From positions 1 to 64,000 of IMG/VR virus record IMGVR_UViG_3300033072_000728: a stretch of DNA of 64,000 nt. One strand, 5' to 3'. Under the pieces are notes generated by a model. It had not been told where the DNA came from, ran no database searches, and saw only the letters and a program-made list of their open reading frames with translations. Positions 1-64,000 of this stretch are shown in pieces. Positions within the stretch are counted from its first letter, which is position 1; every line of letters starts with the position of its first letter. The position numbers were made by a program, and so were the translations under genes. The stretch is from a virus (lineage: Duplodnaviria > Caudoviricetes).

Positions 1-749
1 TGTTTTTCACGGCCAGCCGCTAATTCTTCTTCAGATGGTGCCATGTCAATTTCAGTAGATTCTTCTTCAGTTTCTTGCTCGGGTGATTCTACATTTGATG
101 CAGTGTCCAGTTCTTCGGGTGCATCTTCAGGGACATCATCGGATTCTTCTTGTTCGGCTTCGGCTGGTTCTTCGGCTGGAGGTTCTTCAGTAAATGCATC
201 AGGTACTTCTTCACCTGACAGTTTATCATTAGCAGCTTGCATTTTTGATTTTGCATCCATCAGTGAGTCAACTAAGCCGCGTAAAATTTCAGTGGCTTCG
301 TCGTTAAATTCCCTACCTTCATTAGCACCAATTTGTGATCGAATCGCATCAGTAACCACAGGCAACGATTTGACAAGTAAATCACTTGATGCTTGAATCA
401 TTTTTTGCAATGAGTCAACCAAATCTTTAGCTGCAAGCATCGTCTGAGCTTGTGCCACATTTTCTGCTTCGGTCACAATCACCTGAGTTTTACGACGCCC
501 ACCAAGTTGCGCATAGCGATCCCACAATGCTTGTTCCATTACAACCAGCTTCAGAAATGATGGATCATTGTGGCTTAGGTGATATGATGGTTTTGACTTT
601 GCTTCTTTGATTAGTCCAGATACCTTGCCCAACATTTTCTGGCAAGTATTCAAACTTAGTTTAGAAGTATTAAATGATGCTCCAAAGTTTTCTTTTAGAG
701 TTTTAACAGCTTGACGTTTAGGTGATAGGTCAAGATCAGATAGTTTCAT
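1..749 (-). CDS. Conserved hypothetical virion/prohead protein with acidic C-terminal tail (runs off window start)
   Basis: Hand-translated from ATG at 749 (MKLSDLDLSPKRQAVKTLKENFG...EELAAGREK), open to position 1; AAGGAA RBS and TAAATA motif upstream; missing from ORF track because it has no stop in the window. Confidence 0.75.
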   Translation of the reverse strand, partial: MKLSDLDLSPKRQAVKTLKENFGASFNTSKLSLNTCQKMLGKVSGLIKEAKSKPSYHLSHNDPSFLKLVVMEQALWDRYAQLGGRRKTQVIVTEAENVAQAQTMLAAKDLVDSLQKMIQASSDLLVKSLPVVTDAIRSQIGANEGREFNDEATEILRGLVDSLMDAKSKMQAANDKLSGEEVPDAFTEEPPAEEPAEAEQEESDDVPEDAPEELDTASNVESPEQETEEESTEIDMAPSEEELAAGREK

Positions 750-780
750 GGTATTCCTTTTAATTAAACAATTGTTGTGA

Positions 781-786
781 TATTTA
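781..786 (-). promoter_or_regulatory. Late promoter-like TAAATA motif
   Basis: CTAAATA ~30 nt upstream of ATG 749; matches core of the T4 late promoter TATAAATA. Confidence 0.55.
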
Positions 787-1122
787 GCAAATAGTGACCC
801 AAAGATTGGTGTCTGGTTCAACCTGAACAAATTGATCATTATCTAGTATGACACAGTTTTTCAAATCCATTACAATATATTCAAGATCAGATTTTGTAAT
901 TTCTCTGTCAAATTCAACACTTAAATTATGGTTTGAACAAACTACATTAACGGGCAAATACCGAAGTGAAAGAGTTTGAATTAGACAGTTTACATTATAT
1001 TGCCCAATGTGTTCAGGGGTACATGGTTTTGACTTCATTCTGTTCAAGTTTATTTTTGGATCATGGTGCAATAAGAATTTTGTTTTAATATCGATTTTCA
1101 TAATACCGATATTTACAAACAA
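784..1122 (-). CDS. Hypothetical protein
   Basis: ORF track 112 aa, same strand as neighbours; true start may be 1101 (MKIDIK). Confidence 0.55.
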   Translation of the reverse strand: MFVNIGIMKIDIKTKFLLHHDPKINLNRMKSKPCTPEHIGQYNVNCLIQTLSLRYLPVNVVCSNHNLSVEFDREITKSDLEYIVMDLKNCVILDNDQFVQVEPDTNLWVTIC

Positions 1123-1123
1123 G

Positions 1124-1159
1124 AAAAGGGTGAACCCATATTTCAGAGTTCACCCTTTT
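1124..1159 (-). terminator. Rho-independent terminator
   Basis: 12-bp inverted repeat AAAAGGGTGAAC/GTTCACCCTTTT followed by T-rich tail, just after ORF 1182..1445. Confidence 0.8.
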
Positions 1160-1181
1160 ATTATGACATTTTAGTTGTCAA

Positions 1182-1445
1182 TTACCAACCACTTACACCA
1201 GTCACGGTGTAATCAGTAACAGCAGTAACATCACCACCATCAATAATCATATTCACTGAAGTTGAAGTGCCAGCAGTGAAAGCACCAATAACGCACACTG
1301 AAACAGTTTGTGAAACAGTTTGCACAAGTGCATCTAGATCAGCTTGTGACATTGCAGAACCTTTGGAAAAGTTCTTGAAATACAGGTTACGCCCAAAGTT
1401 TTCAAATGGTAGGGCATTGCCGTGAACGCGAGTAAAACCAGCCAT
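1182..1445 (-). CDS. Small putative virion structural protein
   Basis: 87 aa, strong RBS (TAAAGGAA), own TATAAATA promoter and terminator, i.e. a monocistronic late gene. Confidence 0.7.
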   Translation of the reverse strand: MAGFTRVHGNALPFENFGRNLYFKNFSKGSAMSQADLDALVQTVSQTVSVCVIGAFTAGTSTSVNMIIDGGDVTAVTDYTVTGVSGW

Positions 1446-1496
1446 GATTAAATTCCTTTATTAAAATATGTGTGAGCAAACTTTCTGCTCTGTGGT

Positions 1497-1504
1497 TATT
1501 TATA
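1497..1504 (-). promoter_or_regulatory. T4-type late promoter TATAAATA
   Basis: Exact TATAAATA on minus strand ~50 nt upstream of ATG 1445. Confidence 0.7.
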
Positions 1505-1513
1505 CTTTGTGAT

Positions 1514-2323
1514 TTATTTTTGGTTATTAGCAGATTGCAAATCTTGTAATAACTTAGATTTGTCTCCACCAAGTTTTGCGTATTGTTGAATGGCGTTTTT
1601 AATAACTTGTGCCAATTCTGGTGCATCATCTGCCGATTTATATCGATCAGTAATCATTTCAGATGGCGAAGATTTTGGTGGAGTCGATTTAACGGGTTTG
1701 TCGTCATCATCAATTTCATCTTTGTCACTGTCAACTGCGCTTGCTGCGGCCCATGCCAAGTTTGCAAGTTGAGTTAATAATGGATGTACTTTGCTCAAAT
1801 TGATTTTGGGGGTTGCATTAGGATTGGCTTGAATCTGTTTCATTGCAGCATCAAACACTTGATCCTCTAACTTCTGAGCAATGACTTTAATTGGCTGAAC
1901 ATAACTTTTTGTGTTTACACCTTTTAGGACATTATTAACCATTAGTTTTGTCAAGTATGTTGCAAGTGGGCCAATATCTACACCTGACTGTGCCTCATAA
2001 ACTACCTTGTTTGATCGTTTGATTTCATTCTCTAGTAATGATTCAAATTGTTCAAAGCTCATTTCTGCAATCAATTTGCGCTGTTTAAGAAGTGCTTTAA
2101 TTCCACCAACTGCTTTGATATAGCTGGTTAACGCTGAATCGATGTTGCTTAAAAATCGATCAACATACTTCCCTTTTGCTGCAATTTCTACCGCAGTTTG
2201 GTTTGAGAATGCTGCTTTTGATTTCGCAACAACTTCACTTGAACCAATTTTTCTGCCTAGTTTTCGTAATCCAGTTCCAAGTGCGTCACTGATGCCTTCT
2301 GATATTTTTGATTGTTGTGTCAT
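1514..2323 (-). CDS. Hypothetical protein, possibly capsid-internal
   Basis: 269 aa ORF coupled to upstream gene; [LIV]-x-E motifs (KISEG, LLENE). Confidence 0.75.
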   Translation of the reverse strand: MTQQSKISEGISDALGTGLRKLGRKIGSSEVVAKSKAAFSNQTAVEIAAKGKYVDRFLSNIDSALTSYIKAVGGIKALLKQRKLIAEMSFEQFESLLENEIKRSNKVVYEAQSGVDIGPLATYLTKLMVNNVLKGVNTKSYVQPIKVIAQKLEDQVFDAAMKQIQANPNATPKINLSKVHPLLTQLANLAWAAASAVDSDKDEIDDDDKPVKSTPPKSSPSEMITDRYKSADDAPELAQVIKNAIQQYAKLGGDKSKLLQDLQSANNQK

Positions 2324-2580
2324 GATTTCTTTATTGTTTTGAACGTCTTTGTAAACTTTGAAGCATTACGATGTTTAATGGCTAAGAAAAACTTTTTCTC
2401 TAGTGCAATATATTCATCTTCGGACACCATTGTTTTGACCAAATCTAATACATGACCCGACATAGTAATGGCTTTAACCACACGGGACTCTGTTTCAGTG
2501 TGAGAATCCTTACGTGTGGTTTTTGAAATTTGTTCAAGCTCTGCAAGTATTGAACGCATTTGATCTGGTGAATTTGTCAT
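2320..2580 (-). CDS. Hypothetical protein
   Basis: 86 aa ORF, stop overlaps next start. Confidence 0.75.
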   Translation of the reverse strand: MTNSPDQMRSILAELEQISKTTRKDSHTETESRVVKAITMSGHVLDLVKTMVSEDEYIALEKKFFLAIKHRNASKFTKTFKTIKKS

Positions 2581-2604
2581 CTTGTGAAAAAGTTAGTAAA
2601 CAAA

Positions 2605-2646
2605 AATGCCTATACCGCACTTCAAAGTTTAGTGAGATATAGGCAT
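2605..2646 (-). terminator. Putative terminator after helicase; adjacent TAAATA at 2646-2651
   Basis: Inverted repeat ATGCCTATA/TATAGGCAT with T tail on minus strand. Confidence 0.6.
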
Positions 2647-2655
2647 ATTTAGGTT

Positions 2656-4434
2656 TTAACCTTGGGATTTAAGTTGTTTTAGTAGGTTTCTGACTTTTGT
2701 ACCTTGCGAAACATTGGCATTTACTTTTGGGGTTGAATCGGTATTAACTGTGGGAGCGTTAGAGAATCCATCATCTTCGTCTTCTAGATTCAGGTCATAC
2801 ACTTTTAATGTGTCAACATTAAACCCAAGTTCAACATAATGCCCAACACCAGCACTTGATCGTGTTTTAAGTAATTGCAAACGATAACGGCCTTTTTCTT
2901 TCATGGCAAGTGAAGTATGAATACCAAACACGTTATCGGCAGTATTGATTTTAGAAATACCCCCTGCAATATGTGAATGATCAAATTCTTCTTCACCCAC
3001 GGCATCACGGTTTAATTGTGAACAAGTAAATCCAATGATGTTTAATTCTTTTGCAAAGTTACGAATTTCCTCAGAGACATATTTGTCTTTCACGAATGCG
3101 TCACTTGGGTTTACTTTAACACTTGCTGGCATCATGAGATCAAGATAATCAATACAGATAAAATCTAGTTTGATTCCAGTTTGAATCTGAAGTTCTTTGC
3201 AATAACTTTTGATGTGGTTAATGGTAGATTGTGCTGGGAAATACTTGATTAACAGTTGTCCAGCTTTCTTACCAAGTGATTTAACTTTCAATTCCACATC
3301 ATCAAGTTGTTGGAAAACTTGAGTTGTTTTGGTGTCAGTCATCATGGAATCAATACGCATGGCGCATAATTCCTCTGACAACTCTAGCGTGATATAAACA
3401 CCACTATACCCAGCAAGTGAATAATTGACAGCAAGATTCTGTAAAAAAATTGATTTACCAGTATTATGACTGCAAATTCCATTGGTGTAATAGCGATGGT
3501 TATCATGGTCAACTGATAAATCGTAGACTTTTGTTGGAGTATTTGATTTCTCAATTTTTACGATTTTATCTGAACCATTATCCGCAAGTAGAGTATCACC
3601 TACTTTCAAGTCTTTGGAGAAATACCATGATAAATCTGGTTTCTGGAATAGGTGATCGAAACTTGAATCGATGATTCTGCCTGACTCAAAAGCCAGTCGG
3701 TACATTTCTGCTTTGATTTTTTCAACACAGTCTAATACTTTGACATAGCCATCGGGACTAGCAACATAGATATTTTGTGAGTGAAAATTGACACCTAGTA
3801 ATGAATCGATTCTCACATATTCAATGTATCCGATACTGTCATCAACAATTTCAACAACGGTGTCACCAGTCACGCAACCAGATGCGCCGCAAAAGATTTC
3901 TAATTCGCCACGATTGAACCCGCCATATAATTTCTTATCAAGTGCTTTCCATCCTGACGAAACCTGACCATTGCCGTTTTTAAGAGACATTAGACGCCCC
4001 CTAGGATCAGCAAAGTAATCAAGACCTAGATCACGTTGCAATGAAACTTGAACAGCGTCTTTGATCAGTTTTTCTACTGGATCAAACTCACCATTCTCTA
4101 GCATATCGAATGATTTCACAATAGCCCGTTCAAGTTCTTTGCGCCGTGTAAAATTCTCAAATTCATCTAAGAACCATAGTGTATCACCTTCATTCAAGTC
4201 TGGGATTAAATCAATCTCAAAATTCACACAAGTTTTGATCTTTAATGGTGTTGGCATCGACTTGTATTTTTCTGCATGATCTTGAATAAACTCCATAACA
4301 TTAGACAATGGTACTGCAAAATTTTTCGGATTTAATATACTCGATACTCGGGTATATAATTCTGGGTTTGACAGCATCATGCTCAAAAATAACTTTTGAA
4401 CTTCTGGGGTATATTCTGTGTGTGGTTTTGTCAT
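2656..4434 (-). CDS. dnaB: Replicative DnaB/gp41-like helicase, intein-containing
   Basis: Walker A G-A-S-G-[intein]-T-G-K-S, Walker B ICIDYLDL, SQLNR and LLKTRS motifs of SF4 helicases. Confidence 0.95.
   Translation of the reverse strand: MTKPHTEYTPEVQKLFLSMMLSNPELYTRVSSILNPKNFAVPLSNVMEFIQDHAEKYKSMPTPLKIKTCVNFEIDLIPDLNEGDTLWFLDEFENFTRRKELERAIVKSFDMLENGEFDPVEKLIKDAVQVSLQRDLGLDYFADPRGRLMSLKNGNGQVSSGWKALDKKLYGGFNRGELEIFCGASGCVTGDTVVEIVDDSIGYIEYVRIDSLLGVNFHSQNIYVASPDGYVKVLDCVEKIKAEMYRLAFESGRIIDSSFDHLFQKPDLSWYFSKDLKVGDTLLADNGSDKIVKIEKSNTPTKVYDLSVDHDNHRYYTNGICSHNTGKSIFLQNLAVNYSLAGYSGVYITLELSEELCAMRIDSMMTDTKTTQVFQQLDDVELKVKSLGKKAGQLLIKYFPAQSTINHIKSYCKELQIQTGIKLDFICIDYLDLMMPASVKVNPSDAFVKDKYVSEEIRNFAKELNIIGFTCSQLNRDAVGEEEFDHSHIAGGISKINTADNVFGIHTSLAMKEKGRYRLQLLKTRSSAGVGHYVELGFNVDTLKVYDLNLEDEDDGFSNAPTVNTDSTPKVNANVSQGTKVRNLLKQLKSQG
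3463..3876 (-). mobile_element. Mini-intein (138 aa, no homing endonuclease) in helicase Walker A
   Basis: Begins Cys (CVTGDT), block B SFDHLF, block F VYDLSV, ends SHN followed by Thr; excision restores GASGTGKS. Confidence 0.93.
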
Positions 4435-4450
4435 TCTCTCACTTTATCTG

Positions 4451-5461
4451 TTAGGGTTTTTGAAGTTTTGAAATCAGTTTCTTTCGAGTGATTTCAACCT
4501 TTGCATAGTTAGTGGTAGCATTTTCTACAAGTGCAACCACGGTTTGAAATTTACCAAGTGCTTTAACAGCATCATTGGCGTCTTTAATTTTAACATGAGT
4601 ATATCCTGACCAATCAGGTAAACTCACTTTGAATCCAGCATCCAAAACACGTTGAATGGTTTGTGCTTTTAGTCCAGTAAAATCTTGGTCAGGCACAAAT
4701 ATGATTGATTTATTCAGTTGTTTTAGAATCTTTATTTGAGTTTCAGAAATAGTGTCGTGTAGGGTTGCAACACCATCGATTGATATGGCATCAAATACCC
4801 CTTCAACGACAAAGACTTGATCCCAAGATTTATGTTGGAGATCAAGTCCGAATAGATAGTTGGTTGGATGATGGTGAATATATTTTGGATTCTTTGTGTC
4901 AAGAAACCTATAACAATACCCAACAATCATATTCTCATGAGTGAATGGAATAATGCATTTTTGACGGGTATCTGACTCATAATTTTCAGAATACAAAAAT
5001 GGATATGACTCTAATGAAATCCCACGATCAATAATATAAGACGTAATATGATTTGGGGATGAATGTGTTAATGAAACAAAATCATCAGGTAAAACAATTT
5101 GGGGCCAATCTACTTTGATCTTTTCGGTATGTTGATGAGTTAGTAAGTATTGCAAACTAGATGTTGCACGTAACGATTCAATGGAATACCTTGAAATTTC
5201 ATCCTCAGAAACATTGCCAGTCCATAACAGAAGTTGTTTAACGTGTGAACTAAGTGGCTTACCAATTTCAAATTTTGCACTGAATCCACAGTTAAAACAA
5301 TGATAAAGCCATTGTTCTTGATTTTCCATCATAACTCCACCACGGGATTTCGTATCATGCCTATGACCCCTGTGATGGCAACACACTGCATTGAATGAAT
5401 GCCATCCAGATGTGGTAAGTCTTTTTCTCCCAGGAAGTAACGATAAAATATCAAGAATCAT
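4451..5461 (-). CDS. dnaG: DNA primase
   Basis: N-terminal Zn-binding CCHH...CFNC; TOPRIM motifs VEGVFDA and PDQD; KDAND; adjacent to helicase. Confidence 0.92.
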   Translation of the reverse strand: MILDILSLLPGRKRLTTSGWHSFNAVCCHHRGHRHDTKSRGGVMMENQEQWLYHCFNCGFSAKFEIGKPLSSHVKQLLLWTGNVSEDEISRYSIESLRATSSLQYLLTHQHTEKIKVDWPQIVLPDDFVSLTHSSPNHITSYIIDRGISLESYPFLYSENYESDTRQKCIIPFTHENMIVGYCYRFLDTKNPKYIHHHPTNYLFGLDLQHKSWDQVFVVEGVFDAISIDGVATLHDTISETQIKILKQLNKSIIFVPDQDFTGLKAQTIQRVLDAGFKVSLPDWSGYTHVKIKDANDAVKALGKFQTVVALVENATTNYAKVEITRKKLISKLQKP

Positions 5462-5463
5462 AA

Positions 5464-6240
5464 TTATTCTGTGTAAGAAACTGTTAAGATGTGTCCAGAT
5501 TGTTTAATAAACTTAACTCGCAAGTATGGATGAACTTGTTCAAGAACGTCAAAATTGATAGAGATAGAATTAGGCTCGGTATACTGCCATGTTTCAATGC
5601 CATACCATTCTAGCTCTGTCGTGGAACCTTGGAGTATAACATCGCCAACAAATGAATCAAAGTCCATTCTCACTGATACCATGTTTGAAAGAGTTTGGTA
5701 ACTTGAGCCAATGATGGTGTCAGGTGTTATTTCAGTTAATGTAGAATTTACAGGTGTTTGGTCGATTGGATAATATGAATCCACAATCTCAGCATCAAGT
5801 TTGCCTTGTTGAGAACTTGCACCGATATAAATTGGAATTCTAGCACCTGAATCAAGAATGGCGTGTAATGTGATTAAACATTTTTGTGGCATTAAATCTT
5901 CAAGTTCAGAAGGTGGAATACTTACTGAAACAATACCAGTACGTGCTAAATCAATGGTTGCGTCAGTTTCGAGAAGCAACCTGTACTGAGTCATATCAAT
6001 GACATGAAACTTAATTGAATCAATGTTTTGTTCAAGTAAATTTACAGGTTTTTGATCGGCAGTTAGGCACCTGAATCTAAAGGTGTTAGTGACATTCCTG
6101 TGAAGAATAAGGGGATGAGAATACACAATATCAAACTTTCGTAAATTGTTTGTTGAAATACCAGAATACAATGACGGAAATATAACTTTGTATTCTGGAA
6201 CATACCAAAATAAATTGGTATCAATGGTAGTGGTTGGCAT
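5464..6240 (-). CDS. Conserved hypothetical protein (beta-rich, possibly virion)
   Basis: ORF track 5464..6336; start at 6240 (MPTTTIDTN) preferred because a TAAATA motif lies at 6270-6275. Confidence 0.7.
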   Translation of the reverse strand: MPTTTIDTNLFWYVPEYKVIFPSLYSGISTNNLRKFDIVYSHPLILHRNVTNTFRFRCLTADQKPVNLLEQNIDSIKFHVIDMTQYRLLLETDATIDLARTGIVSVSIPPSELEDLMPQKCLITLHAILDSGARIPIYIGASSQQGKLDAEIVDSYYPIDQTPVNSTLTEITPDTIIGSSYQTLSNMVSVRMDFDSFVGDVILQGSTTELEWYGIETWQYTEPNSISINFDVLEQVHPYLRVKFIKQSGHILTVSYTE

Positions 6241-6243
6241 ATC

Positions 6244-6275
6244 TAAATAAAACCAAAAATAGGTGTGGATATTTA
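6244..6275. promoter_or_regulatory. Pair of opposite-facing TAAATA late-promoter motifs serving divergent genes
   Basis: TAAATA on + at 6244-6249 and on - at 6270-6275 in the gap between two divergent ORFs. Confidence 0.5.
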
Positions 6276-6314
6276 AGCCATAACCTTTTGAAATTTCAAA
6301 TAATAATAACAAAC

Positions 6315-6716
6315 GTGAACTTAGAATTATTTTCAACCCTTAACCGAGCATACCCATTTTTAAGTGTATGTGTTTATGCTGAACAAGAATACATCGGCAT
6401 TGTTCAAAATCGTGACTCGCAAATTACGTCATTTTATGATTATGGCTCATTGGAAACTCAAGAATTAAAACGATTGTTTCTTGATCTAGGAGAACAATGG
6501 TGGTGGGAATCAAACAGAATCATTCCCATTAATTTGTTCTTAAAAGCTGAATGGTTGCCATTCAAACCATATATGAAGACATTTATTTCTAAAAACTTGA
6601 ATGTCATTCATGGGCCGTGTTGCTCTATTTTGAACATGAGTCCAAAGAAGTCAAAACGAAAGACCATTATTCAATTAAAGAAAAATCATCCACCTGTGGT
6701 AAAAGTAAAAAGCTGA
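6315..6716 (+). CDS. Conserved hypothetical protein (WWWESNRIIPIN motif); only clear plus-strand gene
   Basis: ORF track 6234..6716; GTG at 6315 preferred as start; protein-like composition, convergent with DnaE-like gene. Confidence 0.75.
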   Translation: MNLELFSTLNRAYPFLSVCVYAEQEYIGIVQNRDSQITSFYDYGSLETQELKRLFLDLGEQWWWESNRIIPINLFLKAEWLPFKPYMKTFISKNLNVIHGPCCSILNMSPKKSKRKTIIQLKKNHPPVVKVKS

Positions 6717-7297
6717 TTTGGTTTATTAAGTAAATTGGCGTGAACTACGACCAAATGTGCATAACTGATTGAATGGGATTTTTTGAAGTAATATGCATCA
6801 TTTTGATCATCTTTAATCCAAACTGTTTTAGAAACTTCTTTCCAAGGTTTTCCCAGAAGGTGTTTTTTTGATGGTCGGATGATTGCCAAAAACATTGCCA
6901 ATCTTGGAATAGAATCAACGGGTTCTGGGAGAGATTGAATTGCATTCCATGAATTATGAAGGTGAACAAGTTGTTCGACAAATTCTTGATCGTGGTTTAT
7001 TCTGTCCCAAGGTGGTTCAGTATTCATTAACTCTAGTAATTCTTGTTCTGACGCTATTTGTGAATATACTCCCATATTAAGCAAGTCTATTTTGAAATAT
7101 CCTCGCTTTTCTGCTTCCCTATAATCTAATACTGCTAAATCAGTTTTTGGGTTATAGGGAATTTTTGTTGGGTAAATTCCACTAGGGTGTCGTTTAGTTT
7201 CAGAGGTTTCTGGGTTAATGATTGCAGCTTGGGTGTATGCTTGTAATTTGTGTAGTAATAGTGATCGGTCTGCAATGTCTATATCAATATCTGCCAT
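6686..7297 (-). CDS. Miniature family C (DnaE/Pol III alpha-like) polymerase core
   Basis: Motifs DIDID, HPSGIY, GYFKIDLLN and FKKSHSISYA correspond to DnaE PDFDVD, HAGGV, KFDFLG and FNKSH..AY; only 203 aa. Confidence 0.85.
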   Translation of the reverse strand: MADIDIDIADRSLLLHKLQAYTQAAIINPETSETKRHPSGIYPTKIPYNPKTDLAVLDYREAEKRGYFKIDLLNMGVYSQIASEQELLELMNTEPPWDRINHDQEFVEQLVHLHNSWNAIQSLPEPVDSIPRLAMFLAIIRPSKKHLLGKPWKEVSKTVWIKDDQNDAYYFKKSHSISYAHLVVVHANLLNKPNQLFTFTTGG

Positions 7298-7683
7298 TTT
7301 TAATTTCTTTTAATGATTCTGGATGAAAATCGGGATACTTACATTGAAGTAGAAATTTCAGCGAATCACCGTTAATCCCGTGAACAAAATATCGTGTTAA
7401 TTTGTGCCCGTAAACGATGGGCAAACAGGTTGGCAATACCTCTTTCAGATTTTGGTGTTTATTTGAAAGTACAAACATGCAACCAGATGGGAATTCATAT
7501 TCAGTGATATTGTTGGATTGCAGGAATTCGATAAGTTTCTCAGGGTGATTAGCAAATACGAAAAAAATACCCATCACAGATATATGTCATATCAAACATC
7601 GATGTATATTTCATGAACTTCATCTTAACTGAATCAGATGATGGTTGTTTGATTATGCCTAGATAATGATATGTATTTGTCAT
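7284..7683 (-). pseudogene. CKYP-family gene with frameshift at a T7 run
   Basis: ATG 7683 (MTNTYHY...DGYFF) joins ORF 7284..7577 (VFANHPEK...FLLQCKYPD) if one T is removed at 7561-7567. Confidence 0.6.
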
Positions 7684-7692
7684 GGAATAAGT

Positions 7693-8163
7693 TTAATCAT
7701 AATGGTGGAATTCAACAATTTCTGCATCGGTTCTACCCATTCGATACTCTGCGAAATCTTTAAATTTGTGATGAGTACCACGTTCCTCGATAATACAGTT
7801 TGGGAATTTGCATTTAATGAAGAACAGTTCTTCATTGGTGCCATAAACATGCGCTATAAACCGTGCCCGAAATGAACGGGCACCTGAACGATGAACCATT
7901 AGTTTAAATTTTACTCCCGTTTCTTTCAGTTCATGATATTGCTGATCGGTTTCAAATTTAAACACAAGTGATGGTAATAATTCCATTTTAACACTATAAA
8001 ACTCTGAAATATCCCAATCCCACAGTCCATCAAATCCAACACTTTCATCAAAACGGTTGAACATCAAACATTCAGTTTCCGACAATCTGTGGTATCGTTG
8101 ATCTACAGTTGAGAAGTTCATAATGTCTTTAATTGCGTCTGGGTGTGCAGTGCATTTAATCAT
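7693..8163 (-). CDS. CKYP-motif family protein
   Basis: LFFIKCKFPN motif; ends IVEFHHYD. Confidence 0.8.
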   Translation of the reverse strand: MIKCTAHPDAIKDIMNFSTVDQRYHRLSETECLMFNRFDESVGFDGLWDWDISEFYSVKMELLPSLVFKFETDQQYHELKETGVKFKLMVHRSGARSFRARFIAHVYGTNEELFFIKCKFPNCIIEERGTHHKFKDFAEYRMGRTDAEIVEFHHYD

Positions 8164-8175
8164 AGTTTATTCAGT

Positions 8176-8574
8176 TTAGTAAGGGGTTGTTGGATAAAAA
8201 TCGTATTCATCCACCAAAATTTTAACATTAAAGTGGCTATAAATTTCTTTCTTTAACCATTCCCGTTGAGATTTATCGGGTATATTGGTTATCTGAATTT
8301 GCGGATGAATGCGGTAAAAAGTTATGTTGCATTTAATCAAAAATGTAATTATATCTCCGATATTCGGAGTTTGAAATGTCGGAATCCACATAACTGGGAT
8401 ATGGGTGACATTAGCTTTGTCAGTGTGTTTGAATCTAGATGCTTTTCCGAATTCAACACACTGAGTCCGTTCAGTGATATAAACTAAATCATTTTCGTGT
8501 TTGACAATAATAGTATCATCGTCACGATATTTTAAAAGGTATGCGTCTAATTGGGTTATTGGGATTGTAAACAT
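8176..8574 (-). CDS. Hypothetical protein, CKYP-family-like
   Basis: 132 aa; FLIKC motif. Confidence 0.7.
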   Translation of the reverse strand: MFTIPITQLDAYLLKYRDDDTIIVKHENDLVYITERTQCVEFGKASRFKHTDKANVTHIPVMWIPTFQTPNIGDIITFLIKCNITFYRIHPQIQITNIPDKSQREWLKKEIYSHFNVKILVDEYDFYPTTPY

Positions 8575-9053
8575 GGCGTTAGGTATAAAATTTGGTATGA
8601 AGTTTCCAATGTCGGTGTATATGGTTCTATTTTGACTGACGGCAATAATGTTTTAGTGTTTGTATCAAACTCAGTTTGCATTTTGTGTGAGGAATAAACT
8701 CTGATCCATCGATTTGAAAACTGAGTTTTGAACGTAACTTCTGGAACGAGTGAGTTCATGACATTTCTGGTATGAACATTATCGTTTGGCCAACAATTAA
8801 CAAAGATAGTGGAAACAAACTCGTCTGTTTCTGGATCAATAACCAACATGGGATGTTTGAGTGATTGGCTGGGCAATGGAAAGGTATCTTTGATATATTG
8901 TATTGTTTCTTGGGTTAAATGTGATGACAATAAACCAATGGGGCATGCCCCACGTTTATACGGGATTTGTTTTTGTTTTAAGAAATCTTCAAAATCAATA
9001 ATTGTTTGCGGGTTATTTGAACCGCCGTGAAAAATAGTATCAATAGTATTCAT
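8556..9053 (-). CDS. Hypothetical protein
   Basis: ORF track 8556..9128; start 9053 (MNTIDT) avoids overlap with upstream gene. Confidence 0.7.
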   Translation of the reverse strand: MNTIDTIFHGGSNNPQTIIDFEDFLKQKQIPYKRGACPIGLLSSHLTQETIQYIKDTFPLPSQSLKHPMLVIDPETDEFVSTIFVNCWPNDNVHTRNVMNSLVPEVTFKTQFSNRWIRVYSSHKMQTEFDTNTKTLLPSVKIEPYTPTLETSYQILYLTPCLQSQ

Positions 9054-9060
9054 AATAAAA

Positions 9061-9486
9061 TTAGGGTTGGTGAATCCATGAAACTGATAGGTCTGGGAAT
9101 TTGCATTTTGCGACAAACAATAATGCATCTAAATCAGGAGTTGCAACACAGTGTGTGTTATTTGCCATATTATAATGATATTCAAACCCTTGGACAAACT
9201 GCTGTAATTCATCTGATTTTTTGTAGGTGATGCCCCACCCGTTGTTAGTTTCAATAATGCCAACCCGACATGACGGCATTATTTGAACCTCACTATTATC
9301 AAGATAGGCATTCATGGTTGATATTAACAACGGCAACAATTCCGATTTTGGTGTCCAATATATCACATTTGATTCTGATAGTTGTTGTAATGGTGAAAAT
9401 GCACAAGCAATATCGTTGCTGAAATATAACAACAGCTCTCGTAATTGTTCGTATTGATCTAGTGAGTTAAATGTAAGTTTAATCAT
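9061..9486 (-). CDS. CKYP-motif family protein
   Basis: Starts MIKLTF at 9486; LLFVAKCKFPD. Confidence 0.8.
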   Translation of the reverse strand: MIKLTFNSLDQYEQLRELLLYFSNDIACAFSPLQQLSESNVIYWTPKSELLPLLISTMNAYLDNSEVQIMPSCRVGIIETNNGWGITYKKSDELQQFVQGFEYHYNMANNTHCVATPDLDALLFVAKCKFPDLSVSWIHQP

Positions 9487-9919
9487 AATGATGGAATTCA
9501 ATCATTTCCAAATCTGGGTTTTGACATTTTAACCAAAAAGATACATCAGGTGGAAGCAATAAGGCAGCATGTAAGTCAGAAACCCACCTTAAAATGTAAA
9601 CAGTCGAACCAATCATTCCTTCAAACAATTTGATGATTTGGTTAATATCAGTGTGTTTGATGGTAGTATAGGTTCCAACATACGGAACAAATTCGACATG
9701 CTCAAAAACAGCAGGATCAATGGTGCTGATATATTCATCAAAATTTGATTGTGATTCACAAACCAATCTTGCTGGGCATTTATAGTTTGGAATGGTTCTA
9801 ACAACACTGCTATAGAAGTTTATTCCATTCAAACTATATTCTAATAATTTACCTTCGCATAATTCTTCACCATAATAAGTTTTTGGTTTGACAATGAATA
9901 GTTTCTTTGGGTTAGTCAT
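9479..9919 (-). CDS. CKYP-motif family protein
   Basis: FWLKCQNPD; ends IEFHHYD. Confidence 0.8.
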   Translation of the reverse strand: MTNPKKLFIVKPKTYYGEELCEGKLLEYSLNGINFYSSVVRTIPNYKCPARLVCESQSNFDEYISTIDPAVFEHVEFVPYVGTYTTIKHTDINQIIKLFEGMIGSTVYILRWVSDLHAALLLPPDVSFWLKCQNPDLEMIEFHHYD

Positions 9920-10115
9920 ACTCTATTGTGATAGGTGGGAATTTGCATTGAAGCAAGAATAGGTTGACATCATTGGTAAAATTGACAGTAAAACAAACCC
10001 AGTTTCTGGCTAACCATGTAACATCAAATTGTGGAATGGTATTCTCGGTTAACGATGTTTCAAAATCGTTTGGGTGAATTTCATTGGTGGGAACATGACA
10101 ATAAACTAAAGTCAT
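9912..10115 (-). CDS. CKYP-motif family protein
   Basis: LFLLQCKFPP. Confidence 0.8.
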   Translation of the reverse strand: MTLVYCHVPTNEIHPNDFETSLTENTIPQFDVTWLARNWVCFTVNFTNDVNLFLLQCKFPPITIEYD

Positions 10116-10118
10116 AAT

Positions 10119-10433
10119 TCAATAAACCCTTGTAATATCTGGATATTTGCATTGAAGAAGAAACCATTCTGTTTCATGTTCAATCCAAAAAAGTTTCAGA
10201 TCAGAGTCTTCTAATAATCCCACAAAATTTATACCATACGTGGAGGGATCAATCACCCAAAAATTTAGTTTCATATCATCGAATAACCAAACTAAAACAT
10301 CTTGATCTTTTTTACTGGTACAAACTATTCCTATTGATTTTTGAAATTTTACTAATACTCCGTTTCCTTTCCAATAATTTTGGTAATATAAAAGTTGGGA
10401 GCATGTGTTAATATCATCTGATACAATGATCAT
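10119..10433 (-). CDS. CKYP-motif family protein
   Basis: EWFLLQCKYPDITRVY; start 10433 (MIIVSD) preferred. Confidence 0.8.
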   Translation of the reverse strand: MIIVSDDINTCSQLLYYQNYWKGNGVLVKFQKSIGIVCTSKKDQDVLVWLFDDMKLNFWVIDPSTYGINFVGLLEDSDLKLFWIEHETEWFLLQCKYPDITRVY

Positions 10434-10438
10434 AGTGA

Positions 10439-10810
10439 TTAATATACCCTTATAATATCTGGATATTTGCATTGAAGAAGAAACCATTGTGATTCATCGT
10501 CGGTTGATATAATTGCATCATTCTCGCTTGTTATCATGTGTACTGTCACTTCAGGCGTAAAAACCGAATCATATCCATATATAACTGCGATGAATTTTGA
10601 TTCTATAGATGTGAGTTTTATTGTGTCATGAGCAGCAACATTCGCCCTTCCGTCGCATTTCATATCATCTTTCAATTCCCGCTCGGTCGAATAAAGGAAT
10701 TCATGGTAGGTATCACCATCTAATGTTTTCCGCCAATATCTAAAGTTTGATCTAAATTTCATTTGGTAAGAAGGGGAATTTTCCCATCCAGTATACTCAA
10801 ACACAAGCAT
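10439..10810 (-). CDS. CKYP-motif family protein
   Basis: QWFLLQCKYPDIIRVY. Confidence 0.85.
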   Translation of the reverse strand: MLVFEYTGWENSPSYQMKFRSNFRYWRKTLDGDTYHEFLYSTERELKDDMKCDGRANVAAHDTIKLTSIESKFIAVIYGYDSVFTPEVTVHMITSENDAIISTDDESQWFLLQCKYPDIIRVY

Positions 10811-10814
10811 ACCC

Positions 10815-11243
10815 TCAGTAAACCCTCACAATATCTGGATATTTGCATTGGAGTAGGAACCATTCGGTTTCGTCGCATTCATTAATGAAGTTTTGCCCAT
10901 CATTCCATTTAACCATTGAATTTACTTGATCATCTGGGATGTCGTCCAGTAATGCATAACACTTCTCTAATGGATCAATGTATTCCATTTCCCATTTAAT
11001 TCCATACGCCACATAATCACTTGTAAATTTTATAAATCCATCTTGGCATTTCTTATATTCATTCGGGGAATAATTCCCAAATATGGCAACCCCATCATTG
11101 CGTTTGACGAAACATTTAAAGATAGGTTTGTGAATTTTTGAACGATCTACTAGAAATGGCGAAAATAAAAGGTAATTTCCGATAAGATCATTAAAATAAA
11201 AATCATCATACGTTATTGATGGATCATAATGAAGTAGTAACAT
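10815..11243 (-). CDS. CKYP-motif family protein
   Basis: EWFLLQCKYPDIVRVY. Confidence 0.85.
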   Translation of the reverse strand: MLLLHYDPSITYDDFYFNDLIGNYLLFSPFLVDRSKIHKPIFKCFVKRNDGVAIFGNYSPNEYKKCQDGFIKFTSDYVAYGIKWEMEYIDPLEKCYALLDDIPDDQVNSMVKWNDGQNFINECDETEWFLLQCKYPDIVRVY

Positions 11244-11246
11244 AGT

Positions 11247-11639
11247 TTAATAAATCCTTACAATATCTGGATACTTGCATTGGAGTAGGAACCATTCTTC
11301 TTTGGAATCGGCGTGGACAATCTGAAATCCTTCATCCAGTAAAAATGCTGTGTTATGTGATGGTTCTGGGATCTTTACTAAACCAACAAGTTTAAACAAA
11401 TTCAAGTCAGTTTGAATAGCATCACTTTTTGAGTATGGCGTTAATGATATGTACAAATCAGTGACATAATCCTTGATAATTTGGCTAGCGTTGGTTGAAT
11501 AAACAACAACGTTCAGTGAGTCTCGTATTGATGCCCAGTTAAGACTTTTATGGTTCATACTGCCCCAAACACACCGCAACGTGGAACTCGGTGCATCACA
11601 CCCGTACCAATCATATTCAGTTAAGTTAACGAGAATCAT
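11247..11639 (-). CDS. CKYP-motif family protein
   Basis: EWFLLQCKYPDIVRIY. Confidence 0.85.
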   Translation of the reverse strand: MILVNLTEYDWYGCDAPSSTLRCVWGSMNHKSLNWASIRDSLNVVVYSTNASQIIKDYVTDLYISLTPYSKSDAIQTDLNLFKLVGLVKIPEPSHNTAFLLDEGFQIVHADSKEEWFLLQCKYPDIVRIY

Positions 11640-11643
11640 GTTT

Positions 11644-12009
11644 CTAATATACCCTTACAATATCTGGATATTTGCATTGAAGTAGAAACCATTCTGAATC
11701 TGATTCTGCAAATACTAATTCAGGTTTTCCAGTTTTACGAATTAAGCCCTTCCATTCGGTTCCAACATCAGCAATGCTGAACTGGGGAGGGCAATAATCG
11801 TTACATTTAATCAAATAATCGATCAATGATTGTTGTTTTTGGTCTTTTATTTCAGATGATGTGAATGCGATTAAATTTCCATAGTAAGTTGAATAGAATG
11901 GAATAATCACGTTTTCTGGCATATCATGAATATCGGAAAACCATCTACATCGCGTAGTAATCCAGTTGTAGTTGTATGGTATCAAATCTGAAGGGTACAC
12001 GGAAATCAT
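11644..12009 (-). CDS. CKYP-motif family protein
   Basis: EWFLLQCKYPDIVRVY; ATGA overlap start at 12009. Confidence 0.85.
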   Translation of the reverse strand: MISVYPSDLIPYNYNWITTRCRWFSDIHDMPENVIIPFYSTYYGNLIAFTSSEIKDQKQQSLIDYLIKCNDYCPPQFSIADVGTEWKGLIRKTGKPELVFAESDSEWFLLQCKYPDIVRVY

Positions 12010-12587
12010 GATACCCACTTAATAACCACATCTTTCAACGTGGGATTGTGCCAGTTTTCAATCACTTTGAAAGCACGTTGGACGGTTCTTGCTTGGTTAA
12101 TAGCATCTTCCACTGCAACATGAGAAGTTTGATGATTATTATCAGTTAGTGATACTCCACACATTTCAAAAAGTGTTCGAGTGTCACGAACTTCCCAATA
12201 CTTCCAAGGAATTGAAATGCCAACTTGATCTAAGACGTTTTCAAGAATACCAATGTCAAACAGCGATCCATGTGCCCATGTTCGTTGGGGTGCATACTTA
12301 TTAAAGAACGCTACAAGCGATCGAAGTGCTTCGGGTAAGGGAACCCTGCCTTCATTGGTAAAAGCGCGCTCATAGGCCGTTTTAGACTGCTTGAGCCACC
12401 ATTCTAGGGTAGATGTGCTCTCCGTCCTAATCCACTTGAATGATTGATCGATTAAATCAGGGTTAACCGAGAATGTATCAATGATTGAATCATTATTTGG
12501 ATTGAAAATACAAGCACCAATACTTAGAATTTTCGATGTTGGTTTGGTATCGACTGTTTCTAAGTCGATCATGATATGATTAGTCAT
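12006..12587 (-). CDS. 3'-5' exoribonuclease/exonuclease, DEDDh family (Rv2179c-like)
   Basis: IMIDLET, WAHG..FD, PWKYW..RDTRT and H.AVEDA motifs. Confidence 0.88.
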   Translation of the reverse strand: MTNHIMIDLETVDTKPTSKILSIGACIFNPNNDSIIDTFSVNPDLIDQSFKWIRTESTSTLEWWLKQSKTAYERAFTNEGRVPLPEALRSLVAFFNKYAPQRTWAHGSLFDIGILENVLDQVGISIPWKYWEVRDTRTLFEMCGVSLTDNNHQTSHVAVEDAINQARTVQRAFKVIENWHNPTLKDVVIKWVS

Positions 12588-13099
12588 GTAATTATTTCAA
12601 ATTCAGGAAATGAGCATTTCAATATAAACACTACTGCTGGAAATTGTTCATTATCGAGGCTAGTTAAGGTTATGATGGAATACTGAAGGGATGAATAGGG
12701 CAGACTGTTGGTATTAGTGTTTAGCCACGTTGAAAGCTCTTCAGTGGGAAAATCGTTGGCATTGATAATGGTTGCAAATGGTGTTTCTGGAGTTTTTCCA
12801 AAATAGCATTCTTGTTCTTCCATGTCTTTTGAAAAACTTTGAAGTTCGGATAACAATAAACATTCTTTGGTATAAGAATGACTTTTGATGGTTAAACAAA
12901 CGGGTTGGTTTACCCCGAACTCAAAATTGTCAGATATTTCCCATGAATCGCCCAACTTATAAATGTGTCGGATTCGTGTTCCTATCTTTCGCAACACTCC
13001 GATTTTATTATGTTTATGGAAGATTTGAATCATTGAGGTTTTTGCAACGCCAAGAATAACGGCGCCGTTATTCTTTTGGTAACCCAAGCGGCATATCAC
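12584..13099 (-). CDS. CKYP-motif family protein
   Basis: VFILKCSFPE; true start may be 13033. Confidence 0.75.
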   Translation of the reverse strand: MICRLGYQKNNGAVILGVAKTSMIQIFHKHNKIGVLRKIGTRIRHIYKLGDSWEISDNFEFGVNQPVCLTIKSHSYTKECLLLSELQSFSKDMEEQECYFGKTPETPFATIINANDFPTEELSTWLNTNTNSLPYSSLQYSIITLTSLDNEQFPAVVFILKCSFPEFEIIT

Positions 13100-13541
13100 A
13101 AAATTTCGATTCTAATGCTTGCTTCATTCGTTCTAACTGAAATGGGGCAAATAAATCAGTATTGTTTTTCAAGAATAACGGCATGGTTCCCCATAATGAA
13201 TCATCCCCTATGTGAAAATCGAATGTTACTTTCGCGGCATACCTCAATGACGACTCATGGCTTTCATAAACCATGAAATTTGAATCGGATGGAGTTCTAA
13301 GTACAGAAAAACCATCGAGCAAAATATAGGAACTTTCGTATTCTGGAAACCCACGAATATATGAGTCAATTATATCAAGATGTTTGGTTTCAAATATCTG
13401 GTATCGTTTATGGAACTCAATTGAGCTGCCATCAAAAATAGGGTATATCTGATACCCGTCAAGAATCATTTGCCAAGAATAGCCACGAAATCCCAGATCG
13501 CATAATACATATGGAACGGAAGTGTCAAGAAGTTTAGTCAT
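13068..13541 (-). CDS. Hypothetical protein
   Basis: 157 aa ORF coupled to upstream gene. Confidence 0.75.
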   Translation of the reverse strand: MTKLLDTSVPYVLCDLGFRGYSWQMILDGYQIYPIFDGSSIEFHKRYQIFETKHLDIIDSYIRGFPEYESSYILLDGFSVLRTPSDSNFMVYESHESSLRYAAKVTFDFHIGDDSLWGTMPLFLKNNTDLFAPFQLERMKQALESKFCDMPLGLPKE

Positions 13542-14022
13542 ATGTAATTTCTAAATTTGGGTATTTGCATTTAATCAAAAATGCCTCGGATTGCCAATTT
13601 GTTTCTGAAAATGGGTTAAACTGGATAAAATTACCAACGATGTTAAATTTTAAATCATATTCCTCACATAATGCAATTGTTTGATCTCTTTCAGGCGATG
13701 GTGAATAAACAAAATTAGTTGAAAAGAAAGGCATTGGGTTATTGATGACAAAATCTTTTCGTTCTTCTAACGGGAATTGGTTTAACCACTTGCAAAGTTC
13801 GAGTTCTTTAAAATAAGAAGGATGTGCAATACATAAAACACGTTTACTTGAAGTTATATCAAGTGATCTTACTTCACCATTTCCGATGTATTCAAGTGAA
13901 AAACGATAATTCCACCCGTCGGGTTCAGGGTATTGTTTCTTTAACGCCCCTGATAAATTTGACAAAATAATAACATCTTTTTGTTGACGTGAGGTAGAGT
14001 GTTCTAGAGATATTTGAATCAT
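13534..14022 (-). CDS. CKYP-motif family protein
   Basis: AFLIKCKYPN. Confidence 0.8.
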   Translation of the reverse strand: MIQISLEHSTSRQQKDVIILSNLSGALKKQYPEPDGWNYRFSLEYIGNGEVRSLDITSSKRVLCIAHPSYFKELELCKWLNQFPLEERKDFVINNPMPFFSTNFVYSPSPERDQTIALCEEYDLKFNIVGNFIQFNPFSETNWQSEAFLIKCKYPNLEITYD

Positions 14023-14279
14023 TGTTTGATTTCCTTAAATGTCACTGTTGGGAACTTACATTTCAAAAGAAAAAACTCAGATTCAGAAAGTGCGGATAGG
14101 TTGATTTCTGCATGATAACATCCTTCAAACAATTCGGGAAACATCCAAATCGTACCGTATTGTCTCAGATCATCGATTAAGTGTCCTTCGGCAATGAAGA
14201 TTTCAATTTTATGAGAAGTATGAATGGCTGGGTGTTCTTCAACTGCCCGCATCAATTCACTGAAATTATAAGAATTCAT
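14019..14279 (-). CDS. CKYP-motif family protein
   Basis: EFFLLKCKFPT. Confidence 0.8.
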   Translation of the reverse strand: MNSYNFSELMRAVEEHPAIHTSHKIEIFIAEGHLIDDLRQYGTIWMFPELFEGCYHAEINLSALSESEFFLLKCKFPTVTFKEIKQ

Positions 14280-14689
14280 GGTTGAAAAAGGTTAGTTACT
14301 TTGAACAACGGGTTTGCACATTTAAACAAAAACTCGTCAGTATCGTTTCTAAATTTTACAAAGAATACCATTTCGGTGTTTCGCATATAATGAGTATCGA
14401 ATAGCTTCCATTTTTCAATAACAGCTTCAATATACTGACAACCAGCATTCCCATCAACTGAAACTTCATGGGTATAATCTAATACAGCAGTTATATTGCC
14501 GTTTGTAACATGATGTCTGAACCATTTATTAGATGCGGTTACAACAGTTACATAAGCACGATTGAATCGATTGCCATCAAACTGTATTGTTGTGGCGTAT
14601 CCCGATTTAATCCGATCACGCCAAATAAATCCAACATCGTTTACTTGAATTAGTTTAGTTTGCATTATGCGGAAGTTTATAAAGTTCAA
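14276..14689 (-). CDS. CKYP-motif family protein
   Basis: EFLFKCANP; start may be 14665. Confidence 0.75.
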   Translation of the reverse strand: MNFINFRIMQTKLIQVNDVGFIWRDRIKSGYATTIQFDGNRFNRAYVTVVTASNKWFRHHVTNGNITAVLDYTHEVSVDGNAGCQYIEAVIEKWKLFDTHYMRNTEMVFFVKFRNDTDEFLFKCANPLFKVTNLFQP

Positions 14690-15032
14690 TTGTTGGATAT
14701 TGGCAACGAAACAAAAATTCTTCTGGGTTAGGTGGTAAATTGATTAGCATATGAATCTCTGCTTCCATGCCTACCCAATAACATTCGATCAAAACCGCAT
14801 TCCATTTTTCCCGAAGAGAGTTGATCAATGTCTCATTTGAGAACATTAACGTATGGGTATATTGTTCTTCTTGATATAGGTGTTTGAATCGTTGGAACCA
14901 ATGATTGGTGGCCTTGACTACGGCATAAACCCGCCAATCTTTTCCCGAACCTGATTCACTGTCCCAAAGACGTTTTACGCCATGTCTAAACAAACAATGG
15001 GGTTTGTGGACTGAAATTAGTTTAGTTGGCAT
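14655..15032 (-). CDS. CKYP-motif family protein
   Basis: EFLFRCQYPT. Confidence 0.8.
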   Translation of the reverse strand: MPTKLISVHKPHCLFRHGVKRLWDSESGSGKDWRVYAVVKATNHWFQRFKHLYQEEQYTHTLMFSNETLINSLREKWNAVLIECYWVGMEAEIHMLINLPPNPEEFLFRCQYPTIELYKLPHNAN

Positions 15033-15062
15033 TTTATGTGGTCAGTAATGAAACAATAATGG

Positions 15063-15416
15063 TCAGCTCACGTTCTGGGGATAGGGAGTATGGTTCCATT
15101 TTGGGAATTTACAGTTAATAAGGAATTCTTGCTCAGGGGTATACCAAACCACAAACATTGGCCGTGAAAACCATCGTGGCGTTACCATGCTACGAATGAA
15201 TCGGATATTGTTATCAATCAGAAATTGCTGGAATGCTTTCTTTTCTTCTGGATCAATCCCAGAGGGTGAAGTCCAATATCCAGTAGGAATATCAGTAAAC
15301 CCATCTGGATAATCTTTCCCTAAAACAAACCAATTACCATCTTGAAGTTTACAACCTCCAATTGAGTTGGTAGCGAGTGCTTCTTCATGTGAACAAAATT
15401 TGTAAGTATATGTCAT
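15063..15416 (-). CDS. CKYP-motif family protein
   Basis: EFLINCKFPK. Confidence 0.8.
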   Translation of the reverse strand: MTYTYKFCSHEEALATNSIGGCKLQDGNWFVLGKDYPDGFTDIPTGYWTSPSGIDPEEKKAFQQFLIDNNIRFIRSMVTPRWFSRPMFVVWYTPEQEFLINCKFPKWNHTPYPQNVS

Positions 15417-15422
15417 GATAGA

Positions 15423-15605
15423 TTATTTCCAGGTATCTCGGATATGTTGAAGGTATTCTGGGTATTCAAGTGAGTTTGATAACAAGTCATCGGTGGATGG
15501 TTGTTGTGGTGGTTTGTAAGGTTTACATTTCCCAGAAAGAAAAAGTTTGCTTAAAAACTCTGATTCATCAGTGGTTAATTCTGATAGGGGGATTTCGACA
15601 ATCAT
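15423..15605 (-). CDS. Hypothetical protein
   Basis: 60 aa ORF filling gap in operon. Confidence 0.65.
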   Translation of the reverse strand: MIVEIPLSELTTDESEFLSKLFLSGKCKPYKPPQQPSTDDLLSNSLEYPEYLQHIRDTWK

Positions 15606-15617
15606 GATGGTTTAGTG

Positions 15618-15992
15618 TTAGATGGGCTCAATAGTCAGTTGTGGGTATAATTTGGTGAATAATGTTACCCGCTCATAATTTGCCAACGTGATGAGTGCTT
15701 TATTGACATTTGAACCAAACTCAGACTTGATTCGTTGTAAATTCCATTTACGTACTAACCCATCAGGAATGCCATTATCCGACCCAACGATGTGTGAAAA
15801 CTTTCTCCCAAGCATCAATTTAGACTTAACTCTGCTATTAACCCAACGGTTTGACGCATCAATTTTTGCAATTGCCAGATTTGAATTAGTGGGTTCGTTG
15901 AAAACTAACCATTTTCCCAAAACCTTTATTTTTTCGGTATGTTCAAACATGAAAAGAAAACTTGGTGTAGTAATGATAAAAGTAACTGGCAT
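15618..15992 (-). CDS. Hypothetical protein, degenerate CKYP-like end
   Basis: Ends LFTKLYPQLTIEPI; start 15992 (MPVTF) preferred. Confidence 0.7.
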   Translation of the reverse strand: MPVTFIITTPSFLFMFEHTEKIKVLGKWLVFNEPTNSNLAIAKIDASNRWVNSRVKSKLMLGRKFSHIVGSDNGIPDGLVRKWNLQRIKSEFGSNVNKALITLANYERVTLFTKLYPQLTIEPI

Positions 15993-15994
15993 TT

Positions 15995-16249
15995 TTAGTC
16001 TTTGATAATGTGGTTTAATGCTTCCACAATCGCCGCAGATTTTTGGTTGGCCCATTCTGCTTGCTCAAATGGCACCTGCGACGAAACGCGATGGTAATAT
16101 TCTGAAAAATCACTGACCAATGCCATCAATGATTGCTTCATTTTGGTATTTTCAGCTCTAAGTGCTTCTAGCTCATCTTGAGCATCTTGCGCCCAAGATT
16201 TCAGTACGTCAATATGCATTGTTGGTCGATAATTTTCAACTTGGTTCAT
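15995..16249 (-). CDS. Hypothetical coiled-coil protein
   Basis: 84 aa, heptad-like ELEALRAENTKMKQSL. Confidence 0.7.
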   Translation of the reverse strand: MNQVENYRPTMHIDVLKSWAQDAQDELEALRAENTKMKQSLMALVSDFSEYYHRVSSQVPFEQAEWANQKSAAIVEALNHIIKD

Positions 16250-16255
16250 TTTGAC

Positions 16256-16585
16256 TTATCCACGGGAGGGTAAAATCATTACAAAACTCACAAACACCAG
16301 AAATACGAAGAATAGAAATGATATTCCCCACGCCTCATTGCTTCTGAATTTCTTTGGTTTCCCATCGTAGTCTTCGACAGTTGCGAAAAACATGTCAATT
16401 GGGCGGCGACAGGGATTAACTTCGACGAATCGAAACTTTTGAACAGTGCCATCCGTTAGATGCATTTCAAGAAAGTCCCCAGGTTCTGGTGTAATAGATT
16501 TAAACCCGTAAACAGTTCTATTTTCATAATTGTTGAAAACAATACTGTTACCCCAAGTTCCACCTACTTTGTAAACTCGTGGCAT
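16256..16585 (-). CDS. Hypothetical protein with C-terminal transmembrane helix
   Basis: Hydrophobic stretch WGISFLFFVFLVFVSFVMIL; RBS GAAAGGA. Confidence 0.75.
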   Translation of the reverse strand: MPRVYKVGGTWGNSIVFNNYENRTVYGFKSITPEPGDFLEMHLTDGTVQKFRFVEVNPCRRPIDMFFATVEDYDGKPKKFRSNEAWGISFLFFVFLVFVSFVMILPSRG

Positions 16586-16602
16586 ATTTTTCCTTTCATA
16601 GT

Positions 16603-17085
16603 TTAAAGATCATCAGACGGTAGAAAATCCCATTCAATTTCGCCCATCTTGACTTTTGAATGGTCGATAGTCACTGAGTAAACAATCTCATCAATGACTT
16701 CGAGTGCTTTCTTGAAGTACAGCTCTGGATCATCAATGTGAATGGTTTCGCTCCACCCTTCAAACTCTTCAAAGTGAAAATCGTAAAACGTATCACCCCA
16801 CTTAGTTTTGGCATTCTCAATTCGCAAATTACGAATAAATGCCTTTGGTGGTGTAGGTACAAGTTCACCATTTATGATGGCGCATTTCTTATAAACCTTC
16901 TTGACAAACTCGCCATCAAGTTGCCAATAACCGTTTACAAATTTTGCGATACTAGCAGATGCCCAAAAATGCACCACGCCCTTTGATTCTTCATTCAATC
17001 CAGGGCTATCATAATCTTGACCGTCAGGTAAGCATTCACGAATGGCAATACACCCAGATCGTTTGTCAACAAAGTATTTTGTCAT
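16603..17085 (-). CDS. Hypothetical protein
   Basis: 160 aa; RBS AAGGAG; first gene after promoter at 17112-17140. Confidence 0.8.
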   Translation of the reverse strand: MTKYFVDKRSGCIAIRECLPDGQDYDSPGLNEESKGVVHFWASASIAKFVNGYWQLDGEFVKKVYKKCAIINGELVPTPPKAFIRNLRIENAKTKWGDTFYDFHFEEFEGWSETIHIDDPELYFKKALEVIDEIVYSVTIDHSKVKMGEIEWDFLPSDDL

Positions 17086-17111
17086 GTCAATTCTCCTTGT
17101 TCAATGCATTC

Positions 17112-17140
17112 ATTCTAGATCAATTTTTCAAAAGTTGAAA
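17112..17140 (-). promoter_or_regulatory. Sigma70-type early promoter heading the CKYP operon
   Basis: TTTCAA-17 nt-TAGAAT directly after a terminator. Confidence 0.55.
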
Positions 17141-17151
17141 GCACAAATGCA

Positions 17152-17180
17152 AAAAGCCTGAGTGATCAGCTCAGGCTTTT
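17152..17180 (-). terminator. Rho-independent terminator
   Basis: AAAAGCCTGAG/CTCAGGCTTTT inverted repeat. Confidence 0.8.
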
Positions 17181-17191
17181 GTTCGTTTAGG

Positions 17192-17512
17192 TCACTCGAT
17201 CATCACCGCAGATGCAACATCAAATGATGAAATTCCACCCCATTCTGAGTTAGTGAATTCTACACTTTTCCCGTTCTTGAAGGTGATGACAATATCTTTC
17301 CCGCTATTGTCGATTTCATCGCGTACCGCATCGAACGATTGTTCTTAAAGTCGAACAATTTCATGTTCTAAATTTGAACCAGTAACACCCGTATGTGTAA
17401 TTCTTGAAACATAAGCAGTTTCGACAATATCCTCTCCAAAAATGCGAGAAGCCATGGTGGTGAGGTTTTTGTCATATTTCAGCAAATAATAGTCAGATAC
17501 TGGTGTTACCAT
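17192..17512 (-). pseudogene. Disrupted coding region (in-frame TAA at 17345-17347, or 55-aa ORF plus a frameshifted MKLFDFK... gene)
   Basis: Hand translation MVTPVSDYY...EIVRL*EQSFDAVRDEIDNSGKDIVITFKNGKSVEFTNSEWGG...IE*. Confidence 0.55.
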
Positions 17513-17515
17513 GTT

Positions 17516-18166
17516 TCAGTCCCATTTAAAAACAGGATTGCTCAAATCTAATGATACTTTAATGTCGGTCATTTGAACTGCAACAAATACATTGTTTGGG
17601 TTAGTGAGCGCTAGTTTTTGCATTTCTTGATTCAGAGTTTCAACATCAGTGTAAATGATTTGGTCAATAATGCTGATGCGGTTATCAATAATTGTAGCAA
17701 TCATGTACTGAGCGTTTTGAACCTTCGCTGGCTTAGGAGGATTGATTGCATTCTTGATCTGAGTATCGGTAATCCAGGTGCCGCGAAGTTTCCAAACACG
17801 TTCACCATTTTGATTGGTAGAATGTTTCAGAATCTTGTAAGGAGTTACGTTTCGAGTTTTGATGGTGTTGGATTCAGTGTGGTAGAAATATCCTGCAAAA
17901 TCATCGGTTTGAATCAGTGTGCTAAGTTCGCGGCGGTCGGTATTATTCATTTTATAGTATACATAATCGGTTCGGAAATCAATCCATTGGCGCACCCCAC
18001 AATCGTATATGTTAGAAAACTGTAACGGTTGTTTATCATGTTCACCGTTTGATTGGATGGTTTTAATTGAAGTTGAAATTTCATAACCGTTGGGATGCGT
18101 GATAAGAATCGGATCACCAACTTTTAGACTTAGTTGTTTCCAGTTTTCAAAAGTAATTTGTTGCAT
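17516..18166 (-). CDS. Hypothetical protein
   Basis: 216 aa; RBS AAGGAA. Confidence 0.8.
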   Translation of the reverse strand: MQQITFENWKQLSLKVGDPILITHPNGYEISTSIKTIQSNGEHDKQPLQFSNIYDCGVRQWIDFRTDYVYYKMNNTDRRELSTLIQTDDFAGYFYHTESNTIKTRNVTPYKILKHSTNQNGERVWKLRGTWITDTQIKNAINPPKPAKVQNAQYMIATIIDNRISIIDQIIYTDVETLNQEMQKLALTNPNNVFVAVQMTDIKVSLDLSNPVFKWD

Positions 18167-18190
18167 GAATATTTCCTTTATGTTAATGAA

Positions 18191-18799
18191 TTAAAAGAGT
18201 GAAGAAAGAATTAGAACACGGTAGTTCCCATCAAAGTCTGATCCAGAAGTCCAAAGTTCATGATCTTTGATGTTAGAGCCATTATACACGATTTTGTTGC
18301 CGTCAACATCTTTGAAAATTCCGTAATCAGTGTCAGCCGCATAAACCACACAACCATGTTTTGAAGATTCGGAAGCAAGTTTCTTCCACAACCCTTGCGC
18401 GGTTTTAAACTGAACCGTGTCAGAAATGACAGTGTAACCTAGTTTTGCAAGTTGGAAGTAAACTTGTGAAGCAATTTGTTTTGATCTCAAATCACGATCA
18501 AGGTAAACATTATTGACTTGAATGGTGTTAGTTTCAATGACTGACTGTGCAATGGATTTGAAATAAAGACTGAAAATTGGTTTAACCCTAGAGCTATCAC
18601 CAACTGTCGAATCTAAACCAATGAGCCGAACATTATGGTCATCAAAATAAAAATCAATAATGCCAAAATCAATCAGGTTGATTGAGAATATCAAAGAGAA
18701 CTCTCGGGTTAACGTGTTAACAGAAATTGACCCGTCATTGTGCAAAATCGGAACAGGCATTTCACCTTGATTCAAATATGGTGGCACGATAAGACTCAA
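18191..18799 (-). CDS. GNAT-fold-like protein (paralogue of 38878..39525)
   Basis: VYLDRDLRSKQIASQVY (acetyl-CoA loop-like) and ISDTVQFKTAQGLWKKL. Confidence 0.6.
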   Translation of the reverse strand: MSLIVPPYLNQGEMPVPILHNDGSISVNTLTREFSLIFSINLIDFGIIDFYFDDHNVRLIGLDSTVGDSSRVKPIFSLYFKSIAQSVIETNTIQVNNVYLDRDLRSKQIASQVYFQLAKLGYTVISDTVQFKTAQGLWKKLASESSKHGCVVYAADTDYGIFKDVDGNKIVYNGSNIKDHELWTSGSDFDGNYRVLILSSLF

Positions 18800-18966
18800 A
18801 AAGGCGCATCCTCAGTTGTTGCAACTATTTCAGCATAAGACATTTTGCGTTTATGTCGAGTGGGGTTTGCCACAATAACATGCTTGACTTGATTCAACTT
18901 CTTTGCGGCCTTCTGTTGCCGAAGATGTTGTTCAAACAGCTTGAAGGATTCTTGTTTAGAGATCAT
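18796..18966 (-). CDS. Small hypothetical protein (56 aa, below ORF-track cutoff)
   Basis: MISKQESFKLFEQ...EDAPF*; stop overlaps next TTG start. Confidence 0.65.
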   Translation of the reverse strand: MISKQESFKLFEQHLRQQKAAKKLNQVKHVIVANPTRHKRKMSYAEIVATTEDAPF

Positions 18967-18993
18967 GGTATAAGCAGTGATAAAACAAAAAGA

Positions 18994-19022
18994 GTGGACA
19001 CCATTATGAAACCAGTGTCCAC
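18994..19022 (-). terminator. Putative terminator
   Basis: GTGGACAC/GTGTCCAC inverted repeat with T-rich tail on minus strand. Confidence 0.6.
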
Positions 19023-19031
19023 GTATGTTGG

Positions 19032-19973
19032 TTACTTGATTTGCAACAATTGGTTTCGAAGGTCTTGGATTTGCTTCATGATGTATTCACGTTTTTGCTG
19101 TTTCTCGGCTTCTTCAGGATCAACCCATTGAGAAACTTCCCATACTCGATCACCGTGTTTAGATGGGGCAAATGCATCGGACGGGTCTGAAGGTGTTTGA
19201 TACACTGCTTCAACGTGTTTGAGTTCGTCAAGAATGTGTTCGCGTTCGGAACAGCATCCACCAGTTGCCCACAACATTAAATCACAGTCAGAATCTTGGT
19301 TAACCATTGTGGAGGGGACAACAATCAACCAACCATTTCGGGAAGATTTCACTCGCATTCCTGGCTTCAGAATTGAGAAAACGTAATTCTGTTTGGTGGG
19401 CCATGTTACATCAGTTTGTTTAAACCAACCATATTCACCGTCTCTAAATTCCAGTTTGAATGGCACCCCAGATTTATCATCCTTAATCAAAGTCCCAACT
19501 TGCCCAATTCGATATTTCCGCTCACCATCAAATGAAGAAACTACCAACAATTTTTGACCAACTTTTGGGCGCACATTAGGGGCAGGCTGTTCAATTGGAA
19601 GTTCAATATCATTATCATTGAAATACCAAACTTTACCATCATTAAATTTAACTCCAATGGGTTCAAACTCATGGATTACACCAGTTTGACCAATATACGG
19701 CTTTGCGCCACCACAGCCGTTGAGAATTTTAACTTGTTGACCGAGTTTGAATTCAACGTTGGAGTCGGGCTGTTCAATTAGGGGTTCTATATTGCTTTTA
19801 TTAAAGCGTTCTTGCCCACCAGCATCAAATTGTATCAAAAAATACATACCGCAACTGAGATCATCAGTACCGATAATAGTTCCAATTTTACTCTGATGAC
19901 GGCTTCGCGTGCCCGTGGTATTGATAATTTTAACTTTTTGACCAATTTTGAATCGTTGAGTTTCGTTACACAT
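19032..19973 (-). CDS. Protein with tandem SH3/KOW-like repeats
   Basis: FKIGQKVKI, FKLGQQVKI, PKVGQKLLV, LKPGMRV repeats with EQP linkers. Confidence 0.8.
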   Translation of the reverse strand: MCNETQRFKIGQKVKIINTTGTRSRHQSKIGTIIGTDDLSCGMYFLIQFDAGGQERFNKSNIEPLIEQPDSNVEFKLGQQVKILNGCGGAKPYIGQTGVIHEFEPIGVKFNDGKVWYFNDNDIELPIEQPAPNVRPKVGQKLLVVSSFDGERKYRIGQVGTLIKDDKSGVPFKLEFRDGEYGWFKQTDVTWPTKQNYVFSILKPGMRVKSSRNGWLIVVPSTMVNQDSDCDLMLWATGGCCSEREHILDELKHVEAVYQTPSDPSDAFAPSKHGDRVWEVSQWVDPEEAEKQQKREYIMKQIQDLRNQLLQIK

Positions 19974-20008
19974 GATTAGAAGATTCCTTGTTTGATGCGA
20001 TAGATTGA

Positions 20009-20037
20009 ATTATGATCGGTTGGATGCGTGGTGTCAA
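20009..20037 (-). promoter_or_regulatory. Sigma70-type early promoter
   Basis: TTGACA-17 nt-CATAAT upstream of RBS AAGGAA and ATG 19973. Confidence 0.8.
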
Positions 20038-20063
20038 TTGTTGTTGACTGAAATGGTCAACAA

Positions 20064-20297
20064 TTACGACACGATGATCTTCAAGTCAGGGTGCGCCGCA
20101 TTGAACTCATTGAATTGTTCAGAAGTCTTAAACTTTACTTTCATTCCATGCTTCTTTGTAATAGACGGAATCATGCCGCGTTCAATGAACCATCTTAGTG
20201 TATCAATGCCAATGTAATTCACTTCAAAATTTAGAATTCTTGAGTGAGTATGGTAGATAGGTGAAGATAATAGTTTTGCGATTTTTGTATTCATCAT
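20064..20297 (-). CDS. Hypothetical protein
   Basis: 77 aa ORF. Confidence 0.65.
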   Translation of the reverse strand: MMNTKIAKLLSSPIYHTHSRILNFEVNYIGIDTLRWFIERGMIPSITKKHGMKVKFKTSEQFNEFNAAHPDLKIIVS

Positions 20298-20557
20298 GGA
20301 GTAAGTTGTGGGTATTTAAAAAATAGAACAGACACGAGTGTTTCATCTTTAATGAGAATATAACGATCAGAAGTTTTCTGGGTGAGAAACAATGTCCCCC
20401 AAGATCAGCATCACTGTATGAACATCGATGATGGCCCAAAACTTTCTGTTAAGAATTTAAGCATGTTTGAGAATTCATTATCTCCAGTAAACCCTTCAAT
20501 ACGAAACTGATATTTTTCATGTCCAGTGTGCGTTTTCTTTTGTTTGATGAGTTTCAT
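20294..20557 (-). pseudogene. CKYP-like gene interrupted by two in-frame TGA codons (20405, 20411)
   Basis: MKLIKQKK...FGPSSMFIQ*C*SWG...VLFFKYPQLTP*; final stop forms ATGA overlap with next gene. Confidence 0.55.
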
Positions 20558-20760
20558 TAGTTTGTTTGCAAAAATGGGAAGTTATTTGGGAACCTGATAA
20601 AAGTCATTCGTGCAATTCGTTCGGAAAGGTTGAAAACAATCCTCCCATTAAATCCTCGCATTGATAGCTGTTCATCGACCGAAGCATATTGTTTTAAGAA
20701 CTTGTAATAATTGGTTAGTGGATAGTCTTTTGACAATTTCAATGAAACTTTATGCATCAC
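20557..20760 (-). CDS. Hypothetical protein
   Basis: 67 aa ORF in operon. Confidence 0.65.
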   Translation of the reverse strand: MMHKVSLKLSKDYPLTNYYKFLKQYASVDEQLSMRGFNGRIVFNLSERIARMTFIRFPNNFPFLQTN

Positions 20761-21307
20761 ATTGAGTTACTAAGTGTTCTATCATACCCGCCAACTGACC
20801 AAGAATAGATTCTCTAGTGTGGTTACTGTCTTTACCATTCTCATTTCGTTGCTTGAAACCTTTCGGGAAAGTTATCTCAACTGGTATTTGACAAGCAATA
20901 GCTGCAACAGCGCCAGCAATATCTACTCCAGTTTGTCCACCTGTATAGATTTTAGAAATGGGCCATAAATGATGACAGTTATGAATAACTTCATACACAA
21001 TCTGGTTTATTTGTGGTTGACTCATTCCAAATTTAGTTAGAGTGTATATCCCATTCCCTGCGATATTCAATGTTTTCAGGTTTTTGACTTGCATTTCATA
21101 CACCAACAACCCAACCATATTTTCAATAGTACATGATGGTGAAAGCAAGTCAAAACCAATATATTTGGTTCCTGCAAATTTTTTGGTTGCTTGTTCCCCG
21201 TAGGTAGACAAATCTACAGCAAAGGCAACTGTTAAATCAGCTTTACTTGCATTATATTTTGTTCGTGGTTGGTATGAAGGTGATTCGTGCTCATTGATTA
21301 CAATCAT
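20750..21307 (-). CDS. SLOG-superfamily protein (YpsA/molybdenum-carrier-like)
   Basis: RT..N...AD.T.AF, LNIAGN and TGGQTGVDIAG motifs; start 21307 (MIVINE) preferred. Confidence 0.75.
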   Translation of the reverse strand: MIVINEHESPSYQPRTKYNASKADLTVAFAVDLSTYGEQATKKFAGTKYIGFDLLSPSCTIENMVGLLVYEMQVKNLKTLNIAGNGIYTLTKFGMSQPQINQIVYEVIHNCHHLWPISKIYTGGQTGVDIAGAVAAIACQIPVEITFPKGFKQRNENGKDSNHTRESILGQLAGMIEHLVTQCDA

Positions 21308-21632
21308 TTTTGTGTGTAATATGTTTAATGAATTTCCAAACCCACGAACCTTTTTGTGTACATGCGTTATATCCTTCAATTCTATTAACAACCACTTTAC
21401 ATGCAAGTTGGTTAGCAATCAATCGTTGAATCGATCTGCATGACAAGGTATCACCATCGTGTAACGGCCCTGATTCAAAAAGTGATTGAAGCTGTTCAGT
21501 ATCAACGTCTTCGATCAATTTAATTGCGATATTTGCAGTATCATGAAAATAACAATACTCAGAATGAGTCATTAATGCTTTTGGGCCAAATACTGCTTCA
21601 AAATCTTCAAGAGTGTAAGTTGCTGGTTTCAT
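21291..21632 (-). CDS. Hypothetical protein
   Basis: Start 21632 (MKPATY) preferred. Confidence 0.7.
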   Translation of the reverse strand: MKPATYTLEDFEAVFGPKALMTHSEYCYFHDTANIAIKLIEDVDTEQLQSLFESGPLHDGDTLSCRSIQRLIANQLACKVVVNRIEGYNACTQKGSWVWKFIKHITHKNDCNQ

Positions 21633-21672
21633 AAGTGTGTTTTGTGAAGTTTCGTATAATTCTAAAAGGTTA

Positions 21673-22104
21673 TCAAATGATACAAGTTGAATTGCAAAAA
21701 GATGTAGTTTGAAATGCACTAATGGGTTCAAACATCGGAATAGGGTTATTCAGCATCTTATCAACTTTATCAAGTTCTTTGCGCTGCAAATCGACATTTA
21801 ATCGAATGTCTGATTCCGTAGTTTCTAAAACAGATTCTAACTTGTTGATCAATGGTAACATGCTATCAGTTACGTCTGGGTGATCTTTTAGTTTTTCAAA
21901 TGCAGCAGTTACGGAGTATAAAACGTCAGAATCTGGCACATATGAACGAACTTCGTCAAATGCTTTGAATAGGTCAGAATCGAAGTTCTCATAAAATTGA
22001 GAAGTTTCAATCAGTCTATCAATAACACATTCTGGAAGTGTACCGTGTCGTTTGAAGTATTCTTTAAACTGTTGAACACTATATGTTTCGTCAATATATT
22101 CCAT
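21673..22104 (-). CDS. Hypothetical protein, tandem paralogue of 22106..22522
   Basis: MEYIDETYSVQQFKEYFKRHG. Confidence 0.8.
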   Translation of the reverse strand: MEYIDETYSVQQFKEYFKRHGTLPECVIDRLIETSQFYENFDSDLFKAFDEVRSYVPDSDVLYSVTAAFEKLKDHPDVTDSMLPLINKLESVLETTESDIRLNVDLQRKELDKVDKMLNNPIPMFEPISAFQTTSFCNSTCII

Positions 22105-22105
22105 G

Positions 22106-22522
22106 TTATTGTTTAGTATTAAAGGGGTTAGAAGGTTCAAACACCTTGAATTGGTTGTCTAACATCCTAGACACTGCGTTTAGTTGTTCAAGCTGATATT
22201 CACCGTCTTGTCGAAATTGAGTTTCTAGATGATCCAAATCATCAATGGCACTATCAATAAGTGTAAGCGAAGTTTTGTCTTTTACCTTTGATGGGAATTC
22301 TGCTTTTGCTTCCAAAAGCAAATCTTTAACCTCTTGAAGAACATCTTCAGATTGTACACATGCTTTTGCTTCTTGAATGTTAGCCGATAGGGTTTCTTCT
22401 ACTTCTTCCAAGTATTCGTATTTTTCAATCAAAAATTCAATAACATGGGCTGGAAGTGAACCATGCCGATTGAAGTATTCTTTGAAACACTGTGCGCCAT
22501 AGGTTTGGTCAATGTATTCCAT
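22106..22522 (-). CDS. Hypothetical protein, tandem paralogue of 21673..22104
   Basis: MEYIDQTYGAQCFKEYFNRHG. Confidence 0.8.
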   Translation of the reverse strand: MEYIDQTYGAQCFKEYFNRHGSLPAHVIEFLIEKYEYLEEVEETLSANIQEAKACVQSEDVLQEVKDLLLEAKAEFPSKVKDKTSLTLIDSAIDDLDHLETQFRQDGEYQLEQLNAVSRMLDNQFKVFEPSNPFNTKQ

Positions 22523-22616
22523 GTAATGTTAGGTCAGTTGTTTAAATTCAGGGTAGTTGAACACAAGTTCAGAGTAAAGTATAGGATTGTTGACAACGAT
22601 ATTCAACTTTTTGAAG

Positions 22617-23009
22617 CTAGAAAGAAGTGTCAATTGGTTGAATAACTCGGAATAGCATTTCCGAGGTAAATTCTTTGTAGTATTTCCAAGTATTAGGAAT
22701 CATTATAAAATGAAAAATTTGGTATTCTTTGGAAATGTTATAGGGTTCAATAAAAGGTTCAATATCTTCTATCCGATATAGGTCAGCTTCGTTCCACTGT
22801 TTTAACTGTGGGTTGCGTTCAATATCAGCAGAAGTTATATCTAATTCGGTTTTCCGTGTGGGTGGATTATCAGTCCATCTTACTTCTAACCCAGGGAAAC
22901 GGTTATTAAAATGCCCGAAAAGTTCTTGGATTTGGCAAATCGTCTTATTGTCATAAATTTCAAAAACAAATGGTCGAATAGCGTGGCGTATTAAAAATGT
23001 GAAGTTCAT
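22617..23009 (-). CDS. Hypothetical protein, paralogue of 23172..23570
   Basis: FIMIPNTWKYYKEFTSEMLFR. Confidence 0.8.
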   Translation of the reverse strand: MNFTFLIRHAIRPFVFEIYDNKTICQIQELFGHFNNRFPGLEVRWTDNPPTRKTELDITSADIERNPQLKQWNEADLYRIEDIEPFIEPYNISKEYQIFHFIMIPNTWKYYKEFTSEMLFRVIQPIDTSF

Positions 23010-23017
23010 ATCAAAGG

Positions 23018-23179
23018 TTAATGGTTAGCTATTGTGTTAGATTTTGTTTGTTCAAGATCATATTCTGAGCAAATACCGTTCCATCCACGTTTTCCAACAT
23101 ACAGACTGTTAGTGTTCCAGACACACCATTCAATAAACACAGTCTGAACTAATAGACATTTGAATAAAGGTTTAATCAC
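23018..23179 (-). CDS. MIKP-family small protein
   Basis: GTG ATT AAA CCT start at 23179. Confidence 0.65.
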   Translation of the reverse strand: MIKPLFKCLLVQTVFIEWCVWNTNSLYVGKRGWNGICSEYDLEQTKSNTIANH

Positions 23180-23570
23180 ATGGATATTCCCGTCGAACAC
23201 ATCGGAACAACATTTCCGAAGTAAATGCTTCATAATGTTCCCAAGATGGCGGAATTATAACAAACTGAAAGAATTGGTGTTTCGACAGGTCTACTTCATA
23301 AATGAAAGCATGATGTTTGATGGTGTTTACCAAATAAACATCAGACAAGAAATGATCTTGATTGGATTCATCGTATGGGCAATACCAAACGAACTTGTCG
23401 TTACCCTTATCATATTGCTGGATGACTTGAACCCCTTTGAAAAATTGTCCGAATCTCTGAAGTCGGAATTCTAAATCAATCTTGCCTTTAATTTGTTGCT
23501 TACGTCTATTGAATGGCTTGTTAATAAGTTCATCCATTATAAACTGTGGTGCGTTATAATATTGTTTCAT
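23172..23570 (-). CDS. Hypothetical protein, paralogue of 22617..23009
   Basis: FVIIPPSWEHYEAFTSEMLFR. Confidence 0.8.
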   Translation of the reverse strand: MKQYYNAPQFIMDELINKPFNRRKQQIKGKIDLEFRLQRFGQFFKGVQVIQQYDKGNDKFVWYCPYDESNQDHFLSDVYLVNTIKHHAFIYEVDLSKHQFFQFVIIPPSWEHYEAFTSEMLFRCVRREYPCD

Positions 23571-23704
23571 TTATAAGCCATTCATCTAGTTTCATTTCCC
23601 TCATTTACTGAAAAGTTTCAACATATTCCCATTCAGCATAATAAAGATACGTCACACCGAGGTGAACAACCGATTTCATTAAAGTTAATATTGGGTTTAA
23701 TCAT
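23567..23704 (-). pseudogene. MIKP-family pseudogene
   Basis: MIKPNI start, stop after 23 codons; another frame carries ...LDEWLIK* with ATGA overlap. Confidence 0.5.
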
Positions 23705-23870
23705 ACTATTTGGTCGTGTAACCAATTCCTAAAAGTGCAAAATCAATGCATTTAGATGATGTGGAATAATAGATCAGACAGGTTCGCCATCCTTCTATTT
23801 TTCTAAATGCACTCATATCGCGTTCATTTGCATTTTCAAGTCGAATGTTATTCAAGTGTGGTTTAATCAT
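23701..23870 (-). pseudogene. MIKP-family gene with probable frameshift at a T4 run
   Basis: MIKPHL...ALLGIGYTTK*; adding one T restores ...LFRNWLHDQIV* with ATGA overlap. Confidence 0.5.
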
Positions 23871-23871
23871 T

Positions 23872-24045
23872 TTATCCCCCTATTTCATCTCCAAGCATTT
23901 CAGATAACCATAGTTGTGATAAATCAAATCTGATTCTCACATCACTAAACAACAAACACGAAAATCCACCGATGGTTCTAAATTGAACGTGTTCGTGATC
24001 CACGAGATTAGTATGCTCAATAAATCGAAGTTTTTCCTTAATCAT
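23872..24045 (-). CDS. MIKP-family small protein (57 aa)
   Basis: MIKEKLRF...WLSEML. Confidence 0.7.
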   Translation of the reverse strand: MIKEKLRFIEHTNLVDHEHVQFRTIGGFSCLLFSDVRIRFDLSQLWLSEMLGDEIGG

Positions 24046-24175
24046 GTGGCTTTCCTATTTCATCCATTAACCAAATTGAAATAACCGTGTTGTAAACAAT
24101 ATCAAAAGGATGAAACCATACATCAGTATGACCGAATCCACAAAGCTGAATGTGAGTTATTATAGGTTTAATCAT
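24038..24175 (-). CDS. MIKP-family small protein (45 aa)
   Basis: MIKPIITH...IWLMDEI. Confidence 0.7.
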   Translation of the reverse strand: MIKPIITHIQLCGFGHTDVWFHPFDIVYNTVISIWLMDEIGKPHD

Positions 24176-24350
24176 TTGTTAATATAACTTCCAACCATTT
24201 TTCAATCTCTAGTAGTTCAATATCATGAACACTTTCCACGAAAAGCAGCCATGTTGAATCAAAAGCAATAAATCCACGCTTATTCCACCATTCAATATCA
24301 AAATCATCAGTCGATTCGACGTAGAACAGCTTAATTACAGGTTTAATCAT
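24168..24350 (-). CDS. MIKP-family small protein
   Basis: MIKPVIKL...KWLEVILTND. Confidence 0.75.
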   Translation of the reverse strand: MIKPVIKLFYVESTDDFDIEWWNKRGFIAFDSTWLLFVESVHDIELLEIEKWLEVILTND

Positions 24351-24572
24351 TTCACTTGATCTTTCAACCATTTTGTCGAATTATCGTCAAGATCAGTTCG
24401 ATATAACCTGGCAAGTGAAATATATTCCCAGGGAGGAGTTTTGTGCCATTTCTTATCCCGACCCACAAAATAATAAGTGTATTTTCTGTCATTCCTGGAA
24501 ATTTGAATTTGGTCAAAACCAGAAAGATTACACATTACACATATCGATATATCTGATAACGGGTTTAATCAC
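24347..24572 (-). CDS. MIKP-family small protein
   Basis: GTG ATT AAA CCC start at 24572; ends KWLKDQVK. Confidence 0.75.
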
Positions 24573-25393
24573 AATCCAAGTTCCTCAAAGGTTTGTTTAA
24601 TTTCAGCCACACGCTCTGGATACCGTTTGAATATCACTTGCCATTGGACGGGTTGAATAACATCAATCAAAGTGTCAACCAAATCATCATTCAATTGATA
24701 CAGAAATGTTTGACCCATATTGCTCTGATACAACAACCAAGGTGAGATTCTACCGTTTCTGATATTCATGCAAATTCTATTAGGACTGACATTTGAAAGA
24801 ACTTGATCCAGTGGTTGCTTGTACTCTGTCCCAAGTGAATCCAAAGTTTCAATACTTCGATGAATGGCATCAAATGGGTCTTCTTTCTTTAGAAACTCTG
24901 TTAAAAACTTTTGGTAGTTTTCATCCAATGACCAATCACCGATTTTCACTTTGTTGTCAAGTAACCATTCCATATACATCATAGTGTTAATTACTGAAGT
25001 ATTGATACAGTAGTTTGCAAACTTGACAAAAGCTAGAAACGAACTTGTGCCCATAAAATCTTTATAAGTGGTTTTTGTATTACTTGGCCAATGTAGTTTC
25101 ATAAATTGTTGCCACGCCATAAAGGCTGTTCGGTATTCTAACTTATCACGATCCATCCATCGTTGTTTTTTCACACACAAATGATTCATCCATGTGGTTT
25201 CGCGCTTAAACGACATCCCACAATGTTCGCACTTGAATTCAACTTCTGGTTCAGAAACGATAGGGCTAGGAGCCTCTAGAACGGCCTTGGTTCGTTTTTT
25301 TCTGGGTGGCGTAGGTGTAGCATCATCCTTTAGATTTTTTGGCTCCTTTGGTGGCCTTCCGCGCTTTGGTTTGATCTGGGACTGTGATTCCAT
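24569..25393 (-). CDS. Conserved zinc-finger-containing protein
   Basis: FKCEHCG...NHLC C2H2-like finger; basic N-terminus with AT-hook-like KRGRPPK. Confidence 0.8.
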   Translation of the reverse strand: MESQSQIKPKRGRPPKEPKNLKDDATPTPPRKKRTKAVLEAPSPIVSEPEVEFKCEHCGMSFKRETTWMNHLCVKKQRWMDRDKLEYRTAFMAWQQFMKLHWPSNTKTTYKDFMGTSSFLAFVKFANYCINTSVINTMMYMEWLLDNKVKIGDWSLDENYQKFLTEFLKKEDPFDAIHRSIETLDSLGTEYKQPLDQVLSNVSPNRICMNIRNGRISPWLLYQSNMGQTFLYQLNDDLVDTLIDVIQPVQWQVIFKRYPERVAEIKQTFEELGL

Positions 25394-25955
25394 GTGCTTC
25401 CTTCAATTGCTCAAGTTGTTCAGTGGTTAGAATTTTTGACATGGCTTTAATGTCACTTAACTTCATTGTATCAAACATTAATGCTAAATCACATTGGTTA
25501 TTTTGAGCCTTAACATACTGTTCAACATCATTGGTAAAATCTGGCACTTTTTTTGCATACTCGGTTGCTTCTTTGTTAGAGATTTTTTCATCCATTTGGA
25601 TGAACTTTTTACTAAGTTGTGGCAACCATTTGTGGTTGTATTTCTGTGAAGTGCCAGTTCCAGATGCACACATGAGCTGCCAAGTTAATTCAGGATGGTC
25701 TTTAAGTTGTTCATCAAACAGATATTTGTTTGCATAGTGGTTGGTTGCAATCACCGCATATTCTGTTAAATGTGGTTTTTTCGGTGAATTGATTGACGCC
25801 ATCCACTGAGCAAACATGAATGGGACAAACTTCTTTTGTTCTTCTGGGGTGAATTGATTTAAAAAATCATATTGTTTGGTATCTGCTGCATTCAATGCTT
25901 CAAATAAATCAAAAGATTTTTCGTTGGTAGTTTCGTCAGTTTGGGTGGTTGTCAT
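25323..25955 (-). CDS. Clamp loader small subunit (T4 gp62-like)
   Basis: FDLF..LNA, F.PFM..QW.S and HPEL.WQL.C..G.G....HKW pattern; start 25955 by ATGA overlap. Confidence 0.7.
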   Translation of the reverse strand: MTTTQTDETTNEKSFDLFEALNAADTKQYDFLNQFTPEEQKKFVPFMFAQWMASINSPKKPHLTEYAVIATNHYANKYLFDEQLKDHPELTWQLMCASGTGTSQKYNHKWLPQLSKKFIQMDEKISNKEATEYAKKVPDFTNDVEQYVKAQNNQCDLALMFDTMKLSDIKAMSKILTTEQLEQLKEAHGITVPDQTKARKATKGAKKSKG

Positions 25956-26062
25956 GCTGATAATTTTGATATTGAGTAGGATAAGAATTCTGACATAAAT
26001 GGATGTCGCGTGCAATAACCTTGATGGTTTATCTTGATACTAGTGATCTTGGATTTAATCAT
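25952..26062 (-). CDS. MIKP-family small protein (36 aa)
   Basis: MIKSKITS; ATGA overlap. Confidence 0.6.
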   Translation of the reverse strand: MIKSKITSIKINHQGYCTRHPFMSEFLSYSISKLSA

Positions 26063-26208
26063 GAAATTTGGTTTTCAATACCATTGAGAAGTTGCTGTTT
26101 AAACACATCATATCTGATCGTTTTGGCATAAAAACTCAGCCGACCCAATGACAGTGATGTACCGTTTTCATATAGTAATTTTACTAGAACTATTTTAGGT
26201 TTAACCAC
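26059..26208 (-). CDS. MIKP-family small protein (49 aa)
   Basis: GTG GTT AAA CCT; ATGA overlap. Confidence 0.65.
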   Translation of the reverse strand: MVKPKIVLVKLLYENGTSLSLGRLSFYAKTIRYDVFKQQLLNGIENQIS

Positions 26209-26329
26209 TAATTTCTTTCTTTATCAGAGATAGATAAGTTTCTGGAATCTCAGTATTAAGATGTCGATGCGAAATAATCCATTTGTGTTTACTCCCAAAC
26301 ATAACAAATTTAATAAGCGGTTTAATCAT
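26201..26329 (-). CDS. MIKP-family small protein (42 aa)
   Basis: MIKPLIKF. Confidence 0.65.
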   Translation of the reverse strand: MIKPLIKFVMFGSKHKWIISHRHLNTEIPETYLSLIKKEISG

Positions 26330-26438
26330 GACAATAAGTTTTCCAATTGTTGTCCAAACACGGGTGAAAATAAAAGAACGCAGACCCAGGGGTTCCATTA
26401 ACGATGAAATTCAATCTGTCAATATTGGATTTGGTCAT
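26322..26438 (-). CDS. MIKP-family-like small protein (38 aa)
   Basis: MTKSNIDRL...YCHD*. Confidence 0.5.
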   Translation of the reverse strand: MTKSNIDRLNFIVNGTPGSAFFYFHPCLDNNWKTYCHD

Positions 26439-26550
26439 CGAGTAGCTTTGTCAATAATCTTGTTGTATAGGTGCTGCCATAAGGGTCAAATAACCTTCGC
26501 AAATTTCTACATTCTGAAACAGTTATAAACTCAATTGTAGGTTTAATCAT
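26419..26550 (-). CDS. MIKP-family small protein (43 aa)
   Basis: MIKPTIEF. Confidence 0.6.
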   Translation of the reverse strand: MIKPTIEFITVSECRNLRRLFDPYGSTYTTRLLTKLLDDQIQY

Positions 26551-26570
26551 TATGAGAACCATAGAAATAC

Positions 26571-26613
26571 AAATAGCCACACCCTAACAAAAATTAAAGG
26601 GTGTGGCTATTTT
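26571..26613 (-). terminator. Rho-independent terminator
   Basis: 15-bp inverted repeat AAATAGCCACACCCT/AGGGTGTGGCTATTT. Confidence 0.8.
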
Positions 26614-26629
26614 TGGTTATTACATCAGA

Positions 26630-26947
26630 TTAACCTTCGGAAGATGTTTGTTCAGGTTTGGGCATACGTTCTTTGATTTCAGTTAGTAGTTCGTCAACGG
26701 TGTCATAAACTTTGAATCCACCTGAATTAAATGAAATGTGCATAAACTCATCAGGATCGGCAACATTGACAGGATAAACGTATTCTTGTGTTCCGCCTTC
26801 GCATTCAAACACAAGATGTTTGGTTTCGGCATACTTTTCAATCTTGTTTTGACACCAAACCCAACGCTTTACGGGTGTAGGAGCTTGTCCAGACCTAAAA
26901 GTTAGATCGGTAGTTTGTGGGAATTCAGTGATGTTTACAGAAGTCAT
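26630..26947 (-). CDS. Hypothetical protein
   Basis: 105 aa ORF. Confidence 0.75.
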   Translation of the reverse strand: MTSVNITEFPQTTDLTFRSGQAPTPVKRWVWCQNKIEKYAETKHLVFECEGGTQEYVYPVNVADPDEFMHISFNSGGFKVYDTVDELLTEIKERMPKPEQTSSEG

Positions 26948-26984
26948 GTTACGAAAAAGTGTGTAAGTTGTTGAGAAGGTTTGA

Positions 26985-27233
26985 TTATGCCGTAGTTGTG
27001 TTTGTGTGGGTTAATAGTGAAGCAGAATGGTTGGGATTGAATGCCGTGACATCGGGGATACGGTTGGTTTCGTCGTTTGGGTCTTTTCGGTATCTGATTT
27101 CAAGATGATGCTCCCCTGTATCAAGTAACGTCTGAATACCTTTGGAAATATCTTGAATGTTAGTAATGAAAATATAGTTTGTTGGAATACCTAAACGGTG
27201 GATCAAAACTCGTTTAATAATGGATGGTTTCAT
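26985..27233 (-). CDS. MIKP-family-like protein
   Basis: MKPSIIK; ATGA overlap. Confidence 0.65.
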   Translation of the reverse strand: MKPSIIKRVLIHRLGIPTNYIFITNIQDISKGIQTLLDTGEHHLEIRYRKDPNDETNRIPDVTAFNPNHSASLLTHTNTTTA

Positions 27234-27397
27234 GGTAGAGTTGTTTGGTCAATATGGTCTTTCAATTTAAAAATAATGTCAAGGGATTGAACTTGAAGTT
27301 CGATTAACAATAGTAATAATTCTGGCGTAACAAGACATCGTTCAAAATTTTCAATAGGTTTAGTAACGCGAATGATGGTTACAATCGGTTTAATCAT
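27230..27397 (-). CDS. MIKP-family small protein (55 aa)
   Basis: MIKPIVTI. Confidence 0.7.
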   Translation of the reverse strand: MIKPIVTIIRVTKPIENFERCLVTPELLLLLIELQVQSLDIIFKLKDHIDQTTLP

Positions 27398-27578
27398 CTT
27401 CACTTATTACATAACATAAAATACTTATAACGTTTTCCATTTTGGAATAAGGGAAAGATTGGGATTTGCTATGAATATACGTCCACAAATAAACATCAAT
27501 ACAGGTTGTCCCATAATATACGTTAAAATCCGATCTAAAGTTTTTGGTTTTAAATGATGTTAGTGTAGGTTTATTCAA
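27390..27578 (-). CDS. MIKP-family small protein
   Basis: TTG AAT AAA CCT start at 27578. Confidence 0.65.
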   Translation of the reverse strand: MNKPTLTSFKTKNFRSDFNVYYGTTCIDVYLWTYIHSKSQSFPYSKMENVISILCYVISEDD

Positions 27579-27813
27579 TTCTATTCTTCCCAAATTGTAA
27601 TTCAAATATCTTATTTAAATGATAATCCAGTTTATCACGTTCATACGCTGAAATAGTTGCTTTATATGAAGTTTTTTGTTCCATTTCGGGTGAAAGTTTT
27701 ATCGTATTTGACCAACCCATTGCAATTAACGGAATTCCACGATAATGTTGTGTGGCATGTCTAATTACAAACCCACGTTCACAACTAATTTTACGGATGA
27801 TGGGTTTATTCAT
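27571..27813 (-). CDS. MIKP-family small protein
   Basis: MNKPIIRK. Confidence 0.75.
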   Translation of the reverse strand: MNKPIIRKISCERGFVIRHATQHYRGIPLIAMGWSNTIKLSPEMEQKTSYKATISAYERDKLDYHLNKIFELQFGKNRIE

Positions 27814-27991
27814 TTTGGAGTTGTTTCACTATCTGTTTGTAAGTTTCTTGATTTATACGGGTTGACAGTTCATTCCAATGTTTCCAATATAAACCGCTAA
27901 TAAACAATTCAAATGGTAGAGGACATAGTTCAAATTCTAATGAACGTTGGGAATTGACAAAATGCGGATATGTTATTTGAGGTTTAATCAT
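27806..27991 (-). CDS. MIKP-family small protein
   Basis: MIKPQITY start at 27991 within ORF-track frame. Confidence 0.7.
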   Translation of the reverse strand: MIKPQITYPHFVNSQRSLEFELCPLPFELFISGLYWKHWNELSTRINQETYKQIVKQLQNE

Positions 27992-28214
27992 AAAATTTAG
28001 AAATGAAATGTGCTCCAAACATTTTGCGTAAGGAAGAAACGATTCTTGCATCGTCAGATAATGTAATTTCTTTCCAGAAGAAATTATTATGAAATTCATT
28101 GGTTGGTAGTCGGATAGTACATAAAGGAACACCATCGTGGTGATTTGGCGCATACATTACAACTAGGTATTGAAGCGGGTTGTGTAATACCTTTACAATT
28201 TTTGGTTTAATCAT
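27984..28214 (-). CDS. MIKP-family small protein
   Basis: MIKPKIVK. Confidence 0.75.
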   Translation of the reverse strand: MIKPKIVKVLHNPLQYLVVMYAPNHHDGVPLCTIRLPTNEFHNNFFWKEITLSDDARIVSSLRKMFGAHFISKFYD

Positions 28215-28328
28215 TGGTTAAAAACTCCATTAAACGGTTCTGCAATCTTTCAGTAAAAGCTGGAATGCCATACTTGTCTGATTTTGCCAACCAGAATAAC
28301 GATGTTTTAGAATAAGTGGTTTAATCGT
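28207..28328 (-). pseudogene. MIKP-family pseudogene (ACG start, frameshift at A4 run)
   Basis: ACG ATT AAA CCA CTT ATT; adding one A gives ...RLMEFLTND*. Confidence 0.55.
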
Positions 28329-28364
28329 ATTTGCAAGAATTTTAACACATATTCTGGGAACGGT

Positions 28365-28511
28365 TTAGAGCGAGCAACATTTATGATCGGGGGGTTTCAC
28401 CAGACCACCATGATTTAAATAACGGATTCTAACCCCATCCCAAAATAATTCAAAATGAGTACAAACTCCAATATCCAGCCACAACATTGTTAGTATTTTT
28501 GGTTTGACCAT
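28365..28511 (-). CDS. MIKP-family small protein (possibly frameshifted at C6 run)
   Basis: MVKPKIL; 48 aa. Confidence 0.5.
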   Translation of the reverse strand: MVKPKILTMLWLDIGVCTHFELFWDGVRIRYLNHGGLVKPPDHKCCSL

Positions 28512-28600
28512 GTTCGTAATTTTTCAAAATCTTGAAAGATGATTTCACAAGTAGCCGATTTCCATTTACACCCGATATAATTTATTTTGGATTTAATCAT
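28490..28600 (-). CDS. MIKP-family small protein (36 aa)
   Basis: MIKSKINY. Confidence 0.6.
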   Translation of the reverse strand: MIKSKINYIGCKWKSATCEIIFQDFEKLRTWSNQKY

Positions 28601-28820
28601 TATTAAATTCCAACTCAAAAAATGGGACACATTCATCGAAATTGTCAAACAATTGTTGCCCAACATCTTCAATTCCATTTGTTAAATTTACATAAACTGC
28701 AACTTCGTATTTCCAGTTATTAACGTCATCCAATACTTGACTTATAGTTGTTATGTAATAAGAAGAATCGGATTTTCTCGATGAAACCGTATTGCACCAA
28801 TCTATTTTGGGTTTAATCAT
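28593..28820 (-). CDS. MIKP-family small protein
   Basis: MIKPKIDW. Confidence 0.75.
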   Translation of the reverse strand: MIKPKIDWCNTVSSRKSDSSYYITTISQVLDDVNNWKYEVAVYVNLTNGIEDVGQQLFDNFDECVPFFELEFNND

Positions 28821-28822
28821 TT

Positions 28823-28987
28823 CTATTTCCTTGAGATTAATTTGTTAAGCCAGTTTCTGATCTGAGTATTATATCTCTGATTTATGAACCGAACAAAATG
28901 AATAGGATATAACACCCGATCATACATATCAGCATCCGAATCTGTTATATCGACAAATCTTACAGTTTTAAGTTTGGGTTTAATCAT
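28823..28987 (-). CDS. MIKP-family small protein (54 aa)
   Basis: MIKPKLKT...NWLNKL. Confidence 0.7.
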   Translation of the reverse strand: MIKPKLKTVRFVDITDSDADMYDRVLYPIHFVRFINQRYNTQIRNWLNKLISRK

Positions 28988-29127
28988 GATAACTCTTGAA
29001 TACGTCTTTTAACGCGGTTGGTAAAACTCGATGGATAATACTCATCCCCATTTGCTGGACTAATTGATCTATCTTTCAGAGATCGACAACACATGACACG
29101 AACATCTAGGATTCTAGGTTTAATCAT
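28984..29127 (-). CDS. MIKP-family small protein (47 aa)
   Basis: MIKPRILD; ATGA overlap. Confidence 0.7.
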   Translation of the reverse strand: MIKPRILDVRVMCCRSLKDRSISPANGDEYYPSSFTNRVKRRIQELS

Positions 29128-29287
29128 TTTTCAACAAAACTTCCCAATGGTTTTTCATCCAATTCAACATCCCAGCATAAACAACAAACTGGGATGCATA
29201 ATTGCACCTTGGACTTGATGGGGTAGATTGAAAAGTATGTTTTTGGAAACCATTAAACACGCCAGTTTTAATCGAATCCTTAATCAT
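29120..29287 (-). CDS. MIKP-family small protein (55 aa)
   Basis: MIKDSIK...LKND*. Confidence 0.65.
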   Translation of the reverse strand: MIKDSIKTGVFNGFQKHTFQSTPSSPRCNYASQFVVYAGMLNWMKNHWEVLLKND

Positions 29288-29289
29288 TT

Positions 29290-29436
29290 AATATCTTTCT
29301 CAAAATTTCTCAAATATCGTTCCACCACGTTCAACCATTTTGATTCTTGTTCTGGGGTTCGATAATAAGAATCATATTCAACTGAATTGTTTTCATCATC
29401 GAAACATTTTACCTATTTAAACATAGGTTTTATCAT
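29290..29436 (-). pseudogene. MIKP-family pseudogene (TAG at codon 8 plus frameshift)
   Basis: MIKPMFK*VKCF...; another frame carries SKWLNVV. Confidence 0.55.
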
Positions 29437-29615
29437 AGTTCATTTAACCAGATCGTAATATCGTTAACATGATCCGAATATGATTCAACATTCCACCAGC
29501 CAGTGACTGGGTTTGGTACTTCTACCATCAATACACCTCTTTGGTTGAAAATGCGCCACGGATATAACCCCAGTGGTTCTGAAAAATCTACCCAGTGAAT
29601 TTTACGTTTAATCAT
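29433..29615 (-). CDS. MIKP-family small protein
   Basis: MIKRKIHWVDF...WLNEL. Confidence 0.75.
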   Translation of the reverse strand: MIKRKIHWVDFSEPLGLYPWRIFNQRGVLMVEVPNPVTGWWNVESYSDHVNDITIWLNEL

Positions 29616-29830
29616 TCTGAATAGTCTTGATCAAAAATTCTACAACCTCGTTACAATCAAAAACTGAACCAACTCTGATGGATTGTGAGAAACTATGGTC
29701 TTGATTCCATTTTCTAAATGTTAATGTCATATTGTTGAGAAATGTGGTTAAAATTATATTCTCCGATCAGTAAACGGACAAACTCATTATCTGGATTTAA
29801 TGTAAACCAGTTAATTGCGGGGTTAATCAT
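29608..29830 (-). pseudogene. MIKP-family gene with frameshift
   Basis: MINPAINW stops after 38 codons; shifted frame continues to ...EFLIKTIQND* with the usual overlap. Confidence 0.55.
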
Positions 29831-30066
29831 GTTACCCCGCCATTCAAACGTGTTTCTAATTTGCTGTAATAATTATCAAGGGTTTTCATAAGACCACGAT
29901 GTTTAAATAAACTTATTCCCCTTACCGTATTCTGGTGATATTGATCGACTGCTTCAAGCATCATTGAACAATGGCGTTTCCCTTTAATATATTCAAACAA
30001 CTTTCCAAGTTTGAATACAATATCACCATCACAAAAATATACTGCATTGATGTTGGGTTTAATCAT
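29827..30066 (-). CDS. MIKP-family small protein
   Basis: MIKPNINA. Confidence 0.75.
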   Translation of the reverse strand: MIKPNINAVYFCDGDIVFKLGKLFEYIKGKRHCSMMLEAVDQYHQNTVRGISLFKHRGLMKTLDNYYSKLETRLNGGVT

Positions 30067-30290
30067 TGTTTTAATCTATTAACTAACCAATACATTAGTT
30101 CTGGCTCATATAATTCATATTCGTTGTCATTAACGTTGTTATTCATATATGTCCGAACAAACATCCGAACGGTGGGTGGCCAAACTAATTCATCAGGATC
30201 ATATCCCAAAAATATACAAAAATTAAAGTCGTTATTAACAACCGTGCCATTAACCCCTACATACACATAAATTAGATTAGTTTTTATCAT
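30063..30290 (-). CDS. MIKP-family small protein
   Basis: MIKTNLIY...YWLVNRL. Confidence 0.75.
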   Translation of the reverse strand: MIKTNLIYVYVGVNGTVVNNDFNFCIFLGYDPDELVWPPTVRMFVRTYMNNNVNDNEYELYEPELMYWLVNRLKQ

Positions 30291-30490
30291 GACACTTTAT
30301 CAGTTAACCATTGAACCAATTCTGATTCAAAATCGGCATATATTTTCTTTTCGCGATTTCCGTTATTATTGAATTTCATAATGGTTAGTACGCATGGATA
30401 ATACTCCATAAAAATTCCAAAATCGAGAACAAAAACGCCTAGTTCATCTAGTTTGCCCATTTTTACGTAAATTAGTAGTGGTTTAACCAT
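30287..30490 (-). CDS. MIKP-family small protein
   Basis: MVKPLLIY...QWLTDKV. Confidence 0.75.
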   Translation of the reverse strand: MVKPLLIYVKMGKLDELGVFVLDFGIFMEYYPCVLTIMKFNNNGNREKKIYADFESELVQWLTDKVS

Positions 30491-30678
30491 TCAATAATCC
30501 TTTGTTTTTCACGTTCATAAGCATAGGTCAGCCACCTTGAACTATGCCCTAATTCAACCATTAGTTTGAAATCATATTCCATACCAGATCAAAGGATTTT
30601 TATACAAGATGGGAACCTAGTTGGAAACCATAACGGAGAATCAATTAAGTTGACTTCACGTAATTTTGGTTTAATCAT
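30470..30678 (-). pseudogene. MIKP-family pseudogene
   Basis: MIKPKLRE stops after 35 codons; another frame carries ...IIEWLNHY*. Confidence 0.55.
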
Positions 30679-30883
30679 AAGTTAGATACTTTCTTAATTC
30701 ATTACATTCCATCATATCTCCATTGTATTTTCCTTGCTGAATTCCACCTAGTTCATTGATGACTAGAACTAACCGTACATATCTAAAATGCTTTGTTTGT
30801 TTATCATAATGGTGTTGTTTAGATAATTGATAATAAGTTTCTGATTTTCTAAAGTTTAGAAGTTCGATGATGGGTTTTCTCAT
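30671..30883 (-). CDS. MIKP-family small protein
   Basis: MRKPIIEL. Confidence 0.75.
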   Translation of the reverse strand: MRKPIIELLNFRKSETYYQLSKQHHYDKQTKHFRYVRLVLVINELGGIQQGKYNGDMMECNELRKYLTYD

Positions 30884-31086
30884 AACTCATTTAACCATTG
30901 GTTTATTTCCTGAGTATGATTCTCAAACGGTTCATAAGTCCAATAATCGTTGGTTGGTGAATTAAACTCCAACAAAAGTTGTTGGTCATCATAATTTAAA
31001 AATATCCTGTATGCTAGTAGAGTACATCCTTTCCATATTCGATCTGGCTCTATGAAATCCACCCAATGAATCGATGATTTTTTCAT
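30880..31086 (-). CDS. MIKP-family small protein
   Basis: MKKSSIHWVDF...QWLNEL. Confidence 0.75.
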   Translation of the reverse strand: MKKSSIHWVDFIEPDRIWKGCTLLAYRIFLNYDDQQLLLEFNSPTNDYWTYEPFENHTQEINQWLNEL

Positions 31087-31322
31087 AGTTCATTCAGCCA
31101 GTTTTTGACATCAGGTTTATTAAAGAATTGATCTAGTGAATTAAAGTATTCGGGATCACGGGTATTATCACGATACCAGTGAAATGCACCGCCAGCCCAC
31201 CACACTTGTTTGTAAGAATCAAACACTAAATCATCATTTTGGATTCTATACCCCTTTGACAATGAAAACATATTGTCAAAAACCGTGTAGAACTCAACAC
31301 CGTGGAATAACGGTTTAATCAT
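31083..31322 (-). CDS. MIKP-family small protein
   Basis: MIKPLFHG...NWLNEL. Confidence 0.75.
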   Translation of the reverse strand: MIKPLFHGVEFYTVFDNMFSLSKGYRIQNDDLVFDSYKQVWWAGGAFHWYRDNTRDPEYFNSLDQFFNKPDVKNWLNEL

Positions 31323-31546
31323 AGGAGTTCTCGGGAAATAAACTCAAACATATTAACTGATTCATTCAATGTTTGATACAACATATGAGTTTCGGTCTGT
31401 TCCCCATTCAAAAACCGAACTTCTTTATACGAATCCGAAACCATTTCCCCATTCACGAACGTGGTTCCTGTATAACCCACACTCAATGATATAAATTCTT
31501 CGTCGTTTAGATAGAATAACAGTTGTTCAATGTGTGGTTTAATCAT
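31319..31546 (-). CDS. MIKP-family small protein
   Basis: MIKPHIEQ. Confidence 0.75.
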   Translation of the reverse strand: MIKPHIEQLLFYLNDEEFISLSVGYTGTTFVNGEMVSDSYKEVRFLNGEQTETHMLYQTLNESVNMFEFISRELL

Positions 31547-31764
31547 ATAGATAATCCTGTTTTAATATATTGAATAATTTGAAACGTATCATCAATATCA
31601 AGTGAATCTATTTGAGATAGTTGATATGTTGCTGTAAAAACTTTTTCAGAGTAATGATTCCATTTCATCTTTCTTGGGTTATCCATGAGCTTAAATGACG
31701 ATGACAAACTTATAGAGGTTTGGGTAGTGTACAACTTAATTCTTCGCAGTTTTGGTTTAATCAT
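31543..31764 (-). CDS. MIKP-family small protein
   Basis: MIKPKLRR. Confidence 0.75.
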   Translation of the reverse strand: MIKPKLRRIKLYTTQTSISLSSSFKLMDNPRKMKWNHYSEKVFTATYQLSQIDSLDIDDTFQIIQYIKTGLSI

Positions 31765-31963
31765 TAAGAAACTCCATTATCTGGCTTAACTCTTTCAAAT
31801 CATTGCATTCAAAAACTTGCCCTTCTGATTTTGCAAAATCCCATACTTTAAGTATAAAAATAGGCTCAAGTAACGGGTTATTAAACTGATTTCGGAAGTG
31901 TGATAGCTGGTAAAACTCGGTTTCAGTTTTCCATTTTACATATTTGATAACAAGTTTAATCAT
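31757..31963 (-). CDS. MIKP-family small protein
   Basis: MIKLVIKY...MEFLND. Confidence 0.75.
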   Translation of the reverse strand: MIKLVIKYVKWKTETEFYQLSHFRNQFNNPLLEPIFILKVWDFAKSEGQVFECNDLKELSQIMEFLND

Positions 31964-32151
31964 ATTTCAGTCAACCATTTGAATAAGAAATTCTCAAAAT
32001 CTTTATATAATACCGAGCACCATCCACGATCATCAGATAGTTCGACCGAAAAATTATAATCCCAAAAAACTCTATAATAGGTGCCCATTATCCCACTACC
32101 ATCCGTCGTAGTGTCCTTAAAATCTGCAAATTTTATAACGGGTTTAATCAT
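31960..32151 (-). CDS. MIKP-family small protein
   Basis: MIKPVIKF...KWLTEI. Confidence 0.75.
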   Translation of the reverse strand: MIKPVIKFADFKDTTTDGSGIMGTYYRVFWDYNFSVELSDDRGWCSVLYKDFENFLFKWLTEI

Positions 32152-32323
32152 TATTAAGGCTTTTCACGATAGTTTTACGGTGAGAGGAAAGTTCTCGTAG
32201 TTTTCAGACGATGCGCTGGATCAATTCTAGGTCAGTGTTAGCAAACAATGTCGAAGTGTATTGTTCCCATAATTAGTCGAGTTGTTCATTTAATGATTGC
32301 AACTCTGCTTTAGATTGGGTCAT
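32144..32323 (-). pseudogene. First gene of MIKP operon, two in-frame stops (TAA 32273, TGA 32204)
   Basis: MTQSKAELQSLNEQLD*LWEQ...QRIV*KLRE...SLNND*; frame ends in the standard ATGATTAA overlap. Confidence 0.65.
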
Positions 32324-32360
32324 TTTTGATTCGTGTTTCTATATCTTGATGGGATGTTTC

Positions 32361-32389
32361 ATTATACGTGACTTCGACTACTTAGTAAA
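32361..32389 (-). promoter_or_regulatory. Sigma70-type promoter heading the MIKP operon
   Basis: TTTACT-17 nt-TATAAT just downstream of a terminator. Confidence 0.65.
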
Positions 32390-32422
32390 ATAGTCAACTA
32401 TTTTCAGGTGGTGACAAACGAC

Positions 32423-32464
32423 AAAAATGCCTCTACACTGTTTTTCAAGTGTAGAGGCATTTTT
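32423..32464 (-). terminator. Rho-independent terminator
   Basis: 16-bp inverted repeat AAAAATGCCTCTACAC/GTGTAGAGGCATTTTT. Confidence 0.85.
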
Positions 32465-32479
32465 AGTTGTTCAGTTTGA

Positions 32480-32863
32480 TTACTTTCCCGAAACGGTCTT
32501 AATCATTTCCATCAGCTCATCAAAAGTTTCACGGGTGCTGTCCCACGAATCATGGTCATATTCCCGTGCCCTGTCCCAGACCAGTTCCTTATGTTCGTTG
32601 GAGAATTCTGGATACCCCGAAAAAGAAATATCTTTGAATTCATTCAATGCTTCAGCGTGAACAGCAAACAGCGCACGTCTATAATTGTTGATTTCATCAG
32701 TGTTGGATTCAACCTCAACAATGTTGGAAAATGCATGCGCATCGTCACGATTATCGAAGGTAGTAACCTTGCCATTTTTTACAGCGTGATACTTAGTGAT
32801 ACGCACAGGTGCTGGGCCAAGTGCTGCAATCTTCGCGGCGTGAATTTCTTTGAACGTGGTCAT
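32480..32863 (-). CDS. Hypothetical early protein
   Basis: 127 aa; RBS GGAG; own promoter and terminator. Confidence 0.8.
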   Translation of the reverse strand: MTTFKEIHAAKIAALGPAPVRITKYHAVKNGKVTTFDNRDDAHAFSNIVEVESNTDEINNYRRALFAVHAEALNEFKDISFSGYPEFSNEHKELVWDRAREYDHDSWDSTRETFDELMEMIKTVSGK

Positions 32864-32906
32864 GATGTCATTTCTCCGTTGGTTGGTTTGATTTGCATTT
32901 CTTACT

Positions 32907-32947
32907 AACCGATGAATCTATTATGCATCAGAAAACGCGAAATGCAA
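32907..32947 (-). promoter_or_regulatory. Early promoter, conserved-motif copy 1
   Basis: TTGCAT-16 nt-CATAAT followed by AGATTCATCGGTT; the 24-nt core is identical at 41636 and 42926. Confidence 0.8.
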
Positions 32948-32977
32948 GCGCTTTCAATCAATCCCCGACGAAATCAG

Positions 32978-34393
32978 TCAACTAATCATTGCGTATCGTT
33001 CAGAGCCAAGTGTTTGCATCATAACCCCAACAGGTGAGAAGTCAGATGCGCCCAGAATGGCTTTCATGATAGAAGGTGAGAATCCGCTAACCAGTGCAAC
33101 GCCAGACTTGCTAAAGCTCACTGGAACACCAACAGAAGCATTCAGGTTCCAGAAAATAACCTTTGGCACTTTGTAGCCAGCTTGCTCGTATTTTCGTTCA
33201 ATCATTTGCATTGCAGCGTCATTAGGTTCTTTTGTTGCGACATCAAACTGCATATCACTGAAAATGATAATGTCAGTTGGCATGTCACTTTCTGGCACCT
33301 TGCCTGCAATTCCTGTTTCTAAAATTCGTTCAAAGGTTTTTTCAAGATTGGTGTTCATTCCCCATTCGAGTGATTCAACTTCACGCTTCTTTGTCAGAAT
33401 TGTTTTCGACTTCAATTTCACTAAACTTGGATTTGCAGAGAACGTGCAAATCACGTCCTTAAATGCGCCAACATTCTTATCTGCAATATACAACCCAAGT
33501 GCAATACAAACTTCCATACAAGTAACTGAAGTATTATTTCCAGCACTGGTGCTCATTGAACCTGACACATCACAAACAGGCAAAATACGGCGGTTTTGTT
33601 GTTGAGCACTTTCAAGAAAATTAGGTAACGCTTTCCATTGGGCTTCAACTACTTTGGCATCATTGCCGCGTAATACATCATGCGGAAAGATTGCAGCAGC
33701 ATTGATCTTTGCATCACCACTGATTAATGCCTCTTTGTATGCACCATAACCTTCTGGATCATGTTTGTTGAATGCTTTTTGATAGTTCTTTGCTGCAATA
33801 CTAGGAACATGGTTGTAATTAATTTCAGTCCATTTATTGGCACACATTTTGGTTTCAACTACATTGGTAGTATTAACCAACAATTTGCGATACTCTTTTG
33901 GAGATATTTGCATGAAAATACGAAGTTCAGATGCTTCTTTGCCCTTACGTGGCATCCATTTTCCTGCTAATTGGTTTCCTGCTTTTAGTGCATCTTGAAT
34001 GATTTTGAAAGCATGATGTTTGACTTGTTTGGTTTCAAAAATCAGCAGATCATCAAACCGCCCAAATTCAGGCAAGTGTGACAGAAACTTGATGAGTGAT
34101 TCTGGATTATGTTTTTCAAGTGCTTTGAGACATTGGCGCACAATTTCACGTTCGCCTGCACCTTGACGAATATCGCGTGCCCATGCAAGTAGTTTCATTG
34201 CAATTGCTTGGTCTTCTTTGAACGCTTGAATAAACTTTGCCGAAATATCCTTACCACGGGATGCACCAATGGTAAAGAATAGATCAACGTGTGTATCCAT
34301 ACTGGAAACTTGTGTTGGCATTCCATTAGTGGTTTGGGTCAGTGGAATATGATTGTTTTGAATGTTGACTTGGGAGATAAAACGATTTGTCAT
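32978..34393 (-). CDS. TROVE/Ro60-like protein with C-terminal vWA domain (DUF2828-like)
   Basis: WARDIRQGAGER, GRFDDL, GKWMPR, VCDVSGSM (MIDAS DxSxS), WGMNTN, SDMQFD, VIFWNL, VSGFSP; start 34393 preferred. Confidence 0.88.
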   Translation of the reverse strand: MTNRFISQVNIQNNHIPLTQTTNGMPTQVSSMDTHVDLFFTIGASRGKDISAKFIQAFKEDQAIAMKLLAWARDIRQGAGEREIVRQCLKALEKHNPESLIKFLSHLPEFGRFDDLLIFETKQVKHHAFKIIQDALKAGNQLAGKWMPRKGKEASELRIFMQISPKEYRKLLVNTTNVVETKMCANKWTEINYNHVPSIAAKNYQKAFNKHDPEGYGAYKEALISGDAKINAAAIFPHDVLRGNDAKVVEAQWKALPNFLESAQQQNRRILPVCDVSGSMSTSAGNNTSVTCMEVCIALGLYIADKNVGAFKDVICTFSANPSLVKLKSKTILTKKREVESLEWGMNTNLEKTFERILETGIAGKVPESDMPTDIIIFSDMQFDVATKEPNDAAMQMIERKYEQAGYKVPKVIFWNLNASVGVPVSFSKSGVALVSGFSPSIMKAILGASDFSPVGVMMQTLGSERYAMIS

Positions 34394-34447
34394 AGTTGAA
34401 TTGTTTACTTGAGTGTTAGTGGTATGTGCGAGGGGAAAAAAAGAAAA

Positions 34448-34478
34448 ATGGCATCCCATTTTAATGGGACACCATATT
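34448..34478 (-). terminator. Rho-independent terminator
   Basis: ATGGTGTCCCAT/ATGGGATGCCAT stem with long T tail on minus strand. Confidence 0.7.
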
Positions 34479-34483
34479 GTTGA

Positions 34484-35635
34484 TTAATGCAAATGTGGAT
34501 GCATTAGTTCTTTTGCTTTATCGGTTAATTCTTCTTGCGCAGTACCACTGAATTCATATCCTGAAAATTCATTTGCACCAAGAGTAAAGTTTATAGATTT
34601 AACTTCAGTTCCTTCAAACTTTTCGTTTGCTAGAGATACAAGTTTTGCAAAAATTTCTTTTGGTTTTCCAGAAAACATAGACCGAGAAACGGTCATTCCA
34701 GAAAGTTTGGTAAGCGATTGGTCAAGTGATCCATTTGCTGCCAAAGTATTAATTAAGTTATTTCGGAAATCAATCTTACCTTTTGTAATTGGAATAACCA
34801 ACGTACCACTTGATAAAAGTTGTGGATTTTTTGAAAGGGCAAGACCGATTTTTTTGGCCTGGGCACTCACTTCCCCATATCGTTTAAGTAGGTCTGATTT
34901 TCCAAACAAAGATTCACTAATCGGGTGTTTCAGTGATTCCGAAACAGAATCATCCAAAACTGTCTGAATTTCAGTGTTGATTTTATTAACCGATGATGAA
35001 TCAAAACTCTGAAGTTTGTAAACCACGCCAGTCATTACATCGGAAACTTCAACTATTTTGTAACCCCCGCTTGCAATGGGCATAAACAAAACAGAAACTT
35101 CAATTGGTTTTTTAGTAACAGGATGCTTGACAAATACATCAACTGTTTGTTCTTCAGAATCATTGGTTTCATATACCAGTGATTCAGAAACTTTGGCCAC
35201 AATGCTTTTAGCTTTTGATTCACTGATCTTGAACTTTTGCATCAGAGCTTTAACTACGATCTGGGTGGATTCGTTAACACCTTTACGTTGAACGTGAATC
35301 TTTGAGCCAATCTGATGACATTTTTCTTGAATTGATTTCTTGCTGATTTTGTCAAGTTTATCAAACTCGATTTCGGTGCCAGTTTCTTGATCCCAAATTA
35401 CTTCAGGAAAGTAAGAATCAGTGTTTTCGTCATATCCGATCTTTACGCCGACCGTGACATAGTAACGATTGCCTTCACTTTCCTCAGTATCTTCGTCACC
35501 TTGAAAATATGGGTTTTCAATATCTTCTAACGTAAAATCTTCACGGGTAGAAGCAGGCACTTTACCCGCACTTTCCACTATCATCATGTACTTTTTAATA
35601 TCGGCTTTTGTTGAATCAATTAGCTTTTTGCGCAT
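34484..35635 (-). CDS. Late, probably capsid-internal protein
   Basis: 383 aa; repeated [IV]-x-E-S motifs; TAAATA upstream. Confidence 0.7.
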   Translation of the reverse strand: MRKKLIDSTKADIKKYMMIVESAGKVPASTREDFTLEDIENPYFQGDEDTEESEGNRYYVTVGVKIGYDENTDSYFPEVIWDQETGTEIEFDKLDKISKKSIQEKCHQIGSKIHVQRKGVNESTQIVVKALMQKFKISESKAKSIVAKVSESLVYETNDSEEQTVDVFVKHPVTKKPIEVSVLFMPIASGGYKIVEVSDVMTGVVYKLQSFDSSSVNKINTEIQTVLDDSVSESLKHPISESLFGKSDLLKRYGEVSAQAKKIGLALSKNPQLLSSGTLVIPITKGKIDFRNNLINTLAANGSLDQSLTKLSGMTVSRSMFSGKPKEIFAKLVSLANEKFEGTEVKSINFTLGANEFSGYEFSGTAQEELTDKAKELMHPHLH

Positions 35636-35667
35636 TTTAGTTATTATCCTTTTGTGTTATTTTGGTT

Positions 35668-35673
35668 ATTTAT
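35668..35673 (-). promoter_or_regulatory. Late promoter-like TAAATA motif
   Basis: GATAAATAA ~35 nt upstream of ATG 35635. Confidence 0.55.
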
Positions 35674-35957
35674 CATTTATATGAACAATAACACTTATAA
35701 TGCCCAACACCATGAACACATTCAATTTCATTCGTTACTTCACCACAAACAAAACATGGTTCATACGGAATTGGTGGGACAGGTTTAGGAGGAATGTCAA
35801 TACCAAAAATTTTGCCATTATCTTCAACACAAACCTTACGAACAAAAGTTACTAATTCTTGCTCAGACACATTAGCAAACCATGAGCCAAAGATGCCATT
35901 CTTATTGTTGCCGAGATATTGAACTTGATAGTACATGATATTCATTTCCTTAATCAA
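35673..35957 (-). CDS. Hypothetical protein with C-terminal Cys cluster
   Basis: CFVC...C.H.....CYC. Confidence 0.65.
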   Translation of the reverse strand: MIKEMNIMYYQVQYLGNNKNGIFGSWFANVSEQELVTFVRKVCVEDNGKIFGIDIPPKPVPPIPYEPCFVCGEVTNEIECVHGVGHYKCYCSYK

Positions 35958-36379
35958 TGAAGTGTTCGATGTTGCATTTCCATTGCCTCTGAATATGGCA
36001 GAAATGCGTGTTTAGATGTTGTTGCATCAGCGTCCAAGTTTAGCAGAAAATACTCGGACGGAATCTCTAAAATTTCATCATCATGTGTCACTTTGTAAAC
36101 CACTGGATTGATACAACTGAATTGCATCATAACAGATTCTAGTGCTTTAGTAGCAACATATTCAAACGAAGGGTTCAGAATACTAGAACAAATCGTGATG
36201 TTAATTGGTTCGCCTGATTCTGGATCAAATGCCAACAAATAATCAAACTTTGCTTGCCATCCTGAAACTGGTTCAGAATCTACATTTGATTTTAATGGAG
36301 TTTCTACAACAGAAACTGATACCATTTCTGGTTGTTCAAACAGTGTCCAATTTTGGATGGTTAGGTTATTTGGAGTCAT
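35954..36379 (-). CDS. Hypothetical protein
   Basis: 141 aa ORF, coupled. Confidence 0.7.
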   Translation of the reverse strand: MTPNNLTIQNWTLFEQPEMVSVSVVETPLKSNVDSEPVSGWQAKFDYLLAFDPESGEPINITICSSILNPSFEYVATKALESVMMQFSCINPVVYKVTHDDEILEIPSEYFLLNLDADATTSKHAFLPYSEAMEMQHRTLH

Positions 36380-36623
36380 TTAGATATTCAATAATTTCTT
36401 GAGCTTGGGATTTTGAAAGCAGCACCGTATCAAACGCGGAATTATTTGTTAAGTTGAACAAATACTTGAATGCATATTTCAGTCTATACCAAAACCCTAG
36501 ATCGGCAAGATGAATACAAACCTGAAAGGCAGGGTCTTGAATATCTTCACCAAATGGGTGTTTTTCAATATAGAAAATATGGTCAGGCGATTCGCACTGA
36601 CACTTGAAAATTTTGGGTTTCAT
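36366..36623 (-). CDS. Hypothetical protein
   Basis: 85 aa; C.C...DH motif. Confidence 0.75.
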   Translation of the reverse strand: MKPKIFKCQCESPDHIFYIEKHPFGEDIQDPAFQVCIHLADLGFWYRLKYAFKYLFNLTNNSAFDTVLLSKSQAQEIIEYLNDSK

Positions 36624-37198
36624 ACTTTGATTTGTTGGTTATGAGACAGTTTGTGGCCCATATTGATTACGTTGTGAACCACATCGGTTGAACATTCTCC
36701 CAAGTCTTTGCCATGTTTTGGATCAAGAATAATTGCACAGTCGGTTAGTTTTGCTAGTTGCAATCCTGCTTTATCAGAATCACACACTGCAACGGTTTTT
36801 CTTCCGAGAGATTTTAACCACGATTTGTAACCTTCTTTTGGATTAGTTGAGTTTCCTAGTAGGGAAATACAGCATTCACCTTTGAACCATGTGATCCGTG
36901 TTGCATCAAAAATGCCTTCAGTTACAAAAATAGTTTTAGTGGTATGCCAATTAAATGTTTCAAGTCCAAATACTGTTTGGGTATTTTGAAACTCAGTCCT
37001 GATTGTGGTGTACCGACCATAAACATCATTCGACTTTGATTTACCTGCATTTGGGTTATATTGCTGTTTTCCAACAATTTTCCCACTCAGGTTATAAAGT
37101 AGAAAGGTTGCCTTGCATTCTTGTTCATCAATGAACGGTTGATGAACCTCGAAGTTGACAAACCTTTCTTTTAAATGCTGTTTAAGATCGGTTATCAT
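36620..37198 (-). CDS. Stand-alone TOPRIM (primase-like) protein without zinc finger
   Basis: VFGLE, FVTEGIFDA, VCDSDKAG and KDLGE motifs; start 37198 preferred. Confidence 0.82.
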   Translation of the reverse strand: MITDLKQHLKERFVNFEVHQPFIDEQECKATFLLYNLSGKIVGKQQYNPNAGKSKSNDVYGRYTTIRTEFQNTQTVFGLETFNWHTTKTIFVTEGIFDATRITWFKGECCISLLGNSTNPKEGYKSWLKSLGRKTVAVCDSDKAGLQLAKLTDCAIILDPKHGKDLGECSTDVVHNVINMGHKLSHNQQIKV

Positions 37199-37205
37199 GA
37201 TTTTG

Positions 37206-37601
37206 TCAAAGTAACGGAAGATGCCCCGTAATTGGATCAATCACATTTGAATAATCTGGGCCAATTGCAACCGCAGTTTTTGTTAGGACACCATGAAACT
37301 CTGTTTTGCCATTATCTGTGATTATGGTTGTCAGGATTCCTGCATCTTTTGCTTTTTGGTGAATGTCGATTAGTTCTTGTTCAGAACTGACATACACCAC
37401 AACTTTCTTAAATCCGTCATTCATCCATTGTGCGGCTTGTGGTGAAAACGGTTTTGAATGAAATTCACCTGTGTATGGATTAATTCCACCATGATTCAAG
37501 AAAACCGCCAAAGATGCATGGGCGCCCATAGCAATCATCTTGCCCTTTCGCATATTCAAATCCTTGCGGATTATGATAACTTGTTTAATGTCTTGATCCA
37601 T
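37206..37601 (-). CDS. pth2: Peptidyl-tRNA hydrolase, Pth2 type
   Basis: KQVIIIRKDLNMRKGK, GAHAS, FKKVVV, DNGKTEF and TAVAIGP motifs. Confidence 0.92.
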   Translation of the reverse strand: MDQDIKQVIIIRKDLNMRKGKMIAMGAHASLAVFLNHGGINPYTGEFHSKPFSPQAAQWMNDGFKKVVVYVSSEQELIDIHQKAKDAGILTTIITDNGKTEFHGVLTKTAVAIGPDYSNVIDPITGHLPLL

Positions 37602-37617
37602 TTTTAACCCTTCAATT

Positions 37618-37923
37618 TCAATCAATCTTGATTTGACCATGCTTCAGGATGGAATCAATCATCCAATCATAACCACAAAACCCTTTCGATTGGCGACGGA
37701 TTTTGGCAGCTTCTTTTGCATCAATTTGTCGAACGTCAACACGGGCACACCAACCATCATCCCATGCATAACGGAAAGAACCAGTTTCCACAATCTTTTT
37801 CAACGTGTCGTTAAGTTCTTTGGATCGTGTAGATTTTACTCGGGCATACATCTGGCCTTGTCCAGACCATTGTCCATTCCATGATCCAACACGCGGCATG
37901 TTCAGTTCAAAAACGACGATCAT
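37618..37923 (-). CDS. Conserved hypothetical phage protein
   Basis: SWNGQWSG, Y.WDDGW.A and GFCGYDWMIDSI. Confidence 0.8.
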   Translation of the reverse strand: MIVVFELNMPRVGSWNGQWSGQGQMYARVKSTRSKELNDTLKKIVETGSFRYAWDDGWCARVDVRQIDAKEAAKIRRQSKGFCGYDWMIDSILKHGQIKID

Positions 37924-37958
37924 GATTCTTACCTTTCATTTAGAACCAAGATTACAAC

Positions 37959-38570
37959 TCAGTCCCATAGTCCTTGAAAGTAGCGCCCAAACAATCGGGT
38001 GCCGTTTGCAATGCGTTCATTATGCGCCTTTAATCCTTCCATATCAACCTTTGACTTAGTAAAATTGTCGGATATTGGCGCATCATCATCCCATTCACTG
38101 TGGTCAAAGAACTTTGTATCGTTGTCATCGTTGACGATTTGCTCAAATGCCCAGATCATTTCATCCATGACCCATTCCCAACGTGCATGGAATTTTGGAT
38201 CGGTGTCACCCGTTTGTTCACACACAATGACTTCATTTTCTGATGGTCGGAGATATTCTGGAACATCATTAATATCAACGCACGGTGATCCATGTTTTTG
38301 TTCCTTCAATTTCTTCAGCATTGGCAAAATGATGAGAGCAAGGGTGTAATCCATATTCCAAACATCATAATTGTCAATATGGACTTTAACAGTGCGCTTA
38401 CGCTTGTCATAAATCCACTGACAGAAATTGTTAATGAATGGGAACTTTTCATCAATGTATTTTCCAATCTCGAATAATTTGTCTTCGTCTTTGATGAATG
38501 GTTTCAAAAACAACTCAGTAAGTTGGAAAACACCAAAGTAGTTGATATAAGGGCCGATTTTTACTTTCAT
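37959..38570 (-). CDS. Conserved hypothetical phage protein
   Basis: IDNYDVWNMDYTLA...EMIWAFE...GLWD. Confidence 0.85.
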   Translation of the reverse strand: MKVKIGPYINYFGVFQLTELFLKPFIKDEDKLFEIGKYIDEKFPFINNFCQWIYDKRKRTVKVHIDNYDVWNMDYTLALIILPMLKKLKEQKHGSPCVDINDVPEYLRPSENEVIVCEQTGDTDPKFHARWEWVMDEMIWAFEQIVNDDNDTKFFDHSEWDDDAPISDNFTKSKVDMEGLKAHNERIANGTRLFGRYFQGLWD

Positions 38571-38839
38571 GTTGGTTCGCAGTATGGAGTAATTGAAGTG
38601 TTGGTTTTTGAAGTTAAAATTTCACCAGTGTATTTGTCAGTAGTAATTGCTTGAACATAATAACACACTGAAGTTTCAGTTACGACTTTAATGATCTGGT
38701 GGATTTCAGATGCTTTATACTTGTTGAAATCATGACTTGAACTCCAAAGCATCATGTATCCGAGTGTAAAAACACTTGCCATCAATGCTGAAGCATACAG
38801 CCATTTTCCCGCTCTTTGATTGAATGTTTCTTGTTCCAT
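38567..38839 (-). CDS. Small membrane protein
   Basis: One hydrophobic helix WLYASALMASVFTLGYMMLW; TAAATA at 38868-38873. Confidence 0.7.
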   Translation of the reverse strand: MEQETFNQRAGKWLYASALMASVFTLGYMMLWSSSHDFNKYKASEIHQIIKVVTETSVCYYVQAITTDKYTGEILTSKTNTSITPYCEPT

Positions 38840-38877
38840 TTTGTTTTTATTGTTATAGATGGAACGATATTTAGATT

Positions 38878-39525
38878 TTATTTGGTAGACATAACCAGTA
38901 AAGTAGTAGGTTCAGAATAATCCATTGTCCAGATTTTGGATGATGCTATATTATGATTATCAAACAAAAGTGGTTCATTTGTTTCTTTATCACGAATCCA
39001 ATGATCTTCGGAATCATCCCAGACTCTGACTTTAATTAAGTCATTTTGAAATGCTTTCATAATGTTGACCCATATTTGTTTTTCACCTTTGTATTGCTCA
39101 AAGTCGCTGATAATAACATATCCTCTTACGGTCAGAATAGCATAAAGCCAGAATGCAAGACGTTTTGAAGTATATTCCGTTGATGTGTAAACCAACGAAA
39201 CTTGAAGTTGTTTGGATTGGTCAAAATCTGGAACAACTGCGCGGCGATTGAATTCAATTTCAGTACAAACATCTTGGTATTCGTTTGGGTTGTCTTTTGA
39301 TGCGGTTGTTACTTTTGCAAAACCATGCGCTTTATTCAACCAAAAATGATATTGACGGTTTGAAATTTCTTTTGCACCAAGATTGTGACAAACTCGATTT
39401 AGATTCTCTAAGCTATTTTGTTGCACATTACCAAACATTGAATGGTCAAGATCAGTCAAGTTTAGGTGTGGATTTTCAGATAAGAAACCAGATATTTTCA
39501 TTTCAGAATGGTTTAAGTACGGCAT
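38878..39525 (-). CDS. GNAT-fold-like protein (paralogue of 18191..18799)
   Basis: VYTSTEYTSKRLAFWLY and IISDFEQYKGEKQIW. Confidence 0.6.
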   Translation of the reverse strand: MPYLNHSEMKISGFLSENPHLNLTDLDHSMFGNVQQNSLENLNRVCHNLGAKEISNRQYHFWLNKAHGFAKVTTASKDNPNEYQDVCTEIEFNRRAVVPDFDQSKQLQVSLVYTSTEYTSKRLAFWLYAILTVRGYVIISDFEQYKGEKQIWVNIMKAFQNDLIKVRVWDDSEDHWIRDKETNEPLLFDNHNIASSKIWTMDYSEPTTLLVMSTK

Positions 39526-40400
39526 CAGACGTGTTCAGATAATGCTTCAACACCAAACTGTAAATTTAGTTTAAAAATATCCATCCAGTTTTCGTCAATT
39601 TCTTTCCAAATACGATTGGACATTACAATATGTGGTTTAATTTCACCTGAGTTTATCTTGCCAAGGAATATCTCAAACTTACTAAAACATTGGAATTTTA
39701 ATTCAGAATAAACTTTGAACGAATAACCTTTCTTTGATGAAACCTTGATTAGTTGCCACACATTTTGATCTTCAAAAACAAAACTACCATCATGTAAGTA
39801 CCAAATAAAATTGTCAGAATCATTAAACACGAAGGCAGAATCTCTGTTTGTTGCGGATGGGTGGAGCGTTCTTTCCATCTTTCGCAACAAACTTGAAATT
39901 TCTGTTTGAACGTTTGGTTGTTTATTGTAAGCATTAATTGTGCTCAATTGATTGATGGCTTTGATTTCATTTTCAGGCAAGTTCAAAACAGCAGAACCAA
40001 ATAATGCATAATCGTTCCATGATGGCGTGATATGTTTTAATTCATCGGTCTGATAATCAATCTCAAGAATCTTATACAAATAAATTTTGTTCGACTTATT
40101 CAATGATTGCACATGCCAAACATTATCAAACCATTTTGTTTTATCTTCTTCCCAATACCTTGGTTCTTGATCCAAATGAACAGTGATAATGTTGTCAGTT
40201 TCATTGTGAACAATTAAAAATCGATTCGTTTCAGAGTGAATCCACTCATACACTTTTACCAGAGAAGTTTCCATTATTGGCTTTTTATTGGTCAGTTCAG
40301 ACAACAACTTTTTGCCAATTTTAGAAACAAACGTAAACTCAACGCTTGGTTCACAGACAATAAAATTGTAGATGTAATTTAAGGACATGATTTTGGACAA
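39525..40400 (-). CDS. Hypothetical protein
   Basis: 291 aa ORF. Confidence 0.75.
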   Translation of the reverse strand: MSKIMSLNYIYNFIVCEPSVEFTFVSKIGKKLLSELTNKKPIMETSLVKVYEWIHSETNRFLIVHNETDNIITVHLDQEPRYWEEDKTKWFDNVWHVQSLNKSNKIYLYKILEIDYQTDELKHITPSWNDYALFGSAVLNLPENEIKAINQLSTINAYNKQPNVQTEISSLLRKMERTLHPSATNRDSAFVFNDSDNFIWYLHDGSFVFEDQNVWQLIKVSSKKGYSFKVYSELKFQCFSKFEIFLGKINSGEIKPHIVMSNRIWKEIDENWMDIFKLNLQFGVEALSEHV

Positions 40401-40407
40401 ACAAAAT

Positions 40408-40440
40408 AACCATCCTCTCAGATCGTAAGAGAGGATGGTT
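40408..40440 (-). terminator. Rho-independent terminator
   Basis: AACCATCCTCTC/GAGAGGATGGTT inverted repeat with T tail. Confidence 0.8.
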
Positions 40441-40449
40441 TAGTTGGAA

Positions 40450-40719
40450 TTAGTTTTCGTTTTTAAGAATGAGGTCAGCGTAAAGCCAAACTCGGGCAGT
40501 GAGTGAATTATAAAGATTCCAGACCCCCTTTTCTGCAAGGGAATTGTTTACGATGTTTGAAAGTGCTTTCACGCTTTCTTCACCGATTAAATCGCATTCG
40601 TCCGCACATTTGATGCGGTCAAACCAATTTGCAATGATGTTTGCTTGTTCTTCGGTGTATTTGCACTGAAGCATGGTAACAATATCGGAACGCCATTGAT
40701 AGTATTCGGATTCAAACAT
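40450..40719 (-). CDS. Hypothetical protein
   Basis: 89 aa ORF. Confidence 0.75.
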   Translation of the reverse strand: MFESEYYQWRSDIVTMLQCKYTEEQANIIANWFDRIKCADECDLIGEESVKALSNIVNNSLAEKGVWNLYNSLTARVWLYADLILKNEN

Positions 40720-40752
40720 TTTCAGTCACTTTTTGATGGTTGGTAAAGATTT

Positions 40753-40829
40753 TGGAAACTGCGGTGGGATTCGCACCCACGAAACACCATTTTGCAGATC
40801 GCTCCATTAGACTACTCTGGCACGCAGTT
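40753..40829 (-). tRNA. tRNA-Cys(GCA)
   Basis: Acceptor AACTGCG/CGCAGTT, U73, encoded CCA, anticodon loop CTGCAAA, T-arm GTGGG-TGCGAAT-CCCAC; anticodon stem imperfect. Confidence 0.82.
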
Positions 40830-40847
40830 GTTTGGTTGATTTTAGGA

Positions 40848-40903
40848 CAGGTTACAGTTTTGGTTTTCAAGAATTGTAAAACATGATTGCTGTTTGTAAC
40901 CTT
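40848..40903 (-). ncRNA. Small stem-loop with unpaired ACAGCAA between tRNAs
   Basis: AGGTTACA/TGTAACCT stem enclosing ACAGCAA and an inner GTTTT(A)CAA/TTGAAAAC hairpin. Confidence 0.4.
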
Positions 40904-40912
40904 ACAAAATTT

Positions 40913-40996
40913 TGGCACCCCTGGGAGGAATCGAACCTCATACCATCCTCCTAACTTTAAGGATCGGCTTAGAAGACCGATGTTAGGCTCAGGGGT
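40913..40996 (-). tRNA. Atypical tRNA-Arg(TCT)-like RNA lacking a D-arm
   Basis: Acceptor ACCCCTG/CAGGGGT+G+CCA, anticodon arm TCGGT-CTTCTAA-GCCGA, T-loop TTCGATT; only 9 nt between acceptor and anticodon stems; long variable region. Confidence 0.7.
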
Positions 40997-41075
40997 TTTG
41001 TGAATTTGGTATTTGTAAAAACTTGCTTATTTTGTATCAGAAAAGCTCTTACAAATACCATCAATGTATTTAACG

Positions 41076-41151
41076 TGGTAGGCCGTGTTGAGTTTGCATC
41101 AACACCTTCCAAATTATGAGTTTGGTACACTACTGATTATGTTAACGGCCC
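41076..41151 (-). tRNA. tRNA with CAT anticodon (Ile2 or Met)
   Basis: 76 nt; GGGCCGT/ACGGCCT+A+CCA; CCAAA-CTCATAA-TTTGG; T-arm GTTGA-TGCAAAC-TCAAC. Confidence 0.85.
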
Positions 41152-41161
41152 ACAATGATGT

Positions 41162-41167
41162 TATTTA
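41162..41167 (-). promoter_or_regulatory. Late promoter-like TAAATA motif upstream of tRNA cluster
   Basis: GTAAATAA 10 nt upstream of the tRNA 5' end, immediately after a terminator. Confidence 0.55.
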
Positions 41168-41170
41168 CTT

Positions 41171-41193
41171 CGTGGGAGATTCTTTCTCCCACG
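41171..41193 (-). terminator. Putative terminator
   Basis: CGTGGGAGA/TCTCCCACG inverted repeat after ORF 41199. Confidence 0.6.
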
Positions 41194-41198
41194 CTAGA

Positions 41199-41588
41199 TT
41201 AAACAATGAATTCTGCCCAACGCAGTTCTTCGATCAGTTGAACAATCGCAGCACGCTTTTCAGCGGCCATTACGTTGCTCATGGGAGAACTAGACATAGA
41301 AGTGTTTTGCATTGCAACCATAATTTCACGGGTCAATTGTGAAACCCAGTGTTCAACCACTTCTTTTGCGTCAACATCCTTAGAAGGAAACTTATTCAGA
41401 TGGGGCAACATACCACCGATGATTTGCAATTGTGCTGCTGCGCGAGTCATCTTGTCGCCCCACGTGAGTGCATGGAACGGATTCTTTTGGATGTCGGCAA
41501 CAGCTTCGTCAATTTGCTTTTGAGCCTTCGTTTGCGCCTTGGTCAACAGAGAGATCAAAGCGGCGATGTTGGTGGTCTTGGCGTTCAT
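41199..41588 (-). CDS. Hypothetical early protein
   Basis: Start 41588 (MNAKTT) with RBS AAGGAA behind conserved promoter. Confidence 0.8.
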   Translation of the reverse strand: MNAKTTNIAALISLLTKAQTKAQKQIDEAVADIQKNPFHALTWGDKMTRAAAQLQIIGGMLPHLNKFPSKDVDAKEVVEHWVSQLTREIMVAMQNTSMSSSPMSNVMAAEKRAAIVQLIEELRWAEFIV

Positions 41589-41635
41589 GATGTTTATTCC
41601 TTTTGCGTTCGGTGTTTTGGTTCGCACTTCTTGCT

Positions 41636-41676
41636 AACCGATGAATCTATTATGCATCAGAAATCATGGAATGCAA
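41636..41676 (-). promoter_or_regulatory. Early promoter, conserved-motif copy 2
   Basis: TTGCAT-16 nt-CATAAT-AGATTCATCGGTT. Confidence 0.8.
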
Positions 41677-41702
41677 GGACTTTTGTGTAAAGGTTGATAA
41701 TT

Positions 41703-41996
41703 TTACTCAGAAATTTTGATCCCGAACTTTGCGCAGGCTTCGTTGAGCAACCTATAGAACTTTTCTTTGTATTCTTTTGAATCACCGTAACAAGGCCAGC
41801 TCAGGTTTACACCAATGTATCGAACGACATCATCCGCAAACGTGGCACGCACATCGGTTGTTTCAGCATACTCGAACCGATAACCAGGGTGCATGGCAAT
41901 AACAGCTTCAACGATTGACAGTGGAACTTCAAGACCAAAGTAATCGGAAAGCATGTCTTGATAGTCGGTGGCAGGGGTTTCATTAAGATGGTTCAT
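41703..41996 (-). CDS. Hypothetical protein
   Basis: 97 aa ORF. Confidence 0.8.
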   Translation of the reverse strand: MNHLNETPATDYQDMLSDYFGLEVPLSIVEAVIAMHPGYRFEYAETTDVRATFADDVVRYIGVNLSWPCYGDSKEYKEKFYRLLNEACAKFGIKISE

Positions 41997-42211
41997 AATT
42001 TGTTCTCGGTAAGGCGAATGTCAATTCTTTCAATCATGGGATCCATCCATTCCTCAAAATCATCATTTAAACACCAGGATTGGATACCTTCAATATCATC
42101 GGTGAAAATTCTGTAAAGGAGAAATTCCATTCTTGCTTTCCACTTGTCATCATTTTGTTTTAGAAGTTGGACAACAGAAGAAAGTTGGCCGTCATTAATT
42201 TGGGATGATAT
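41993..42211 (-). CDS. Hypothetical 72-aa protein with ATA start (or start-loss pseudogene)
   Basis: GGGA RBS, ATA TCA TCC CAA..., open to a TGA forming ATGA overlap with 41996. Confidence 0.55.
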   Translation of the reverse strand: MSSQINDGQLSSVVQLLKQNDDKWKARMEFLLYRIFTDDIEGIQSWCLNDDFEEWMDPMIERIDIRLTENKL

Positions 42212-42226
42212 GATTTGTTTCCCTTT

Positions 42227-42616
42227 TCAAAGTTGTTGGGTTTCGTAATACGCGACCATTGCATGGTAACGATCAATATCGTTTTGATTCTCGGGACGAT
42301 TTCTCAATCCACTTTTAAGATTTTGTAAAACTTCGGCATTGTGTGAATTTGCAGAATTAACTCGTTCATCGCGGTCTTCAATTGACTCAAGATATGGTTC
42401 AAGAAGTTCCCAAACAACATAACCATTTTCGTCAGTTGACAGAACAAAATCACGATTTAGCATTTCAATGCGTTGTTCTTTGGTCACATCTTTATCGTAA
42501 TGTTGTTCGACAACATTCATGAAAATTTGCTGGGTTCGTGGGAATTCCCGAACATCGAACCCCAAACGTGATAGAACCATTCGGTCATAACGGTGTGTGG
42601 TTTCGTTAGTTTTCAT
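42227..42616 (-). CDS. Hypothetical protein
   Basis: 129 aa ORF. Confidence 0.8.
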   Translation of the reverse strand: MKTNETTHRYDRMVLSRLGFDVREFPRTQQIFMNVVEQHYDKDVTKEQRIEMLNRDFVLSTDENGYVVWELLEPYLESIEDRDERVNSANSHNAEVLQNLKSGLRNRPENQNDIDRYHAMVAYYETQQL

Positions 42617-42657
42617 AATGCTTTTCTTTCAATTAGTTTTGTTGACGTTGAAATTAC

Positions 42658-42888
42658 TCAAATGTGAAACAACACCCGATTTATATTAAAAGACCAGTCT
42701 GAAACATAGGCGCCGCCAACTTCAATTGGAAAACGATCATCAGTTTCGTCAATATCCGTCACTGTTACCTCTTTCGCATCAAACTCAACCCGTTCAGGAT
42801 TGCCATTGTGAACTGTAATGACGATCTTGTCGCCAACCTTGAACATTTTACGAATTTGTTGTGCGGAAAGTTGTTGCTTGATCTTCAT
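42658..42888 (-). CDS. Hypothetical SH3-like small protein
   Basis: FKVGDKIVI...VTVTDID; RBS AAGGA. Confidence 0.75.
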   Translation of the reverse strand: MKIKQQLSAQQIRKMFKVGDKIVITVHNGNPERVEFDAKEVTVTDIDETDDRFPIEVGGAYVSDWSFNINRVLFHI

Positions 42889-42925
42889 ATCAATTTCCTT
42901 TACTGTTAGGTTAGAGGTTCTTGTG

Positions 42926-42966
42926 AACCGATGAATCTATTATGCATCATCATTTCAACAATGCAA
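42926..42966 (-). promoter_or_regulatory. Early promoter, conserved-motif copy 3
   Basis: TTGCAT-16 nt-CATAAT-AGATTCATCGGTT. Confidence 0.8.
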
Positions 42967-42992
42967 GTGCTTTGTTGTAAACACCGACAATT

Positions 42993-44015
42993 TTACTCAA
43001 CATCTTCGTCATCGTCCTCGCCGTACCGTGCTTTGATCTCAGCATTGATGCCAGCGTTCACGGTCTTGACCATTTCAAGAAAAGCCGAACCAATGTTGTT
43101 TGAATAGTCTTGTGAAGCATAGACCATAGGTGACAGCTTGGTGTTCAGATCATCCAACCCACGATGGATATATCGATGATCTAATTGAAGTTTGTAAAGT
43201 TGAAATAACTCAGGCATTTTATTGAAATCACCAGAAACCATTGTTTGGAGAATATCAATCACTCCATTAGGTGAACGATACAAACTAGAAATAAAACTTC
43301 CTTCAGAATCTCCAATTCGATAACCATCCAGTGATTCAATTCTCCAAAACACAAATTCTAGCAATTCAGGTGGAACTTCTTTTGTTTCATCGCCGAGTTT
43401 AGAAAGTTTTGATTTAACAAAGTTCTCAAAATAATTATATTGGTGATAACTCACACCATCCCATGCTTTTTGATCTGAAACCATTTCAATCAAAAACTCA
43501 GCAGATTTTTGATGCATGACTGCAAATTGGAATTGACGTGCATCATGTTTGTAATTTCTGACAAACAATCGATGTTCCACTGTCACCATCCAAATTTCAT
43601 CCCAAACACCAATGAGTTGTTCAAATGAGTATTCAGAATCAGGTGAATACAAACTTGACATATTAAAAGCAACATCGTGATATTCATTTTTCCCTTGTTT
43701 AGTTTTGAATGAATCTTTGAGAAGTTTATTGAACAGAAACTTTAGAGATTGGATATTTTCAGGTGAGTTATCAAGTTCAAACTTCCCATAATCGTAATAT
43801 GTACCAGTGATTAGAGGGGCATAATAACCCCAGAAACAAGTTGGATAGCAAGTAGTATGAGCATGACCAAGAACTGAAGTTTCAAATGAATTATCAGGTT
43901 AAATCAATTGAATTTCGTCATACGTGGATTGCTGAATAATAGGGAGAATGATGCACTTGGCACCAGGAATAATGGTTTGTTGAGAAACGAAGCAAGTGGC
44001 ATTGAATGAACCCAT
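42993..44015 (-). pseudogene. 340-codon phage gene interrupted by one in-frame TAA (43899-43901)
   Basis: MGSFNATCFVSQQTI...IQLI*PDNSF... continues in frame into ORF-track 42993..43661. Confidence 0.75.
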
Positions 44016-44110
44016 GATATGTGTTAAGAAATTAAGTTGTTGGAAAGAAGTGGTGACTGTAATTGATTTGATGACGGATGTGTCTAGAAGTTGAGTGATT
44101 TGTGTGGATT

Positions 44111-44160
44111 AAAAAGAAAAGCCGATTCCCTATTTTTCAATGGGTGATCGGCTTTATTTG
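44111..44160. terminator. Bidirectional rho-independent terminator
   Basis: AAAGCCGAT/ATCGGCTTT stem with T-rich tails on both strands. Confidence 0.75.
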
Positions 44161-45340
44161 TTTTTGGGGATTTTACAGGCGAGATATGCCATTGATGATT
44201 GGTTTAGGTGTTTCTTAGTGAAAAATAAAATTCGCATAATTTCTCACTTGGCAATTATTGACTTACATGAAAACCCAAACATTTTGTCTAACCAATTATT
44301 TTCATTAGTCACTCACTTATGCATTCATAACAACAGCAATCATTGAGATATACAGAACTGAGTTGCTAACGCAACATCAGAAATGCTTCGCATTGAATTA
44401 ATTCCGCTGCGCTTCATTAATTCAAGTTTGCTCGCATTTGTTTCTTTCATAATCTATTTTGTCTCCCTCATTCATTAAACACCAACATAACAAATTATAG
44501 AAAGATGTTGTTAGATGACTCACAATAACAACAATTATGATGCATTCATTTTAATTATTTCTGACTTACGTCTAATCAATCAAAACAACATTCATCATGT
44601 ACTCATTCAATCAATCACTACAAGAACATGCATCTATAACAATCAATGTTATGAATTAAAAACACATCATGGAAGGAAGATGGCGAGTAAATGTAGGAAA
44701 AATCCAAATAAAAAGCGATTAAGAAATCATGCTGAATCCCAAAACTATGAGAAACAACACAACTTCTTAATCGCTTTTAGATAATTCCCCAAACACATTT
44801 ACTCACTCATTTTCGCAGAGCTGTATAACATATTGTTTTAACCAATATGCATGGACTGGGTGGTTATTAGCCACAGGCGACCAGAACAAGATTTTCATAA
44901 TTGTCATGGGTCAACAATTATGTGGTGGAGGATTGACTATGTCTCACCAACTTTGCATTTTTATTAATCCACTTAAATGCAAAGCAAAACAGTTATATCA
45001 CGGTTTGGAATAATAGATTTTGCTGTTCTGGCTCTTAATCTATCCCGTGGCCGCCCTTTGTCGCAATTATCATGACGGCCCAACTTTACAAGGGGTAACG
45101 AACAATTTAGACGTTTTTGTAAACAAACCCCTTTTCATGGAACTTTCGTTCCAACAACCAATTAAAATGATGGGAAACATTACTTGCAATGGCAAGATGT
45201 TTTAATGGCACCGCTGTGGATTGGGTGTCCCATCAAGTCGTTAGATAGATCAGCTAACTTATCCTTTACCGTCACTACACCAATGAGAACGGATTTGTGG
45301 ACGGCTTCCAGGTGCCGCATACCCAAATGATCTATAAGTT
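44161..45340 (-). ncRNA. Candidate large structured non-coding RNA
   Basis: No convincing ORF over ~1.2 kb; TAAATA at 45341 and terminator at 44111; numerous hairpins incl. GGAAC-GAAA-GTTCC. Confidence 0.5.
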
Positions 45341-45346
45341 TATTTA
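45341..45346 (-). promoter_or_regulatory. Late promoter-like TAAATA motif heading the non-coding unit
   Basis: CTAAATAA downstream of terminator 45423-45458. Confidence 0.5.
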
Positions 45347-45422
45347 GTGTGTTTGTTTTAAATGTTGCCTACAAGGCCATTTTTTGATGTTTTTTTGAAA
45401 ACACCGCAGTCACAAACGACAA

Positions 45423-45458
45423 ATGGGTCAGTCAAGCAATTAAGCTCAACCGACCCAT
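45423..45458 (-). terminator. Putative terminator
   Basis: ATGGGTC/GACCCAT outer stem with inner pairing, after ORF 45487. Confidence 0.6.
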
Positions 45459-45486
45459 GTATTAAAACATAAAACTTAGTTGTTTG

Positions 45487-45777
45487 TCAAGTGTTATTTT
45501 GAATTATTTTTACATTAACACCTGAAAGTTTTGAAGAAAGTGTTGGAGTGAACTTTGATGGTTCGTCTATCTGGTATGCCACTTTTTCAACTTTTGAATT
45601 TTGGAAATTTTGTTCTACCCATTCAATTAGTATCTGGGTTATTTGTTCTGAGTTTATGATTAGAGTATTTTCAATATCTTTTGAATTCAGTTTTTTCGTT
45701 GTTTCCACTGTGATGCACTTTCTTGTTTGATCGTGAACATATTTAAGTCTAACAACGACAAAAGACCGTGAAATCAC
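45487..45777 (-). CDS. Hypothetical protein
   Basis: 96 aa, GTG start. Confidence 0.65.
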   Translation of the reverse strand: MISRSFVVVRLKYVHDQTRKCITVETTKKLNSKDIENTLIINSEQITQILIEWVEQNFQNSKVEKVAYQIDEPSKFTPTLSSKLSGVNVKIIQNNT

Positions 45778-45795
45778 GGTCTTTATTATAACCCG

Positions 45796-46119
45796 TTATT
45801 GGTTGGGTTCGTGTAGAAGATCAATGAATTGTTTGAACTTTGGCTTCAATACTTGAATCTCGATTGCAAGATTTGCCAATTCATCAAGACTCAAATAACA
45901 CCACGTTGAAGTATCACGCATGTCAAAAAGAACACTGTATTCTGGATCGCTTTGTGCAACTTCAGCATCGATACAGAATGCACAGAATCCGTTATCAACT
46001 AGATTGCACAGAATGGGGAATTGATCTTGAATCGATTCTGGCAATTCTGTAGATGACGTGATTCCATAAAAAGGATTCAATTCACATGCAGAAAACTTGG
46101 AGAAATATGGGAAAGTCAT
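45796..46119 (-). CDS. Hypothetical protein
   Basis: 107 aa ORF. Confidence 0.75.
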   Translation of the reverse strand: MTFPYFSKFSACELNPFYGITSSTELPESIQDQFPILCNLVDNGFCAFCIDAEVAQSDPEYSVLFDMRDTSTWCYLSLDELANLAIEIQVLKPKFKQFIDLLHEPNQ

Positions 46120-46396
46120 GATGGTATATTGAGGTTAAGGGTTAATCGACAATTTCAATGGTGATTTTAACTTGTTTACCGAGCAAAGATTTTAGAAAAT
46201 CATGTTGTTTAGTTTCATCCCATGATTGAAGCCAAATAAAGAAACAAGGGTCAACCTTATTTTCGTTTCCAAATTCAACAATTAATTCGCATTCTTCGTT
46301 TTCATCACCAAAAATATCAAGGGTTTCGATATTTTCAATCTTTTCAGTGTGTTCAAATACTGTGGTAGTCATGATGGTATATTGAGGTTAAGGGTT
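46114..46396. repeat. Perfect 30-bp direct repeat (46114-46143 and 46367-46396) flanking one gene
   Basis: agtcatgatggtatattgaggttaagggtt identical in both copies. Confidence 0.95.
46142..46372 (-). CDS. Hypothetical protein
   Basis: 76 aa; FFIWLQSWDETKQH. Confidence 0.8.
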   Translation of the reverse strand: MTTTVFEHTEKIENIETLDIFGDENEECELIVEFGNENKVDPCFFIWLQSWDETKQHDFLKSLLGKQVKITIEIVD

Positions 46397-46657
46397 GGAG
46401 TATCCGTGCGCCGAATACAAACTTTGAAAAGCGGGAATGTTTGGATATTCTGTTGCCAGAAAATGAATGATACTATCAAAACTATTTGAACAACATTCCG
46501 CAGTTCCCATTTCAGAAACAACGATCTGATTTTCAAAGTTTTCAAAATCAAACAATCGTCCAGCACTTTTGACTGAGTAATGAGCTGTTGAATACTCGGT
46601 TAAGATAGGAACGTGCTGTTCGAGTTCAGTGACAAGTTGTTGAAATTCGTCCTTCAT
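46388..46657 (-). CDS. Hypothetical protein
   Basis: Start 46657 (MKDEF) by ATGA overlap. Confidence 0.75.
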   Translation of the reverse strand: MKDEFQQLVTELEQHVPILTEYSTAHYSVKSAGRLFDFENFENQIVVSEMGTAECCSNSFDSIIHFLATEYPNIPAFQSLYSAHGYSNP

Positions 46658-46869
46658 TTTACTTCCTCGCAGTTGCAAAATTCCAAAGATTTGATGTGTT
46701 CGCCATATTCAGAAAGATATTGAATGGCAAGATCAAAGAATTCAGTTTGAGAAAGGTGTTGAACAGATTTACTTGGATAGTAATATCCCAGAATATCTTC
46801 CGCCACCCAGGTTGAAGATTTGTAGTCTCCAACCATCGTGATGTTTCCAATTTTCATCTTTTTAATCAT
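46654..46869 (-). CDS. Hypothetical protein
   Basis: 71 aa ORF, coupled. Confidence 0.7.
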   Translation of the reverse strand: MIKKMKIGNITMVGDYKSSTWVAEDILGYYYPSKSVQHLSQTEFFDLAIQYLSEYGEHIKSLEFCNCEEVK

Positions 46870-47141
46870 CAGATGCCATCCTTTGAGTTTGAACGAAAGT
46901 CTACCATACGTCCACCAGCATAGAATGCAATTGCAATGAAAGCGTTATTGACTGAGATAACATCTTCGTATTCCTTTGCCACAAATTTCTTTGCAGCTTC
47001 AAGAACACTTTTGATGTTGTACACAACAATTAAGTACCCATGCTTCAACGATGTTTCAGTTTGTAAGTAAACTCATTCATTTTCTTCTAACGATGTTTGA
47101 ATTCCATGAATTTCAACACTTTGGATTTTACTGGAAGACAT
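46869..47141 (-). pseudogene. 90-codon gene with in-frame TGA (47073-47075)
   Basis: MSSSKIQ...EENE*VYLQTE...SKDGI*; final stop overlaps next ATG. Confidence 0.65.
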
Positions 47142-47150
47142 ACTAGATTC

Positions 47151-47396
47151 TCACAAACCAGATTCTGGAATATAGGCAATTTGCGACAAGGTTGCACTAT
47201 CGCAGTTTAGTACCTCATCACGATAGCCCATCAGGTGATCACATGCAAGTTTGAGAAGTGAAGCCTCGTCAGTCACAAATCGAATTTTGAACCAATGTAC
47301 GAACTTTAGGTCTTCCATCAAAACCTCTTTGGTTTCAATGCCATCATCACATACGACGTTTGCAATGACGATTTTTTCAATGTTGTCAAGATTCAT
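47151..47396 (-). CDS. Hypothetical protein
   Basis: 81 aa ORF. Confidence 0.7.
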   Translation of the reverse strand: MNLDNIEKIVIANVVCDDGIETKEVLMEDLKFVHWFKIRFVTDEASLLKLACDHLMGYRDEVLNCDSATLSQIAYIPESGL

Positions 47397-47433
47397 AATT
47401 TGCTTTCAAAGTAAGGTTGTTTTGATGTGTCCA

Positions 47434-47463
47434 ACTATAGATCATGTATTTAATGAATGTCAA
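47434..47463 (-). promoter_or_regulatory. Sigma70-type promoter
   Basis: TTGACA-18 nt-TATAGT; spacer contains TAAATA. Confidence 0.6.
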
Positions 47464-47492
47464 GAAATAGTTGATCAATCTTTGTGGGTATT

Positions 47493-48536
47493 TTAGCTGC
47501 CCACCATCGAAGTCGTGACTGTAATGAGTCCCCAAGTATCGGCATATCGTGACGTGCTGGGTTCAAGAATGTTAACGGTGCATCTTGACCCAGCACTTGC
47601 AATAATTCTAGATTTCCCTGCATCGGGTGTTTCGTAAAATGTTACTTTGATAACAAGTTGAGAACCATTATCACCATTCAGGGTTTGAATTCCGTTGGTA
47701 TTCATTTGAATTTTGATACCACTAGAATTGTAACCTAATAGTCTCTGGGATTGTGGCAAGTTTAATCCCAATATCGCAAAAACCACTTCTTCACTTGACG
47801 ACAATGAATACCATCCTTTGTTTGTCAAATAAACAGAAGGTGTAGGCAATCCAGAACCAATTCTAGTGATTCCAGTATATTCTACGTTTTTGATCGAAAC
47901 TGAATCATTTGACACTGGTGAACTTAAAAACACAGAACCACATGCAGTTGCAAGGTAGTTGAATAATTGGTTAATCTTTGCAACATCACCTGTTCCACCT
48001 GTTGGATGGAACGGAGTCACTTTGATTTGTCCACCACGATTAAAAAAGTATCTTGCTTTATCTGCGCTTTCAAAATCAATGGTGTAAGTAAATTCGACCT
48101 GTCGTTTCCAAGGACTTGTGTAGGTTATTTGGTATTGTGATGTTTGTCCTTGTGCAATCGCATTCAAACTGTTTTCCATCAATGAATCTAAGTTGGTTTG
48201 AATGTTTGGAAGTGCTTTGACTTTTATTCCAGTGGCAGGAACGGGATAAGACACGTTGTTAATTGTTCCCGTCATGGGCAATACAGTTGTGCCTTGATGT
48301 AAACCTACCGTTGTAATTTCAGACAATATAGTATTCCAATCACTTGCCGTCACTGAATCACCATATTCTTTGGGAGTTAGCGTCAATACTTTACCATATC
48401 CATATTTTCCATAACCTTCACTGATTAGTGAACCTAGATTGGATACCAAATGATCATAATAACTGCCATCTTCGGTGCCTGTTAGAAAGGTGTTGAAGTC
48501 TTTTGCTTCAATCAATGATCCTGTTTGATATGTCAT
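47493..48536 (-). CDS. Virion structural protein (tail/baseplate region)
   Basis: 347 aa, G/T/S-rich; MTYQTG..I.A.DFN N-terminus; in structural operon. Confidence 0.75.
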   Translation of the reverse strand: MTYQTGSLIEAKDFNTFLTGTEDGSYYDHLVSNLGSLISEGYGKYGYGKVLTLTPKEYGDSVTASDWNTILSEITTVGLHQGTTVLPMTGTINNVSYPVPATGIKVKALPNIQTNLDSLMENSLNAIAQGQTSQYQITYTSPWKRQVEFTYTIDFESADKARYFFNRGGQIKVTPFHPTGGTGDVAKINQLFNYLATACGSVFLSSPVSNDSVSIKNVEYTGITRIGSGLPTPSVYLTNKGWYSLSSSEEVVFAILGLNLPQSQRLLGYNSSGIKIQMNTNGIQTLNGDNGSQLVIKVTFYETPDAGKSRIIASAGSRCTVNILEPSTSRYADTWGLITVTTSMVGS

Positions 48537-49753
48537 ACTCTAATCATCACTGAAGCAAGGAGTGTAGTATTTGCACCAGATTCTAGTGCTCGACCAATGG
48601 ACGGTTTTTTGTCATCAATTTGAGGGATTGCTATTCTTGCACAACCATTTTTGCCAGAAACTAATCTTGCAAACTTGGTAACATTTCCAGAAACTTTAAT
48701 TGGAGTTCGACCTGCAATGACAATTGGAATCATGACTGATTGCTCACTTGATGCTTTTGAAACAGCATTCATGACGAATCCTGGCTTGTCAGAAACAACC
48801 CCAAATACCTCATCACATTCTGTTTCTAGTTTGGTGACTTCAAACTGTCCGCCGAGTTTCACCAATGTTCCTGGCTGATATTCATAATCAGATTCATAGC
48901 ATTCTGCAATATCGGCATATGTGCTGTCAATTTTAGCACCAGTTGCCAACGTCCATACACCCCGAATAGTGCCACCAGCACCAGTATTTCCGAGATAATT
49001 GGTTAGAATTTGGTTTGTAGTTAATGTATTAACTCGGGTGCTATTGTTCCCACCAATGTTGCCTGTGTAGGTTGGCAAATATGCTGCGACTTGTGTGTTA
49101 CCGTATGCACTTGAACTTGAGGGGACTGGTGTACCATCAGAATAATAAAATGCATCTGCAACCACTTGTCCAGTGACTGTGATGGTATTAGCACCAGTGA
49201 CGCCATTAAATGCCCATTGTCCAGTGATTGTGCCATCGGTAGATGATGAGCCAGTAGTAATTGCAGTGGTTTTAAGAGAGCCGACATTGGCTTGCCCCGT
49301 GACTGTACAAGTATTTGAAATTGCAACTGTGGTTAAATTAGCAGTTCCGTTTGACTCAATGATGCTGAATTGAAGTTTATTCCCACTTGAACTAGAAATG
49401 ATGTTTCCAGAAGCAGTATGAGTCCCAACAACTGTGATATTTCCCAAAGTCACATCGCCACTTGAAGTAACAGTGCTTAAAGTCATCCAAGCATTTTGGG
49501 GAGCCTTATCATACGGACAAACATTTAATGTTGACGTATTGGTGTTGTACCACAGTTGTCCTTTGAGTGCGTTACTCGGTGGAGTATCATCTGCAAAATT
49601 TTCAATGATTCTGACAAATGCAGTTCCTTGAACTTGACCATACCCAGGATAATTTCGCCCAGGTAAACCAACCGAACAACTGGTGGTGTTAATAGTACCA
49701 TCTTGAATGGTAGTTAATGTAGTGCCATTTGCACGAATAATAATGTATGCCAT
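48533..49753 (-). CDS. Tail fibre/baseplate protein with C-terminal intramolecular chaperone (peptidase G2/IMC-like)
   Basis: G.NY.GYG...ENFA N-terminus; YADIAECY...GTLV..GG..EVT...GVVS..PG..MN C-terminus. Confidence 0.75.
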   Translation of the reverse strand: MAYIIIRANGTTLTTIQDGTINTTSCSVGLPGRNYPGYGQVQGTAFVRIIENFADDTPPSNALKGQLWYNTNTSTLNVCPYDKAPQNAWMTLSTVTSSGDVTLGNITVVGTHTASGNIISSSSGNKLQFSIIESNGTANLTTVAISNTCTVTGQANVGSLKTTAITTGSSSTDGTITGQWAFNGVTGANTITVTGQVVADAFYYSDGTPVPSSSSAYGNTQVAAYLPTYTGNIGGNNSTRVNTLTTNQILTNYLGNTGAGGTIRGVWTLATGAKIDSTYADIAECYESDYEYQPGTLVKLGGQFEVTKLETECDEVFGVVSDKPGFVMNAVSKASSEQSVMIPIVIAGRTPIKVSGNVTKFARLVSGKNGCARIAIPQIDDKKPSIGRALESGANTTLLASVMIRV

Positions 49754-49755
49754 TT

Positions 49756-50397
49756 TTAGATTGTTACCATATTAGTGAGTGATTGAATGCGAATAACATA
49801 TTCAACCATAATTTGACGATTCAGTGATTTTTGTACAGGATGAAAAATCACATGGGTTAGAAGTTTGGTTTGTTCATTGCCTGCACCATCAACTCCCCAA
49901 TTTGCAAGAATACCAATCTCATCAAAGACGAATGAACTTTCATTTTGGGTTGCATTATCAAACGCCATTTGTCCTGCGGGTTCACCATAATCCAATAGAC
50001 ATTCGATTAAAATGTCGGTATACACTTTCCCACTCAGGTGAGATATTGACATTTTGTTTCTGGTTGGATCATTGTTCAGAACACTTGTATCATCGATGAT
50101 TTTAGAATAGGTTTGATTGTATAAGGCAGCATTTTGTCCAGTTGCATTTGGTGGCAAGTATGAAATAACACCAGTTACATCAACCGAGCTAGCACCATTT
50201 CCAAAAGCCATTCTAAGAATTGATCCATTTGATCTTGATGCCAATACGTTTGCAATGGCAATTGACATATTCTCATAATTGATTGCATTCTTTTTACTGA
50301 TCAAAACTTCATGGGTGTTGACATCTTTAATTGTCAAAAACCCTTCAATGCCAACACTTTGCGCAGCAAGTGGTTTTAATTTTGGTTTGAATTTCAT
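49756..50397 (-). CDS. Baseplate-associated structural protein
   Basis: MAFGNG, FVFDEIG and HPVQKSLNR motifs typical of baseplate-type proteins. Confidence 0.75.
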   Translation of the reverse strand: MKFKPKLKPLAAQSVGIEGFLTIKDVNTHEVLISKKNAINYENMSIAIANVLASRSNGSILRMAFGNGASSVDVTGVISYLPPNATGQNAALYNQTYSKIIDDTSVLNNDPTRNKMSISHLSGKVYTDILIECLLDYGEPAGQMAFDNATQNESSFVFDEIGILANWGVDGAGNEQTKLLTHVIFHPVQKSLNRQIMVEYVIRIQSLTNMVTI

Positions 50398-50402
50398 GTC
50401 AT

Positions 50403-50537
50403 TCAGTCTCCGCGCACTTGTCTTACTAACTTATCATCAAGTTTTATTTTGACAGAAGTGCTATAGGTTACACCCGAAACTTCTTTGAATGTCTCTGAAG
50501 TCTTAGGTGGAGTTTGTTGTTTTTTAATTGTTTTCAT
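50403..50537 (-). CDS. Small hypothetical late protein (44 aa)
   Basis: MKTIKK...VRQVRGD*; TAAATA at 50548-50553. Confidence 0.6.
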   Translation of the reverse strand: MKTIKKQQTPPKTSETFKEVSGVTYSTSVKIKLDDKLVRQVRGD

Positions 50538-50547
50538 AATTTTGCTG

Positions 50548-50553
50548 TATTTA
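50548..50553 (-). promoter_or_regulatory. Late promoter-like TAAATA motif
   Basis: CTAAATA after terminator, heads structural operon. Confidence 0.6.
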
Positions 50554-50571
50554 GGTTTGATACTAGCAAAA

Positions 50572-50609
50572 AATAAGGGGCATAGTATTAAGTTACTATG
50601 CCCCTTATT
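50572..50609 (-). terminator. Rho-independent terminator
   Basis: 16-bp inverted repeat AATAAGGGGCATAGTA/TACTATGCCCCTTATT. Confidence 0.85.
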
Positions 50610-50618
50610 GTTTTTGTG

Positions 50619-53600
50619 TTATTTGTTAGTTAGAAACATTGCTGGATAAGTTTCTAACAGTTGTAATGGATCAGACATTTTGAATCCGTAGTTGTCTACA
50701 TTATCAAGAATCGCCGTATTCCAAGTAACTGAATTGTATGATGGATCAAGTTTATTAGAATCAAGAATTCCGTAGATAAGTGATCTTGCTGCAATCGCTT
50801 CACGAATTGGAGTGCAATTTGTTCCACGGGTTAGTCCAGAAATTGTATTGGTTGTAAAATTGATATTAGAGAATCTAATCATTTCACCATTAACCAACAC
50901 ATAATTTCCTTCATAGGCATATACCACCAAACTATCACCAGAAGAAACTTCACTTGATGCAATCATAATAGTTGGCATCAATTGAATAAGTTTCAATGAT
51001 AGTGCATCATCTGAAATCCATTTTCCAGTTGACCTATTGAATACCTGAACACCGACAATTTGAGTTCGATTCACTTCAGGTAACTCGATATTTCCAGAAT
51101 ATGTTTTTTCAAACACAGAAGGCTTGACTAATCGAGTAACATCAAATACCTGAATCTCATTTGCATCAATATCTACGTCAGAATAAACCCATGTTTGTGT
51201 TGACGATGGAACACGATATGTTACTTCGTTTGCCATCGCATCAACCACCGTTCGGAATTTAACTGAATCTGGGCATTCTCTGGCACTTGCTTTAGTGATA
51301 ATGACATGATCACCAGTAACAATCTCGGTCAAAATACCAATACGGTTTCCAGAATAGACTTTGATGTTGGGTTCAAACAAACGATAACCATTCAGAGTTA
51401 CCCACAATCTTGACGGATTGATTACAGTTTCGTTCTCAAATGAGAACAAATTATTCAACCACATAAAACCACCCGATGCACCTGTTACTATTCCGTTAGA
51501 ATCCACTGAAACATGACCAACATCAGAATTCGTTAGAATAGTGATAGTGTCAAGTGATGAATCGCCCAAACTGGTTGTAATTGAACTGATTTTGTATTCA
51601 TTGCCGTTTAATCCGATACCATTGCTTCCAAAACCATCAATTAAAACAATGTCATTGACCGAGAATGTATGAGCAGTCTTTTCAACTTCAAGCGATACCC
51701 CTGAATCAGTGGCAATCACTCTTAAAATTGGAACAACTCTTGCACTCATGGTTTCTAAAGTTGTTAGTTGTTGGTTTTTGATGTTATCGAAAGTAGTTAG
51801 AGTAACCATGTCCCCATTTGAACATCCTGAACTCAATACTAAACTTCCACTTGAAATAGTGTACTCAGTTGAATAAAGTCTTAGTCCATTCTTACAAACA
51901 ATCGCATTATCTGCATGGTCAGAAGAAATAGAATAACCAAACTCAAAAGTAGTTTGTCCAGAAGTTGCCACAAATTCATGGGGCTCTGCAAGACTGTATA
52001 ATCTCAGGTAAACCTTGTACTGTGTTCCAAATGCGTTCACCGTTAGCGAAGTGCGATTAGTGAGTGTGAAATCCGAGGTTTCAACACCATCCACTTTAAC
52101 TACCAGCGAATCATATGATGCATGTTGTGCAACTGAATTTGGAAGTGTAATGATATTAGAACTAGAAGTTACTATTTCAGGAACTCCAAAATCCTTCAAC
52201 TTGATTCTGACGTTTTGATTTTCCACCACTGAAGTATCGGTAATAGTTACAACGCCATTTAACACTGTCCATTCAGTTGTTTCCACCCATTGCTCAGTGT
52301 CTAGGTTTTGTAAGAATACTTGACCCCACGTAGACGTGAAAAACTGCTTCAAGCCGTGCGTCAATGTGAATGATTGTGGTGCCACGTTAGTTGTCACAAA
52401 TTCTGCAACATCTGCCGAAGGCTTGCCCATAATGGCAAATGCAACATAGTCAACATTCGGATCACCTGCTACTGAAAACACTAACTTACAGTAACCGTCA
52501 TCAGTGAATACCAATTCATAATCAGTTCCTTGAACTTGTTCAACCCCATTTCTGAAAACAGGATGAATACAATCAATAACTCTTGATGCCTGAATGGGCA
52601 CGCGAATTTCGTTTCCAATAGAAACTGGTAACATCAATGTGTTTGCTTTGAATATCTGATTTCCACCACCTGATTCAAATACTTCAACAATTGGGATGGT
52701 TGTCATGCCATCAAACACCCCAGTAGTAAACGTGATAGTTTGGTTTCTCCAATCAATCGTGTATTTTGAAGTGTCTAATAAAGTTGCAAAATTAGTTTCA
52801 GTATTTTCTGAATAAACTTGCAACAACATCGGACATGTTACTTGATTTGCAAAAGAAACCTTGTTCTCAAAGATACTAGGTCTAAAACTTACTTTCTTAA
52901 ACCCATTTGCTTTATAAACAGAATGATAACCACCAAAATCACCACTAGGTGTTGAATCAACTGTGATTGAAATAGATTCTTTGACAATACCCGAAACCAT
53001 TTCTTCAGGGCTATAACCTGCCTCAAATGATTCACCAACCAACGAATATGCTGATTTGTTATTGATAATCTTAGTTTCATTATTCCAAGTAACGCCATCA
53101 GCACTGATTAGAATGGTTTTATCATCGCCAATTGCAACCCATGTAGTAATTGAATCAAAGTATTTCACTTTTGTTAGGTTTGACGTGGTTAACGAAGTAA
53201 TTTGTGTCCAAGTATTCAAATCACTTGAAACAAACATTGTTCCTTCTGAACCAACAACCACACAACTTGTTCCACTTGAAGCAATACTAACCAAATCAGT
53301 ATTAGGAATGATTTGAACCTTCTCCCAAATTTGAGGATGGGTTGAAGTCCAAATATATCCATTAGAACTACAAGCGACTATTTTGTTAGCAAATACTGTG
53401 AAGTCAAAAATGGTTTCTTGTCCGAGCAATGATGAATCAAGTTGTTGCCAGATTGTCAAGTTCGATTCTGGATCAATTGTTCCAACAATGACAACAGCTT
53501 GGTCACTAGGGAATGAAGTTTCATCTGCTTGTGATAGCAGTTTTGCTGTACCTGTTACCAAGTATCCCTCAAATCCACCCACAATCGAAATCCATTCAAT

Positions 53601-56600
53601 GGTTTTCAATGAAGGTTCAATCCAGTTTGCGTCAAGTTCAAATGCAACTTGCCAAGCATCATTTTCATATTCACTGATATTAGAACCAATTACAAAGCGT
53701 TTCCCATTGTGTTCAAACACTTGAGTGATATTAGAACAAGTTGAATTTTCAGGCCTGTCCCATGATCCTTCAGTGGTAGGCATAACTGAAGAAAGTAATT
53801 CGGAATCAGCAGTAATTGATGATACCAACCATCCTTCAGTAGATTTACAAATACTGGTTACACCAATATCAACTGAATCTGAAAGATCAATTGTTTTTGT
53901 CCAAGATACTTGTGGGATGGTTGAAACTAATAGCTGAGACTGTGAACCGTTATTTGCAATCACAAAAAGTCGATTAGAAGAACTGTCATACTCACAATCT
54001 ACCAAGTTTGTCTCAATCTGATCAAACTTGAAACTTTGGACTTTAATATCTAAACCAAGATCACTTGCAAATGGATTGCCAAGATAGGTTGGTTTTGAAT
54101 AACTAACACCCTTCATTAACTGTGACAAATCGTTTCCTGCCATTCCTGGTGTTGGTGCATAGTACGCAAAGATTCGATCAGTTGCATTTAGTCCAGCACT
54201 TCCACCAGTAATAGCTTCCCAATTATCGTAGTCGAAAATTGCATCATTGTTACTTGTCAAACACTTATACAACTTACCTTCATATGTGACTAAACTCTGA
54301 GAATAATTGGTAAACTCTCCGACATATCCTAGTACATCTGAACTGACCAATGAATACTCGAAATCAGAAACTACCCCCGCATTTGAAGGATATTTGAATA
54401 ACTCAATTTCAGTGTCAGAGATAACACTAACATAGTACGAAGAAACTTTGTTATTACAAAAACCAGTTGCGGTAAATGCTCCGATTCTACCCCCAGAAAA
54501 AGTGTATTCTACTTTAATTTGAATATCATTCTCTGGTGAAATGCCACCAACATCAGTGCCTAGAATAGTTAGGATTTGCCCAGCACGATAACCAGAACCT
54601 GCTTGTTCAACACCACTTGAATCAAACGCGAGTTCAACCGCATATTGTTGTTTCACTTGGTTAGATTCAAAAACAGGGGTGTAAACATTGAATTCTGCGC
54701 CTGAACCAAAGGCTGTAACTTGATGAGTAACATTCTCAAAAGATTCAGGTAATTGATAGAAATAGATTTTCTCGTTATCAATTTCAGCGGGGTTTAATCC
54801 ACCATTATATTCCACTGTCAGTTTAGTGGTTTGGGTTGAAGTTGTTGGTTGTGTTACCCCTGTTACAGAAATATGCCCCGCAGTAGTTGAGTTCTTTGCA
54901 AACCCACTCACACGAAGACTTACTTTTCCTGAACCATTGATACTCATTCCTGATACTGCACCAGTGCCTGAAACAACGCTTGAAATAACCAAAGTTGCAT
55001 CGTTGTCAGGTGCCAAACCACCCAAATCAGTGCCCAAAATAGTAAACGTATCACCTTCACTATATCCATTGCCACCTGACCATGCAGAATCTAACAAATA
55101 TGTGTTAGCTGGTGGAACATTTCTATCATACCGAGTAACATTTACCACAGCCCCTGAACCTGTACCAATAATGTTTGTTGGTACAATCGCAGAATAATCA
55201 ACTGTTTCTGAAGTTCCAATCTTTGCTGGAATACCCGTATAAGAATATGCTAGTATTGAACCTGAACTTGTTTCAGAATCAATGACCGTTATATCATCAA
55301 TTGAAATAACAACATCATTGATAACATTAGCCCCACCCAAAACTGAACCAGAAACTAATAACCGATCACCAATTTTATAACCAGTTCCTGAATTTGAAAC
55401 TGTTACCACATAGTTTTCAGTATTGACTCCACCATATTCGGTCGCATATACTTTAATTTGTAATCCAGAACCAGATGTTGGGGCATTTGGGTACAATGTG
55501 GGTTGGTCAAAAATAACTGAAGAAAATAAAGAACTTGATGAGCTTGCCATTGTTCCTAGTTTCTTCAACGTATTTTCTAATGAGCCAGCATAATATGCAC
55601 CCGATTCCCATTTACTAACTTTTGATGTGAAACTGGTTCTATCAAACCGTAACGTGGTTGCAAGTTTACGAACATTGTCAGCCTTACCTGAACAAATTGC
55701 AAAAGCACCTTGACTTAGAGTAAACCCGTTTGTCCCTGAAACGGAAATGAAATCAATTCGATGAATATCATTTTTGGCATCTTGTTCCCAAACATAAAGT
55801 GCAACGTCTTGGGTGTAAGTGGAATCATTCAAAGAGGATGAAACCACACCCAACCAATAATGCTGTCCAGAAACTAGACCATTTATTGAAGATAACCCGT
55901 TTGTAGTATATTTGATTAAATCACCTGTTTCAAACGGGGTTGCAGTAAACACTCGAATGGTTTTTGCTGAAAGATTTACATAACCAGAAGTAAATGAAAC
56001 ACTGAATGCTGGATCGATATTGACAACAGGCAATGAACGAATTCCAACACCTTGTCCAGAAACTGTGATACCAACGACTCCACCATTTGCCAAATATGCT
56101 TTGCAATAATATGGCTTAGATGGTTGAATTGTTTGCGAAGGATATGACAGTTTAACCTTTGGGGTTGAAGTATATCCTCTGCCTGAATTCATGACCATGA
56201 TTGCTGGCATTGAGAAAAGAATTTCAGAATTTGCAGCATGGGATGTTATGTTTGTATCATTTGCACCACGGCTTAATCCATAAACAATACCATTAACACG
56301 ATCAACAGATGTGTAAGTTATTTGTTCAGAATCAATTAGAAGTGTTCCAGATACAGGTAATCCATTTGCGTTATCAACGTATAACTCAGTATCTTTGGTT
56401 CCGATGTATTTGACCAAGAATGAGATTGATTGCCAGCCTAGATTCTTCAATTTCAAATCATAATTTTCACTCCAATTTGTGTATTCAAAATTGCCCCACA
56501 TAGAATCGGTATACATTTTTTGAGTATACGGATCACTAATATCAGACTCACTGAAAACAATCTGGGGTGAAATATAACTTTGTGTTTCGTCATTAAACTG

Positions 56601-59600
56601 AGCTGGAATATCAAAATCAGTGGTGGTAGATTGATAAACCACATTTCCAGAATACTTGAACTCAAAGTCTTTGATAACACAGTGGTATGGTTTAACTTCG
56701 TTGATATAACCTTCTAAGAAAGTTTGGTTATCTTTCTGATACTTTGGAAGTTTTTCCAAAGAACCAGCAGAATATACCACATCGATTAAACTTGTCTTGA
56801 ATAACCAAGGAATGTAGTTTCCTAGTTCTTTGGCTTCACTGTTTGCATAATTGAATATAACTTGAAGTAGATTATTTCTTTCAAATTCAAGATCATCTGT
56901 CAGAATTTCTTCAATAAGACTTCGGACAATATATCGAGTTTCTTCCCCAGGGAATGAGTCAAATGCATCACCAAACACATCAGAGCCATACCCAGATTTT
57001 GAATATAGTGATTCATTGATTTTGAATGTTCCGTTTGTTAGACCAATTCTCTCCCACGAATCATTTTCGTACAACCAATACTCGGATTGCCCTTCACTGT
57101 TTTGTAATACCTTGGCAATCATTCCATCAAACTTGTTTTTAACCTTTGCTAGATTTTCAAACCGTTTAACTTGAACATTGGTTTTGGTAGTTTGTGAATA
57201 ACCAGTTTGCCACCAATCAGTATATGTCCAATAATCTGTAGTATTGAATGAAACTGAAGCATCGCCTGTATCATCATTGGTGATTGTTTCACCTTGTTTG
57301 AATAACAATGTTGGGTTTCTTGTTTCAACCAATGGATATTGTACCATTACGTTGTTTGCAAATTCAATGATGTTTGCAAGTGCTGCATTGCGATCAATGA
57401 ACATGCTTTGACGTGGGCGGAAACTTACCCCATATTGTTGCTTGCGTGGCAAATATGAGTCTGGGACTAGATTTCCAACGGAGTCAATACCACTGATACT
57501 GTCAATGAATTTCAGATATAACCCTGAAAGAGTTTCCGACACTTTAGCTGGAATTCCATCAAAGAACTCTGACATAGAGTCATCATTTGAAGTCTTGATG
57601 ATTTTGTATTCATCAAACTTCTGAGAATCAGTGTTTGACTTGAAATTAACTCTTATGGTTACTGAATCAGTATTGAATAATCCCGCCAAGTTATACACTG
57701 CAAAAGAATGTTCATTCAAGAAAGCAATGAATGGAATACCTGACTTAACAGGATTAGAAATATACTCAGAAACAACAGAATCACTCAGGGAATGGTTAAA
57801 ATCAATTGAGTTATTATTTTCAACCCAGAAGTAATAATACTGTGTAGAGTTGCCCACTTTGTTACCAATAACGTAATTGGATGCAGGTTTACCTTGTCCA
57901 ACATATTGATCGGGTGGAGTTAAACTCTTAACCCAAGTTGAAACCTTTACGTTTGAATTGGGAACCGTGGTGCCCCATTGTTCACTTGCAAATTTCAAAT
58001 CGGGCGAATAGTAATTGACATAACGGAGTTTCGACGTATCAACCCATATTTGACCAACTTGGTTATCGCCCCAGATAATGCTTGAATTATCATAACCAGC
58101 GGGATCAAAGTCGCACATATAATCAATGTTAGACTTTACTTGACTTAATAACAGCCCTGCCACTGGATCAAAAACATCAAGTTCAGTAATAACTTCAGAG
58201 GTTTCTGGGTTTACTAATTCCACGCTACTGATATTTGAGTAATCAATTTGCTTGGTTTCTTGTTGAATTGTAGTCCAACCTGTCAAACCTTCTGACTTGA
58301 ATTGACATAGTAAACCATTTCCGTTTGATGTAGAAACATTCTTAACACCGACTAGAATTTGATCTTTGGTTGCACTTGACGTATTCCCAAATTTTGAATC
58401 TGATTTAGTGATACTAGAATCGTACAGTGCTTGAGAAAACTGATACCAATCCGAATCTACTTTGTCATAAACAAATACTTGTCCAATGTTCTTTACTTGG
58501 TCAATGAATGTGGTTGCATTTTGATCAAATACACAGTCGTTGAATTCAAGATCATCGACCCAATCAAATTCAACTGGTTTTAATGCGGTTGAATTGGGGG
58601 CAGATACCACAATAGAATTCCCAACATCAATGATATTAAAACCAAACCCTGTATCAAGATCGTATGGGATAGGGTTCTTTAGAGTTTGATACAATTGATA
58701 TTGGTCATACTCAAGATATTTGTCTTCCACATTGGCAGCAAACATTTTAACACTTAGGGTTGAACCAGAACTTGAAATGGTTACTGTGCTTGAATCTTTG
58801 ACCAAAGCTGTAATGTGTTGAATATATGCTTGGTTAATCAGTAAAGCTAGTTGCGCAGCAGACACGTTTGATGGCACCTGAACCACAACATTGTTGATTA
58901 CAACATTGAAAGCGTCATTTCCAGAGACGATAACAACATCCAAAATTTTGTTTGTTCGTGCCACGTCAATGTAGCGTTGAACTTCACCTGAAGTAGTGGC
59001 GTCAATTGGCTTTCCAGGTGCTCCAATAAACAAATCAGTAGAAGCAGCACCTAAACAAACACTTTGACCAAAACGCTGGCCCACTGTGCTTTCATTCGTT
59101 GAAACAATGGTTTGCGCAAGACTAATCTTCCCACCAATCACTTCAATTTGATCACCAACCACGGTATTTTCAACAACTAATTGATCAGAAGAAATAATTG
59201 AAAACTGTGATTTTTTCAGTTCAACGCCATTCAAATATACAAGTGGAATTGCACTAGGAGTCCAACCAATACTAGCTTGGAATTTACCCGATGATTTCAC
59301 ATTGAATAGGCGACGGATATTAGAATAGACAAATACCTTACCAACATTTGAATGGAATGAATCTTGATCCCATTTACTTGCGCCAACGATAATGTCTTCA
59401 CCGTTGTTTGAAATATCCACTACTTCACCAAAACCTTGAATGGTATTGGAAATTGTAGATTGAATAGTGTAGTCAGTCTCTGCAACATAGATTTCACCAA
59501 GGTTGACAAAATCTCGTTCTAATTGGTCAAGCAATCTAACAGTGGTAACTCCACTAGCAAATGAACTTGAAACCACTGGATAAGTTTTTGAACCTTCGTC

Positions 59601-62600
59601 TGCTGAGAAAGAAACCAATACCCCAGCGTTAATTTGCGACGTTACATCACCCACTAACTTCAGTTGTTTGTTTCCAGGTTTAGGAGAAACACTGAAAGAG
59701 GTCGAAACTAGAGATCGGGTGAAGTCTTGATACTTGCTCAGAACAACAACTTTACCTTCAGCTTCACATCCAATCACTAACCATTTCTCATCATCGGAAA
59801 TTGCAATCGATGATGGGGTGTATGTTAATTGAATGGTTTGGGTTTTTTCAGGAATTACAATTTGTGCGCTTGGGTGAATATGATAGACATAAACCCGTTT
59901 GTTTGTTGGATCGGTGACAAATAGTGTTCCAGATTCAGTGATTAATAGATTTGATCCGAATGAATTAACTAATCCCGTTAACTTTGAAACATACAACCCG
60001 TTTGCAGTATAACGATATACTTGACCGAGCGAAACATCACTTACGAAAATAGAAGTAGAATTATGGGTTACTGCACTTGCAAAGTTTTCAGAGTTCTTAA
60101 CAGTTGGAACATAAGAAACATTCTCAGTATCATAACGGTTTTGTTTTTCTACTACTTTCTGTGGTTCACCGAACCTATCAATCCAGATTCTTGCTTTTTG
60201 TAAGAAGTTCGGATTAAGTGTCAAGTCTTTAACTTGTGATGTGTACTTCACCGATTCAAGTTTCATACACACAAGATTCAAGTTTTGAACTGTGGTATTA
60301 GAACTAATTGGTTTAAGAGCCTTTAGTTTTACTTGAAGTCCAGAAGTGCGAACAACTTGAAACACATTAGAAGTAACTTCAGGGATATTTGCATCCTGTG
60401 TAACATCTGCCAATAATACAAAATCACCTTTACTAAGGGTTGACTGATATGAAACATTAAACAGAATGGTTACTTCGTTGGTTGCCTTGTTGGCGCTCAA
60501 CTGGTTAACTGCAATATCACCTTCAATATCTTGATTGACGTTTGAAATTGCAACAGGAACAAATACATCCCATTCTTGTGCTGCATCAAAACGCTGTGCA
60601 ACCCAGATGTATTCATATTGGTAAACTTTCGACCAATCAAAATTATCAGTCAACGAGTATAGTTTATGAGCAATACTATCAAAATCAGTAACAAGTCCAG
60701 AGTGTTTTAACACTTCTGTTTTTGTTTCTTTTGTCTTGAATTGATTTGGTGAAGTAATCAGTAAATCTCGACAGTTGATATTCAAGTCAGCCGCATCTTC
60801 TGGAAACTTGTTGAACAAACTAACAACAATGGGTGAATGAGTGAACAATGATTTGTCAAGACTGAATTCTAATTCAGAAACTTGATCACATGCTCCAAAC
60901 TCGGCTTGTTTAATAGCCCAATTTTCATTCATGCTGTAATCAATTTGACCCCGTAGAAGTTTTGTATTCTTGAACAGATCAATCGCATTTGATGTGCCTT
61001 TTGATGCAATCATATTCTTGAAAACATTAACTTGAGTAATATCGTCAAGATCGGCACTTGCCATATAATCACGCGGAACATAACCAATCAAATTGAAGGC
61101 TAGTTTGTCACTGGAGTTTTCTAGGTTGGTTCGATCAGAATCATAATACCGTAAACTTTCAATTGATCGAGTGGTAGAGTTTGCTAGCAGTCCTTTCTGA
61201 ATATCACCGTACTCTGTGCGAGTCCATTTTCTAAAATCAAACTCAGATGATGGATAGATGATTTCATTAGCAGTCCAATAGTTTGATTGGTACTTAACAA
61301 TCGACCCAGCACCATACTGAACATTTTGATCCCATTCAGAAACATTATCTTGATTCAAAATGAACCCAGATGTATCTAACCAACCACTCCATTCTGCTGT
61401 TTTGGTGATCGAAGCAATCAGTTTTTGTTGTCTTACACCATTTTCATTTTTATTGATTATGTCGCCAAAATCTGTTTCATTGTCAAAAACAACCGCATGT
61501 TCAATAGAACTCAGTTCAAATTTGGCAAAAGAAATAACGTCAGTTGGGTTTAGTGGTTCAACTTGGAATTTGTGATTATCACGATGGACACACAAATCTT
61601 TAACGGCAATCGGCAATGCATTTTGATTCAATACAAAATTCTTGCCAATAATTTGCATGGGTTGAACAATCAATGATGGATGTTCAATCGTGAATCTATT
61701 AGCACATGGATTTAATTGAATAACTGCGCCAGATGCCCAATTAGTTTGTGACCAAATCATGAATTCATTGATCATGGTTTTCCAGGTAATCTGGTTTCCA
61801 TTTTCAATAGAATCAAAAACAACCCCACTTGCTTCTAATAATCGACCATAGTTGATTAGGAATTCACACACTGATTCAACCGAACCGAACTCAGTTCCGT
61901 AAGCAATGCTTTGGATTTTATCAGTGGTGAAATTCTGTGAGATTTTAATGGTTTGATCATTATTGGTTATGAACTCGTAGAATCCATTATCAAACCCTGT
62001 TGCAGTTTTGAAACTTGCTTCATACTGGCTATTTCCCCAAACTTTGAAACCTGAAGCAGTGCGTTGAACAATCACTGAGCTATAAGTTATGGTTTGTTGA
62101 ACTGGATTGTTATAGAGAATCAAAGAATAGTTTTCATCTGGAATTAACAACGATGAGCCACTATTATTCAAGCTAGATTTCTCTACCCAAAATTTCAGCA
62201 TTGATTTATCGCTGAACCCTGCCAGTTTGTGGCTTAACCGAACATCCAAATTGTCAACAATATCTTTGAATGTAGTGGTTGTGTCAATGCCGTATTGTTT
62301 TGCATAATCAATTAACCAACAAATAAACCCACGTTGAGGTTCACCAGTTGCACCATATTTGATGGTTTGTTGGTTTGACAATTCACGAAGTTGTGAGTGT
62401 GAGAAAACCCATTGCCCAACTTCAACTGAATCAAAGTGATAGGCGTCAACATCAAACGCATACGCAAAGAACTTGGCTGGACGAAGTTTAACCATGATTT
62501 TTGCAAGGTCAAACTTGAAGCTAGAACTATTCAGATATGCATATTCTGCTGGCCCAAAATCACCAATTTCCCATTGTTTCTGAGTTTTGTTAATGTCATA

Positions 62601-64000
62601 CCGCATAATGACGCATTCAATAGGACTCAGTAATGCACCTGTATTAGAAACAGGAATAATAGAACTTAATCCAGGGCGTGCATAGATTGTGCGAGTTGTA
62701 GGAGAACCATTGTTGTAATCATACCCATTTTCCAAATCAGTCCAAAGTAGATCATTGGTGCGAGTATATGGCGCAACACCATAACGCTCATCAAACCACG
62801 TAGGTTTGTCAAGATAACCTAACATTCTCCAAGGAGTTTCTGCTGGGTTAATACAGTCGTAATACCAAAGATAGATTCCTTTCCAGTTACCTTGGTTAAT
62901 GGTGTTTCCAAACTTGTCAACACTGTTTCTATAATTCCAAGTAAACGGATTGGTTTTGCTGTAGTATTGTGTTTGAAAATCAATACGATACTTGCCAGCC
63001 CAATTTACAAAATGGTTTTTATATTCTTGGAAAAAGGTTTGACGAATTGAATCATTCGTTCTGAAATATCCTGGCATGAGTTCGCTAAGTTTTGACAATA
63101 CTGGTGTTTTTGTAGTTTGAATTTGATTGAATACTCGTTTTTCAAACTCAAATAAACATTCATCACGAATGTCGGTAAACTCACCATCGATAACATCGCC
63201 GTACAGTCTTGATTTTGAACCATCGTGGCCTACCATAACCCAAGTTGGAACAAGATAGGTTGAATCTTGGAATACTTGTGGCTTAAAGTGTTCAACGATA
63301 CCAATTTTACTTGGAGTCATTGGAACATAGTTTGCATAAACCTTTGAATACTCATTCACTTCAATCACGTCACCCTCTAGTAACTGTTTCGTGATAGTTA
63401 CAATGGCGGATGCAGGGCTGGTGATATATTCATGGTCTTTTAGTAGTAGAGTTTTCTCGATGATTCCAGTTTCAGTATTTTCACGATACAAATAAACCAA
63501 AACACCTGAATAAGTTTCTCCACTTGAATAACTTACCACTGACTGTAATGGATATTCCACATTGGTTACTTCAGCATTTACTTGATACTGATTTGAAACC
63601 ACTGGCGTATCACATGCCATCATACTTGACCAAAAGAAAGGACTAGAATCAGATTTAACAGAAGTAATTTGACTGAAAATTAGATCAAGTTTTTCATCGG
63701 TGTGGGTGGTATTAGAGAAGTCGGAACGGGTTGCAAGGTCGGCAATAATGGCTTTAATCTTTTCATATTCGACCGAAGAATGTTCAATAGAATCGATGAT
63801 ATTGACTGGAGATGCACGCAAGAATGCACCAGTATTAACCAACGATGCAGCGTGTTGAATGAATTTTGAACCATACTTCGTTAGATCACCTTTGTTCACA
63901 AAATCATTTGAACCAAATACTGAACCAGTTAGCTTCGCATTTTCAAAAATGGTCTGATAATGCCCCTTCATATCACTCATTGTCAACTCAGAAGGCGCGA
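50619..64000 (-). CDS. Giant virion protein (>4455 aa), baseplate wedge/tail-fibre-like; 5' end beyond window
   Basis: Uninterrupted frame that stays open to base 64000; beta-propeller-like repeats (FG..V, SxDGxTW), three G.GY..GD....G..LGG repeats, followed by baseplate genes. Confidence 0.88.
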   Translation of the reverse strand, partial: APSELTMSDMKGHYQTIFENAKLTGSVFGSNDFVNKGDLTKYGSKFIQHAASLVNTGAFLRASPVNIIDSIEHSSVEYEKIKAIIADLATRSDFSNTTHTDEKLDLIFSQITSVKSDSSPFFWSSMMACDTPVVSNQYQVNAEVTNVEYPLQSVVSYSSGETYSGVLVYLYRENTETGIIEKTLLLKDHEYITSPASAIVTITKQLLEGDVIEVNEYSKVYANYVPMTPSKIGIVEHFKPQVFQDSTYLVPTWVMVGHDGSKSRLYGDVIDGEFTDIRDECLFEFEKRVFNQIQTTKTPVLSKLSELMPGYFRTNDSIRQTFFQEYKNHFVNWAGKYRIDFQTQYYSKTNPFTWNYRNSVDKFGNTINQGNWKGIYLWYYDCINPAETPWRMLGYLDKPTWFDERYGVAPYTRTNDLLWTDLENGYDYNNGSPTTRTIYARPGLSSIIPVSNTGALLSPIECVIMRYDINKTQKQWEIGDFGPAEYAYLNSSSFKFDLAKIMVKLRPAKFFAYAFDVDAYHFDSVEVGQWVFSHSQLRELSNQQTIKYGATGEPQRGFICWLIDYAKQYGIDTTTTFKDIVDNLDVRLSHKLAGFSDKSMLKFWVEKSSLNNSGSSLLIPDENYSLILYNNPVQQTITYSSVIVQRTASGFKVWGNSQYEASFKTATGFDNGFYEFITNNDQTIKISQNFTTDKIQSIAYGTEFGSVESVCEFLINYGRLLEASGVVFDSIENGNQITWKTMINEFMIWSQTNWASGAVIQLNPCANRFTIEHPSLIVQPMQIIGKNFVLNQNALPIAVKDLCVHRDNHKFQVEPLNPTDVISFAKFELSSIEHAVVFDNETDFGDIINKNENGVRQQKLIASITKTAEWSGWLDTSGFILNQDNVSEWDQNVQYGAGSIVKYQSNYWTANEIIYPSSEFDFRKWTRTEYGDIQKGLLANSTTRSIESLRYYDSDRTNLENSSDKLAFNLIGYVPRDYMASADLDDITQVNVFKNMIASKGTSNAIDLFKNTKLLRGQIDYSMNENWAIKQAEFGACDQVSELEFSLDKSLFTHSPIVVSLFNKFPEDAADLNINCRDLLITSPNQFKTKETKTEVLKHSGLVTDFDSIAHKLYSLTDNFDWSKVYQYEYIWVAQRFDAAQEWDVFVPVAISNVNQDIEGDIAVNQLSANKATNEVTILFNVSYQSTLSKGDFVLLADVTQDANIPEVTSNVFQVVRTSGLQVKLKALKPISSNTTVQNLNLVCMKLESVKYTSQVKDLTLNPNFLQKARIWIDRFGEPQKVVEKQNRYDTENVSYVPTVKNSENFASAVTHNSTSIFVSDVSLGQVYRYTANGLYVSKLTGLVNSFGSNLLITESGTLFVTDPTNKRVYVYHIHPSAQIVIPEKTQTIQLTYTPSSIAISDDEKWLVIGCEAEGKVVVLSKYQDFTRSLVSTSFSVSPKPGNKQLKLVGDVTSQINAGVLVSFSADEGSKTYPVVSSSFASGVTTVRLLDQLERDFVNLGEIYVAETDYTIQSTISNTIQGFGEVVDISNNGEDIIVGASKWDQDSFHSNVGKVFVYSNIRRLFNVKSSGKFQASIGWTPSAIPLVYLNGVELKKSQFSIISSDQLVVENTVVGDQIEVIGGKISLAQTIVSTNESTVGQRFGQSVCLGAASTDLFIGAPGKPIDATTSGEVQRYIDVARTNKILDVVIVSGNDAFNVVINNVVVQVPSNVSAAQLALLINQAYIQHITALVKDSSTVTISSSGSTLSVKMFAANVEDKYLEYDQYQLYQTLKNPIPYDLDTGFGFNIIDVGNSIVVSAPNSTALKPVEFDWVDDLEFNDCVFDQNATTFIDQVKNIGQVFVYDKVDSDWYQFSQALYDSSITKSDSKFGNTSSATKDQILVGVKNVSTSNGNGLLCQFKSEGLTGWTTIQQETKQIDYSNISSVELVNPETSEVITELDVFDPVAGLLLSQVKSNIDYMCDFDPAGYDNSSIIWGDNQVGQIWVDTSKLRYVNYYSPDLKFASEQWGTTVPNSNVKVSTWVKSLTPPDQYVGQGKPASNYVIGNKVGNSTQYYYFWVENNNSIDFNHSLSDSVVSEYISNPVKSGIPFIAFLNEHSFAVYNLAGLFNTDSVTIRVNFKSNTDSQKFDEYKIIKTSNDDSMSEFFDGIPAKVSETLSGLYLKFIDSISGIDSVGNLVPDSYLPRKQQYGVSFRPRQSMFIDRNAALANIIEFANNVMVQYPLVETRNPTLLFKQGETITNDDTGDASVSFNTTDYWTYTDWWQTGYSQTTKTNVQVKRFENLAKVKNKFDGMIAKVLQNSEGQSEYWLYENDSWERIGLTNGTFKINESLYSKSGYGSDVFGDAFDSFPGEETRYIVRSLIEEILTDDLEFERNNLLQVIFNYANSEAKELGNYIPWLFKTSLIDVVYSAGSLEKLPKYQKDNQTFLEGYINEVKPYHCVIKDFEFKYSGNVVYQSTTTDFDIPAQFNDETQSYISPQIVFSESDISDPYTQKMYTDSMWGNFEYTNWSENYDLKLKNLGWQSISFLVKYIGTKDTELYVDNANGLPVSGTLLIDSEQITYTSVDRVNGIVYGLSRGANDTNITSHAANSEILFSMPAIMVMNSGRGYTSTPKVKLSYPSQTIQPSKPYYCKAYLANGGVVGITVSGQGVGIRSLPVVNIDPAFSVSFTSGYVNLSAKTIRVFTATPFETGDLIKYTTNGLSSINGLVSGQHYWLGVVSSSLNDSTYTQDVALYVWEQDAKNDIHRIDFISVSGTNGFTLSQGAFAICSGKADNVRKLATTLRFDRTSFTSKVSKWESGAYYAGSLENTLKKLGTMASSSSSLFSSVIFDQPTLYPNAPTSGSGLQIKVYATEYGGVNTENYVVTVSNSGTGYKIGDRLLVSGSVLGGANVINDVVISIDDITVIDSETSSGSILAYSYTGIPAKIGTSETVDYSAIVPTNIIGTGSGAVVNVTRYDRNVPPANTYLLDSAWSGGNGYSEGDTFTILGTDLGGLAPDNDATLVISSVVSGTGAVSGMSINGSGKVSLRVSGFAKNSTTAGHISVTGVTQPTTSTQTTKLTVEYNGGLNPAEIDNEKIYFYQLPESFENVTHQVTAFGSGAEFNVYTPVFESNQVKQQYAVELAFDSSGVEQAGSGYRAGQILTILGTDVGGISPENDIQIKVEYTFSGGRIGAFTATGFCNNKVSSYYVSVISDTEIELFKYPSNAGVVSDFEYSLVSSDVLGYVGEFTNYSQSLVTYEGKLYKCLTSNNDAIFDYDNWEAITGGSAGLNATDRIFAYYAPTPGMAGNDLSQLMKGVSYSKPTYLGNPFASDLGLDIKVQSFKFDQIETNLVDCEYDSSSNRLFVIANNGSQSQLLVSTIPQVSWTKTIDLSDSVDIGVTSICKSTEGWLVSSITADSELLSSVMPTTEGSWDRPENSTCSNITQVFEHNGKRFVIGSNISEYENDAWQVAFELDANWIEPSLKTIEWISIVGGFEGYLVTGTAKLLSQADETSFPSDQAVVIVGTIDPESNLTIWQQLDSSLLGQETIFDFTVFANKIVACSSNGYIWTSTHPQIWEKVQIIPNTDLVSIASSGTSCVVVGSEGTMFVSSDLNTWTQITSLTTSNLTKVKYFDSITTWVAIGDDKTILISADGVTWNNETKIINNKSAYSLVGESFEAGYSPEEMVSGIVKESISITVDSTPSGDFGGYHSVYKANGFKKVSFRPSIFENKVSFANQVTCPMLLQVYSENTETNFATLLDTSKYTIDWRNQTITFTTGVFDGMTTIPIVEVFESGGGNQIFKANTLMLPVSIGNEIRVPIQASRVIDCIHPVFRNGVEQVQGTDYELVFTDDGYCKLVFSVAGDPNVDYVAFAIMGKPSADVAEFVTTNVAPQSFTLTHGLKQFFTSTWGQVFLQNLDTEQWVETTEWTVLNGVVTITDTSVVENQNVRIKLKDFGVPEIVTSSSNIITLPNSVAQHASYDSLVVKVDGVETSDFTLTNRTSLTVNAFGTQYKVYLRLYSLAEPHEFVATSGQTTFEFGYSISSDHADNAIVCKNGLRLYSTEYTISSGSLVLSSGCSNGDMVTLTTFDNIKNQQLTTLETMSARVVPILRVIATDSGVSLEVEKTAHTFSVNDIVLIDGFGSNGIGLNGNEYKISSITTSLGDSSLDTITILTNSDVGHVSVDSNGIVTGASGGFMWLNNLFSFENETVINPSRLWVTLNGYRLFEPNIKVYSGNRIGILTEIVTGDHVIITKASARECPDSVKFRTVVDAMANEVTYRVPSSTQTWVYSDVDIDANEIQVFDVTRLVKPSVFEKTYSGNIELPEVNRTQIVGVQVFNRSTGKWISDDALSLKLIQLMPTIMIASSEVSSGDSLVVYAYEGNYVLVNGEMIRFSNINFTTNTISGLTRGTNCTPIREAIAARSLIYGILDSNKLDPSYNSVTWNTAILDNVDNYGFKMSDPLQLLETYPAMFLTNK

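Follow-up and report, generated by a model that had tools for sequence, protein, structure and literature searches.

How does a phage come to keep dozens of tiny genes side by side that open alike and then seem to share little else? The question is raised by the window, a stretch of 64,000 nucleotides from a 72.5-kb contig (about 21% complete) of an uncultured RaK2/GAP32-like jumbo phage, whose nearest cultured phages share 28–31% identity with it on core genes. Between positions 32151 and 23179, its minus strand carries 39 motif-bearing starts as well as a non-motif leader gene at 32323, and the intact open reading frames of the mini-genes comprise 36–82 aa (median 64 aa), in agreement with an earlier note on this DNA. 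With a probability of roughly 0.6, the array is a library of small accessory proteins, particular to this lineage, that evolves by birth and death, is reshaped by short-homology recombination and is linked by translationally coupled joints.

The locus, all of it on the minus strand, starts behind a strong terminator-like hairpin (32422–32465; z −7.7; in three relatives) that closes an upstream 127-aa gene. An A-tract and a conserved TTGACT lie ahead of the promoter TTTACT-17-TATAAT, proposed earlier at 32361–32389. This promoter remains putative: 10/12 matches of this kind occur in the region at chance level (51 found versus 50.8 expected), whereas the −10 box, kept in L094 and L098 and with one change in L095, and the position behind the strong hairpin do speak for it. 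The array may be expressed early. The leader gene (32144–32323), which is not a member, carries two in-frame stops in the window but is intact (65 aa) in L094 and L098; its 3' end lies in the first joint (−8). The units fall into four blocks with 27, 5, 6 and 1 members. Block 1 (26985–32151) has unit starts at 32151, 31963, 31764, 31546, 31322, 31086, 30883, 30678 (stop), 30490, 30290, 30066, 29830 (frameshift), 29615, 29436 (stop, chimera), 29287, 29127, 28987, 28820, 28600, 28511 (frameshift), 28328 (ACG start, frameshift), 28214, 27991, 27813, 27578, 27397 and 27233. It is followed by a non-member gene of 105 aa (26630–26947), found in all relatives with a dN/dS of 0.04–0.17, and by a 15-bp terminator-like hairpin (26571–26612; z −5.8; kept in three relatives) that splits the array. 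Block 2 (25952–26550; starts at 26550, 26438, 26329, 26208 and 26062) ends with a unit that overlaps by 4 nt with the start of a conserved 210-aa core gene (25323–25955; phrog_11758). The conserved 274-aa core gene (24569–25393; phrog_11058) encodes a weak C2H2-like zinc finger, is homologous to genes of RaK2/GAP32-like phages and ends in a joint; neither core gene is a member. Block 3 (23555–24572) starts its units at 24572, 24350, 24175, 24045, 23870 and 23704, with frameshifts in the first, due to a short duplication, and in the last. A non-member gene of 132 aa (23172–23570), whose slot is taken in L095 and L098 by a gene of 295–306 aa, runs into a joint (−8) with block 4, a single 53-aa unit with GTG start (23018–23179) that belongs to one of the three unit types present in all four genomes compared. 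The array is thus interrupted by the 105-aa gene, the internal hairpin, the two core genes and the 132-aa gene, and is not the one coupled operon that the earlier note saw in it. Within the blocks, units overlap without any spacer of non-coding DNA, and the two hairpins above are the only strong ones in 11 kb, with none between ordinary units.

The key to the array is its start motif. Each unit opens with ATGATTAA(ACC), in which ATGATTAA provides the start codon and closes both remaining frames with a stop. Hence, wherever the length of an upstream gene is not a multiple of three, that gene terminates on the next start, at −4 or −8, and any incoming gene ends up coupled. Among the 36 measurable junctions of the window, 12 overlap at −4 (ATGA) and 12 at −8 (ATGATTAA), as had been noted for the previous stops; across relatives (172 units on nine contigs), the two classes stand at 51:51, and at 13:3 for the other genes of the contig. 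Even unit 26438, which is frameshifted, still stops on the next joint, in another frame than its L098 orthologue. The exact 11-mer ATGATTAAACC occurs 18 times within the array and nowhere else on either strand of the contig; with one mismatch allowed, 29 copies are found inside versus 4 outside. Clear ribosome-binding sites are few (8 of 39 junctions). ATGA-type overlaps with few clear ribosome-binding sites are also typical of the overlapping gene pairs studied by Huber et al. (2019, PMC6728339), for which coupling by termination-reinitiation was demonstrated in 13 of 14 pairs tested. In contrast to these pairs, a single motif covers both out-of-frame phases here, and both are used equally. 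By analogy with this established biology, the overlaps would couple translation without a ribosome-binding site for every gene. A distant relative, L096, carries tiny genes in the same slot that mostly begin with MKP and lack the double stop, so the joint is not required for an array of this kind.

Comparison of relatives reveals extensive turnover. There are 21–41 units per genome, and the four genomes hold 69 unit types in total, of which 3 are common to all and 29 private; tandem duplicates are seen in L095, L094 and L193. Adjacency differences, which derive from non-independent pairs, comprise about 15 whole-unit changes (about 12 with clean flanks) versus 3 deletions within genes, where the shared sequence does not exceed 3 nt. 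The crossovers behind the whole-unit changes map inside the joint, with as little as 4–5 nt of perfect identity. In L193–L195, the leader is joined directly to the orthologue of unit 31322. Homologous blocks were also swapped between strains: L192 and L098 are 99.5–100% identical over four units and then about 80%, and L192 carries one unit absent from L098. These findings support a role of the joint as coupler and recombination handle, as the earlier note anticipated, and the set of units is not fixed. Order, however, is nearly unchanged (0 discordant pairs among the four genomes, 1 swap with a fifth contig, L196), and there is no addition at one end. The T4-type recombination of the phage itself could delete, duplicate and replace units on 4–19 nt of shared sequence; such exchange would need no dedicated recombinase and would always leave a coupled chain. 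T4 indeed deletes and amplifies accessory genes via 6–10 bp of microhomology, and the genes lost are anti-defence genes (10.1101/2022.04.14.488369). Part of the junction bias could also reflect a selection filter. A single eight-base word combines the start codon, the stops for the two remaining frames and the site of crossover, and rearrangement would therefore rarely break expression.

The units evolve under relaxed purifying selection, as judged from a dN/dS of 0.39 (bootstrap 0.34–0.46; from non-independent pairs) versus mostly 0.05–0.2 for core genes and from substitutions of 12/10/19% at the three codon positions (p 6e-18). Stops, frameshifts or an ACG start disrupt seven of the 39 units in the window as well as the leader. 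An alternative genetic code as the cause of these breaks was rejected because TGA and TAA function as stops at all joints, the reading frames of core genes are open and orthologues carry ordinary codons at the broken sites. Assembly error was likewise dismissed, as the stop in unit 30678 recurs identically in L098.

The encoded proteins have more in common than the start motif to which the earlier note had confined their likeness. A hydrophobic residue (background 41%) occupies position 6 in 61, position 9 in 55 and position 11 in 48 of 62 types, and the varied synonymous codons at these positions reveal conservation of the residues, not the codons. Hence, the units share an N-terminal strand at the protein level, beyond MIKP. 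Some bodies align well, namely 31086 with 29615 (Z 14) and 31546 with 31322 (Z 9.7). With the N-terminus masked, homology remains clear for only 7 of 62 types, each of which scores above every shuffled version when set against a profile built from the remaining types; the residue pattern up to position 11 is found in nearly all. One subfamily is clearly paralogous and is predicted to form four strands and a helix: the model of unit 31086 from a paralogue alignment reaches pLDDT 80 (45 from the single sequence), and its head residues sit in the first strand. The model of a second subfamily, which has an internal helix, is poor (pLDDT 53). Fold searches with the 31086 model gave a best Z of 4.2 (rmsd 5.3, 61 aligned), a Foldseek E of 0.78 and no match with Z 5 or more, which does not establish a new fold. 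The top matches, PUR/PC4/Whirly repeats, have the same order of elements, yet their scores are at background level with 3–12% identity; this small arrangement is common and implies no function. A single ancestral domain, small, rich in strands and ending in a helix, probably gave rise to many or most of the units; its first strand and last helix would serve as scaffold while the middle hairpins vary.

No homologue outside the lineage was found for any unit among 1.84 billion representatives, which returned 12 own-lineage matches and one spurious repeat protein; the profile match P0132 (219 aa) was discarded as an unrelated bacterial repeat protein. Pfam, PHROG, PADLOC, PDB and Atlas gave no functional match and nothing common to the members, and the single PDB sequence match lacks a passing stretch. 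Likewise, no similar DNA was found in isolated phages, and IMG/VR queries with the 274-aa gene, a DUF2828 gene and three motif patterns gave chance matches and no close relative. Past residue 5, no homology was detected to a family of distant jumbo phages with F-L-R-W endings, to the CKYP array of the window or to a soil MIKP family. The unit family itself is undescribed, with no mention of a MIKP family found in the literature.

An alternative origin, which appears possible though doubtful, is that unrelated small genes were captured and took the first 10–13 codons of a resident unit by recombination. The common head would then be uninformative on a common fold. Several observations fit such grafting: homology blocks often stop 20–40 nt into the next unit; unit 30678 and its L095 counterpart agree at head and tail while their middles differ; unit 32151 and L095:956 have mainly the first 55 nt in common; the 295-aa non-member of L095 and L098 has a joint-like start; and profile–profile matches between subfamilies vanish once five residues are trimmed. 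However, the narrow length range and the residue-level conservation of positions 6, 9 and 11 argue against it, and the absence of outside homologues means that no donor pool is seen.

More tentative, and rather unlikely, is the extension that the first 11 residues form a shared docking or targeting strand, with the array as a plug-in library of binders against defence whose minimal ATGATTAA joint expresses any new payload at once. On this view, the joint arose a second time, by convergence, in an unrelated soil phage whose protein family is a different one. If true, the joint would represent a convergent design rule that holds generally for accessory arrays of phages, and dozens of new defence inhibitors could be drawn directly from the array. 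For the birth-and-death library favored here, function is the weakest step: at about even odds, the unit proteins would be dispensable, host-strain-specific binders that are made early in infection and act on defence or housekeeping targets.

It is improbable that the array is a library like the internal proteins (IP) of T4, in which the conserved N-terminal 11 residues serve as a targeting peptide, directed to the prohead or to a single partner in phage or host, while the variable bodies act as packaged or delivered inhibitors of host defence. The prohead protease cleaves at the consensus I/L/V-x-E, and such a site lies within the first 14 residues in only 6 of 62 types. Moreover, the array contains no TATAAATA late-type promoter, and in the model the head residues form the first strand of the fold. 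What the array does share with the T-even ip loci IPI, IPII and IPIII and their variants (PMC3012670; Repoila et al. 1994, cited there) is a conserved N-terminal peptide on diverse small bodies in gene clusters that are hypervariable between strains. Anti-defence roles are proven for IPI and IPIII (PMC3012670). The array differs in having no sequence similarity to these loci, no capsid targeting sequence with an evident protease site after the head and far more units.

Also improbable is mostly neutral filler, that is, an old decaying expansion kept only to take up space in the head and to hand ribosomes on to downstream core genes. About 20% of the units per genome are broken, with some breaks common to several genomes, universal types number only 3, and block 2 leads by coupling into two core genes, all of which would suit such decay. 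Yet, the dN/dS and third-position bias, recent duplicates and intact strain-private units speak against it, and block 1 ends ahead of a terminator without feeding a core gene. The old paralogue expansion that the earlier note offered as alternative holds for part of the array, an ordinary expansion of paralogues in which units have been duplicated in tandem, lost or turned into pseudogenes while purifying selection persists, but not as a fixed set. Dozens of small diverged paralogues in one lineage are also known from jumbo phages such as Bacillus phage G, which has about 35 zinc ribbons (Iyer et al. 2021, PMC7824862); here, however, the units stand in tandem, with a dual-frame stop/start joint and strain-level turnover mapped to it.

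Very improbable is an integron-like system with a site-specific recombinase cutting at the motif, and the array is best read as not being an integron: crossovers do fall at the motif with 4–5 nt of perfect identity at minimum, but the units retain their order and the private ones lie dispersed instead of leader-proximal, with neither promoter-end entry nor shuffled order, the motif is non-palindromic, tolerates many substitutions and has no flanking non-coding site or palindromic attC after each cassette, and no tyrosine recombinase (PF00589) was matched on the partial contig.

In its mode of action, the array resembles PeSL and IP loci of T4-type phages, yet it belongs to neither. As in the PeSL-mediated modular shuffling of hyperplastic regions in RB49/phi1 (Arbiol et al. 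2010, PMC2839356), and as with Botstein–Campbell linkers, small ORFans are gained, lost and replaced at a short repeat, probably likewise by ordinary homologous recombination that preserves expression. Whereas PeSL cassettes are bordered by a repeated promoter and stem-loop, the repeat here contains neither, comprises 8–11 nt inside coding sequence, acts as a translational joint and leaves no intergenic DNA between units. The locus thus offers a mapped case of ORFan-region turnover in jumbo phages, in which each strain has its own set of small, probably host-manipulating proteins. Its small and soluble proteins, which are under selection yet presumably dispensable and have no database relatives, amount to at least 76 types and make up a compact screening set for host interaction, and the joint ATGATTAA is a simple candidate element for coupled synthetic operons.

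Finally, the C-terminal endings that the earlier note described are present, as W-L-x-x-L/I and N-D-stop, albeit not in as many units as it implied, with W-L in 15 of 62 types. Their origin as a duplicated copy of the joint was considered for the W-L-N ending and set aside, given 2–7 mismatches to the 11-mer and TTA in 6 of 15 cases; this ending may nevertheless help recombination at some junctions.

The MIKP array (minus strand, 23018-32323) is a real feature. The earlier note counted about 39 mini-genes, and 39 minus-strand starts indeed match ATGATTAAACC or a close variant, preceded by a single leader gene without the motif (32144..32323). The exact 11-mer ATGATTAAACC occurs 18 times, all of them within the array, and is absent from the rest of both strands, while at one mismatch 29 occurrences lie within the array versus 4 outside. 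Intact ORFs of the array span 36-82 aa. In the window, the leader and seven of the units are broken. The proposed single operon must be revised to blocks of 27, 5, 6 and 1 units, separated first by a 105-aa gene together with a conserved 15-bp hairpin (z -5.8), then by two core genes and last by a 132-aa gene. The promoter suggested for the array is plausible from its position and conserved -10 box, but matches of equal quality are at chance level in the region. Terminator-like hairpins at 32422-32465 and 26571-26612 have loops that are inverted in the related contig L098 (3357-3399 and 7217-7258), which are micro-inversions between the hairpin arms.

The units are clearly proteins under relaxed constraint. 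Their dN/dS is 0.39 (bootstrap 0.34-0.46; 43 orthologous pairs, which are non-independent, by a simple method), compared with mostly 0.05-0.2 for core genes, and substitutions at the three codon positions amount to 12, 10 and 19% in frame-blind alignments (p 6e-18).

The start word of each unit also serves as frame-proof coupler and crossover site of a fast-turnover accessory array. In ATGATTAA, the start codon lies in frame 0, a TGA at +1 base and a TAA at +5 bases. Because both stops are present, any upstream gene that reads in one of the other two frames must end at -4 or -8, as the sequence itself shows. These overlap classes are balanced, with 12:12 in the window and 51:51 among 172 units of nine contigs, whereas other genes of the contig strongly favour -4 (13:3). 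Variants of this joint tend to retain the stop in use, and loss of that stop extends the upstream frame by a few codons, for example at units 28600 and 26550. Unit 26438 carries a one-base gap relative to its L098 orthologue, yet still terminates at the following joint, using the other frame. Termination-reinitiation coupling at such overlaps is established (PMC6728339), and the array units would be coupled in this way; a GGAG-like core is found at only 8 of 39 junctions. Both the MIKP family and the dual-frame joint seem to be undescribed in the literature searched.

Turnover was assessed with relatives, of which three contigs (L094, L095 and L098) cover the whole locus and six more cover parts; L096 is a more distant relative. 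Flanking and core proteins of the three are mostly 77-96% identical. The four full genomes contain 69 unit types, 3 common to all and 29 private to one (67, 3 and 28 with one split unit counted whole). Common units are colinear, with no discordant pairs in the four genomes and one swap with L196, and private units are dispersed along the whole array. At about 12 of 15 whole-unit adjacency differences, the sequence left of the joint matches the left donor and that right of it the right donor, the longest perfect match between donor joints being 5-19 nt. Three mid-gene deletions gave chimeras with at most 3 nt of common sequence. In L193-L195, the leader directly adjoins the orthologue of unit 31322, and tandem duplicates occur in L095, L094 and L193. 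Accessory genes of T4 are deleted and amplified via 6-10 bp microhomology (10.1101/2022.04.14.488369); analogous recombination would be enough for this pattern, without need for a dedicated enzyme. Strains also exchange blocks through ordinary homologous recombination, as L192 is 99.5-100% identical to L098 across four units, then drops to about 80% and carries a unit absent from L098. The junction bias could instead reflect selection against chimeras; since about a fifth of the units in each genome are broken and thus tolerated, this is unlikely to account for the whole bias. Among known systems, the array works like the PeSL cassettes (PMC2839356) and resembles the T-even ip loci (PMC3012670) in layout, but defining tests place it outside both. 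Defining tests of integrons fail too, and the private units are dispersed, unlike integron cassettes.

Several larger genes lie in or beside the array. A 295-306-aa gene of no family with a joint-like start is located in block 3-4 of L095 (10278-11165), L098 (9772-10692) and L096 (12860-13747); it is absent from the window, where the 132-aa gene occupies its place. Paralogues of 130/132 aa with a common C-terminal motif are found at 22617-23009 and 23172-23570, between which L093 has a deletion, and a second pair (138/143 aa) lies at 21673-22522.

That the units share only a start motif, as first stated, proved too narrow: hydrophobic residues occupy head position 6 in 61 of 62 types, position 9 in 55 and position 11 in 48 (background 41%), encoded by different synonymous codons. 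A subfamily with a W-L-x-x-L end aligns across its full length, and a model of unit 31086 from a paralogue alignment (pLDDT 80) shows four strands followed by a helix at the C-terminus. The model of a second subfamily was poor, recombination can transfer heads, and homology beyond the head passed a leave-one-out test for 7 of 62 types, none being detected for most. Hence, many types, though not necessarily all, probably have a common fold. The proteins are soluble (a hydrophobic 19-mer occurs in 1 of 62 types) and aromatic-rich, with net charges of -8 to +9. Profile searching among 1.84 billion representatives matched only the own lineage, and fold searches with the unit model gave background-level matches, PUR repeats being best. 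Of the possible functions, an anti-defence or takeover role is, by analogy, the best candidate, with odds near even.

The viral contig (72,553 nt, ~21% complete), whose bases 1-64000 form the window, derives from an uncultured branch of the RaK2/GAP32-like jumbo phages: its 274-aa core gene, which lies within the array, and its primase are only 28-31% identical to those of fHe-Yen9, SCTP-2, Atu_ph07, PA5oct and CBB. In L096, the same slot is filled with tiny genes (4518-8511), mostly with ATGAAACC (MKP) starts, without the second stop and including recently arisen triplicates. The double-stop joint may thus be a derived feature, or L096 may have lost it. In a 364-kb jumbo phage, the same core gene is followed by some 30 tiny genes of a different family. 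Contigs from one soil metagenome (L081, L006, L015, L019, L077, L079), belonging to an AT-rich and apparently unrelated phage, carry an MIKP-started array with 20 overlaps at -4 and 16 at -8, a different family motif (Y-Y-x-P-L-x-x-L) and no homology to the window units beyond residue 5. This suggests convergence on the same joint, in contigs found by a search for this very word and thus biased.

A second array of 110-170-aa genes at 7284-16055 has a common F-L-L-x-C-K-Y-P C-terminal end, and three of its genes also begin with ATGATTAAA. It resembles the F-x-L-R-W-ending family that follows this core gene of the array in the 364-kb phage (L111:10662-19056; weak profile match, E 0.007). The DnaB-like helicase (2656-4434) has 592 aa versus ~470 in relatives, with a putative insert whose bounding residues, Cys and His-Asn, recall a mini-intein. 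Finally, a promoter-like element with a TGATGCATAATAGATTCATCGG end, a candidate strong early promoter of the phage, occurs in three copies on the minus strand (32930, 41659 and 42949), each before a small gene.
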